Source of the DNA: Gemmatimonadota bacterium
GTDB taxonomy: Bacteria; 4572-55; J002
Assembly: GCA_003697105.1 (NCBI GenBank)
Contig: RFFQ01000183.1
Span: 1-45,051, forward strand
Length of the DNA stretch: 45,051 bases
Direction of reading: 5' to 3'
Made by a program: the position numbers and the translations under genes. The notes under the pieces are model-generated. The model made no database searches. It was not told the origin of the DNA and saw nothing but the letters and a program-made list of their open reading frames with translations. Of this stretch, positions 1 through 45,051 are shown piece by piece. The first letter of the stretch is position 1; each line of letters opens with the position of its first letter.

Positions 1-307
1 CCACATCCATATAAAAATTCGTGAGATAATTCAATACCCGAAGAGCCATAAACCGGTCAACCGTGGATTGAAATTCCAACAGAATGTAAATAAACAGAGC
101 TTGATCCGGACGCCGTTTGACCTTGTAAATCAGGTCACTTTCGGTCGTTTTATAATGTTCTGAAACGTACGATTTATCAATAACTTCCGCCGTATCAAAA
201 TCAAGGTCACTAACCCACGATTCCGGCACGAACGTTTGGATCAACTGCCGGAAAATCGTCCGATTCTTGAAAAGCCGCTTATAACCACTATCGTGAACCG
301 TAGGCAT
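1..307 (-). CDS. Rpn family recombination-promoting nuclease / YhgA-like putative transposase (5' part, runs off the window)
   Basis: Not in the ORF track. Hand translation from ATG 307 gives MPTVHDSGYKRLFKNRTIFRQLIQTFVPESWVSDLDFDTAEVIDKSYVSEHYKTTESDLIYKVK...FIYILLEFQSTVDRFMALRVLNYLTNFY. The HDxxYKxLF, ESDLIY and LLEFQS motifs are typical of Rpn PD-(D/E)XK nucleases. Confidence 0.85.
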   Translation of the reverse strand, partial: MPTVHDSGYKRLFKNRTIFRQLIQTFVPESWVSDLDFDTAEVIDKSYVSEHYKTTESDLIYKVKRRPDQALFIYILLEFQSTVDRFMALRVLNYLTNFYMDV

Positions 308-314
308 GAATTTA

Positions 315-914
315 CTAAATCTCCGCGGAATTTCTCACAATCCGTCCGATCAAACCGTATTCTAATGCTTCTTCTGGGGAGAGCCAATAATCTCGTTCGG
401 TGTCCTGTTCCACTTTTTCTAGCGATTGTCCCGTTTCATCGGCAATCAGTTGGTTGGCTCGTTTGCGTAATTTCAAAATCTCTTGAGCCGTAATATGGAT
501 GTCGGTTGCGGTGCCCTGAATTCCAGTGGAGGGTTGGTGGATCATAATACGGGAATTGGGTAAGGAAAGCCGGTTTTCTTTTTTTGCTCCTAACAGGATG
601 ATCACGCCAGCACTGGCGGTCAATCCAGCGGAAATCGTATAAACCGGACAACTGACAAAGCGGATCATGTCCATGATGGCAAACCCATCATCTGCCCCAC
701 CACCGGGTGTATTCAGAAAAACTTTGATTGGTGCTTCTGGGTCCCGATCTGCCAAAACCAGTAATTGACTAATCACACGGGATGCTAATTTGGAATTGAT
801 TGGCTCAGAGATTAATATCGTCCGCGATTCCAGCATACTTTCCGTAATACCTTTAGGTGCCTTATCGCTTTCTTCCTTTTGTTGCTCGTTTTCGTCATCG
901 TGAAACCAAATCAT
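315..914 (-). CDS. clpP: ATP-dependent Clp protease proteolytic subunit
   Basis: FLNTPGG, TASAG (catalytic Ser), MIHQP (His) and RDYWLSPEEALEYGLI (Asp) motifs. Confidence 0.95.
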   Translation of the reverse strand: MIWFHDDENEQQKEESDKAPKGITESMLESRTILISEPINSKLASRVISQLLVLADRDPEAPIKVFLNTPGGGADDGFAIMDMIRFVSCPVYTISAGLTASAGVIILLGAKKENRLSLPNSRIMIHQPSTGIQGTATDIHITAQEILKLRKRANQLIADETGQSLEKVEQDTERDYWLSPEEALEYGLIGRIVRNSAEI

Positions 915-983
915 CGATTAAAACCCCTTTCTATTGATTTTTAGCATTGCATTTTAATTCAAATGTTTTATTTTCAGGTTGAA

Positions 984-1012
984 AGGTTACGATTCAATCC
1001 AGTGTTTGTCAA
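984..1012 (-). promoter_or_regulatory. sigma70-like promoter for clpP
   Basis: Minus strand TTGACA-N17-TAACCT about 70 nt upstream of the clpP ATG. Confidence 0.5.
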
Positions 1013-1046
1013 GTTCTTTATCATTCAATTTCCAAGGAGTAAATTT

Positions 1047-2219
1047 ATGGCTGAAATCCTGACGCCAGCAAACTTAGAGTGGCGTGAAAAAGCCCGTTAC
1101 ATTGCCGAACAATATGTCCGTCCGGTAGCCGCCGATCTAGACCGCACCGGAGAGTATCCCTGGAGTGTAATCGAAGCACTACGGGAGAACGGACTAATGG
1201 GTATCTGGATTCCAAAAGAATATGGGGGGCACGATGCCGGTATTCTAAACCTGTGTATTGTGGTGGAAGAACTTTCCCGCGCTTGCGGTGGAATGGGAGT
1301 CGCTTATGCGGTGAATGCACTGGGAAGCTTTCCGGTACTGCTGGGAGGTACAGAAGCACAAAAAGAGAAATATCTCCACAAAGTCGCTTCTGGAGAGACC
1401 TTAGTCGCATTCTGTCTCTCAGAAATAACCGCCGGTAGTGATGCCGGTTCTTTGAAAGCTCGGGCAACCAAAACGGAAGATTCTTACGTAATTCAAGGTG
1501 ATAAAAAATGGACAACGAACGCCAATGCCGCGACGCTTTACTCAGTCTTTGCCACCACCAATCCAGAACGAGGTACCCGGGGCGTTAGCGGATTCCTCGT
1601 CGAAAAAGGATGGGAAGGATTCACCATTGGTAAACGTGAGGATTTGATGGGCATCCGTTGCGTACCGGTACACGAAACCCATTTCCATAATTGCCGGGTT
1701 CCAGAAGATGCCTTGTTGGGGGGTAAAGAAGGACACGGCTTCAAACATGCCATGATGACCCTCGACCACGCCCGTCCCGGCGTGGCAGCACAGGCGGTTG
1801 GTTTAGCTCAAGGCGCCTATGAATTAGCGATGGATTATGTCCGCCAACGGGAACAGTTTGGACAGCCAATTGTCGCCAATCAGGCGATTCAGTTTATGTT
1901 GGCAGATATGGCAACACAGATAGAAGCCGCCCGGCAGTTAGTTTACACCGCGGCGCGGGCATTAGACGCCAAAACCAAAGATATGTCCAAACTGGCGGCG
2001 ATGGCAAAGGTCTTTGCGACGGACACCGCGATGAGAGTCACGACAGACGCCGTCCAGCTTTTTGGTGGTTATGGCTATTGCCGCGATTATCCCATTGAAA
2101 AGTATATGCGTGATGCCAAAATCACCCAGATTTACGAAGGTACCAATCAGATTCAACGGGTGGTGATTAGCCGCGCTTTAGTGCGTGAAGCCGCCGCAAA
2201 TGATAAAAAATCAGACTAA
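1047..2219 (+). CDS. Acyl-CoA dehydrogenase
   Basis: FCLSE..AGSDA, GDKKWTTN, QLFGGYGYCRDYPIEKYMRDAKITQIYEGTNQIQR. AAGGAG RBS precedes ATG 1047. Confidence 0.95.
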   Translation: MAEILTPANLEWREKARYIAEQYVRPVAADLDRTGEYPWSVIEALRENGLMGIWIPKEYGGHDAGILNLCIVVEELSRACGGMGVAYAVNALGSFPVLLGGTEAQKEKYLHKVASGETLVAFCLSEITAGSDAGSLKARATKTEDSYVIQGDKKWTTNANAATLYSVFATTNPERGTRGVSGFLVEKGWEGFTIGKREDLMGIRCVPVHETHFHNCRVPEDALLGGKEGHGFKHAMMTLDHARPGVAAQAVGLAQGAYELAMDYVRQREQFGQPIVANQAIQFMLADMATQIEAARQLVYTAARALDAKTKDMSKLAAMAKVFATDTAMRVTTDAVQLFGGYGYCRDYPIEKYMRDAKITQIYEGTNQIQRVVISRALVREAAANDKKSD

Positions 2220-2267
2220 ATGCGGTGTAAATCCCAGCAACGCATACACCTGCATCCGAAAAATCTC

Positions 2268-2299
2268 AAGCCCGTCTTCCTTGAAGAAGACGGGTTTTT
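2268..2299 (+). terminator. Rho-independent terminator
   Basis: AAGCCCGTCTTC / GAAGACGGGTTT stem followed by a T-run, downstream of the acyl-CoA dehydrogenase. Confidence 0.75.
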
Positions 2300-2392
2300 C
2301 GATTTTGGACTTGCCCTGACTGGCTCTTTTTAATATGTTGCGCAGAAATAAGCACACCTTCTTCTTTTTGAAACGAATAGACGTCATTAGCT

Positions 2393-3163
2393 ATGTTCAA
2401 CTTCATTCGCCTTGCCGGACGCCGCACAATCAAATTAGTGGAATATCTGGGATTATTTACTCTCATGCTGGGGAGTATCGTTAAACAACTCCCCTATTTG
2501 TTCCGCCAATTTTACCTAACAGTCGATCAAATGATGAAAATTGGCGTAAACTCCATGACATTAGTTTCGGTGACCTCCGTTTTTACCGGAATGGTGGCAG
2601 CCGTGCAAGCCGCCTATCAGGTGGAAGGTATGGGACCGCCCAATTTCATCGGAATGGTGGTAGGCAAATCGATTATCATCGAATTGGGACCCGTGCTTAC
2701 CGGACTTGTGATTGCCGGACGAGTCGGCGCTGCGATTGCCGCAGAAATAGGCACCATGCGGGTTACAGAGCAAATCGATGCCATGGAAACAATGGCACTT
2801 GATCCCATGCGTTACTTGGTAATGCCCCGCTTCGTTGCCGGACTGCTGATGCTGCCCACCTTGACAGTCTATGCCTGTTTTGTCGCCATTGTTGGTGGTT
2901 GGTTCACGGCGATTAATGTCGCGCCGATTTCCACCCATACCTATTTTTCCGGAATGCAAGGCTTTGTGACCTCCTTAGATATTTTTGCCGGATTTTTTAA
3001 ATCGGTGATATTTGGCGGAATTATCACTTCCATTGGTTGTTTTTACGGATACCATACCTCCGGCGGGGCAGAAGGTGTGGGCAAGTCAACTATGGGAGCC
3101 GTGGTCGCATCATCTGTGATGATTTTAATTAGTGATTATCTGGTAGCCGCCCTTGTTTTCTAA
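2393..3163 (+). CDS. mlaE: MlaE family lipid ABC transporter permease
   Basis: ELGPVLTGLVIAGRVGAAIAAEIGTMRVTEQIDAME, GGAEGVGKST. Confidence 0.92.
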   Translation: MFNFIRLAGRRTIKLVEYLGLFTLMLGSIVKQLPYLFRQFYLTVDQMMKIGVNSMTLVSVTSVFTGMVAAVQAAYQVEGMGPPNFIGMVVGKSIIIELGPVLTGLVIAGRVGAAIAAEIGTMRVTEQIDAMETMALDPMRYLVMPRFVAGLLMLPTLTVYACFVAIVGGWFTAINVAPISTHTYFSGMQGFVTSLDIFAGFFKSVIFGGIITSIGCFYGYHTSGGAEGVGKSTMGAVVASSVMILISDYLVAALVF

Positions 3164-3212
3164 TCATCCGGGAATGCTTCGATCTTATTCGTGCGAATAA
3201 AGGTGACTCCTG

Positions 3213-5003
3213 TTGGATACTTCCAAAAAGCGACTTCTCTTTGAAGTTTATCGACCATACCGGGTGCTAATCCTCCTGTTTATTAGTATTTCCTTCTTTT
3301 CATCTATCCTCGACAGCATTTCTATCGGTCTATTTGTTCCAATCCTCGGTAGCTTGCAAGAGGTACAAGATACTTCGGCATTCCCTCCCGCGCTCCAATT
3401 TTTGTTAGATGCCTTCATGGTATTTCCCCCGGAACAACGCCTGTTATACTCTATGGGGGCAGTCATTGTATTGGTGATTCTCAAAAACTTGTTTATGGGA
3501 TTCGCATTTTTGCTGGGATTTTGGTTAGCTTCCAAAATTGTAGCCGATATCCGTGTCCGTATGATCAATGTGTTACTGCGCGTCCGGCAAGATTACTTTG
3601 ATAAATATCAGGTCGGGCGGCTGATCGATAAGGTGATGTATCATTCGCAGATGTTTCAAGTATTCCTGCAAGAAATCTGTCGATCTGTGGTCTTTTTGGG
3701 GTCATTATTCACCTTGCTAGTCTTGGCAATTGCGATCTCATGGCAGTTGACGCTACTGGCAACCGGGCTATTTTCTTTGATTATGATAATAATGCTTTTT
3801 TACGGGCGTTTACTCCACTATCTTGGCCAGAAACGCACTCTAGCGAGCCAAGATTTGTCCGGTAACTTAGGAGAACTCCTGAACGGTATCCGGGGGATCA
3901 AATATTTTAATAAAGAGACCCTTTACCAGCAAAAATTGAATCGCAGTATCCACCGGTTTCGGGTTGCCGCGTATCAAGCGAGTTTTGCGGGGTCACTGGT
4001 GATGCTGATTACAGAAAGCCTGGCAGTATTGGCAGTAGGTTTCCTGTTTGTGGTGGCGTTGAACGTTTTTGCCCCCGACAAAAGTGTTCTACAAATTCAA
4101 CTTTTGCCGTTTCTGTATATTCTGGTACGCATGGTGCCATTGATCAAGATGTTAAATTTCGCTAAGGGCAATATTATTAACCAGTTACCTTCAATAAATC
4201 TGGTTTTAGACCTGATTCGTACCGATGATAAACCGTTTTTAACCGATGGAACGCAGCCATTTACTCATCTGAAAAAGGAAATCCGGTTTGAAAATGTAAG
4301 TTTTGGGTATAAGACGGAAAAACCAGACGTAATCCGGCATCTAACACTTACCATCCCGAAAGGCAAAACCACGGCAATTGTGGGAGAGTCTGGAGCGGGC
4401 AAGTCAACTCTTATCAATTTGTTGCTACGGTTTTATGACCCCCAGAGCGGGCGCATTCTCATCGATGGGCAACCATTAACAAACTTTCGGATTGGTACCT
4501 TTCGGGATCAAGTGGGTATGGTCAGCCAAGAGACGTTTATCTTTAATGATACGATTCGGAATAATATCGCGTTCGGCGCTAAACATGAGGTTGACGACCT
4601 AGCGATCATCCGGGCAGCAACCCGGGCGAAAGCCCATGAATTTATCATGAAAACACCAAAGGGTTATGAAACCCCACTGGGTGACCGGGGGATAAATCTC
4701 TCAGTGGGACAACGCCAGCGGATTGCAATTGCGCGGGCACTCCTCAAAGACCCGGATATCCTGATTTTAGATGAAGCCACTTCTGCACTGGATAATCGCA
4801 CAGAAAAACAGGTGCATCACGCCCTGATGGAACTGTGCAAAAATCGCACAGTGATTATCATTGCCCACCGGTTGAGCACGATTCAACACGCGGATCAAAT
4901 CGTGGTGCTCAAAGCGGGTCAGGTGGTCGAATTGGGCAGTGAAACCCAGTTAATGAACCAAAAAGGTGAGTATTATCAATTGGCTCAGGCGACACATACC
5001 TGA
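3213..5003 (+). CDS. ABC exporter, fused permease + ATPase (MsbA-like)
   Basis: N-terminal multi-TM domain; Walker A GESGAGKST; LSVGQRQR signature; Walker B ILILDEATSALD; AHRLSTI. Confidence 0.92.
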   Translation: MDTSKKRLLFEVYRPYRVLILLFISISFFSSILDSISIGLFVPILGSLQEVQDTSAFPPALQFLLDAFMVFPPEQRLLYSMGAVIVLVILKNLFMGFAFLLGFWLASKIVADIRVRMINVLLRVRQDYFDKYQVGRLIDKVMYHSQMFQVFLQEICRSVVFLGSLFTLLVLAIAISWQLTLLATGLFSLIMIIMLFYGRLLHYLGQKRTLASQDLSGNLGELLNGIRGIKYFNKETLYQQKLNRSIHRFRVAAYQASFAGSLVMLITESLAVLAVGFLFVVALNVFAPDKSVLQIQLLPFLYILVRMVPLIKMLNFAKGNIINQLPSINLVLDLIRTDDKPFLTDGTQPFTHLKKEIRFENVSFGYKTEKPDVIRHLTLTIPKGKTTAIVGESGAGKSTLINLLLRFYDPQSGRILIDGQPLTNFRIGTFRDQVGMVSQETFIFNDTIRNNIAFGAKHEVDDLAIIRAATRAKAHEFIMKTPKGYETPLGDRGINLSVGQRQRIAIARALLKDPDILILDEATSALDNRTEKQVHHALMELCKNRTVIIIAHRLSTIQHADQIVVLKAGQVVELGSETQLMNQKGEYYQLAQATHT

Positions 5004-5034
5004 CCCCAGCATTCATCACCGAGTAGCTTCTACC

Positions 5035-5784
5035 ATGACCCCTATTTTTGAGCTAAAGAACGTCTGTAAGTCCTTCGGTAAGGTGACTGCACTAGATGGA
5101 ATTAACCTGACCATCATGCCTACGGAACGGGTGGCAATTGTGGGTCCCAGTGGTGCCGGTAAAACTACCTTGCTGAACCTACTGAATGGCTCGATCCGGC
5201 CAGATGCGGGAGAAGTTCGTGTGTTGGGGCAGAACCTCACCACACTGAGTCGGAAGCAACTGCGCCACATCCAGCGGCAGATCGGGACGGTGTACCAGCA
5301 GTTTCATCTCGTGGAGCCGCTACGGGTCATTCACAATATCAATGCCGGACATTTAGGACATTGGTCAGCGACAAAAGCGTTGTTTTCACTCATTAAACCA
5401 CTTGCGGTAGCGCAGGCACAGGAGGCATTGGTACAAGTAGGTATCCCCGAAAAGCTCTATGCGCAAACAAGCCATCTCTCTGGGGGACAAAAACAGCGGG
5501 TCGCGCTGGCGCGGGTATTGGTGCAGAACCCCCAAGCCATTCTTGCCGATGAACCTATCTCGAACCTTGATCCGCGTCGCCGGCATGAAATCATGGATTT
5601 AATTCGCCGGCTGGTCGATCAGACAGGTAAAACGTTAATCCTCAATCTTCATTCCATCGAATTTGCCTATACTCACTGCCACCGGATCATTGGATTGCGC
5701 CACGGGCGTATTCAGTTTGATGATGTTCCGGAGCGTATCAGCGAACAGCACGTGCATGAGCTTTACCGCCTTGAAACCCTCTGA
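5035..5784 (+). CDS. PhnC-like phosphonate/oxyanion ABC transporter ATP-binding protein
   Basis: [45 protein letters not shown] is typical of the PhnC family. Confidence 0.88.
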
Positions 5785-7444
5785 CACTCGCAACGTTCCA
5801 TCCCCGCCGCCGTTATGGCATCGCCGGTTTTGGTTGCTAAGTTTTGGGGTAGCTCTGGTGTTCTCGCTGGGGCAAACCGGTTTTTTTCGGGAAGAGTTGG
5901 TCAATTATGGCGGTGTCGCGTTGATCGGGCGGGTATTCGGTGCCGCCTTACACCCCGACCTGAGCCTCTCCTTTCTCCGCCTAACATTGGATGCCACATT
6001 GGTTACGCTGGCGTATGCCGTTTGCGGAACAGCATTTAGCCTGATCTTCGGCAGCCTATTGGCCTTACCCGCATCCCAGATATTTTGGAAGACCGTTTTC
6101 CGCCATGACGCCTCCTCGCGCCGGGCACGGGTCTGCTGGCTAACGGTACGGACACTCCTTGCCATACCACGGGGTATCCACGAATTCTTATGGGGCTTAA
6201 TTTTTATCAACATCTTAGGGCTAGACCCGATCTCGGCAATCCTCGCGATTACCATCCCTTTTGGCTCGATTGTCGCCAAAGTTTACTCGGAAACACTGGA
6301 TGAAACCTCACCAGTGGTGTTTAATGCTCTCCTTAACAGCGGCGCTAAACCATTCCCAGCACTGTTTTATGCCTTGATTCCTCAAGCTATACCAGATTTA
6401 GTCTCATATGCCTTTTACCGGTTTGAGTGTGCTATCCGAGCAGCGGCAGTATTGGGGGTAATCGGGGTGGGTGGATTGGGATACCAAATTTTGCTCAGCT
6501 TACAAAGTTTAAAATATCAGGAGTTGTGGACTCTCTTTTTTGCCCTGATGGTACTCAGTGGGGGTGCAGACCTTTGGAGTAGTGTGTTGCGGAAACGGCT
6601 CACACAGGAACAATCCGATTCCGCTTCCATTCGATTTTTAGTGCGCGGTTCAATCCTCTTAGCGATAGTATTATTACCGGTTTCACTCGGATATGTGCAG
6701 CCGGATTTTGGACGTATTTTTTCCGAGCGCACCGGTAGATTAATCATTTCTATCACAGATCAAGCGTTTCCACCGCGTTATGAACCGGGTCAAACGGGGT
6801 ACATGCTCGCCCTGTCAATGAAGACGCTGGCAATGTCGCTATTAGCGATGGTCTTTGCCAGTTTTGGTGGGATGGTCTTTGCCTTTTTTGCCGCCAGAAA
6901 CCTGCTTTTGCCGGGTGGGATTATGATCCCCGAAAAAGCGTCTCTCTGGCAGCGGTTTTCCGGCAGGTTGGTATGGGTTGTTTCCCGAATGATCCTGCTT
7001 TTTACGCGGGCGATCCCCGCCCCCATTTGGGCGCTAATCTGTCTCTTTGTGCTTTTCCCGGGTATTCTCCCCGGAGCGATTGCCCTCGGGCTTTACAATT
7101 TTGGGATCCTCGGACGTTTGATGGCAGAAGTAGTGGAACATCTAGACCCCCGCCCCCTAAATGCACTTAAACATCAGGGAGCTTCGGGCTGGCAAGTCTT
7201 TTTTTACGGCGTTCTGCCTTCAGCCATGCCCCGCTTTTTGGCATACAGCCTTTACCGGTGGGAAGTTTGCTTGCGGGCTACGGTGATTGTGGGGCTAGTG
7301 GGAGCTGGGGGTTTGGGCCGTCTCCTCACAGAGCAACTCAGCAGTTTTGATTACCGGGGATTAGGGGTTACGTTGGCATATTTCATCGCACTGACCTTTT
7401 TTGTTGACCTCGTGAGCGCCTTTGTCCGAAAGACATGGCATTGA
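5756..7444 (+). CDS. PhnE/PtxC family ABC permease (two fused permease modules)
   Basis: Duplicated motifs YRFECAIRAAAVLGVIGVGGLG and YRWEVCLRATVIVGLVGAGGLG. Start codon uncertain. Confidence 0.88.
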   Translation: MSFTALKPSDTRNVPSPPPLWHRRFWLLSFGVALVFSLGQTGFFREELVNYGGVALIGRVFGAALHPDLSLSFLRLTLDATLVTLAYAVCGTAFSLIFGSLLALPASQIFWKTVFRHDASSRRARVCWLTVRTLLAIPRGIHEFLWGLIFINILGLDPISAILAITIPFGSIVAKVYSETLDETSPVVFNALLNSGAKPFPALFYALIPQAIPDLVSYAFYRFECAIRAAAVLGVIGVGGLGYQILLSLQSLKYQELWTLFFALMVLSGGADLWSSVLRKRLTQEQSDSASIRFLVRGSILLAIVLLPVSLGYVQPDFGRIFSERTGRLIISITDQAFPPRYEPGQTGYMLALSMKTLAMSLLAMVFASFGGMVFAFFAARNLLLPGGIMIPEKASLWQRFSGRLVWVVSRMILLFTRAIPAPIWALICLFVLFPGILPGAIALGLYNFGILGRLMAEVVEHLDPRPLNALKHQGASGWQVFFYGVLPSAMPRFLAYSLYRWEVCLRATVIVGLVGAGGLGRLLTEQLSSFDYRGLGVTLAYFIALTFFVDLVSAFVRKTWH

Positions 7445-7541
7445 AGATTAAGGTTGATATTTTTGGATACGTATTGTAAATTTTCCGCATAGTATTAAGA
7501 ATGGGACGTACCTCATCTACGATACATATAAAGGAGTCATA

Positions 7542-8924
7542 ATGAGTGATAGTTATAAAGGTTACCGGGAGCCGGTATTAAGTGTACTCAAAAAAAACAA
7601 CGTTCGGGTGTGGAGCGAAGTAGAAATGCAAACCACTCGCGGGGAATTTAAGGGCTTGATTTTGCCCCGTTCCGAGACCGCCGATGCCAAACACATCGTC
7701 TTGAAATTGATCAATGGCTACAATATCGGGATTGCCGCCGAGTTGGTTCAGTCCATCCGGGAAGTGGGCTACAAAGAGGCACATTACCAAATTCCCGAAA
7801 AAGATTTTCCGGTAGATGAGGGCAAACCGAATGTCAAATTGCTCGGAACCGGAGGCACAATTGCCAGCCGGCTGGATTATCGCACTGGGGCGGTTATTCC
7901 GGCATTTTCTCCCGGCGAATTGTACGGCTCTGTACCGGAATTAGCGGATTACTGTAATCTGGAAACCGAAAAATTGTTCGGGGTGTTTAGTGAAAACATG
8001 GGTCCGGAACAGTGGATAAAAACCGCCGAAGCGATTGGTGAAGAAATTGAAAAGGGCGTGGACGGCATTGTCATCGGGCACGGCACGGATACGATGCACC
8101 ACACGGCGGCCGTACTCTCCTTTATGGTGCAGAATTCACCCATCCCGATTGTGATGGTCGGTTCGCAACGTTCGTCGGATCGCCCTTCGTCCGATGCCGC
8201 ACTCAACCTTATTCATGCCGTCAAGACGGCGGCGGAAAGTGATATGGCAGAAACGATGGTCTGTATGTTTGGTCCCACCTCGGATCAATACGGACTGTTA
8301 CATCGAGGGACGCGAGTTCGCAAAATGCACTCCTCGTACCGTTCCACCTTTCGGACGATCAGTGATATACCGCTGGCAATGGTGGACCGGGATAAGATAA
8401 CACCCCTACGGCAAGATTACAAACGGCGGCGCTCAGACCGGAATGTGAATATCAACGCCGTGTTCGAGGAAAAAGTCTCCATCGTCTATTATTATCCCAA
8501 TATGAAGCCGGACATCATCGATTCGTTGGTGGACAATGGGTACCGGGGTATTGTCATTGCCGGAACGGGGTTAGGTCATGTCAATAAGCCGGTCTATCCG
8601 GCATTACAACGCGCACGGGAGCACGGTGTGGCAGTTTACATGACGGTACAAACGTTATGGGGCTATGTGCAAATGTATGTCTATGAAACCGGACGGGAAA
8701 TGATGCAACTGGGTGTTGTTCCTACGGCAAATATGCTTCCGGAAACGGCGTATGTGAAATTGGGTTGGGCATTGGGGCAAACAGATGATCTGGAAAAAGT
8801 GAAGGAGATCATGTTGACCCCTATTAGTGGAGAAATCACAGAACGTGAGCCTTACAACGGCTATTTAGTCTATCAAGGGGGTATCCCCGAAGTAGAAGAA
8901 TTTTTGCGACAAATTAAGCGCTAA
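7542..8924 (+). CDS. gatD: Glu-tRNA(Gln) amidotransferase subunit D (GatD; asparaginase fold plus N-terminal GatD domain)
   Basis: N-terminal LPRSE..D..HIVLKL.NGYNIG domain; TGGTIASRLDYRTGAV; GHGTDTM; GSQRSSDRPSSDA; RGTRVRKMHSS. AAGGAG RBS. Confidence 0.88.
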   Translation: MSDSYKGYREPVLSVLKKNNVRVWSEVEMQTTRGEFKGLILPRSETADAKHIVLKLINGYNIGIAAELVQSIREVGYKEAHYQIPEKDFPVDEGKPNVKLLGTGGTIASRLDYRTGAVIPAFSPGELYGSVPELADYCNLETEKLFGVFSENMGPEQWIKTAEAIGEEIEKGVDGIVIGHGTDTMHHTAAVLSFMVQNSPIPIVMVGSQRSSDRPSSDAALNLIHAVKTAAESDMAETMVCMFGPTSDQYGLLHRGTRVRKMHSSYRSTFRTISDIPLAMVDRDKITPLRQDYKRRRSDRNVNINAVFEEKVSIVYYYPNMKPDIIDSLVDNGYRGIVIAGTGLGHVNKPVYPALQRAREHGVAVYMTVQTLWGYVQMYVYETGREMMQLGVVPTANMLPETAYVKLGWALGQTDDLEKVKEIMLTPISGEITEREPYNGYLVYQGGIPEVEEFLRQIKR

Positions 8925-8946
8925 ACCTACCAGTACACATGAAAGT

Positions 8947-8994
8947 GGTGCCAACTCCCAACCGGTTGGCACCCCGACGGATATATCTATCCGT
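8947..8994. repeat. Two adjacent inverted repeats (operator-, REP- or terminator-like)
   Basis: GGTGCCAAC-N9-GTTGGCACC (8947-8973) and ACGGATA-TATC-TATCCGT (8977-8994). Confidence 0.6.
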
Positions 8995-9037
8995 ATCTAT
9001 TTTCTCCGATTAAGCCCAAAGGGAGGTTGGCTTAATC

Positions 9038-12000
9038 ATGCCAAAAACACACCTCACATCTCAATCCCCCCGTTTCACAGGGAGACAACTTCCGATTACG
9101 ATAGGGCTAGTGATCATCATCGCGGCGGTGTTTAGCTTGAGTGAGGGGTTTCACCGTCAAACGGCTGAAATTGAACGACTTCAAACCCTTGCCAACATCG
9201 TGGGTGAGCAGTGCATAGAGCCGATCCTCGAAAATGATCCCGCTTCAGCTAAAATCATTTTGAGCCGCCTCAACGCAGACCCGTGCATTCAAGCAGTCGC
9301 AATTTACAATCCCGATGGTGATATTTTTACCGCCTATAATCCCAACGATCGCTTCTTGCAGACTCAATCCACTGCAGGGCATCACATTGACGATAAACAA
9401 CTGAAAATTTACCACAAAATTTTTCTGCTGGATGAATACATGGGTACGGTGGTGCTCTACGCTCAACCCCCCGATTTATGGGGTATTTGGAAGCGCAATC
9501 TACTCATTGCGTTGGTGTTAATACCACTTCTGCTCTGGGCGCAAATACGTATTTTCAACCGGCGACGGGACACCCGCACTGCCGTACTGGATACCCTCCA
9601 AAAACCCCTTCACGAACTAACCGAAATCAGCCAGGCGGTGGCTCAAGGCAACCGGCTTTCCATCCGGGCAGAAATACCGGAAATTCCTGAAATGGAAGAG
9701 CTGGTTAATGCCTTTAACACGATGTTGGCTAAGATCGAACAAGACCAACATGCGCTACAACAGGCAAAAGAAGCCGCTGAACATGTTGCCCAGCATGCCC
9801 AGCGCCAAGCAGACCATTTACAAGAGACCAATCTGAAACTCAGCCGGGAGATTGAAAAGCGCACCCGCGCGGAACACCTGCTCGAACACCGGCTGCAAGC
9901 AGAACAACTTATCGCCAATATTTCCTCGCATTTTATCAATTTGCCGGTGGACATGATCGACTATGGGGTCAATTACGCGCTGGAGTTAATCGGGGAGTTT
10001 TTGGGGGTCAAACACGGTTATATTTTTATGTTTTCGGAGCAGCGCACCCGTATCCGTCGTGTTTATGATTGGAGTCAGGCAAATACGGCTATCCATGTGG
10101 GGCGTGTTCGGGAAGTGATTTCAGTGGAAAAATCCCCGTGGTTGATTGACAAAATCCGTACTCAGGAAATTGTTGCCCTGCCCAATATTCAGGATTTACC
10201 GGCAGAAGCCCACTCCGAAAAAACCACCTTTTTGGAAAACCATATTCACTCCATGCTCGGCATTCCATTGTCATACACCGGTGTTTTACTGGGGTTTATG
10301 GGGTTCGATGCACCTCAACCGCGCTCGGAATGGTCAACAGATGACATCAAAGTCGTTATGACCGCCGGAGAAATTCTAGTTAATGCTTTGGAACGTAAAA
10401 AGGCAGAAATTGCCTTGCGCGAGAGCGATTCCCGCTTCCGCCAGTTAGCAGAAAATATTGATCAATGCTTTTGGCTTTACGATACCCGACAGGGGTTTTT
10501 GTATGTCAGTTCCGCTTATGAGCGCATCTGGGGTGACTCTATTGAACAGATCAAAACCGATCCGACAGCTTGGCTTGACCGGCTATCTCCAGAAGACCAG
10601 CAAAAATTCAAAGGGGATATGAACCGGTTGTTTACGCCGGGTTTTGATGGTGAACTTCGCATCCAAAAGGCAGGCGAAACCCGCTGGTTGCGGATACGAA
10701 CCTTTGCCGTACCCACCGAAAATCCAGATGAAAGTATGCGTGTCTGCGGCATCACAGAGGACATCACCGCCCAGAAGCGTTCGGAAAACCGGTTGCGCTC
10801 CTACGCCGCTGAATTGGAACACAAAACCCAACAACAACACATGGTGGAAAAAGCGTTGGAGCAACGCGTCCTCTTTGAACGCCTCATTGCAGATATTTCT
10901 ACCCATTTCATCAATCTTCCGGCAGATATGATCCCTTATGGCGTGGACTACGCCTTACAAATGATCTGCGATGTCATTCAAGCCGACCATGCCTACATCT
11001 GGATGTTCACAGAACAACGAACAAAATTTCAAAAAGCGTTTGATTGGTGGGATCATCAAACCTTGGTGGGGTCACCGCCAGTTGATTTTGTTTTGCCGCT
11101 GGATGAGGGCAGTTGGTTTCTGGAAAAGATTAAACAATTAGAGACCATCGCGGTGGCGCATCTCCGTGACCTTCCACCGGAAGCACAACGGGAAAAACTG
11201 CATTTAAGTACCATCGGGGTGCAATCCTTTATCGTGTTACCACTGGTATATACCGGCGTACTCATTGGCTTTTTAGGGTTTGATGCCATTCGGTGCGAAA
11301 AAGAGTGGACGGAATCCGAGATCAGCCTGATGAATACGGTTGCTGAGATTTTGGTCAATGCGTTAGAGCGGAAACAAGCCGAAGAAGCCTTACGGGAGAG
11401 TGACTCTCGCTTCCGGCAACTCGCCGAAAATATCAATCAGTGTTTTTGGCTGTATGATACCCGGCAAGGGTTTTTGTATGTCAGTCCCGCATTTGAATTG
11501 ATTTGGGGATTTTCACGCGAAGCCCTACTCCAACATCCGCAAACGATGTTGGATCAGGTCATCGCGGACGATCAAGCTAAATTCAAAGGTAGCTTGACCC
11601 AGATGCTTAAAGCGGGGTACGATGAGGAGTTTCGGATTGAAAAAGCGGATGGCTTGCATTGGTTGCGCACCCGCACCTTTGCGGTTCACGCGGAAGGATT
11701 AGGACAAGGGCAGCGAGTTTGCGGCATCACAGAAGACATCACCAAGGAGAAAATTACGCAGGAGCAGTTCCGCACCTATGTCAAGGCACTGGAAATCAAA
11801 ACCCAAAAGCAGATGGAAGCCGAAAAAGCGTTAGCAGCCGAAAAAGAACGACTGCTAGTCACTTTGCGCAGTGTCGCTGATGGGGTGATCGCGACCGATA
11901 CGCACGGCCAGATTGTGTTGATGAATACGATTGCCGAGCATTTGACGGGCTGGAAAGAATCCGATGCCCTGAATAAACCGTTGAATGAAGTTTTGCGAGT

Positions 12001-12931
12001 CGTGGATGAACCCTCCCGGCATGTCCGCACAGATATTTTGAATAACGTCCTCCACCGGGGGCGGATTATCCATTTCTCCCGGGATGATGTGTTGGTTTCA
12101 CGGAACAAAAGTGAATATTATATTTCGGGCAATGCGGCACCGATTCAAGACGGGACAGGCGTGATTATCGGGGCCGTGATTGCTTTCCACGATGTGACCG
12201 AAACCCGCCGCTTGGAGCAATCCAAAACCAATTTTATCAATGCCATCACACACGAATTGCGCACACCACTGACCCCCATCATTGGGTACACCGCACTCCT
12301 CCAAAGTATGGACTTACCGGAGATGGCACAGGAAAGCCTCGCCGCCATCGCGAAAGCCGCCGACCGGGAGAAAAAACTGGTGGAACAGTTATTGGCGGTT
12401 GCCCGGTTGGAAAATAGTCAACGGGAGTTCCGTTTTAATAAGGTCAATGCCTACCAGTGCTTCACCGAAATTTGTGAGGATAGCGAAGTGCTCGTCAAGG
12501 AGGTTGTACGAGAACGGCATCGTACGGACCGGTTTACGTACCAATACACATTCTCGGAAGAGTTGCAGGAAACCACGATCAATATTGATCTGGATTGCAT
12601 GTACAGCATCATGGAAAATCTGCTGGTGAATGCCGTCAAATATTCTCCACCGGATCGACTCTCGTTTGCGGTGTCCGGTTACCGGCAAAATGATCATGTG
12701 ATCATCGCGGTGAAAGATCAGGGAAATGGTATTTCCAAAGCGGAACAACCCCGCATCTTCAAAACGTTTTACCAGATTCGGAAAGGTGAATTTGATGTTT
12801 CCGATGGAATTGGACAGGGGTTGGCGATTGTGAAACGGTTTGTGGAAGCCCACGACGGAGTGATTTCCGTAGAGAGCGAACTCGGGAAAGGTAGCGAGTT
12901 TATTATTGAATTACCGGTTGTGGAGACCTAA
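9038..12931 (+). CDS. Multi-sensor histidine kinase (periplasmic sensor, HAMP, 2x GAF-PAS, PAS, HisKA, HATPase)
   Basis: Two TMs; H-box THELRTPLTPI; N-box NLLVNAVKY; DQGNGI; GQGLAIV; a 325-aa internal duplication. Confidence 0.92.
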   Translation: MPKTHLTSQSPRFTGRQLPITIGLVIIIAAVFSLSEGFHRQTAEIERLQTLANIVGEQCIEPILENDPASAKIILSRLNADPCIQAVAIYNPDGDIFTAYNPNDRFLQTQSTAGHHIDDKQLKIYHKIFLLDEYMGTVVLYAQPPDLWGIWKRNLLIALVLIPLLLWAQIRIFNRRRDTRTAVLDTLQKPLHELTEISQAVAQGNRLSIRAEIPEIPEMEELVNAFNTMLAKIEQDQHALQQAKEAAEHVAQHAQRQADHLQETNLKLSREIEKRTRAEHLLEHRLQAEQLIANISSHFINLPVDMIDYGVNYALELIGEFLGVKHGYIFMFSEQRTRIRRVYDWSQANTAIHVGRVREVISVEKSPWLIDKIRTQEIVALPNIQDLPAEAHSEKTTFLENHIHSMLGIPLSYTGVLLGFMGFDAPQPRSEWSTDDIKVVMTAGEILVNALERKKAEIALRESDSRFRQLAENIDQCFWLYDTRQGFLYVSSAYERIWGDSIEQIKTDPTAWLDRLSPEDQQKFKGDMNRLFTPGFDGELRIQKAGETRWLRIRTFAVPTENPDESMRVCGITEDITAQKRSENRLRSYAAELEHKTQQQHMVEKALEQRVLFERLIADISTHFINLPADMIPYGVDYALQMICDVIQADHAYIWMFTEQRTKFQKAFDWWDHQTLVGSPPVDFVLPLDEGSWFLEKIKQLETIAVAHLRDLPPEAQREKLHLSTIGVQSFIVLPLVYTGVLIGFLGFDAIRCEKEWTESEISLMNTVAEILVNALERKQAEEALRESDSRFRQLAENINQCFWLYDTRQGFLYVSPAFELIWGFSREALLQHPQTMLDQVIADDQAKFKGSLTQMLKAGYDEEFRIEKADGLHWLRTRTFAVHAEGLGQGQRVCGITEDITKEKITQEQFRTYVKALEIKTQKQMEAEKALAAEKERLLVTLRSVADGVIATDTHGQIVLMNTIAEHLTGWKESDALNKPLNEVLRVVDEPSRHVRTDILNNVLHRGRIIHFSRDDVLVSRNKSEYYISGNAAPIQDGTGVIIGAVIAFHDVTETRRLEQSKTNFINAITHELRTPLTPIIGYTALLQSMDLPEMAQESLAAIAKAADREKKLVEQLLAVARLENSQREFRFNKVNAYQCFTEICEDSEVLVKEVVRERHRTDRFTYQYTFSEELQETTINIDLDCMYSIMENLLVNAVKYSPPDRLSFAVSGYRQNDHVIIAVKDQGNGISKAEQPRIFKTFYQIRKGEFDVSDGIGQGLAIVKRFVEAHDGVISVESELGKGSEFIIELPVVET

Positions 12932-13165
12932 AGTTGCTTTCCATTTTACTATGGGTTTTATGACCGGTGTTGGGTATTTCGTACGGCGGTCTGTTCGTGT
13001 ATCCGTTTAACAACCCCAGATTATTTGCTGGTGCCAACGATGCCGGTGTCACATGTTTTGGAAAGCAGGATTTGTTCAACCGCCAAAGCCGGGCGGGCAC
13101 TTCTACCAAGATAGACCGGCACATTTCCCGGGTCAACCGTGATACCTGTTTTCTTTCGATTCAGA

Positions 13166-14116
13166 TTAATCGACAATTTTCCCGATCTGGCGCCCCACCG
13201 CTTCAATGTGATCATAATTGGCGTTTGTGGTGGGGATAAATTGGGTGGCGCCAAACATATCAAGGATTTTTGCCTGTGTGGAATCTGCCGCATTCAAGGC
13301 GGTAAAGGCATCCGTTACCTTTTGTGGAAAATCTGTACCGTAACGAGTTATGACATCCGGGTGAATCACCCAATGATAGTCATGATAAGCGGGTGTGCGC
13401 CAGATAGCTTGCACTTTTGCCAAATCAACATCTCCCGTCTGGAGCCGGCTATACCAAACCTGCTCATTAAGCACGCCGGCATCGTATGCTCCGGCGGTAA
13501 CCAGTTCGATGGTTTTATCATGGGAGCCGGAAAAGCCGGGTTCACCCTTAAAATCGGTCAATTCTATTCCGGCTTGGCTCAAAAAGTACTGGGGCATCAA
13601 CCGCCCGGAAGTGGAGGATTCACTCCCGAAGGTGAACGTGTGCCCTTTTAACGCACCGAGTTTTTCCCGCACCACATCCCACTCATCGGTGTCGGCGATG
13701 GGTTGCAAACCCGTGGAGGTATTGGCGATAAAAATAGAATGAAACTCGGCGTCAATATCCCGTTGAACGAGCGCCTGAGCACCGGGTACTTGCAACCGCG
13801 CCTGTACTCCAGTTAAACCTCCAAACCAGACCATATCCAGATCACCCACTCGAAAAGCGGTCACGGCGGCAGTATAATCGGTGACCGGTTTGTATTCCAC
13901 CGGAACACCCAATTTTTCAGAGAGATAGGCGGCGAGATCACCATATAACCGTTGCAATTTTTCCGGGTCTTGATCGGGAATTGCCCCAATGACAAAAGGG
14001 GGTGTTGAGGGAGATGTCCCGCTTTGCTGGTGTGTGGTTTGTGAATTGTTCTGCGGAGAACATGCGGTTAGCAACCCCATCAGAATTAGTATCAACAGAT
14101 TCAACATACGCGGCAT
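13166..14116 (-). CDS. PhnD-family ABC substrate-binding lipoprotein (putative selenate/phosphonate type)
   Basis: Lipobox LLTAC; GAIPDQDPEKLQRLY, VTDYTAAVTAFRVGDLDMVWFGGLTGVQAR, FGSESSTSGRLMP. Confidence 0.88.
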   Translation of the reverse strand: MPRMLNLLILILMGLLTACSPQNNSQTTHQQSGTSPSTPPFVIGAIPDQDPEKLQRLYGDLAAYLSEKLGVPVEYKPVTDYTAAVTAFRVGDLDMVWFGGLTGVQARLQVPGAQALVQRDIDAEFHSIFIANTSTGLQPIADTDEWDVVREKLGALKGHTFTFGSESSTSGRLMPQYFLSQAGIELTDFKGEPGFSGSHDKTIELVTAGAYDAGVLNEQVWYSRLQTGDVDLAKVQAIWRTPAYHDYHWVIHPDVITRYGTDFPQKVTDAFTALNAADSTQAKILDMFGATQFIPTTNANYDHIEAVGRQIGKIVD

Positions 14117-14161
14117 GATTCATCCTCTTTGCGGAAAAAGTTGAGAACAAAAACAGAATTA

Positions 14162-14614
14162 TTACGGAATCCGGGGTTCGGAGGGTATCGGTGTCCGAAA
14201 AATATCGTGGTCGGCCGGCGGGTCTAAAAATCGACGATGGGAATACGAGTAAACATAATGTCCCCAAATACACCCATTGCACCGTTGCAAGCGGTCTGAC
14301 GCCATACAGATGCCCTGTGCTACGCCGTACTGCTCAATCGCCGCCAATGCGTAACGCGAGCAAGAAGGATAAAAAGGGCAAATATTGCCATCATGTTGGG
14401 AAAGCCCAATCTGGTATGCCCGTAGCATCAGGCGAAGTACCCATTTGGGGGTTGAGGTCTGCTGTTGTATGGACCGGTTTAATGCAACAGGCGAATCGTC
14501 ATCCGGTGGCGTTGTTGGGGTTGCCGTTTCAAAGTTAGGAGTATCTTGCCATTGGGCAACGAGGCTACCGGGAATAATGGTACATATAATTAACCCCACC
14601 AGAATTACCCGCAT
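14162..14614 (-). CDS. YidD-like (membrane protein insertion efficiency factor) domain protein with N-terminal signal peptide
   Basis: YQ..LS....CPFYPSCSRYA..AI..YG...G.....DRLQRCN motif after a hydrophobic N-terminus. Confidence 0.8.
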   Translation of the reverse strand: MRVILVGLIICTIIPGSLVAQWQDTPNFETATPTTPPDDDSPVALNRSIQQQTSTPKWVLRLMLRAYQIGLSQHDGNICPFYPSCSRYALAAIEQYGVAQGICMASDRLQRCNGCIWGHYVYSYSHRRFLDPPADHDIFRTPIPSEPRIP

Positions 14615-14625
14615 AAGACCTCCAT

Positions 14626-15156
14626 TTAGCGGCGGTAATTGGGATCAAAAATCAGAAAATATGCCGCGGCAATAGTGGCAATCCCAGAAATAAAGGTCAC
14701 GCTTTTAGAAAACGCTTTGAACACCGTACCCGAAACCACCACGGTATCACCGGGCAGTAATCCCGGAATTTCGTTCATATCACCGGTTTCCAGATAACGG
14801 GCAACATCCACATTGATAACGTGTTGTTGCTTGGTTTCTGGATTGGAACGCACCAAACGTACCCGGTTCAATTTTGCGTTTTCGTCCGGACCGCCGGCAA
14901 GGGAGATCAAAGATAATACATTGGTATTATCCGGCACAATATATAACCCCGGACGCTTGACCTGCCCCCAAATGTAAACCTCAATTTTTAAACCGGGACT
15001 ACCAATCGGGTCATACACATACGCCGAAGCACCGAGTGACGGTGATGCAGAGGGGACAGACGACTTGGGCAATGTTGGTAATTGAGCGGCGACCGGTAGC
15101 ATCCATAAATGTAGGATTAAACAGGCCGCCAAGCCAATAATAAAAGCATTTTTCAC
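14626..15156 (-). CDS. SLBB domain protein (polysaccharide export/Wza-like fragment)
   Basis: VYIWGQVKRPGLY...LISLAGG..ENAKL..V...LLPGDTVVV; signal peptide; hydrophobic C-terminal helix. Confidence 0.82.
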   Translation of the reverse strand: MKNAFIIGLAACLILHLWMLPVAAQLPTLPKSSVPSASPSLGASAYVYDPIGSPGLKIEVYIWGQVKRPGLYIVPDNTNVLSLISLAGGPDENAKLNRVRLVRSNPETKQQHVINVDVARYLETGDMNEIPGLLPGDTVVVSGTVFKAFSKSVTFISGIATIAAAYFLIFDPNYRR

Positions 15157-15172
15157 TAAATAGCTCCGCTGG

Positions 15173-17185
15173 TTATTCGCCAGTTTTGGGGATTACTAAA
15201 TCCATCGTACCGCCACCCTGTTTCCGCCGTTTTAAATCTTCGATCATGAATGCGGCGTCATCATGGAGTTCGCCTTCCTCGTAAGTTAACACTTTTTCAT
15301 ATTCTCGGATGGCTTGGTCGTAATCCTTCAGAAATTCGGATTGAACAAAACCTTTCATAAATTGTGCTTTGTAGGCATGTTCAGACGCCGGCATCATCTC
15401 AATGATCTCATCGTAATTGTCGAGGGCTTCATCGGGACGATTATCGGCTTGCGCTTCCTGTGCTTCATTAAACAGCCATTCGATTTTCTTTTCGGGATCG
15501 ATGAGCTTATCCTCATAAACGACGACGCCATATTCTTTGCGTAACTCCTTCATTCTCTTGGCTTTAAATCGACGGGATTCTGCCGGAGTCAGGATGCGCC
15601 GGATACGGTCTTTCACCTCATCCGTAAACGGTTCTACTTCTTCTGGCAACTTTTCATCAATCATGGCAATATGGAAGCCGTTAGAAGTCTCGATAATATC
15701 ACTGATTTCACCGGGCTTCAGGTTGAAAATCGCCGCTTCAAAATCTGGAGACTGTCCAACGGATGGAATGAACCGCCCTTTTTGCACCAGACCCAGGGCA
15801 CCGCCTTTTTCTGCCGAGCGAACATCTTTAGAATAGGTTTTGGCGGTTTCCTGAAAATCAGCGCCATCATCTAACATCTTTTTGATCTTCTGGGCGTCTT
15901 CGGCGGTTTCCAATAGAATATGGTAAGCTTGAACCCGTTCCGGTTTGGTAAATTCGGAGATATGGTCGTCGTAGTATTCCCGCAATTGTTCATCGCTAAA
16001 GGTTAATTTACCTTCAATTTCTTCGGTGTAGTGTGTTTCCACGAGCAAGGCATTGGTACTGCGTTCGATTTGCTCCTGCACCACCGGATTATCTGCATAA
16101 CCCCGGTCCACGGCAGCACGGTAAATGAGCATATCATTAATTTTTTGTTCGACCAAAAAGAGGACACCATCTTTATTGTTGTAACGGGATCGGATTGCCG
16201 GGGGGGCGCTTTCCATCATTTGCTGTAAATCTTTGAGATGGATGGTCTCGTCACCCAAATCTGCCAGCAACACATTTTGTTCATCGGTGATCGGGCTATT
16301 AAAATCCACGGTTTCGGGGATATTCTCTTCATAGACCTTAATCTGATAATCTGCCTTGAGTTGGGTCATCAATGCGTCCCGTAATTCAGTCATTTTCTCA
16401 CGGCGGACGGCAGCTTCTACTTGCTCTCGCACCTCATCCACCGGTTGGGTGGATTCCGCGATCCGCTCATCGACTTTAATGATGTGATACCCTTTGTCTG
16501 TTTGGATAATTTGGTCGCTCACTTCACCGGCTTCCAGCGAAAATGCAGCGTTCTCAAAGGCTTCAGATTTGCCGACAAATCGAATTTCCTGCCCTTTTGT
16601 AATCAACCCGATCAAGCCACCTCGTTTGGCAGTTTTCGGGTCTTGGGAGAGTTCTTCCGCCAAATCTTCAAAGGATTCTCCTTTCCGAAGGCGTGCCAGT
16701 ACGGCTTGGGCATCAGTTTCCGAATTGACCAAAATGTGCCGAACTTTCACTTTTTCCGGTTGGGTAAAGTAGTCAATATGAGCTTTATAGTATGCTTTTA
16801 CATCTTCATCGGTGACGTTCACTTTACTGGTAATTTCATCGTTGAACAATTCCTGCTTCATCATTTGCTCTCGGATTTGTTCCAGACGAGCTTGAACACG
16901 GGGAAGTTGGTCTAGTTTTTTCGCTTTGGCATCCAGCACCACCAACTTTTCATCGATCATCTGGTTGAGCATTCGCAGTTTACCCATTTCCCCTTGGTAG
17001 TTTTTCTGAGCAAAGGAAGGGACGTCCTGTAGTCGAGCTTCCAATTGCTCCAACGTAATGACATCATCACCAATTTTTACCACAACGGTGGCGCCATCAT
17101 TACTTACACTTTGTTGGGAACACGCGAAAACTGCCATAAATAAGGTTAAACCGATCATTAATGTTCGCGAAATCATGCCGTTCAT
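15173..17185 (-). CDS. Parvulin-type peptidyl-prolyl isomerase lipoprotein with two PpiC modules and a C-terminal TPR
   Basis: Lipobox VFAC; VRHILV...FEDLAEELSQD...GG.IG...GYHIIKV repeated as AYHILL...GFHIAM; C-terminal TPR-like helices. Confidence 0.9.
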   Translation of the reverse strand: MNGMISRTLMIGLTLFMAVFACSQQSVSNDGATVVVKIGDDVITLEQLEARLQDVPSFAQKNYQGEMGKLRMLNQMIDEKLVVLDAKAKKLDQLPRVQARLEQIREQMMKQELFNDEITSKVNVTDEDVKAYYKAHIDYFTQPEKVKVRHILVNSETDAQAVLARLRKGESFEDLAEELSQDPKTAKRGGLIGLITKGQEIRFVGKSEAFENAAFSLEAGEVSDQIIQTDKGYHIIKVDERIAESTQPVDEVREQVEAAVRREKMTELRDALMTQLKADYQIKVYEENIPETVDFNSPITDEQNVLLADLGDETIHLKDLQQMMESAPPAIRSRYNNKDGVLFLVEQKINDMLIYRAAVDRGYADNPVVQEQIERSTNALLVETHYTEEIEGKLTFSDEQLREYYDDHISEFTKPERVQAYHILLETAEDAQKIKKMLDDGADFQETAKTYSKDVRSAEKGGALGLVQKGRFIPSVGQSPDFEAAIFNLKPGEISDIIETSNGFHIAMIDEKLPEEVEPFTDEVKDRIRRILTPAESRRFKAKRMKELRKEYGVVVYEDKLIDPEKKIEWLFNEAQEAQADNRPDEALDNYDEIIEMMPASEHAYKAQFMKGFVQSEFLKDYDQAIREYEKVLTYEEGELHDDAAFMIEDLKRRKQGGGTMDLVIPKTGE

Positions 17186-17278
17186 TGGGTCACAATACTC
17201 CTTTCTCTGAGTTCAAAAATAGTCCTGTGCCCACGAAACCGGTAAGGTGTCTCGTGGGCAATTATGTTGAAAATCGAT

Positions 17279-18403
17279 TCAGTTTGACCGTGCCCGAATA
17301 AATGTGGAAATATCGGGAATATCTTCGAGGAGACGGCGCGCCACATGTTTCGCTTCTTCGCGGGTTTCAAATTGACCAACCCAGACTAAAAACGGCGTTT
17401 GGGAGTTTTCAGCCGTGCGATCAATCACTTCAGCAGAATAGCCGATTTCCCGGATGTGGTTCATCTGTTTTTCAGCGTTGAGGCGATCTGTAAAGGCGCC
17501 AACCTGAATGGTAAAGATGGTCTTTTCTGGGACGGTTGAGTCTGGAGTGGCGGGCGGTGGTGGTGCTACCGGTGCGGGGTGGGGAGTCACGGGTGGCGGG
17601 GTGGATTGTGGCGGTACGGTAATCGTCTTTTTGAGTTGGGTCACTTTTTCCCGTGCCAGCGCAGCTTCATGGGAGGTAGGGAAATCCGTCAATACGCGTT
17701 CATAGGATTGCAACGCAAAGTCATATCGCCCCCCTAATTCCGCATTTTCTCCAATGCCATAAAATGCGGCGGCAAGTACACCCCGATCCGTATATTGCTG
17801 CAATATTTGGCGATATGTAAGTTCCGCTTGATCAAACTTTCCAAAGCGCATTTGGGTCCGAGCAACACCCAGCATTGCCCAAGATGTTTTTTCACAATTG
17901 GGATATTGGTCGATAACATGTTGGTAATCTGTCAGCGCGGCAGTGTATTGTTGTGTCGCGTATTCTGCACTTGCCAACCAATATTGGCTCCGGCAAAGCA
18001 AATTTATATCCTTGGAGGTTTCCAATACGCGCCGGTGCTGATCAATTGCCGTTAAATACTGACCAACACTGTAGTGATATTGTGCGACTTCAAATAAAGC
18101 ATCGTCTGCATATTCACTATTCGGATAGCGATCCACAATTTTTTGGTAGATGCTCATGGCACGATTCGGGTTGGATTCAAGCTTACCGAGCATAAACAAC
18201 GCGCCGGGGACTTTATCACTATTCGGATAATCTGCTAAAAAGCGCTCAAATTTAGCTTGCGCGGCTAGATGACTTTCGGTGTCATCTAAGTGGGACAAGC
18301 GCACGGCTTCATCGTAATCCGTTTGCTCATCCGCAAAAATCGTGGTGACACTGGCTATTCCAATCATCACCATCATCAGGATTTGGATTGCAACATTGCG
18401 CAT
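17279..18403 (-). CDS. TPR + SPOR domain periplasmic protein
   Basis: Repeats such as YPNSEYADDALF; Pro-rich linker; FTIQVGAF..R.NA...VWVGQFETREEA SPOR domain. GGAGG RBS before ATG 18403. Confidence 0.88.
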   Translation of the reverse strand: MRNVAIQILMMVMIGIASVTTIFADEQTDYDEAVRLSHLDDTESHLAAQAKFERFLADYPNSDKVPGALFMLGKLESNPNRAMSIYQKIVDRYPNSEYADDALFEVAQYHYSVGQYLTAIDQHRRVLETSKDINLLCRSQYWLASAEYATQQYTAALTDYQHVIDQYPNCEKTSWAMLGVARTQMRFGKFDQAELTYRQILQQYTDRGVLAAAFYGIGENAELGGRYDFALQSYERVLTDFPTSHEAALAREKVTQLKKTITVPPQSTPPPVTPHPAPVAPPPPATPDSTVPEKTIFTIQVGAFTDRLNAEKQMNHIREIGYSAEVIDRTAENSQTPFLVWVGQFETREEAKHVARRLLEDIPDISTFIRARSN

Positions 18404-18522
18404 ACTGACAACCTCCAGATATAAAAAACCGCCAACAACACAATCTTTCCGCAAAACTGGGTTCAGTTCTAGGGAGAGTTGTATGATCGACGGTTTAAGT
18501 CCAATTTTAATCAAGCCGGTAC

Positions 18523-19002
18523 TTAAAACGGCAGGTCATCATCGGTTTCCTCAGTGGGGGCTGAGTCACCGGTTGCCGGTGCAGGGGCAGTACTCTCATT
18601 GGGTTTACCCCATTCTGGGGGAGCATCTTCATCACTCGGTGGCGGGGGTCCCGCAAAATCCGACCCGCTACTCCGACTGCCCAACAACAACAACCGGTCA
18701 ACTATCACTTCGGTGGTATAGCGAGTTACCCCGTTTTGGTCTTCCCATTTGCGGGTTTGTAGTTTGCCTTCAATATAGCACTGCCGCCCTTTTGCAAGAT
18801 ACTCGCTGGCGATTTCGGCAGTGCGCCGCCACGCAACAATCCGGTGCCATTCCGTGCGCGTTTGTTCATTACCACTATCATCACGCCACGTTTCGTTGGT
18901 TGCTAAACTAAAATTAGCAACCGGCACTCCACTAGGGGTGTAACGCAATTCCGGGTCGGCACCTAAGTTTCCAATTAAAATCACTTTATTTACGCTCGCC
19001 AC
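18523..19002 (-). CDS. ssb: Single-stranded DNA-binding protein
   Basis: [26 protein letters not shown]-terminal DDDLPF. Confidence 0.97.
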
Positions 19003-19020
19003 AATAGACCTCCTCAGGTG

Positions 19021-19512
19021 TTAATCCAAATAAAGGCTTTTGATTTTACCCCATGTTTTATTTTTTTTATGGGAAATTCCGAGCATCTGATTCAATTTGT
19101 CCCGCAACAAACGTTCCCCCGGGAGTTCCAAACTTTGAGAGACAATTTCATTTTCCGCATTAATAAGCAAATACCCCTGTTCGTCCATCGCAAACAGATC
19201 GGCGAACGTTCCGTCATCTTGCAGAAGCGGATATAAAGCTGAAGTGGATTCAACTGAGACTGATTCAGGAGAAACCACCCATACATCCAGATGGTAATCG
19301 GTATAATCGGTAAGTATAGCCTCATAGGGGGCTATATCAGTAGAATTGCCGGTGTAGATGATTATCAACGGTGTTACGGCGCGGGTCGAAAGGGTATATA
19401 GCTGATGGTCACTATCAGGCAGGGTGAAGTCTGGTGCGGTTTTAGCACCTACCGTGGAGAGTGAAAATAAAGTTAGAATTGTAATGATGCCCAATCCTGA
19501 TGTGAATCTCAT
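19021..19512 (-). CDS. Exported redoxin-fold (AhpC/TSA-like) protein without cysteines, with a C-terminal TWGKIK motif
   Basis: Signal peptide; APDFTLPD; YPLLQD; YLLINAENEI. No Cys in the protein. Ends TWGKIKSLYLD. Confidence 0.65.
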   Translation of the reverse strand: MRFTSGLGIITILTLFSLSTVGAKTAPDFTLPDSDHQLYTLSTRAVTPLIIIYTGNSTDIAPYEAILTDYTDYHLDVWVVSPESVSVESTSALYPLLQDDGTFADLFAMDEQGYLLINAENEIVSQSLELPGERLLRDKLNQMLGISHKKNKTWGKIKSLYLD

Positions 19513-19552
19513 AAAATCACCTTCTAAACCATCAAGCAACATAACAAAAAAA

Positions 19553-19628
19553 TGGCTGGGGCGGCAGGATTCGAACCTGCGAATGCTGGAACCAAAATCC
19601 AGTGTCTTAGCCGCTTGACGACGCCCCA
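19553..19628 (-). tRNA. tRNA-Gln (anticodon TTG)
   Basis: TGGGGCG...CTGGA-TTTTGGT-TCCAG...GCAGG-TTCGAAT-CCTGC-CGCCCCA-G-CCA; 76 nt cloverleaf with encoded CCA. Confidence 0.97.
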
Positions 19629-19647
19629 GCCTTAAAAATGCGCCGTA

Positions 19648-19677
19648 ATTATAGCGCGATTAGTAGCAATTTGTCAA
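19648..19677 (-). promoter_or_regulatory. Consensus sigma70 promoter of tRNA-Gln and the downstream genes
   Basis: Minus strand TTGACA-N18-TATAAT followed by a GC-rich discriminator-like stretch. Confidence 0.8.
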
Positions 19678-19797
19678 CCCTTTTTTCGTAAGTGCACTTT
19701 AATTTCTAAAGTACAGCTTCTCTCCGTTTCCTGCCATTTACGGACAAAGGAAAATCTGTCGTATTATAAATGGTGTGGAGGCGTGTATCTCTCTGCA

Positions 19798-20502
19798 TTA
19801 CCACGGTATCTTGGCTCGATCCCGGAAAAAGCCGCCAGTGGGGCCATCATCGGGTAATAACGCCAGCCAAATGGCAGTATCTGCCCCCTCGTCCACGGGT
19901 CGCGGTGCGTTCTCTCCCCCCATTGCCGTTTTGACCCAGCCGGGGGACATCGCGTTGACCAGAATATTGGTATCTTTCAACTCATCCGCAAGAATAGCAG
20001 TCATGGCGTTCATTGCCACTTTGGATAAGCGATATGCTGGGTAGCCGCCAGCCATGGAGTGTAAGGCACCTAAACCACTGGAAACATTGACAATTCGTCC
20101 ATAATTTCGGGCTTTCATCAGCGGGATAAACATTTGGCATAACCGCAAAGCACCATAGGCATTAATTTCCATGGTTTCTCGCACTTTGTCTAAAGAAACG
20201 GTCAAGCCCCAATCCGAACGGTCTAGCAAGACGCCCGCATTATTGACCAGAATATCCAAGCGCCCAAACTCTGCTTCCACATAGGTGACGGTCTGGATAA
20301 TACTCGCTTCATCCGTAACATCTAGCTGATGAAAATGGATGTCCAAACCTTGACTAACCAAACTCTTAGTGACTGCTCTTCCCGCCGAGGCATTACGTGC
20401 CGTGAGAATAACCTCGACGCCTTCATACGCCAACTGCCGGCAGATCTCCAAACCAATACCGCGATTTGCTCCTGTAACTAATGCTATTTTTTTGGAACCC
20501 AT
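19798..20502 (-). CDS. SDR family oxidoreductase (carbonyl reductase-like)
   Basis: TGANRGIG, NNAG, YRLSK, SPGWVKTAMGG. Confidence 0.93.
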   Translation of the reverse strand: MGSKKIALVTGANRGIGLEICRQLAYEGVEVILTARNASAGRAVTKSLVSQGLDIHFHQLDVTDEASIIQTVTYVEAEFGRLDILVNNAGVLLDRSDWGLTVSLDKVRETMEINAYGALRLCQMFIPLMKARNYGRIVNVSSGLGALHSMAGGYPAYRLSKVAMNAMTAILADELKDTNILVNAMSPGWVKTAMGGENAPRPVDEGADTAIWLALLPDDGPTGGFFRDRAKIPW

Positions 20503-20633
20503 TGGTCTCCTCCCGTTGAATCGACAACGTGCGATGATTGTTCATGTGACCAGATAAATTTCGTTGCAATCATACCCTAGATGGTGTATTCTGTCAATCC
20601 AAAATCAATTTCGTCGCACAAAAAAAGGAAAAA

Positions 20634-21293
20634 ATGATGATTCATGCCGTTATTTTTGATATGGATGGGGTTCTGGTGGATTCCGAGCCTATTTACCAAC
20701 GCCAAGAGTTGGATTTATTCCGGGAATTGGGTATTGAAATGAGTGAAGCGGAGCACAACCAGTTTGTAGGGATGGGTACCAAAACCATGTGTGAAATACT
20801 CATTAAGCGGTATCATCTAAACTGGACTGTACCGGAGTTGGTGGAGAAGTCAGAGCGCATGTATTTGGAGTATTTCCATCGCGAACCCACCATCACACCC
20901 ATAACGGGGGCAGAAACATTGATCCAAACAGTTTACCAGCTCAGGTTAAAAATTGCCCTCGCATCCTCTTCTTCGCGGGAAAATATTCGTATCGTTTTGG
21001 AGCGGCTTGGGTTCGGTGATTATTTTCCCATCCGGGTTTCGGGCGAGGAGGTTCCCCAAAGCAAACCTGCACCGGATATTTTCCGGCTGGCGGCAAACCG
21101 GCTTCAGGTGGAACCGGCGCATTGTTTGGTAATTGAAGATTCCCGTAATGGGGTGTTAGCCGCAAAAGCCGCCGGGATGCGGTGTATCGGGTATGCCGCA
21201 CCGAATGCCCGTTCGCAAGGATTAGAGCCGGCTGACATAGTGGTTACACATCTAACAGACATTCATTTGAACACGTTAATCTCCCAATTTTGA
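20634..21293 (+). CDS. HAD family phosphatase (beta-phosphoglucomutase-like)
   Basis: FDMDGVLVDSE, ASSS, KPAPDIF, IEDSRNGVLAAKAAGM. Confidence 0.93.
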   Translation: MMIHAVIFDMDGVLVDSEPIYQRQELDLFRELGIEMSEAEHNQFVGMGTKTMCEILIKRYHLNWTVPELVEKSERMYLEYFHREPTITPITGAETLIQTVYQLRLKIALASSSSRENIRIVLERLGFGDYFPIRVSGEEVPQSKPAPDIFRLAANRLQVEPAHCLVIEDSRNGVLAAKAAGMRCIGYAAPNARSQGLEPADIVVTHLTDIHLNTLISQF

Positions 21294-21304
21294 GGTCGCT
21301 CGCG

Positions 21305-22531
21305 ATGACAGACCCCATTGCCCGGAACATTTGGCGCTACCAACTATTTACAGCCATTTCCTTTATGCCGATCATGTTACCGGTGATCGTCCTGTTCTGG
21401 CAGGAAAATGGGCTTGATATGTTTCAGGTGTACCTATTGCAAAGTATTTTTGCCCTTGGAATGGTGATTCTGGAAATTCCGACCGGAATGATTGCGGATC
21501 GATTGGGCAAGCGTACCAGCCTGATTTTTGCCATGTCGATCATGACCATCGGGCTGGTGGTCTATGCGGTGGGGAGTTCCTTTTGGGTATTTCTTCTCGC
21601 AGAATTAGTGCTCTCGCTGGGGATTTCACTCCTTTCAGGAGCAGATTCCGCTTTACTGTACGATACCCTCAACCATCTGGGACGGCAGGATGACTATCAG
21701 CGGATTGAAGGACGCGCGCGGGCAATCCAAATGGTGGTTTTTGCGTTAGCGAATCTGTTAGGAGGCGCTATCGGAGAGTTTTCCTACCGGGCAACCATTT
21801 GGGCAACCGCCATCGGACCCTTTGTGGGCTTAATTCTTGCCATCGGGTTTGTGGAGGTCAATCAACCGGCGCCAAGCGAATCCTACCGAGCGGCTTTCAA
21901 AGCGTACCGCGAGTTAATCCGTAGTTCGTTCACATTTGTGCGTAAGCACCAATTTGTGCGCTGGCAAGTGCTCTTCTTAGGGGTGACGACCACTAGCGGC
22001 GCGTGGCTACTCTGGCTTTACCAACCCTACATGGAATTGAGCCACTTACCGGTCTGGGGGTTTGGCGCCGCATTTGCCATCTTTAATCTATATGCGGCAG
22101 GTGCCAGCCATGTTGCCCATCATGTTGAAACGCGGTTGGGGCGAAATGGTGTTATTATGCTATTTATTATTTTGCAGGTCAGCCCGCTCATTTTGATGGG
22201 ACTGGTTATCACGCCGCTTAGTTTTCTATTCATTTTAGGACACCAGACCGTGCGGGGTATGTCTCGACCGATTATTAGTGATTGGATTTTGCGATACACC
22301 TACGCTGATAAACGGGCAACGATTTTATCGATCAGTTCGATGGGTAGCCGGCTCTTTTTTGCGCTTACCTCACCGCTGATTGGCTGGATTGCCGCCAAAA
22401 CAACCCTCCCGGTCACGCTTTACTTCCAAGCCGTATTTTTGGTAGTCTTATTCGGAGTTTTGGTGACGATCTACCAGCGAATCCCGGAAAAATATTTCCA
22501 TGTGAAAGATACCGTCAAAGAAAAACATTGA
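21305..22531 (+). CDS. MFS transporter
   Basis: About 12 hydrophobic segments; LEIPTGMIADRLGKR (motif A); SGADSALLYD. Confidence 0.9.
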   Translation: MTDPIARNIWRYQLFTAISFMPIMLPVIVLFWQENGLDMFQVYLLQSIFALGMVILEIPTGMIADRLGKRTSLIFAMSIMTIGLVVYAVGSSFWVFLLAELVLSLGISLLSGADSALLYDTLNHLGRQDDYQRIEGRARAIQMVVFALANLLGGAIGEFSYRATIWATAIGPFVGLILAIGFVEVNQPAPSESYRAAFKAYRELIRSSFTFVRKHQFVRWQVLFLGVTTTSGAWLLWLYQPYMELSHLPVWGFGAAFAIFNLYAAGASHVAHHVETRLGRNGVIMLFIILQVSPLILMGLVITPLSFLFILGHQTVRGMSRPIISDWILRYTYADKRATILSISSMGSRLFFALTSPLIGWIAAKTTLPVTLYFQAVFLVVLFGVLVTIYQRIPEKYFHVKDTVKEKH

Positions 22532-22634
22532 TGCGCGTCAAAAAAGAGATTGAATTTTTCTGAATTTTCGGGTATACTAAACCGTAATAATCAGATAACA
22601 TTATATTTGTCACCTATTTCTCGAACAAAATCAG

Positions 22635-23486
22635 ATGATCAGACTCAATCGATTGAAATCCAAATGGCAGATATGCGGTAGAATTCCGCTGGCGCAACTT
22701 GTCGCGGCACGACAGCAATTACATCAAGCGGCACAACTTGTGGGGGCGTTTGGGATGTCCTATTTGGAGCCTCAACCGGATGGCATACATGCCCGGCTGG
22801 TCTGGATTGATCGCTTAAAGGGTGTGGCTTCCGCTCCTGCCAAGACATATCGAGTTGGACTCCGCTTACCGGATTTAACCTTGCTGTGGCTCGATGAATT
22901 CGGTATGATTTTAAGCGAATATGGAATGCGTCAGCAGACACTTAGCCACACGTTGGCGTGGTTGAAAGACCATTTAACACACGCGGGATTCAATCCGGAT
23001 CAATTCATGATGGAGACCCCATCCGGTTTAGCTGGGGGAGCAACGAGCCGGTTTCAGGTGGATAATCCAAAAGCATTTGATGAACTCACCCGCTATTTTA
23101 GTAATGCACATCTCATTTTAGAGGCATTAGCGGCAAAACTTTCACCCGGGAACAAGGTCTATTGCCGGGCCAAGCCATTTGATATCCGTTTTGTCTATTT
23201 TTTGGATCAATCTTCGGAGTCCACGTCACAACAATCGATTTGTTTGGGGTTATCTTTGGGGGATACAGCATTTTCCGAACCGTACTTTTATGGTCAATTT
23301 TTACCTGAGCCGGACGTAAATCCGAACAGCTTGCCTGAACTTGCCGGAGCGGGACAGTGGTACACGGACGCTTGGTTTGGCACGGCGTTACCAGCGTCGC
23401 AAATTGTAACCGATTCCGAAGATCACCAATTACAGCAAATTAGTAACTTTTTGGAATCCACTCTTCAGGCGGTTTCTCATTTTTAA
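22635..23486 (+). CDS. Hypothetical protein (resembles DUF5996-like family)
   Basis: 283-aa ORF with R.QLH.AAQ and GLSLGD..FSEPYFY motifs. Family assignment is tentative. Confidence 0.55.
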   Translation: MIRLNRLKSKWQICGRIPLAQLVAARQQLHQAAQLVGAFGMSYLEPQPDGIHARLVWIDRLKGVASAPAKTYRVGLRLPDLTLLWLDEFGMILSEYGMRQQTLSHTLAWLKDHLTHAGFNPDQFMMETPSGLAGGATSRFQVDNPKAFDELTRYFSNAHLILEALAAKLSPGNKVYCRAKPFDIRFVYFLDQSSESTSQQSICLGLSLGDTAFSEPYFYGQFLPEPDVNPNSLPELAGAGQWYTDAWFGTALPASQIVTDSEDHQLQQISNFLESTLQAVSHF

Positions 23487-23543
23487 CCTGTACGATTCAT
23501 AAATGGTGTCTTTGACCCATTTGGGGACATTCCCCAACTTTTT

Positions 23544-23580
23544 ACAGGTGCGGCGCACTTTGAAAGTGCGTCGCACCTGT
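23544..23580. repeat. REP-like long palindrome
   Basis: ACAGGTGCGGCGCACTTT-G-AAAGTGCGTCGCACCTGT: 18-bp arms with one mismatch (G-U pair in RNA). Confidence 0.8.
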
Positions 23581-23617
23581 TAATTTAGGTTGAAGAGCCA
23601 TCCGCCGGTAACCCACA

Positions 23618-23642
23618 AATCCCCATTATGGCGGGGTTTTTT
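23618..23642 (+). terminator. Possible terminator
   Basis: AATCCCC...GGGGTT hairpin followed by a T-run between convergent genes. Confidence 0.45.
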
Positions 23643-23691
23643 CATTCCCGAATGACTCGTTTACAGAAAATAAGCTTATTTAACGTCAGTT

Positions 23692-24175
23692 CTATCCTGC
23701 CTGAGTCCAAAAATCTGCCAGCAGTTCAGCTTGGCTCAAAACTTTGGTGACGGATTCGGTGTATTCGCCGGTGGCTGGGTCGTCGGGCGGGTATTTGTAT
23801 CTGCGCAGGATGCGCTTGACCATGACACGCAGTTTGGCCTGCACGCTCTCTTTGAGTTGCCAGTCGATAGTGGCGTTTTTGCGCACCTCCTCCACCAGTT
23901 TGAGGGCGATTTGCCTGAGAAGACGATGCCGCCGGAGGGCCACGGCGAGCCGTTTTTTGAGTTCCTCGCGGCTGGCGGCCTGGACGGGGGTCTGGGGGAC
24001 AAGCCGCCCGCAGGGTGGAGTCAATCGCCCGGTTGACGGCGTAATACTGGTGGTAGGCGGCAGTTTTTTCTGTGTCCCTGGCGGGCTTTCTCGAAGACGA
24101 TGAAGTGCCGCAGGACATCCAGCAGGGTGTGCTTGTCGAACAGGCCGCGCCGCATGGGTTCGAGTTCGGATTCAC
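23692..24175 (-). pseudogene. hsdR: Type I restriction endonuclease subunit R remnant (multiple deletions and frameshifts)
   Basis: Successive HsdR motifs in different frames: ELEPMRRGLFDKHTLLDVLRHFIVFEK; AAYHQYYAVNRAIDSTLRAA; QTPVQAASREELKKRLAVA/SGGIVF; C-terminal IDWQLKESVQAKLRVMVKRILRRYKYPPD...VLSQAELLAD. Confidence 0.85.
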
Positions 24176-24186
24176 AGAGAGCAGGA

Positions 24187-24770
24187 CTATTCATTTTCGA
24201 TATACTCCGCGATTATCTCCAAATCAGATTCTATCTGGTGGAACGCTTCAAATTCTTCTTTACCCCCAAACCATTCCAGCGTTTTGGCACGCGCTACTTT
24301 GGTCGATCGGGTCGAGCAGATTGCCTGATAAGATGAAAAAGGCCACTTGCGGAAATCATCCACAAAACCATGTTTTTGCGGATTGCGGTGAATGTAGGCG
24401 ATCAGGGTGGCGAAATAACGCTCATCCTGGACGGGTTTCCGTTTGAACGGTTTTTCGAACAGGCTGCCCGTCCGCCCGTAGGCCTTGTTGATGGCTTTGT
24501 GTAGGTGCTGAACAGGTTGGAAAACGCTTGGGAGGGGGACTTTAAGGACTTTAAGGACTGGCAGTCCTCAGAGGACTGCCAGTCCTGAGGATCGAGAATT
24601 CTCACCAGCAGATGAAAATGATTGCGCAACAGGCAATAGGCATAGGTTTCTACCACAGGCTCGATATATCTGGCATACAATTTCATGAAGTAGGTATAGT
24701 TGCGGGTTTCGATGAACAGGTTTTCACGGTTGTTGCCGCGGTTGTAGATATGATAGATGACGCCGAGAGA
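24187..24770 (-). mobile_element. RAYT / IS200-like Y1 tyrosine transposase, frameshifted
   Basis: YHIYNRGNNRENLF, YAYCLLRNHFHLL (HUH). After a 1-nt frameshift near 24497 the frame continues KAINKAYGRTGSLFEKPFKRK...YIHRNPQKHG...WPFSSY...IENE-stop (24187). Confidence 0.85.
24554..24586. repeat. REP-like palindrome inside the RAYT coding sequence
   Basis: AGGACTGGCAGTCCTC-A-GAGGACTGCCAGTCCT is a perfect 16-bp inverted repeat, preceded by GGACTTTAA x2. Confidence 0.85.
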
Positions 24771-24776
24771 GGACTT

Positions 24777-24809
24777 AGGACTGCCAGTCCTTTGAGGACT
24801 GGCAGTCCT
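24777..24809. repeat. REP-like palindrome upstream of the RAYT
   Basis: AGGACTGCCAGTCCT-TTG-AGGACTGGCAGTCCT is a perfect 15-bp inverted repeat built from the same unit as 24554-24586. Confidence 0.85.
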
Positions 24810-24821
24810 GTCGGTTGAAGG

Positions 24822-24875
24822 CAGTTTATCAGCCGTGGCCCACAGGGTTTTTTCGAGTTCGTAATTGTCTGGCAT
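24822..24875 (-). pseudogene. hsdM: N-terminal fragment of a type I R-M methyltransferase (HsdM)
   Basis: MPDNYELEKTLWATADKL matches the HsdM start LEKxLWxxADKL(R), then breaks off just before the REP palindrome. Confidence 0.65.
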
Positions 24876-24954
24876 GGGCACATTACCTGTAATGTACGAT
24901 GTGGTTGGCTCATTGAGAATGAGGCTAAGCAAAACAACGGTGGTTCCACGTTGT

Positions 24955-25695
24955 TTACATGTGCATACCGCCATCCACCGATAGGGTCTGTCCGGTCAGG
25001 TAATCGGCATCTTCAGATGCCAAAAAGAGGACTACTTTCGCTACATCTTCCCCGGTTCCCATCCGACCCAGCGGAATTTGCTGGAGATAACTTGCTTTGA
25101 CCTCATCCGGTAAATTCGCGGTCATATCGGTTTCGATAAAGCCCGGTGCAACGGCATTCACGGTGATATTCCGGCTGGCAAGCTCTTTTGCTACGGATTT
25201 CGTAAAACCGATAACCCCTGCTTTGGATGCCACATAATTCGACTGCCCGGCATTGCCCATTAGCCCGACCACACTGGTAATGTTGATAATGCGTCCATAG
25301 CGTTGCTTCATCATCAAACGTGTGACCGCCTTAGTACAGTTGAATGTACCCGTTAGATTAATGTCGATCACTTGTTGCCAATCTTCTGGCTTCATGCGCA
25401 TTAGCAGGGTGTCTTTGGTAATGCCGGCATTATTGACCAAAATGTCAATTCGTCCAAAGGTCTCTTTTGCCTGTTGGATCATGTTGTCAACCGACTCTGA
25501 GTCCCGGACATCCACCGCCACTGGGAGAGCTTGCCGTCCCATTGCTTCGATTTCGGTTGCCACTGCGGCACATGCTCCTTCGGTTCGGCTACCAATAACC
25601 AAATGAGCGCCTTCGCCTGCTAAGGTGAGGGCAATCGCCTTTCCAATTCCGCGTGAAGCGCCGGTAACTAACGCAATTTTATCTTGTAACCGCAT
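24955..25695 (-). CDS. fabG: 3-oxoacyl-[acyl-carrier-protein] reductase
   Basis: TGASRGIG, NNAGITKDTLLMRM, GNAGQSNYVASKAG, VAPGFIETDMT. GAGGA RBS before ATG 25695. Confidence 0.95.
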   Translation of the reverse strand: MRLQDKIALVTGASRGIGKAIALTLAGEGAHLVIGSRTEGACAAVATEIEAMGRQALPVAVDVRDSESVDNMIQQAKETFGRIDILVNNAGITKDTLLMRMKPEDWQQVIDINLTGTFNCTKAVTRLMMKQRYGRIINITSVVGLMGNAGQSNYVASKAGVIGFTKSVAKELASRNITVNAVAPGFIETDMTANLPDEVKASYLQQIPLGRMGTGEDVAKVVLFLASEDADYLTGQTLSVDGGMHM

Positions 25696-25722
25696 GATAT
25701 TCCTCATGTTATATGTTTAAAA

Positions 25723-26238
25723 TTAAGTTCTTTTTTGATTCAATGGATTTTTAGAATCGGCTGCGGTCCGCCGGCGGTACATCACATGTTCAAATTGATC
25801 ATACATCCGGCGTCCTTGGACGACCCACTCCGTGAAATCGACTTCCGGGAAATAGGTATCCCCCTCAAATTTGCCTTTAATCCACGAAATGACCAATCGA
25901 TCTACCAACGGCAGTGCTTCGTCATAAATACAAGCCCCGCCGATAAAAAAGATCGGTTTAAGATGCTGTTCGGCGAGCGCGATAGCTTCGGAGATATTCG
26001 GCACAATATCAAAGTGCTCCTGGGGGGATAAGGATTGGCTTACCACAATATTGTGCCGTTGAGGCAGGGGATTGCCAATGGATTCAAATGTGCGCCTGCC
26101 CATAATCACCGTGTTGTTCAGGGTTAACCGTTTGAACAATTTCAAATCTTCGGGGATATGCCAGGGGATAGTGCCATCTTTACCGATGACACGGTCTGCC
26201 GTCATAGCGGCAATAATGGTTTTTTCTTGGGGAATCAT
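25723..26238 (-). CDS. folA: Dihydrofolate reductase
   Basis: VIGKDGTIPWHIPEDLKLFK, VIMGRRTFESIG.PLP.R.NIV, FIGGA, EGDTYFP. Confidence 0.95.
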   Translation of the reverse strand: MIPQEKTIIAAMTADRVIGKDGTIPWHIPEDLKLFKRLTLNNTVIMGRRTFESIGNPLPQRHNIVVSQSLSPQEHFDIVPNISEAIALAEQHLKPIFFIGGACIYDEALPLVDRLVISWIKGKFEGDTYFPEVDFTEWVVQGRRMYDQFEHVMYRRRTAADSKNPLNQKRT

Positions 26239-27101
26239 ACTGCCACCTCAAAATTGATTTTTGGATGCGCTTGGTAATTTTCCAGCGTAATGTCTTCAAA
26301 TTGTAATTGATTGAAGGGTTTGGGGGCAATCCGGATTGTTGGTAAGGGTAACGGTTCACGTGTCAATTGGGTATAGAGTCCTTCCAGATGATTTTCGTAA
26401 ATATGGGCATCAATGATGGTGTGGGCAAACTCACCCGGTTGGTAACCGGTTTCTTGTGCCAGCATCAGCGTGAGGAGCGAATAACAGGCAAGATTGAAGG
26501 GAATCCCTAGCGCAATATCCCCGGATCGTTGTGTTAAGTGGCAATTAAGCCGTCCCGCGGTAACATTGAAACAAAAGGTATAGTGGCACGGGGGTAGTTT
26601 GCTTTCAGCGGCGTTCCCCGGATGCCAGGCACTGACAATCATCCGGCGCCGGTTGGAAGTCGCTGGATTCTTTTTGATGGCGTGCAACGTATCGATCACA
26701 TATTGAATTTGATCAAAGACCGGCGCTTGGGTCACGGGATCGATAGAAATCCATTTATGACCCCATTTTTCACCGGCTTCGTGCCCGTGTTCGGGTACCG
26801 GAAATCGTCGCCAAAATCGCCCGTAAGCGGTTTCCAAGTGCCCTTGTTCATCAGCCCACGCATCCCAAATTTGGGTTTTTTGGCGCAGATGGCGAATGTG
26901 GGCTTCACCGCTCAAGTACCAAAATAACTCGTGCAACATAGACTTAAAATACATTTTTTTGGTGGTCAGGAGGGGGTAGCCATGTTGCAAATCGACCCGG
27001 TAAAAGTAGCTAAACACGCTCAGGGAGCGCACACCGGTGCGGTTTTCCTGCCAGACACCGTGTTCCAACACATAGCGGACCATATCCAGATAAACGTGCA
27101 T
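26235..27101 (-). CDS. thyA: Thymidylate synthase
   Basis: NRTG, PLLTTKK, LPPCH, QRSGD..LGIPFN, DAHIYENH. Overlaps folA by 4 nt. Confidence 0.96.
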   Translation of the reverse strand: MHVYLDMVRYVLEHGVWQENRTGVRSLSVFSYFYRVDLQHGYPLLTTKKMYFKSMLHELFWYLSGEAHIRHLRQKTQIWDAWADEQGHLETAYGRFWRRFPVPEHGHEAGEKWGHKWISIDPVTQAPVFDQIQYVIDTLHAIKKNPATSNRRRMIVSAWHPGNAAESKLPPCHYTFCFNVTAGRLNCHLTQRSGDIALGIPFNLACYSLLTLMLAQETGYQPGEFAHTIIDAHIYENHLEGLYTQLTREPLPLPTIRIAPKPFNQLQFEDITLENYQAHPKINFEVAV

Positions 27102-27161
27102 GGGTTACTCCGAGAGTTAAACTAGGGAAATGTTTTGTTGGGTTGAGAATCGGAGCGGTAA

Positions 27162-28466
27162 TTAGTACAAGCTCCAGCCGACAATCTGGAATGTTTTGGT
27201 TGTGGAGACACTAATCCCACTCTTTTGGTCACGGGCGATGACTACCAGATTATACGTATCATACGGGGCATTTTCTAAATCCAAAACGCCAATAATTCGC
27301 GCATTTTGTCGGTCGATGGTGCGGGTTTCTTTAAATTGCATCACATCACCCATCAAATTTTGTCCGCGCACCCGGTATTCCAATTCAATTGTGGCAGTAC
27401 CGTCCGTATTGAGTGGGATGTGATAAATGTCATAATAACAATAGAGTACACCGCCTTGCCGGAAACGGCGGGTGGGGTTCGGCTCCATTCGGTAACTCTC
27501 TGGGGCATAAAGCGAGTCTGTGGAGAGAAGTTCCACCGTGTGAGCAAAGGCAAGATCACTAATTTGAAGCGAGTCAGGTGGTTCGGGCAGGTAGAATAAG
27601 GAGCGGAAATGTGCCATGCGTTCATTGTTTTTGTCTGTTAGCGACATCACCACATGGTATTCACCGGGGTCTAAGGTAAAGGTTTCGCGATGCCGTAACG
27701 AATTATCCGCGCTGACGTCATCTGGGGTAAATTGCTGTTCAAACACGCGGGATTCGATCTCATTTTCGTTAATATCCAAAATGCTGAACCGGTGTTCCAC
27801 AGTTGCCCAAGTGCCGGAATCGGTTTCCGCAAAATAAAGCGCTTTCGCGGAGTATTCATAATATAACTCCAACTGTACCTGATTTTCAGGGGTATAAAAC
27901 CGTGCCCAATCTACATCGAGGGGTAATTTCCCTCCCCCATGTAAAAATCGATCCAAGGGGGCCGCATTTTGCCGGCGGATAAATACCTCATACTCTTGAT
28001 CGCCGGGAAACGGGTAAATGATGCTACCAAATTCATCAAACCGGTATTTCAAACCCAGATCGTAGTAAATCCAATCCTGCCGGAGACCGACATCTTTGTT
28101 GAGGATTTCATCTGGTGGACCATATTTGATGTAAATACGGCCAATATCCGTTTTCCAGCCGGGGATGTTCGCGCTTTTTAATGAAAAATTATCGATGGTG
28201 TACTGGACGCGCCGTAAATGTTCTTCTCGCCGTTCATTTCGGGGTGTCCCCGGGGTGGGGTCCCGGCGTTGCCAGAACTTTTCCACCCATTCCGCCCGTT
28301 CTTCCGACGGTAGATTGAAGAACTCTTCTTTTTCAGCCGGGGTGGCAATATAAGCAATGTCATCATACAGTTCCCGATCCTCAGGGGAAAGCTTTTCAAT
28401 ACGATTGGCACATCCGCCCAGCAACATTGCGACCAGCAACAGCAGACTAATCGTTCGATAATACAT
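27162..28466 (-). CDS. GWxTD domain lipoprotein
   Basis: Lipobox LLGGC; FWQRRDPTPGTPRNE...EH..RV.Y; GWKTDIGRIYIKYGPPD. Confidence 0.9.
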   Translation of the reverse strand: MYYRTISLLLLVAMLLGGCANRIEKLSPEDRELYDDIAYIATPAEKEEFFNLPSEERAEWVEKFWQRRDPTPGTPRNERREEHLRRVQYTIDNFSLKSANIPGWKTDIGRIYIKYGPPDEILNKDVGLRQDWIYYDLGLKYRFDEFGSIIYPFPGDQEYEVFIRRQNAAPLDRFLHGGGKLPLDVDWARFYTPENQVQLELYYEYSAKALYFAETDSGTWATVEHRFSILDINENEIESRVFEQQFTPDDVSADNSLRHRETFTLDPGEYHVVMSLTDKNNERMAHFRSLFYLPEPPDSLQISDLAFAHTVELLSTDSLYAPESYRMEPNPTRRFRQGGVLYCYYDIYHIPLNTDGTATIELEYRVRGQNLMGDVMQFKETRTIDRQNARIIGVLDLENAPYDTYNLVVIARDQKSGISVSTTKTFQIVGWSLY

Positions 28467-28484
28467 GAATCATCCCTTGTGAAA

Positions 28485-28506
28485 ACAGGGGAGCATGCTC
28501 CCCTGT
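28485..28506 (-). terminator. Terminator-like perfect palindrome
   Basis: ACAGGGGAGCATGCTCCCCTGT followed by a short T-run on the minus strand, after the TPR gene. Confidence 0.6.
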
Positions 28507-28549
28507 GATGGGTTTGGAATCGAGTTCGTAGGGTATATGAAGGGCGTGA

Positions 28550-30142
28550 CTAACTTCCTTGGCCGACCTGTTTTAGCAAGGTATTCGTTAGTTCACGGCT
28601 TTTTAAACGCCGGAGGGCAATCCGGATCACTTCACGTTCGTCGATCTTTTCAATACAGTGCAGACATTCTTCGATCATCCGGTTTAAGCCCAAATCTTCA
28701 GAAATTTCTAAGGCGCGGTTAAAATGGTTGATCGCTTTGCTATCATCCCGTTTTTCCATACACATCAACCCGTATTCGTAATGTGCGCTGGCGAGGTCTT
28801 CCGAGAGTTTACCTTCATCCAGTGCATCCAGTGCTTTTTCAAAATGCGCTTCTGCGGTGTCCCACTCTCGTTTTTGCCGGTGATATTTCCCCATAACGAC
28901 ATCCACTCCGGCAAGTGCTCGCGGTTTGCGCTCTTGCTTAAAGATCATTTCGGCGGTTTGGGCGTGTTCCAACGCTTTTTCCATCTGATTCATATCCAGA
29001 AAGAGATGCGCCATATCCAAGAAAACCCGGCCGGTATTCATCTGATCTTGTACACTGGAAAAGAACTCATAACTGCGTTGAAAATACTTTTCTGAATTTT
29101 CGTAATCTTTTTTCAGGCGGTAAATTTTCCCCAAATTTCGATAGGTGTAAGAGAGGGCATGGGTGTTATTTAATTCCTCCGAGACGGCTAAATCTTTCTG
29201 AAAATAATCAATAGCGGCATCATAGTTTTCCAGCATAATATGCACATCGCCTAATTTGCCGTAGATCATTCCCATATCGGATTTGGCGCCAAGAAATTCA
29301 TACAAACTCTGGCTTTTTTCATAGAAAAAGATCGCTTCATGATGGTTGCCCATCTCTTTAAATGCTTGACCCAGACTGCTGTATGTCTTTGCCATACCCC
29401 ACTCATTTTCCACATCCAGATAAATTTCGAGGGCTTTATCGTAATTTTCTAAAGATTTAGAATAGTTGCGTTTGATGCTGTAAATCACCCCTAAATAGCG
29501 GTATGCTTCCGCTTTGCGCAGGCTCAATTCTTCGTCCTGAAGGATTTCCAACGCTTTTTCATAGAACCCCACCGCATCGTCCATCATGCCCATACGGAAA
29601 TGAAGTAGACCCATTTGGGTGTTGATACCGGCATAAATATCGGGGTCGGCATTGACCCGGTCGGCAATACGCACCCCACTTTCCAAAATCATGAGCGCTT
29701 TATCATTTTCACCAAGACGAGAAAGCGTATTGCCCAAATGGAACTGGCATTCGGGGAATTTATGCTCTAACTTCCCTGCATCCGCGGTATTGAGCGCATC
29801 TTGAAAGAGGGATTTTGCCGTTTGCAAGTCCCCTTGTTGCAACTTAATTTTGCCTTGCCCGATCAACGCATTGGTCATGGCTTCTTTATCATCCAGTTCT
29901 TTGGCAGTTTCGTAGGCTTTTGTAAAATCTTGCAAGGCATTGTCCCACTCACTTTGTTGAATGAGAATCTCCCCCCGGGCTAACCGTAATTGTACGAAAT
30001 TGGCTTTTGTTTCGGTGGTTTCCTTTTCCCGAAGTAACAGGTCTTCCGCGGTGGAAAAGTGCACCAGTGCAATTTCGTTATCAAAATTTTTTGCCGATGC
30101 CAAACCGGCGTTGAGAAAATCACTAAACTTTGTGCTTGCCAT
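28550..30142 (-). CDS. Tetratricopeptide repeat protein (cytoplasmic)
   Basis: About 40-aa helical repeats throughout, e.g. AYRYLGVIY...YDKALEI and TYSSLGQAF...YEKS. Confidence 0.88.
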   Translation of the reverse strand: MASTKFSDFLNAGLASAKNFDNEIALVHFSTAEDLLLREKETTETKANFVQLRLARGEILIQQSEWDNALQDFTKAYETAKELDDKEAMTNALIGQGKIKLQQGDLQTAKSLFQDALNTADAGKLEHKFPECQFHLGNTLSRLGENDKALMILESGVRIADRVNADPDIYAGINTQMGLLHFRMGMMDDAVGFYEKALEILQDEELSLRKAEAYRYLGVIYSIKRNYSKSLENYDKALEIYLDVENEWGMAKTYSSLGQAFKEMGNHHEAIFFYEKSQSLYEFLGAKSDMGMIYGKLGDVHIMLENYDAAIDYFQKDLAVSEELNNTHALSYTYRNLGKIYRLKKDYENSEKYFQRSYEFFSSVQDQMNTGRVFLDMAHLFLDMNQMEKALEHAQTAEMIFKQERKPRALAGVDVVMGKYHRQKREWDTAEAHFEKALDALDEGKLSEDLASAHYEYGLMCMEKRDDSKAINHFNRALEISEDLGLNRMIEECLHCIEKIDEREVIRIALRRLKSRELTNTLLKQVGQGS

Positions 30143-30365
30143 CTCCTGAGTCCTCTCTTTCCTTCAGTTGACGAGTGCCTTTGGTCAAAAACCGCTTTAA
30201 TCTTACCATATTATGGGGGTTTGTCAAGTGAAAAGTCCCCCCTGTGGATGGCTGTGGAATGGCGCTAATCCGCTTGTTTTAGCTTGATTATGCTCCTATA
30301 ATCTGTTAAACTAGGCGCGCCGTTTCCGCTATTTCCTCCAATTCATAAGGTCATAAGGAGAATCA

Positions 30366-31034
30366 ATGATACCCGATAACTTCATTCGTCTCAACCACTA
30401 TCACGAATATCCCCCGGATGAGATGCTTGCCCGGGCAAAAGCATTTTATGCAGATATACGCCGCCGCCGTTCTGTGCGAGATTTTTCGGATCGCCCCGTT
30501 GCGCGCGAAGTAATTGAATACTGCCTGTTAGCCGCTGGAACTGCTCCCAATGGTGCGAACAAACAACCGTGGCATTTTGTCGTTGTCAGCGATCCGGAAG
30601 TGAAACGCCAGATTCGGAAAGCGGCAGAAGCAGAAGAACGCGAATTTTACGAACGCCGCGCGTCTGACACATGGCTGGCAGATTTGGCGCCACTGGGTAC
30701 CGATGCACACAAACCGTTTTTGGAAATTGCCCCCTACCTGATTGTTATTTTTGCGGAAAAGTACCAGATCATGCCGGATGGAACCCAGCGGAAAAATTAT
30801 TACGTTCCGGAATCCGTCGGTATTGCCACCGGCTTGCTGGTTACGGCGATCCATCATGCCGGGCTGGTCTCCCTGACCCACACCCCTAGCCCGATGAAAT
30901 TTCTCAACACGATTTTAAATCGTCCCGCAAATGAAAAGCCTTTTTTAATTTTAGTAGTGGGGTATCCCGCGGAAGACGCCCACGTTCCAAACATCCGCAA
31001 AAAGTCGTTGGATGAACTCGCAACATTTGTTTGA
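30366..31034 (+). CDS. Iodotyrosine deiodinase-like nitroreductase family flavoprotein
   Basis: [46 protein letters not shown]. Confidence 0.88.
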
Positions 31035-31258
31035 AAGCACGCTTTGCCGGTGTTCTACCGTTTATGTTACCCGATAATTATTGACGTGCCGCCGTATGAC
31101 GATGAATCGGAAGTTGACGAACGTCATTTTGGAGGTTAGGCGTGGTGTTTTGCCTCATCTGAACCTGACGCTAACGGTTTACTTATAAAAATTGAACAAT
31201 CGGGTTGTACGAATGTACCCCCAATCATACCTTTTTTACACCAAATTACGGGGTCATC

Positions 31259-33100
31259 ATGCCACGCAAACGATTGTCCTGGGTTTTATTTCCATCCTAT
31301 GGGATCATCTCCCTAGCGGCACTACTGTTGATTAGTCATCTGGTCTTCCATGAAATTCACCAATTTTATCTGGATCAAGCACAAGTGCATCTGGAAACAA
31401 AGATCCAACTCATCAAACCGCCAATTGCACGCGCTTTAGCAGATGCCCAGCCGGACAGCGTGATTGAATCCCTCTGCCGTTCTTTTACGGGGTCAACGGG
31501 AGCCCGGCTGAGTGTGATCTTTCCGTCGGGTAAAATCCTTGGTTTTGATGGGGATATTGAACACCGCATTAGCCGTGATGCACCGGAAGTTCGTGCCGCG
31601 TTTGATGGGCGAACAACACGTCTTCTCCGCGATAGTGTTGTTTTTGATGAACAGATGATCTTTGTCGGTACACCCATTCGCCATCAAGGGCAGACGGTGG
31701 CAGTTCTCCGGGCGGCGGAACCCCTCAGCCCGATTCTGAGTTTTCAGCACCGACTAAGATGGCACATTTTCGGCTGGGGAGTGATTCTTTTGGCGCTGCT
31801 AAGCGGGGTTATGAGCCTGTGGGTCTCGCGCCGGATTCGGCACGCTTTGACGGCTCTTCAACACCATGCAGACCAGTTTAGCCAACGCCGGGAGGGTAAA
31901 TTTCCGCTATCTTCCATTGTGGAAGTGGCAGAACTTGGCATTGCCCTCAACAAAATGGCTCACAAAACGAACAAATACATCAATAAACTGATCCAAAAAG
32001 GGATTGAAGAAGAAGCGGTACTCTCCAGCATGGTGGAAGGGGTGATCGCCGTGGATACCGAAGAGCGTATTTTGTTGATCAATCCAGCCGCGGGAAAACT
32101 GCTCAACATCGAACCGGATCAGATGCAAGGACGCCGCTTACAAGAGGCGATTCGGAAGGCAAATCTACATCAATTTGTCCAAAATGTGTTAGAAAGCGGC
32201 CATCCCATCGAAGAAGATATTACCCTTTACGGTGAAAGTGCGGCGAACGACATCTTTTTGCAGATTCACGGGTCGATTTTGCAGAATGCCGGCAAAGAGC
32301 AACTGGGTGTAATTTTGGTGTTTAACGATGTAACCCGGTTACGCCGGCTGGAAACCGCGCAAAAAGATTTTGTGGCGAATGTGTCGCATGAACTGCGCAC
32401 CCCGATCACCTCGATTAAAGGATTTGCGGAAACCCTCATCGCGGGTGCTCTGGAACGCCCCGATAAAGCCGCCCGCTTTGTGAATATCATCGCACGGCAA
32501 GCCAATCAGTTGAATGCCATTGTAGATGATTTGCTGGCGCTTTCTCGTATTGAACGCCAATTGGAAGCACCTAATGAACTGGAATTTAATAAAATATCGA
32601 TTCAGACCATAATTGAACATGCGATTCAGGATTGTGAACTCAAAGCCATTGAGCGGCAAATCACTATTGAGGTACATTTCCCCGTCTGCCCAGATGTGCA
32701 AGTTAATCCGCACCTGATTGAACAAGCGCTGGTCAACTTGATCGATAATGCCATCAAATACAGCCCCGTTGGTGGAACGGTCACCATCACTACGGAGTTC
32801 ACAGAAGCGGCGGTCTGTGTCCACGTTCAAGATCAGGGAAGCGGTATCCCCCAAGAACATTTACCCCGCCTATTTGAGCGGTTTTATCGTGTTGATAAAG
32901 CCCGTAGCCGTGAATCCGGCGGTACGGGATTAGGGCTTTCCATTGTGCGTCACGTGTTGCGGGTACATGGTGGTGAGGTCTATGTGAAGAGTTCGGTCAA
33001 TCGTGGCAGTACCTTCACCATTTCATTACCGGTTCAGCCGGCATACCGGCTGGTGTCGCATCGCTCGCAGGATGGGTGGGTTAGTGCCGGTTTAGCTTGA
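31259..33100 (+). CDS. PhoR-like sensor histidine kinase (HAMP-PAS-HisKA-HATPase)
   Basis: DFVANVSHELRTPITSIKGFAETL; RFYRVDKARSRESGGTGLGLSIV. Confidence 0.9.
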   Translation: MPRKRLSWVLFPSYGIISLAALLLISHLVFHEIHQFYLDQAQVHLETKIQLIKPPIARALADAQPDSVIESLCRSFTGSTGARLSVIFPSGKILGFDGDIEHRISRDAPEVRAAFDGRTTRLLRDSVVFDEQMIFVGTPIRHQGQTVAVLRAAEPLSPILSFQHRLRWHIFGWGVILLALLSGVMSLWVSRRIRHALTALQHHADQFSQRREGKFPLSSIVEVAELGIALNKMAHKTNKYINKLIQKGIEEEAVLSSMVEGVIAVDTEERILLINPAAGKLLNIEPDQMQGRRLQEAIRKANLHQFVQNVLESGHPIEEDITLYGESAANDIFLQIHGSILQNAGKEQLGVILVFNDVTRLRRLETAQKDFVANVSHELRTPITSIKGFAETLIAGALERPDKAARFVNIIARQANQLNAIVDDLLALSRIERQLEAPNELEFNKISIQTIIEHAIQDCELKAIERQITIEVHFPVCPDVQVNPHLIEQALVNLIDNAIKYSPVGGTVTITTEFTEAAVCVHVQDQGSGIPQEHLPRLFERFYRVDKARSRESGGTGLGLSIVRHVLRVHGGEVYVKSSVNRGSTFTISLPVQPAYRLVSHRSQDGWVSAGLA

Positions 33101-33224
33101 CACCCGCCCGTTGTTCTCCAAATATCGTCCGGTACCCGCCGCCGCCCCACGCACCACCTTTCTCGCCGAATCCCACGATTATGGTGTTGCTTTTTTCCGC
33201 ATGATCTCTATATTACATCAATAA

Positions 33225-34736
<1,512 letters not shown>

Positions 34737-34913
34737 ATGCGGTGGATGGATGGTTTATCAACTTTGGAAGATGGGCTTGTCCGCGTCCGAATAAACACGG
34801 AAGTTACCGGTAAACTCACGACGATTTAGAGCTTGACAACACCGGGAATCACACCTATTCTGGACAGATGGAATCCCGATTTTAGGTGAATCTCAGATGA
34901 ACTTAAGGTGACT

Positions 34914-35732
34914 ATGACAGAAGAATTCCCCACGATATGGCACTATTACAAATCCGCGTTTTGGGAAAAGGCGAATTTGATCGGGTTAGCCGCCACTGCG
35001 GCCGCTGCCATTTTTGGTGACCCCATGTATTTGGCAATTGGGGCGGGGTTGGAAGTGGCGTATCTGGCAGTCGTACCGAATTTACCACGTTACCGCCAAA
35101 AAATAGCCCGCCAGCAAAAGGCACTCCTACTCGCACAGAAACGTGCCGAACGTCATAAAAAATATGAGATGCTGTCCACAGTAGAAAAACTGCGGTTCCG
35201 CCGGTTGGAGCGGCAAGTGAGTAAAATTCGCCGGATGGTGAATGACTCCGGCTCAGATATGATGTTCTTGATTGAATCCGATATTGCGAAACTCGATTAT
35301 CTCCTTGAATCCTTTCTTAACCTTTCACTGAATTTGAAACGGTATCAGCGCCATCTGCAATCTACGGATCGCCGCTCTATTGAATCCAATCTCCGCCAAT
35401 TACAGGAGCGTCTTGCCACCGATGAAGTCCTCGCTAAAAGTTCTTCTGCCCGGACTGCCGTCCAGAAAAATATATCCATCTTAGAGAAACGGCTCAATAA
35501 ACTCGATGACCTCGAGGGGCATTTAAAAACCCTGCAAGCCCAATTAGAAACCATTGATGACACCCTCGGATTGCTGCATGACCAAGTGCTAACGATGAAT
35601 TCCCCAGAGGAACTTTCCACCGAATTAGATGCCCTAATCTCTAACGTGGAAATTACCGAGCAAACCCTGCTAGATACCGCCACCTATTTCGGGGATTTGC
35701 ACCATCTGGAGCGCGAACTCAAGACATCATAA
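34914..35732 (+). CDS. Hypothetical membrane-anchored coiled-coil protein
   Basis: N-terminal hydrophobic hairpin followed by long heptad-rich helices. Upstream TTGACA-N17-TATTCT. Confidence 0.75.
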   Translation: MTEEFPTIWHYYKSAFWEKANLIGLAATAAAAIFGDPMYLAIGAGLEVAYLAVVPNLPRYRQKIARQQKALLLAQKRAERHKKYEMLSTVEKLRFRRLERQVSKIRRMVNDSGSDMMFLIESDIAKLDYLLESFLNLSLNLKRYQRHLQSTDRRSIESNLRQLQERLATDEVLAKSSSARTAVQKNISILEKRLNKLDDLEGHLKTLQAQLETIDDTLGLLHDQVLTMNSPEELSTELDALISNVEITEQTLLDTATYFGDLHHLERELKTS

Positions 35733-35784
35733 GCCACCATTACGGAGTTTATTTGAATTTAGGTAAATTTTTCCGAAAATTTAC

Positions 35785-35813
35785 TTGACTTTATATCTTA
35801 TAACTTATAGAAT
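35785..35813 (+). promoter_or_regulatory. sigma70-like promoter
   Basis: TTGACT-N17-TAGAAT in an AT-rich intergenic region. Confidence 0.65.
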
Positions 35814-35865
35814 ACTCTACTAAGGAGGGTTGTAAATTACTAGCATTTAAACATTGTCATAGTAC

Positions 35866-36105
35866 ATGATGAATTATAGCCAGACCAGACAAAATTTCGT
35901 CACATGGTATGAGAATTTGAAATTGAAATTTCAATTCCGTATGCCGACCCGCACGCTGATACGATTTGCCATATCTCCCCAGCAAAGACAGCTTGAGAGA
36001 CCACGAAATCGTACCAAAAACCGCACCGGTAACCCGGGCGTCCGATTTGGTTTCAATTACCATAATCATCACCTGAAATCTTTCCCAACGGGTGACACCT
36101 CGTAA
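35866..36105 (+). CDS. Possible small basic ORF / leader peptide (79 aa)
   Basis: Lies between a good promoter and a 15-bp hairpin that overlaps its stop codon. No RBS close to the ATG. Confidence 0.3.
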   Translation: MMNYSQTRQNFVTWYENLKLKFQFRMPTRTLIRFAISPQQRQLERPRNRTKNRTGNPGVRFGFNYHNHHLKSFPTGDTS

Positions 36106-36147
36106 CCCAGATTATCAGCATGAATCAATTCTGATAATCTGGGTTTT
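36104..36147 (+). terminator. Long hairpin / terminator
   Basis: AACCCAGATTATCAG-N12-CTGATAATCTGGGTT perfect 15-bp stem followed by further T residues. Confidence 0.7.
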
Positions 36148-36231
36148 GTAATTTAAATCGCCGCTTTTCCGTTCACATCCCATGGTTTCAGTTTCTTGCG
36201 TATTCTATCAATAGAAAGGAAGATAAGCCCC

Positions 36232-39093
36232 ATGACATTATCATTACCGGAGCTTGCAACATTATTATTATCAGTACAACTTATATTCTCCGTGGGACTA
36301 TTAATACTTCTAATACTTCTCATCGTCATTATTCTGTTGGTTTATTTACGCCCCGTGCAAGAAGATGAGGATGAAAATATAAAGCCTGTCCCGAGTCCAA
36401 AGTCGTCTCCAAAGACCGCTGGTGACGACAATCCGGAACGAAAAAAATTTAAGGATGATTGGGCTTCCGCGATACAGGATACAGTCCAAGTCCAAATTGA
36501 ATTTCGTGATGCATTGAATGAAATCACAAACGTCACGAAGTCCGCATATGAGTCCCAAATGCGTTGGGGGAGGATCAAAAAGGTTTTGCGGAAATTTTGT
36601 CATTTATACCTGTTTGATTGGTTAACTCCTGCCGAAAAAGCATATTTAAACCATCCAGCAATTAAAAAATATGTATATCGATGCTGGGCGGAATCCGTTC
36701 GCATTTCCCAGCAAGGTTACCGCGCCCTTCCGAAAGAGACGTTTTCTTTCCTTGAATATGTCTATAAATTTTACCGTATTAACCATGACGGAAGTAATAG
36801 TGAACTATTTAAAAAATATTATGATTTGGGGCTTTCCCTAAAAATGCTACGCCCCAATAACCAAGCCCATGTCTATGTTTCATTCGCCTTTGAAAACCGT
36901 CCCTTAAAACCCTATATTTCTGAATATTTACGGCTGGCAATTGTGACCGGCGAGTATGATTTAATCTTAAAACGATTCAAACCTTATCATTCTATGTTAA
37001 ATATTGCACCCGTTCCCGGCGAGCGGACTGTTTTTGATTCCCGATTCGATTTTCTCCCCATGTTAATCCCACTTGACTTAAAATACTCTTTCCCCATCGA
37101 ACTTTACAACATCCAGACCCGCAGACGTAACCGGTATATTTCGCTACCGGCCGTCCGAAACGCTAAACTGGAATTGCGCAAAAAAGGCGAGTTAAACACA
37201 ATTGAAAAACAAACCAGCTTTTTTCCACACAGTTATTTAAAGGAGGTTACTTTTGCGGAAGATGGTGAGGTTTATCATGTGAACGGTACTTCCAAAACCA
37301 AAATCGAAAATTATGGTCATAAGCGGAATGCATTTCTGCAAAAGAAATACTACCAAAAATTGTATCAAGGGATACCCCCAATAGACCCCACAAGTGCAGT
37401 GACGGTTCATTTTAATTTAAGAGAGCCTGTAGCGGTCTTATTCGATGGTATCCATAAAGAACGTGAATTAGAACTAAATAAGGTAATTCGTGTCATTAAA
37501 TGCCTTGATCTTTATATTCAAGACTATCAAGCGGGACAACGCCGCCCCATCGAGCAGTTTATTGCGGATATGTACCCGTTTGATAGCCACCCCCTAACCC
37601 CTAAGACCGCCGAGTTTATTCATCAAATTGAAGAAATACAACGTGAACAACCGTATGAAATTCTCGAATATACATTGGACCAACTCCAGAAAAAGAACGT
37701 TGCTAAGGATATCATCGAGGTATTAAAAACCAAGAAAGATGAAATCAATCACAAAAAATGCAAAACAAAAGCGGTGTTTGAGTCGGTTTTGGATGAGGTT
37801 TTGGCAGGAAAGCAACTTAGCCAGATCGATAAAGACTTAATTCTGAAATATGCCGCCCCTTCTGAAGATGACGCTTGGCATTTTTTGATCCAACGTTGTA
37901 TGGAAGGATATGCTCCGAGATTTATTTTACCCACATTGGTTCAGCAACAATCTAACGCGGCATTTGATGTTGTTTTTAGTCTCTTCCCGCTACTTACCGG
38001 AAAAGAACTGACGTTAGACCCCAAAGAAGCTAGCAACCTAGATATAGAGGAGTTATTTGAAGATAAGACCTTACATTTGATTGAGTCTGCTCAAAAGATA
38101 TTGGAAGAATTGGTACTGGAAGTACTTACGAAACATATCGAAATCTCCGCCGCTACAGCTAAAGCCAGAAGCGAAGCCCAGCTTGTTGAAATGGTGCTGG
38201 AAGCATGCTTGAAAGTAGAATATCACCACCGTAAACGAGAGGAAGATTTCCAGTTACTTCGCCAGAATCTGTTAGATCACCTTCAGAGACACTATACCAT
38301 GCACCACCAGTTTTTAAAGGAAATTTACCAGCATTTAGGGGATAAAGACATATTAAGTGATATTAACAAACTGAATATGACAGATGATGAATTTAAAGAG
38401 TTCATCAATAATGAGGTTGATGCGATCATCACCTTAATTCACCGTGCCCAGGGTCGCGTGTTTGACCGGGGAATTAGTAACCGCTTATTACTGTTTATTG
38501 AACCGAAAAGTGTGGAGGTTATCACGGGTCATTTTGAGTATCATGGATTGGAAAAAGAGCAAAAGTATCTCAATACTAAAATCGAACATGAACTGGACAT
38601 TGTTCAAACTCAACTGGAGACGGAACTCAGAGAAATAAAAGCTAGGTTAGCTGCAAAAGCGTCTATTGCTGAAGTGACCTATAGTATTGGGGTTATGGCA
38701 GCCAAAACAGAGCAACTTGTTGCTGAAATTGCCTTACAGTTGCGAGAAGCGCAACGAGATGGGGATATAACCCAGTATATTAAATTGTTCGCACTTTATG
38801 AAATTCAGAAGAACGGTTTTACCGAACTTGAACGTATTCTACAGACTACACCCGAAATCCTGCTGGGGGTAAATGACCCCGCGTACACAACATTATATAC
38901 CCTTAAATTGAAATTTGAACTGATTAACCTATTGAAAACGAACCCAGATATTGACGCCCTCACCATTGCCGCTATTCTCGAAGCAAACTATAGTACGTTA
39001 ATCAACACAGAAGTGTACCGGGATCACAACCAATTATTAGCGGACACTTTAAAGAATACCTACTTTGTGCAGCACCCCGATGGACATTCCTAA
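36232..39093 (+). CDS. Large hypothetical protein with N-terminal membrane anchor (~953 aa)
   Basis: Long uninterrupted ORF, visibly more AT-rich than its neighbours. Strong N-terminal TM segment, helical C-terminal half, no recognised catalytic motif. Confidence 0.85.
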   Translation: MTLSLPELATLLLSVQLIFSVGLLILLILLIVIILLVYLRPVQEDEDENIKPVPSPKSSPKTAGDDNPERKKFKDDWASAIQDTVQVQIEFRDALNEITNVTKSAYESQMRWGRIKKVLRKFCHLYLFDWLTPAEKAYLNHPAIKKYVYRCWAESVRISQQGYRALPKETFSFLEYVYKFYRINHDGSNSELFKKYYDLGLSLKMLRPNNQAHVYVSFAFENRPLKPYISEYLRLAIVTGEYDLILKRFKPYHSMLNIAPVPGERTVFDSRFDFLPMLIPLDLKYSFPIELYNIQTRRRNRYISLPAVRNAKLELRKKGELNTIEKQTSFFPHSYLKEVTFAEDGEVYHVNGTSKTKIENYGHKRNAFLQKKYYQKLYQGIPPIDPTSAVTVHFNLREPVAVLFDGIHKERELELNKVIRVIKCLDLYIQDYQAGQRRPIEQFIADMYPFDSHPLTPKTAEFIHQIEEIQREQPYEILEYTLDQLQKKNVAKDIIEVLKTKKDEINHKKCKTKAVFESVLDEVLAGKQLSQIDKDLILKYAAPSEDDAWHFLIQRCMEGYAPRFILPTLVQQQSNAAFDVVFSLFPLLTGKELTLDPKEASNLDIEELFEDKTLHLIESAQKILEELVLEVLTKHIEISAATAKARSEAQLVEMVLEACLKVEYHHRKREEDFQLLRQNLLDHLQRHYTMHHQFLKEIYQHLGDKDILSDINKLNMTDDEFKEFINNEVDAIITLIHRAQGRVFDRGISNRLLLFIEPKSVEVITGHFEYHGLEKEQKYLNTKIEHELDIVQTQLETELREIKARLAAKASIAEVTYSIGVMAAKTEQLVAEIALQLREAQRDGDITQYIKLFALYEIQKNGFTELERILQTTPEILLGVNDPAYTTLYTLKLKFELINLLKTNPDIDALTIAAILEANYSTLINTEVYRDHNQLLADTLKNTYFVQHPDGHS

Positions 39094-39190
39094 CCGGTAA
39101 AAAATCTTGACAATCCATAATAGAATACCTAATGTATCCCTGTCTTAATTCATATCGTTTATTTACCCTTTTACCAGCAAAGGATGGCTT

Positions 39191-40315
39191 ATGGCGACAA
39201 TGGATTTAAATCTACTCGAAGCGTTATCAAGCAGTTTTGGACCTAGTGGGCACGAAGTTGAACCGTTACGATTGGTCAAACAAGCCGCAGAACCTTACAC
39301 CGATGAATTTTTGACGACCGGATTACAATCGCTGGTTTTTACTAAAAAAGGGCGTGCAGAAGCACCCCGGGTACTGATTGCCGGGCACGCTGATGAAATC
39401 GGATTTGTTGTCAGCGGGATGGAGAAAGGCTTTCTCACCTTCTGGCAACTGGGTGGTTGGTGGGATCAAACCCTGCTCTCCACACGCGTGATTGTGCGCA
39501 CCTCCAAAGGGGATTTGATCGACGGGATAATTTGTGCCAAACCCCCTCACATCGTGGACCCTGAAGAACGAAAAAGCGTGGTGACAAAAGATAAAATGTA
39601 TATTGATGTGGGGTGTACATCCAATGAGGAACTGAAAGAATTAGGTATTCGGATGGGCGATCCGGTGGTCCCGCATTCCGAATTCCAGATTTTGAACCGC
39701 AAACGGATCAAAAAGAGTGAAAATGGCGGTGAAACCGAAACACAAGAGGTGCAACTAGCGTTAGGAAAAGCTTTTGATAATCGGGTCGGTTGTTTTATTG
39801 CCCTAGAAGTGTTGAAACGACTCGGTTCCGATCATCCCAACACGTACTACGGTGCGGCAACGACACAAGAAGAGGTCGGATTACGCGGCGCGCGCACCAC
39901 GGCCGGTTTGGTACAACCGGATGTGGCATTTGCCTTAGATGTGGATATTTCCGGCGATGTGCCCGGTGTACCTCCTACCAAAGCCCCGACAAAAATGTCA
40001 GCGGGTGTTTCCATCGTCACGTATGACGGCTCCATGATCCCCAATCCGCGCTTGTTAGAGTTCGCCGTGCAAACCGCTGAAGAAAACAATATTGAGTACC
40101 AATTTTCGCATTTGCGGGGCGGCGGCACAGATGCCGGTGTCTTCCAATTCACGGGTGTGGGGTGTCCCAGTTTGACTCTGAACGTCTCTACCCGGCACAT
40201 CCATTCCCCTTATGGGTACATCGATCTGGCGGATGTGGAAGCTACCATTAACCTGTGCGTGGCAATGCTCAAAAAACTGGATGCCGCAACGGTCCAGTCC
40301 TTTACAGAAATCTGA
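39191..40315 (+). CDS. M42 family metallo-aminopeptidase
   Basis: PSGHE, GHADEIG, GKAFDNRVG, QEEVGLRGA, ALDVD, GGTDAG, RHIHS. Confidence 0.95.
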   Translation: MATMDLNLLEALSSSFGPSGHEVEPLRLVKQAAEPYTDEFLTTGLQSLVFTKKGRAEAPRVLIAGHADEIGFVVSGMEKGFLTFWQLGGWWDQTLLSTRVIVRTSKGDLIDGIICAKPPHIVDPEERKSVVTKDKMYIDVGCTSNEELKELGIRMGDPVVPHSEFQILNRKRIKKSENGGETETQEVQLALGKAFDNRVGCFIALEVLKRLGSDHPNTYYGAATTQEEVGLRGARTTAGLVQPDVAFALDVDISGDVPGVPPTKAPTKMSAGVSIVTYDGSMIPNPRLLEFAVQTAEENNIEYQFSHLRGGGTDAGVFQFTGVGCPSLTLNVSTRHIHSPYGYIDLADVEATINLCVAMLKKLDAATVQSFTEI

Positions 40316-40342
40316 GCTAACAACTCCATTCTGGAACCCCCC

Positions 40343-40374
40343 AAAGCCTGCTGAAATAATTCGGCAGGCTTTTT
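40343..40374 (+). terminator. Rho-independent terminator
   Basis: AAAGCCTGCTGAA-ATAA-TTCGGCAGGCTTTTT. Confidence 0.8.
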
Positions 40375-40429
40375 ACATTTCCGGTTATTAGTTGTCATGC
40401 ATACCGGATCATCCGTGCCATATAAAGGA

Positions 40430-40456
40430 GGTGCCAACAAAAATTTTGTTGACACC
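40430..40456. promoter_or_regulatory. Palindromic operator/REP-like site
   Basis: GGTGCCAAC-AAAAATTTT-GTTGACACC, with the same arms and 9-nt spacing as 8947-8973. Confidence 0.5.
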
Positions 40457-40547
40457 GTTTTCCTTTTCCGATATGATGCACGCAAGAATTCCCACAATAA
40501 CCGACCGATGTTGACTCACATTTAACCCGTATAGGAGGTTTATCAAG

Positions 40548-41483
40548 ATGCGTAAAATAGGCATACTCCGTGGACAGGAGGATAGTTTTCCCGATGCACT
40601 CATTCAACGGATTAACCGCATGGGAGTGGAAGATGTTCAAGCCGATTTTATCGAGATTGATGGTGTTAAAGAAGCACCGGATTTTGGCGATTATCGCGTG
40701 ATTTTAGACCGGATTTCGCAGGATATTCCCTTTTATCGTTCGATGCTGAAAAATGCCATGCTGAACGGTGTCCGGGTGGTTAATAATCCCTTTTGGTGGA
40801 GCGCAGATGATAAATTCTTTGGATATTGCTTGCTCCGGAAGATTGGAATAAACGTGCCCCGAACGGTCTTACTCCCGAATCGAGATCATACGCCAGATAC
40901 GGATGCGAAATCCTACCGGAATCTAAAATACCCGCTCTCTTGGGAAGATATTTTTGATTATATCGGATTTCCGGCTTTTATGAAACCCCATGCTGGCGGC
41001 GGCTGGAAGCATGTTTACAAAATCCATAACCGGGAAGAATTTTTCCACTATTACAATCAAACCGGTGATTTGTGTATGATGCTCCAAGAAGGTATTGAGT
41101 TTGAACGCTACTACCGCTGTTATGGTATCGGTTACCAGCATGTTTGGTTGATGGAATACGATCCATTGCAACCGCACCATTTGCGTTACGTTCGCAATCC
41201 ACAACCGATCCCGTCTGGGTTGGAAGCACAAATGCGAAACGAAGTAACCAAAATCTGCTCGGCATTAGGCTACGATTTTAACACCGTCGAATTCGCCATT
41301 CGGGATGGTGTCCCATATGCCATTGACTTTACCAATCCGGCACCAGATTGTGATATTCACTCCGTGACAGAAGAGAATTTTTATTGGGTGTTGGATGCGG
41401 CAAGTCAATATCTGGTGGAATTGGCACAGCAACCACCTTTGGATTTTCAAGAGTATCGCTGGTCACACTTTTTACAGCGGTAA
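40548..41483 (+). CDS. RimK/glutathione synthetase-like ATP-grasp ligase
   Basis: DRIS, VVNNPFWWSADDKFF, VPRTVLLP, FMKPHAGGGWKHVY, MLQEGI, YDFNTVEFAIRDGVPYAIDFTNPAPD. Confidence 0.88.
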   Translation: MRKIGILRGQEDSFPDALIQRINRMGVEDVQADFIEIDGVKEAPDFGDYRVILDRISQDIPFYRSMLKNAMLNGVRVVNNPFWWSADDKFFGYCLLRKIGINVPRTVLLPNRDHTPDTDAKSYRNLKYPLSWEDIFDYIGFPAFMKPHAGGGWKHVYKIHNREEFFHYYNQTGDLCMMLQEGIEFERYYRCYGIGYQHVWLMEYDPLQPHHLRYVRNPQPIPSGLEAQMRNEVTKICSALGYDFNTVEFAIRDGVPYAIDFTNPAPDCDIHSVTEENFYWVLDAASQYLVELAQQPPLDFQEYRWSHFLQR

Positions 41484-41550
41484 GCGAGATCCGCACTCAT
41501 GATTAGAATCCAAGTTTTATGACCTAGTTATGCCAGAAAGGGGAGAGTTG

Positions 41551-42930
41551 ATGGAGGAAATGTTGCTCGAAGAAGCAGTAAAAGTGTATAACGATCTGGT
41601 TAGCCAACATAAGGAGAGTGCTCAGGAAATCAATGAGATTATGAGCAAACGGATGCGAGAGTCCAAGCTAAGTTATGGTGACCGCTTGATTTGCGCCTAT
41701 TTACGCCCCAAGTTTGTCACACGAGGCCAACTCACGTTGATTAAAAATGTCAATGTGGTATTGCAACGGGCACTGATCAAGCTGAAAGAGGCATTATTCA
41801 AAGTGCCGGGTCTTTATGATGAAATTGGGCTTACTGAGGCAGAAGCCCGTTTAACCGACATCTACCCCGGTTATGACCGGCTTTCGATCACCTCGCGGTG
41901 GGATTCCTTTTTTACCGCAGTTTCGCTTAAATTTGTGGAACTCAATGCCGAAGCACCTGCCGGCATTGCCTATTCCGACCGGATGACCTCTGTCATGATG
42001 GAAAATCCGATAATTAAAGAGTTTAGCAAAAAGTATATCGTTTATCGCTTTGGGACAAGCGGGTCACTGCTGGCGGCACTGTTGCATGGCTATTACGATT
42101 TTCTGCGCAATGTGGACACCAAAAAAATGTCCAGTTTACCGCGCATTGCGATTGTCGATTGGCGTGATGTTCCGACGTGGACCGAATTTGAATTGTTTGA
42201 AGAATTTTTTGAGAGTCAAGGCTTCAAGACCGTACTGTGCGACCCCCGCGAACTCGAATATACCAACGGACGACTCCGCTATAAAGGACTCGGAATCGAC
42301 TTGGTTTACCGCCGTTTATTAACCAACGAATTGCTGGCAAAGATCGATGAATTACAACCATTGATCCAAGCCTATAAAGACCATGCGGTTTGTGTCATCA
42401 ATTCGTTTCGGGCAAAATTGATCCATAAAAAGTCTTTGTTTGCCCTGCTCACCGATGAACGATTTCAACGGATTTTTTCCGATGAAGAACGGTTTGTCAT
42501 CCATACCCATGTTCCTTGGACTCGCCGAATTCAAGAGCGCAAAACCGTTTTTGCCGGACGCCAAATCGATTTGATCCCTTTCATCCGGGAACATAAAAAT
42601 AGTCTGGTGATCAAACCGAACGATGAGTACGGTGGTAAAGGGGTCACGTTAGGCTGGAACGTCGATCAAACAACATGGGATCACGTTATTAAAACCGCCC
42701 TCAATGGGGAATATTTTGTAGTACAAGAACGTACACCCATTCCAGTAGAGGAATTCCCCCGCTTTGAAAATAATCAACTGACATTTGAAGAGTTGATTGT
42801 GGATTTTGACCCCTACACCTTTGAAGACGAAGTGAGTGGTATTCTAACCCGGCTCTCCGGTGCGAGCGGCTTAAGCAATGTTACCGCCGGCGGTGGCGCG
42901 GTACCGACATTTGTGATTGAAGACCGGTGA
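41551..42930 (+). CDS. Circularly permuted type 2 ATP-grasp peptide ligase
   Basis: SRWDSF, FVELNAEAPAG, IAIVDW, IDLVYRR, HVPWTR, LVIKPNDEYGGKGV.LG, VVQE, NVTAGGG. RBS favours ATG 41551 (alternative 41530). Confidence 0.85.
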   Translation: MEEMLLEEAVKVYNDLVSQHKESAQEINEIMSKRMRESKLSYGDRLICAYLRPKFVTRGQLTLIKNVNVVLQRALIKLKEALFKVPGLYDEIGLTEAEARLTDIYPGYDRLSITSRWDSFFTAVSLKFVELNAEAPAGIAYSDRMTSVMMENPIIKEFSKKYIVYRFGTSGSLLAALLHGYYDFLRNVDTKKMSSLPRIAIVDWRDVPTWTEFELFEEFFESQGFKTVLCDPRELEYTNGRLRYKGLGIDLVYRRLLTNELLAKIDELQPLIQAYKDHAVCVINSFRAKLIHKKSLFALLTDERFQRIFSDEERFVIHTHVPWTRRIQERKTVFAGRQIDLIPFIREHKNSLVIKPNDEYGGKGVTLGWNVDQTTWDHVIKTALNGEYFVVQERTPIPVEEFPRFENNQLTFEELIVDFDPYTFEDEVSGILTRLSGASGLSNVTAGGGAVPTFVIEDR

Positions 42931-42992
42931 GGAGTTGGGGAGTTCCTTGAGTTAGGGAGTTGCTAACGGTTCACTGTTTTCGGGTAAAGGTT

Positions 42993-43634
42993 ATGCGGAT
43001 ATTTATTTTGGTAATCGGGTTGTTTTATTTAAGTGGGGGAACCCTTCTTTTTGCTCAAAGTTCCACTTTGGACGAGGACTTCGCGCAATTAGTCGATTGG
43101 TTTGAGGGACGTTTCGATAATGCGGCTCAGGTGGAACATGAGCGTGCGGCGCGTGCGGCAACCCCGCATGATCACCAGCAATGGATTTTTCGCCGGGTGG
43201 AAATGCCGAAATTCGGACGGTATGTCTTTCTTGCGGTGCAACGCTCTGCCACGGATACAACCCATGTGTTGCAACGCCGGGTCTATCGTTTTCTTCCGAA
43301 TTTTGATGTAATGGAAATCGAAATGAATTTATTTGATTTGGGTCAGCGTACTCTATCTGACCAACAACTGCGGCGGTTAGATGTGGGTGATCTCCCCCTC
43401 GTGCCGGGTTGTGAGGTGTTTTGGCATCGCGAACAGGATCACTTTACCGGTGAATCCCGGCAGGGGGAATGCTACGGCTATTTGAGCGACCGGCAACGTG
43501 TCCAGATCGACTGGATCATGAAAATATCGGCAACCGCTTTCGAATATGCCGAACAGATCAAAAACCGGCAGGGGCAGTTAGTGGGCGGGTACCCCCGCAC
43601 CAACCCCTACCATTATCAACGAAAGGAGGAATGA
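42993..43634 (+). CDS. CpcT/CpeT (chromophore lyase-like) family protein with signal peptide
   Basis: WFEGRFDNAAQV, QRRVYRF, PGCEVFW...F.G....GEC, GQLV.G. Confidence 0.7.
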   Translation: MRIFILVIGLFYLSGGTLLFAQSSTLDEDFAQLVDWFEGRFDNAAQVEHERAARAATPHDHQQWIFRRVEMPKFGRYVFLAVQRSATDTTHVLQRRVYRFLPNFDVMEIEMNLFDLGQRTLSDQQLRRLDVGDLPLVPGCEVFWHREQDHFTGESRQGECYGYLSDRQRVQIDWIMKISATAFEYAEQIKNRQGQLVGGYPRTNPYHYQRKEE

Positions 43635-44998
43635 TGATTACCAGTATTAATCCGGCTACGAATGAGCAAATTCATTCGTATGATGAAATGACGCCCGATC
43701 AGGTGGATCAAATTATCCATGAGGCTGATCGGGCGTTTCACAATTGGCGCAAAGTGCCTTTCCCCGAGCGCTCGCGGCTGATGAACCAAGCCGCGACGAT
43801 CTTACGGCAAAATGTGACGGAATACGCCCGCCTGATGACGCTCGAAATGGGCAAAACACTGAAGGAAGCCCGTGCCGAAGTGGAAAAGTGTGCGTGGGTT
43901 TGTGAGTATTATGCGGAAAACGCCGAAATATTTTTGCAAGATGAAGTGATTGCGACAGATGCCCGCCATAGCTTTGTCACATTCCAACCCTTAGGGGTCA
44001 TCTTAGCCGTGATGCCGTGGAATTTTCCTTTCTGGCAGGTTTTCCGGTTTGCAGCTCCGGCATTGATGGCAGGTAACGTGGGCGTGCTAAAACATGCCTC
44101 CAATGTTTTTGGTTGTGCCCTAGCTATTGAAGATGTTTTTCGCCAAGCGGGTTTTCCAGAAAATGTTTTTCGGAGCGTGTTGATCGGGAGTTCCCGCGTA
44201 AATGCTGTGATTGAACATCCAAACGTGAAAGCCGTGACTCTAACGGGAAGTACACCGGCAGGTAAAGCCGTTGCCCAAAAAGCAGGTGAATGCCTCAAAA
44301 AAACGGTACTAGAACTGGGGGGAAGTGACCCCTACCTCATTTTAGAAGATGCCGATCTGGAACACGCCGCCCAAACGTGTGCCACAAGCCGCTTGATCAA
44401 TGCCGGACAAAGTTGTATTGCCGCGAAACGGTTCATCGTAGTGAACGCGGTGCGCGAGCGCTTCACCACATTGTTTGTGGGTGAAATGCGACAGCGAAAA
44501 ATGGGAGATCCGTTTGACGAAACGGTCGATTTAGGTCCGCAAGCTCGGGCAGACCTGCGCGACGAACTTCACCAACAAGTTCAGCAGAGCATCAAGCTGG
44601 GCGCCACCTGCTTATTAGGCGGTGAAATCCCACCGGGTAAAGGAGCATTCTATCCCCCAACCGTCTTAACGGGAGTTTCCAAAGGGATGCCGGCGTATGA
44701 CGAAGAGCTTTTTGGTCCGGTTGCCGCGATCATTCCGGCGAAAGATGAAGCAGAGGCCATCCGCATCGCGAATGATTCCGCTTTCGGCTTGGGTGCCGCA
44801 ATCTTCACTCAGGATATCGAAAAAGGTCAGCGTCTTGCCGCCGAAGAGATTCAGGCTGGGTGCGTGTTTGTCAACAGTTTTGTCAAATCAGACCCGCGCC
44901 TGCCGTTTGGAGGGGTCAAGGCAAGTGGTTATGGGAGGGAACTTGCACAGTTTGGCATCCGAGAATTTGTGAATATCAAGACCGTCTGGATCAAATGA
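43631..44998 (+). CDS. NAD(P)-dependent succinate-semialdehyde dehydrogenase (Sad-type aldehyde dehydrogenase)
   Basis: SINPAT, VMPWNFPFWQVFRFAAP, LTGS, LELGGSDP, NAGQSCIAAKR, EELFGP, PFGGVKASGYGREL. AAGGAGG RBS. Confidence 0.93.
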   Translation: MMITSINPATNEQIHSYDEMTPDQVDQIIHEADRAFHNWRKVPFPERSRLMNQAATILRQNVTEYARLMTLEMGKTLKEARAEVEKCAWVCEYYAENAEIFLQDEVIATDARHSFVTFQPLGVILAVMPWNFPFWQVFRFAAPALMAGNVGVLKHASNVFGCALAIEDVFRQAGFPENVFRSVLIGSSRVNAVIEHPNVKAVTLTGSTPAGKAVAQKAGECLKKTVLELGGSDPYLILEDADLEHAAQTCATSRLINAGQSCIAAKRFIVVNAVRERFTTLFVGEMRQRKMGDPFDETVDLGPQARADLRDELHQQVQQSIKLGATCLLGGEIPPGKGAFYPPTVLTGVSKGMPAYDEELFGPVAAIIPAKDEAEAIRIANDSAFGLGAAIFTQDIEKGQRLAAEEIQAGCVFVNSFVKSDPRLPFGGVKASGYGRELAQFGIREFVNIKTVWIK

Positions 44999-45051
44999 CG
45001 GTTTGTTTGCCACCGTACACTTAATTTTCGGTTTACGATGACAGCCAGTCC

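Follow-up and report, generated by a model that had tools for sequence, protein, structure and literature searches.

A gatD gene unlinked from gatE in a Gemmatimonadota genome: member of a bacterial GatDE group with a probable accessory role

Introduction

A gene with the hallmarks of archaeal gatD lies in the chromosome of a Gemmatimonadota bacterium (assembly GCA_003697105.1), and it raises the question of what this protein does in a bacterium and where its partner subunit is. The amidotransferase GatDE has been called confined to archaea in the accessible text of two reviews (PMC2811023; PMC9499178). The window analysed here is the whole stretch of 45,051 nucleotides from contig RFFQ01000183.1 (C65 below). 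An initial annotation of the window considered two options: that the lineage uses a GatDE pathway for Gln-tRNA(Gln), or that GatD, having no GatE, was repurposed as the ammonia donor of another synthetase.

Results

The window gene encodes an intact GatD

The gene is the sole long ORF at its position:

7542-8924, plus strand: gatD coding sequence, 460 aa, ATG start (ORF scan, Pfam, equivalog models, structure alignment, motifs)

The initial description of a 460-aa GatD with its N-terminal domain and intact motifs was correct. Pfam recognizes GatD_N at residues 24-72 (48.9 bits, cut-off 25.7), Asparaginase at 97-288 (193 bits) and Asparaginase_C at 311-424 (116.5 bits). The protein passed the NCBIfam equivalogs TIGR02153 gatD_arch (522.8 bits, cut-off 324) and NF003217 (520.7 bits, cut-off 310) as well as the subfamily model TIGR00519 (397 bits), and it scored far under the cut-offs of the type II and E. 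coli-type asparaginase models. The motifs GTGGTIAS, HGTDT and RKMHS occupy residues 102-109, 180-184 and 260-264, and GSQRSSDRPSSD residues 207-218. Two solved GatD chains, 1ZQ1_A (423 bits) and 2D6F_A (401 bits), can be aligned with the window protein from one terminus to the other, and GTGGTIAS, HGTDT and RKMH line up with their counterparts in both. The threonine of GGT, the HGTDT motif and the lysine of RKMH are what we take to be the catalytic residues of the asparaginase-type site.

The two-domain catalytic core is shared with type I L-asparaginase (AnsA; PDB 1WLS, 5OT0), but the solved asparaginases reach only 130-149 bits against the window protein, compared with up to 423 bits for the GatD chains, and free asparaginases do not have the GatD_N domain present here. 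Clustering with AnsA and lack of GatD_N, which had been named beforehand as signs of a wrong assignment, were not seen: the protein has GatD_N and falls in the GatD clade of the phylogenetic tree described below. The gene is the only gatD, and the only asparaginase-family gene, detected in the genome by profile search. It is a genuine, intact bacterial GatD, neither a plain AnsA asparaginase nor an assembly chimera.

The gatE gene lies on another contig

The observation that the window contains no gatE was confirmed by a genome-wide search, which matched contigs C144 and C7 only and not C65. A full-length gatE is present in the same assembly at C144:2658-4547 (minus strand), as an ORF of 647 aa. 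Its product passed the TIGR00134 equivalog (457 bits, cut-off 319.55), carries Pfam GatB_N and a YqeY-type tail, and matches 1ZQ1_C (333 bits) and 2D6F_C (304 bits) in alignments that cover residues 17-645. It is the only gatE found by the genome-wide profile search, and GatE and GatD belong to the same sub-clade in their respective trees. A GatDE enzyme is thus predicted to be encoded in the genome, with its subunits on two contigs, and the idea of a GatD repurposed for want of gatE loses its premise.

Both genes are situated well inside their contigs. The bin consists of 199 contigs and is estimated to be 96.85% complete and 0.66% contaminated. The G+C content of C65 (0.478) and C144 (0.486) is close to that of the genome (0.485), and their tetranucleotide distances fall at the 30th and 80th percentile, respectively, among contigs of similar length. 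Contigs from sequencing runs X1 and X2, which are possibly the source of this DNA, span positions 5000-10117 and 5000-13500; short contigs from X3, which belongs to another study, and from X4 cover positions 7438-7564 and 7434-7652. The local arrangement around gatD is thus reproduced in contigs of two further samples. The samples with this DNA are from hot springs.

Among 80 related bacterial loci, 79 have gatE upstream of gatD on the same strand, with a median gap of 44 nt; the 80th offers only 153 nt of upstream sequence. The two genes are also adjacent in the phylum-mate G001. Because gatE adjoins gatD in these relatives, the separation in the present genome is derived, and it is real. Comparison of the flanks of gatD and gatE with G001 and locus L013 revealed no common segments that would account for the split; the matches were scattered and lay on other contigs. 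The terminal branches of the two proteins (GatD 0.10, median 0.091; GatE 0.47, median 0.31, range 0.09-0.56) give no signal of decay.

The locus around gatD

Four further features of the window bear on the expression or the substrate of GatD:

7454-7482, plus strand: sigma-70-like promoter match, TTGATA, 17 nt, TAAATT, 9/12 (consensus scan)
7532-7536, plus strand: Shine-Dalgarno-like AGGAG, 5 bases ahead of the ATG, read off the sequence, putative ribosome-binding site
8947-8994, plus strand: two hairpins and a T-rich tail directly past the gatD stop codon (RNA fold, terminator scan), putative terminator
19553-19628, minus strand: tRNA-Gln(UUG), U1-A72, G73, separated from gatD by about 10.6 kb and so not its neighbour (ARAGORN)

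The AGGAG sequence agrees with the earlier remark that gatD has its own ribosome-binding site. The promoter-like match is located in the 97-nt gap between a permease gene and gatD; it is weak, as five sigma-70-like sites were found in the 1.85-kb region where 2.5 are expected, and the host group may use other promoter types. The first hairpin has ten G+C-rich pairs (8947-8973); the second has seven (8977-8994), is followed by the T-rich tail and was also picked up by the terminator scan. The predicted fold has an energy of -24.5 kcal/mol (z -3.69), and none of 200 shuffled sequences was equally stable. It is possible that the hairpins are a terminator, which would make gatD a one-gene unit.

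The neighbours of gatD are, as had been stated, clearly bacterial: genes for ClpP, MlaE, ABC transporters, a PAS/GAF histidine kinase, a SurA-like PPIase, SSB, ThyA, DHFR and IMPDH. The tRNA-Gln(UUG) gene is one of two tRNA-Gln genes that ARAGORN found in the genome. Its product is a candidate substrate, which we tie to gatD by inference only.

A large bacterial GatDE group

The window GatD is 79-88% identical to the products of 80 bacterial genes from several phyla, some on contigs of 1-2.6 Mb; relatives encoded in gatE-gatD operons have 84-88% identity. In a tree with archaeal relatives, gathered with a six-sequence GatD alignment, all bacterial-labelled rows form one clade with 99% support, nested among archaeal GatDs, when the Bathyarchaeia-like L123 and L129, which carry bacterial labels, are set aside. 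The window protein is in this clade, away from the plain asparaginase of G002, which forms a long outgroup branch; this is the phylogeny that the initial annotation had proposed to build. Genes for both GatD and GatE are present in hundreds of bacterial species genomes, so the gene is not the peculiarity of one lineage for which it had been taken. In public annotation the group, named GatD and GatE, includes Ignavibacteria, Calditrichota, Marinimicrobia, KSB1, Aminicenantes, Zixibacteria, Planctomycetota and others. Among the loci analysed are some labelled Ignavibacteria, Melioribacter and Caldithrix, groups that include cultured strains. None of the papers listed by a literature search on phylum names has GatDE in it.

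A C-terminal extension of about 18 residues (...QGGIPEVEEF...; roughly residues 443-460 of the window GatD) is conserved in 25/25 bacterial-clade rows and in the three archaeal or unnamed rows closest to them; the other 35 rows lack it. Beyond gatE, we found no conserved gene beside gatD: the next commonest neighbour family occurs in 9 of the 80 loci, and tRNA genes next to gatE-gatD in only two (one tRNA-Leu, one tRNA-Glu), which indicates no link.

Other routes to Gln-tRNA and Asn-tRNA

Profile searches showed that the genome also encodes GlnRS, AsnRS and a complete GatCAB. The glnS gene is in two pieces at contig ends, covering HMM positions 1-255 (427 bits) and 307-524 (244 bits). The initial annotation had held that absence of gatE together with presence of glnS or gatCAB would speak against the GatDE pathway; glnS and gatCAB (and also asnS) are present, and so is gatE. 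GatDE is therefore neither the sole nor necessarily the main route to Gln-tRNA(Gln), and of the proposed pathway what stands is that its enzyme is encoded. As the partner gatE is found elsewhere in the genome and the usual bacterial routes are present, the gene is an unremarkable representative of a large bacterial group that has received little discussion.

There is one GluRS, encoded on contig C67, which among solved proteins matches Thermotoga maritima GluRS1 best (433 bits); AspRS is encoded on C10. Should this GluRS be discriminating, GatDE would have no Glu-tRNA(Gln) to act on. Both tRNA-Gln genes, and likewise tRNA-Asn, have U1-A72 and G73. According to the accessible text of PMC9499178, archaeal GatDE reads the A1:U72 pair of tRNA(Gln); the archaeal model of recognition therefore cannot hold here, and the U1-A72 pair cannot tell tRNA-Gln from tRNA-Asn.

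Co-occurrence with the direct synthetases was examined in 50 GatDE carriers and in a class sample of 121 genomes (25 with GatD, 96 without). GlnRS is present in 43/50 carriers; in the class sample it is found in 24/25 GatD carriers versus 38/96 non-carriers (Fisher p 1.4e-7, kinship ignored). Only one of the 59 class-sample genomes without GlnRS has GatD, and that one keeps GatB. GatDE is hardly ever a substitute for GlnRS in the genomes that carry it. A tree of RpoB from 120 of the 121 genomes (without G149; the row of G108 has an abnormally long branch and is probably in the wrong frame) yielded eight independent pairs differing in GatD, of which GlnRS differed in the same direction in three, in the opposite direction in about one, and not at all in about four. 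With a sign test p of ~0.6 a functional link between GatD and GlnRS is not shown beyond shared ancestry, and we rejected it. Replacement of GatCAB by GatDE was likewise rejected: GatB is missing in 6/25 GatD carriers versus 5/96 non-carriers (p 0.01), but among GlnRS-positive genomes the figures are 6/24 and 4/38 (p 0.17), and the independent pairs show nothing.

Discussion

We think it likely, judging from sequence comparisons, that the window gene supplies the GatD half of a complete bacterial GatDE, that gatE was moved apart by genome rearrangement, and that the enzyme provides an accessory or parallel route, most likely from Glu-tRNA(Gln) to Gln-tRNA(Gln). If the enzyme works like its solved archaeal homologues, GatD would hydrolyse glutamine or asparagine at its asparaginase-type active site and pass the ammonia to GatE, which would amidate the side chain of a mischarged aminoacyl-tRNA after activating its carboxyl group with ATP; Glu-tRNA(Gln) would be the most probable substrate. 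We infer the binding of GatD to GatE, the substrate tRNA, the amide donor and the expression of gatD. With GlnRS, AsnRS and GatCAB beside it, GatDE would therefore be accessory or parallel and not essential as in archaea. Its role may be a second route to Gln-tRNA, the synthesis of Asn-tRNA or the clean-up of mischarged tRNA.

It is instructive to compare this enzyme with the archaeal GatDE of Pyrococcus abyssi (PDB 1ZQ1) and of Methanothermobacter thermautotrophicus, solved with tRNA-Gln (PDB 2D6F). The domain order of each subunit is the archaeal one, and the alignments extend over the full length; GatD has the asparaginase-type motifs in common with them, and GatE the catalytic and tail domains. 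There are also differences: archaea are described in the accessible part of PMC9499178 as lacking GlnRS, whereas this bacterium has it, as do most carriers in the bacterial clade, which also have AsnRS; the tRNA-Gln has U1-A72 instead of the A1:U72 pair; GatD has the C-terminal extension that 35 of the rows compared lack; and gatD and gatE are unlinked here, in contrast to 79 of the 80 bacterial relatives.

A parallel is offered by GatCAB, which is kept in Thermus, Deinococcus and Bdellovibrio despite the presence of GlnRS and AsnRS and serves tRNA-dependent asparagine synthesis, as described in the accessible text of PMC4206432. There, as with GatDE here, an amidotransferase is kept beside both direct synthetases. 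The ammonia-releasing subunit is the amidase-type GatA in GatCAB, whereas in GatDE it is the asparaginase-type GatD, and the present genome has both enzymes.

By analogy with those bacteria, GatDE might serve asparagine by amidating Asp-tRNA(Asn), alone or with GatCAB. No AsnB-type asparagine synthetase scored over the cut-off in this genome (best match 80 bits, cut-off 267), which would fit such a role, and both phylum-mates carry AsnB, in two and five copies. The U1-A72 and G73 features common to the two tRNAs and the nearly constant presence of GlnRS in GatDE carriers point the same way. Each of the 28 class-sample genomes that lack AsnB has an amidotransferase (GatB in 27, GatDE only in G115), and all five without either amidotransferase have AsnB. 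Nevertheless, we consider this role rather unlikely. For archaeal GatDE, specificity for Glu-tRNA(Gln) has been described (PMC9499178, accessible text). The absence of AsnB is unrelated to the presence of GatD (7/25 versus 21/96, p 0.6), AsnB is present in five of the six GatD-positive genomes without GatB, and G115 is the one genome where GatDE is the sole amidotransferase and AsnB is missing. AsnRS is nearly universal (117/121 in the class sample, 41/50 among the carriers). Finally, the synthetase gene beside gatE-gatD in three genomes (L059 and L088, two of the 80 loci, and G113) is glnS, not asnS, which connects GatDE with glutamine.

The overlap of GlnRS, AsnRS and GatCAB with GatDE, together with the broken operon, could also mean that the enzyme is a redundant leftover with no current function, heading for loss. 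We find this improbable, as both ORFs are intact with conserved motifs, and the 79-88% identity of GatD across several phyla indicates strong purifying selection. All four enzymes occur together in 16/25 and 19/50 carriers, and an overlap this common is stable rather than transient.

That the unlinked GatD acts as a free asparaginase or glutaminase, or as ammonia donor for a different enzyme, would suit its own ribosome-binding site, the promoter-like site and the hairpins past the stop codon, its transporter and sensor neighbours, which are not translation genes, and its being the sole asparaginase-family gene detected. This is very improbable: the genome keeps a complete gatE with catalytic and tail domains and no unusual divergence, the protein retains the GatD_N domain that free asparaginases lack and is 84-88% identical to operon-borne relatives, and there is no conserved new neighbour gene.

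A non-native gatD (archaeal contaminant, mis-binned contig or chimeric assembly, the last having been raised initially) can practically be dismissed, because, although the assembly is a bin of 199 contigs and the Bathyarchaeia-like GatDs of bacterial-labelled L123 and L129 show that mis-binning does occur in the GatD family, the gene is embedded 7.5 kb deep in a 45-kb contig that is rich in bacterial housekeeping genes and typical of the bin in composition, both junctions are covered by independently built contigs of other runs, and the closest relatives come from bacteria, with identities of up to 88%, in part on megabase-sized contigs and in a clade apart from the archaeal rows.

It is conceivable, though we regard it as doubtful, that bacterial GatDE is an accessory amidotransferase found almost only in GlnRS genomes, with a role outside the textbook list for GatDE, and not a stand-in for the archaeal glutamine pathway. 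Candidate roles would be the synthesis of Asn-tRNA(Asn), and thus of asparagine, in genomes that, like this one, lack AsnB; the clearing of erroneous Glu-tRNA(Gln); or the supply of one tRNA-Gln isoacceptor under nitrogen stress. If this were true, the clade-specific tail at the C-terminus of GatD would belong to the change of role, as would the replacement of A1:U72 by U1-A72 in the tRNAs.

As a single case the window gatD is ordinary, one more among hundreds of bacterial carriers. The view that GatDE is found only in archaea feeds arguments on the early evolution of glutamine coding, and the general question raised by the bacterial carriers is why a highly conserved GatDE is kept beside GlnRS, AsnRS and often GatCAB.

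Results

GatD and its surroundings

The remainder of the window is ordinary bacterial housekeeping DNA, and gatD is located within a phosphonate-type ABC transporter cluster, which is broken up by gatD and a histidine kinase gene. The features are:

4966-7444, ATPase and fused double permease of the phosphonate-type ABC transporter, upstream of gatD
AGGAG, five bases 5' of the gatD start codon, read from the sequence
7542-8924, + strand, gatD, complete ORF of 460 aa
8868-8921, conserved C-terminal extension of GatD (...QGGIPEVEEF...), residues ~443-460
downstream of gatD, histidine kinase of 1297 aa (CHASE8/HAMP/GAF/PAS)
13166-14116, phosphonate-binding protein of the same cluster, downstream of the kinase

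Five ORFs of the window matched no Pfam family at E ≤ 1e-5:

19021-19542, - strand
22635-23486, + strand
24402-24974, - strand
34908-35732, + strand
36196-39093, + strand, 965 aa

The encoded protein consists of the GatD N-terminal domain followed by two asparaginase domains. It passed both GatD equivalogs of NCBIfam by about 200 bits (TIGR02153, 522.8 vs. 324; NF003217, 520.7 vs. 310), and was far under the cut-offs of the type II and E. coli-type asparaginase models. Approximately residues 17-442 align with two archaeal GatD chains of known structure, at 423 bits (1ZQ1_A) and 401 bits (2D6F_A), and both alignments stop ahead of the C-terminal extension. The best match to a plain asparaginase was 149 bits. 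With a complete frame, three domains, both equivalogs passed, all previously quoted motifs found and AGGAG as a putative ribosome binding site, the gene is an intact gatD in bacterial DNA.

Both the window and the gatE contig (see below) match the bin in G+C content and tetranucleotide make-up. Logan contigs from two runs of one study, both of which may be the source of the window DNA, cover 5000-10117 and 5000-13500, the latter (second run) differing from the window in six letters. The region between the permease gene and gatD, with the first part of gatD, is also covered by short contigs, at 7438-7564 in a run belonging to a different study and at 7434-7652 in a fourth run. The matching runs are labelled hot-spring metagenomes. 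Thus, the permease-gatD-kinase order is not peculiar to one assembly.

GatE and the other amidation genes

The window makes up all of contig C65 of the assembly (4.18 Mb, 199 contigs), which is estimated to be 96.85% complete and 0.66% contaminated. A genome-wide search did not find gatE in the window, but detected it on another contig, together with the following genes (C numbers denote contigs of this genome):

gatE, C144:2658-4547, - strand, 457 bits (cut-off 319.55)
gatB, C7, 566 bits, over the curated cut-off
gatA, C53, 599 bits, over the curated cut-off
gatC, C53, adjoining gatA, 63.6 bits, over the curated cut-off
glnS, ends of C97 and C78, HMM positions 1-255 and 307-524, 427 and 244 bits
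asnS, C10:7598-8977, 634 bits, over the curated cut-off
gltX, the sole one found, C67, 548 bits, over the curated cut-off

The gatE ORF encodes 647 aa, of which residues 17-645 align with solved GatE chains; both the GatB/GatE catalytic domain and the YqeY-type tail are present. Because a full-length GatE is encoded on C144, the earlier report of a missing gatE is valid for the window alone. The interpretation built on it, a bacterial GatDE pathway or a repurposed ammonia donor, was thus half right: the bacterial GatD is real, but gatE is present elsewhere in the genome, which also encodes GlnRS, AsnRS and GatCAB. Only the C97 piece of glnS exceeds the cut-off (425.8 bits); most simply, the two pieces are one gene severed by an assembly gap.

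ARAGORN also called a fifth CAT-anticodon tRNA (C122:3071-3145) with A1-U72 and a poorly paired acceptor stem; this may be an unusual tRNA or a wrong call.

Origin of bacterial GatD

A GatD tree of 65 chosen rows was computed in IQ-TREE with a short search under the LG+C20 mixture. Besides the window GatD and two outgroups, the rows comprised 21 bacterial loci, 12 named archaeal loci and 29 cluster representatives. The window GatD fell inside one clade (99% SH-aLRT) with all 18 rows of bacterial label and six rows without label. The sister of this clade was a Thermoplasmatota-labelled bin (100%), and next out came a representative named Sigynarchaeota at NCBI with two unlabelled rows (99%). 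FastTree with 159 rows, which did not include the Thermoplasmatota bin, gave the same bacterial clade with the Sigynarchaeota-named sister. The root is unsure because the outgroup branch is very long. The C-terminal extension is common to all 25 rows of the bacterial clade and the three nearest archaeal or unlabelled relatives, and absent from the remaining 35 rows. The simplest reading of these sequences is that bacterial GatD would go back to one old transfer from archaea and then spread among bacteria.

In FastTree, the GatDs of two contigs labelled as bacterial bins (L123 and L129; Krumholzibacteriaceae, Limnocylindrales) fell within Bathyarchaeia; mis-binning of archaeal contigs, or else separate recent transfers, is the probable explanation.

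Distribution and gene order

When one genome of each prokaryotic species was scanned, at least 470 relatives were confirmed among 599 returned stretches. The best 80 of these share 79-88% identity with the window GatD and are without exception labelled bacterial (among others Calditrichota, Neomarinimicrobiota, KSB1, Ignavibacteria, Melioribacter, Aminicenantes and Cloacimonetes); some are from contigs of 1-2.6 Mb. With a representative of 62% identity as the starting point, a second scan extended the list to Planctomycetota, Krumholzibacteriota, Zixibacteria, Gemmatimonadales, a bin labelled Myxococcales and an Odoribacter.

In 79 of the best 80 loci gatE precedes gatD on the same strand; the 80th has only 153 nt of sequence 5' of gatD. 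The median distance is 44 nt (≤200 nt in 62 loci, >1 kb in two), and no conserved third gene accompanies the pair in these loci. The GTDB phylum of the window has only three species genomes, all with GlnRS and AsnRS. One phylum-mate (G001) has adjacent gatE-gatD, with gatB not found; the other (G002) has gatB, with gatD and gatE not found; the window's genome has both GatDE and GatCAB. Since gatE adjoins gatD in 79 of the 80 loci and in G001, the split arrangement, which is rare, is a derived rearrangement in the window's lineage. The GatD and GatE of this genome belong to the same sub-clade, with end branches of 0.10 and 0.47 that are within the range of the relatives (medians 0.091 and 0.31), so that, judged from sequence, neither gene has the look of decay.

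The AsnRS of the window's genome (469 aa) scored 634 bits on the asnS model, vs. 454 and 469 bits for the phylum-mates, whose frames (435-443 aa) are about 30 residues shorter; on these grounds the phylum-mates' AsnRS may be of different origin. A cluster representative of 943 aa (P0002) is a fusion of both subunits: residues 24-304 are the catalytic domain of a GatE without tail (GatB_N), and residues 511-907 are a whole GatD (GatD_N, Asparaginase, Asparaginase_C). P0002 is 60% identical to the GatD of the window.

Co-occurrence with other routes

Fifty of the 80 carrier genomes were searched, picked mainly for longer contigs with the outcome not known beforehand. Of these genomes, 43 yielded GlnRS, 41 AsnRS and 24 GatB; completeness is not given for them, several misses are small assemblies, and one genome (G016) has hit coordinates identical to those of G001. 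All three were found in 19, and GlnRS and AsnRS without GatB in another 19. Overlap of GatDE with other routes is the rule among carriers. We also sampled evenly the class around one Ignavibacteriota-labelled carrier.

Table. Class sample (121 genomes)
Gene; GatD carriers; non-carriers
GlnRS found; 24 of 25; 38 of 96
GatB not found; 6 of 25; 5 of 96
AsnB not found; 7 of 25; 21 of 96

AsnRS occurs in 117 of the 121 class genomes. Among the 59 in which GlnRS is lacking, GatB is present in 58 and GatD in only a single one. An RpoB tree of 120 of the 121 genomes requires at least 11 changes of state for GatD and at least 13 for GlnRS. It offers only eight independent pairs with a difference in GatD, and in three of them GlnRS changes along with it; the GatD-GlnRS link is not significant on this tree. 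In three genomes glnS adjoins gatE-gatD.

The nine lowest-ranked GatB matches of the sample are at about 510 bits or less, or partial. Seven are from G081, G090, G099, G108, G125, G151 and G167; six of these genomes are in one 12-genome clade with GatDE in 11, and G108 is placed elsewhere, on a long branch that is faulty. The pattern suggests a single lineage with divergent GatB. The other two are G135 (non-carrier, partial match) and G003, a carrier with GlnRS elsewhere in the tree, whose gatB extends over two open frames (C3:853317-854770; HMM positions 2-304 and 343-480) and may be broken. The glnS match of G112 (C1:44094-45645) is in two pieces with four in-frame TGA codons, which would suit either a pseudogene or a different reading of TGA in that genome.

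Discussion

Judged by homology to the solved archaeal enzymes, ammonia freed by GatD from glutamine or asparagine would serve GatE in the amidation of an ATP-activated mischarged aminoacyl-tRNA. Because GlnRS, AsnRS and GatCAB are present, GatDE is dispensable in this genome for either amide aminoacyl-tRNA. GatDE would most likely serve as a parallel route to Gln-tRNA(Gln). According to the review PMC9499178 archaeal GatDE recognises A1:U72, whereas both tRNA-Gln genes of this genome, like its tRNA-Asn gene, have U1-A72 and G73.

The second candidate is a role in Asn-tRNA(Asn) or asparagine synthesis. No AsnB-type asparagine synthetase was over the cut-off in this genome (best match 80 bits vs. 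267). All 28 class genomes without AsnB retain an amidotransferase, which in one (G115) is GatDE alone. Readings other than this and the parallel Gln-tRNA(Gln) route are unlikely.

Reviews and papers place GatDE in archaea only (PMC2811023; PMC9499178). Among the listed matches for papers since 2013 containing "GatDE", with few subscription journals covered, none was by title about bacterial GatDE, and no listed match combined GatDE with Ignavibacterium, Caldithrix or Melioribacter; bacterial GatDE may be mentioned elsewhere. Public annotation already names these bacterial genes GatD and GatE. Bacterial GatDE is well annotated in databases and neglected in the literature, and why it persists alongside GlnRS is a testable question.
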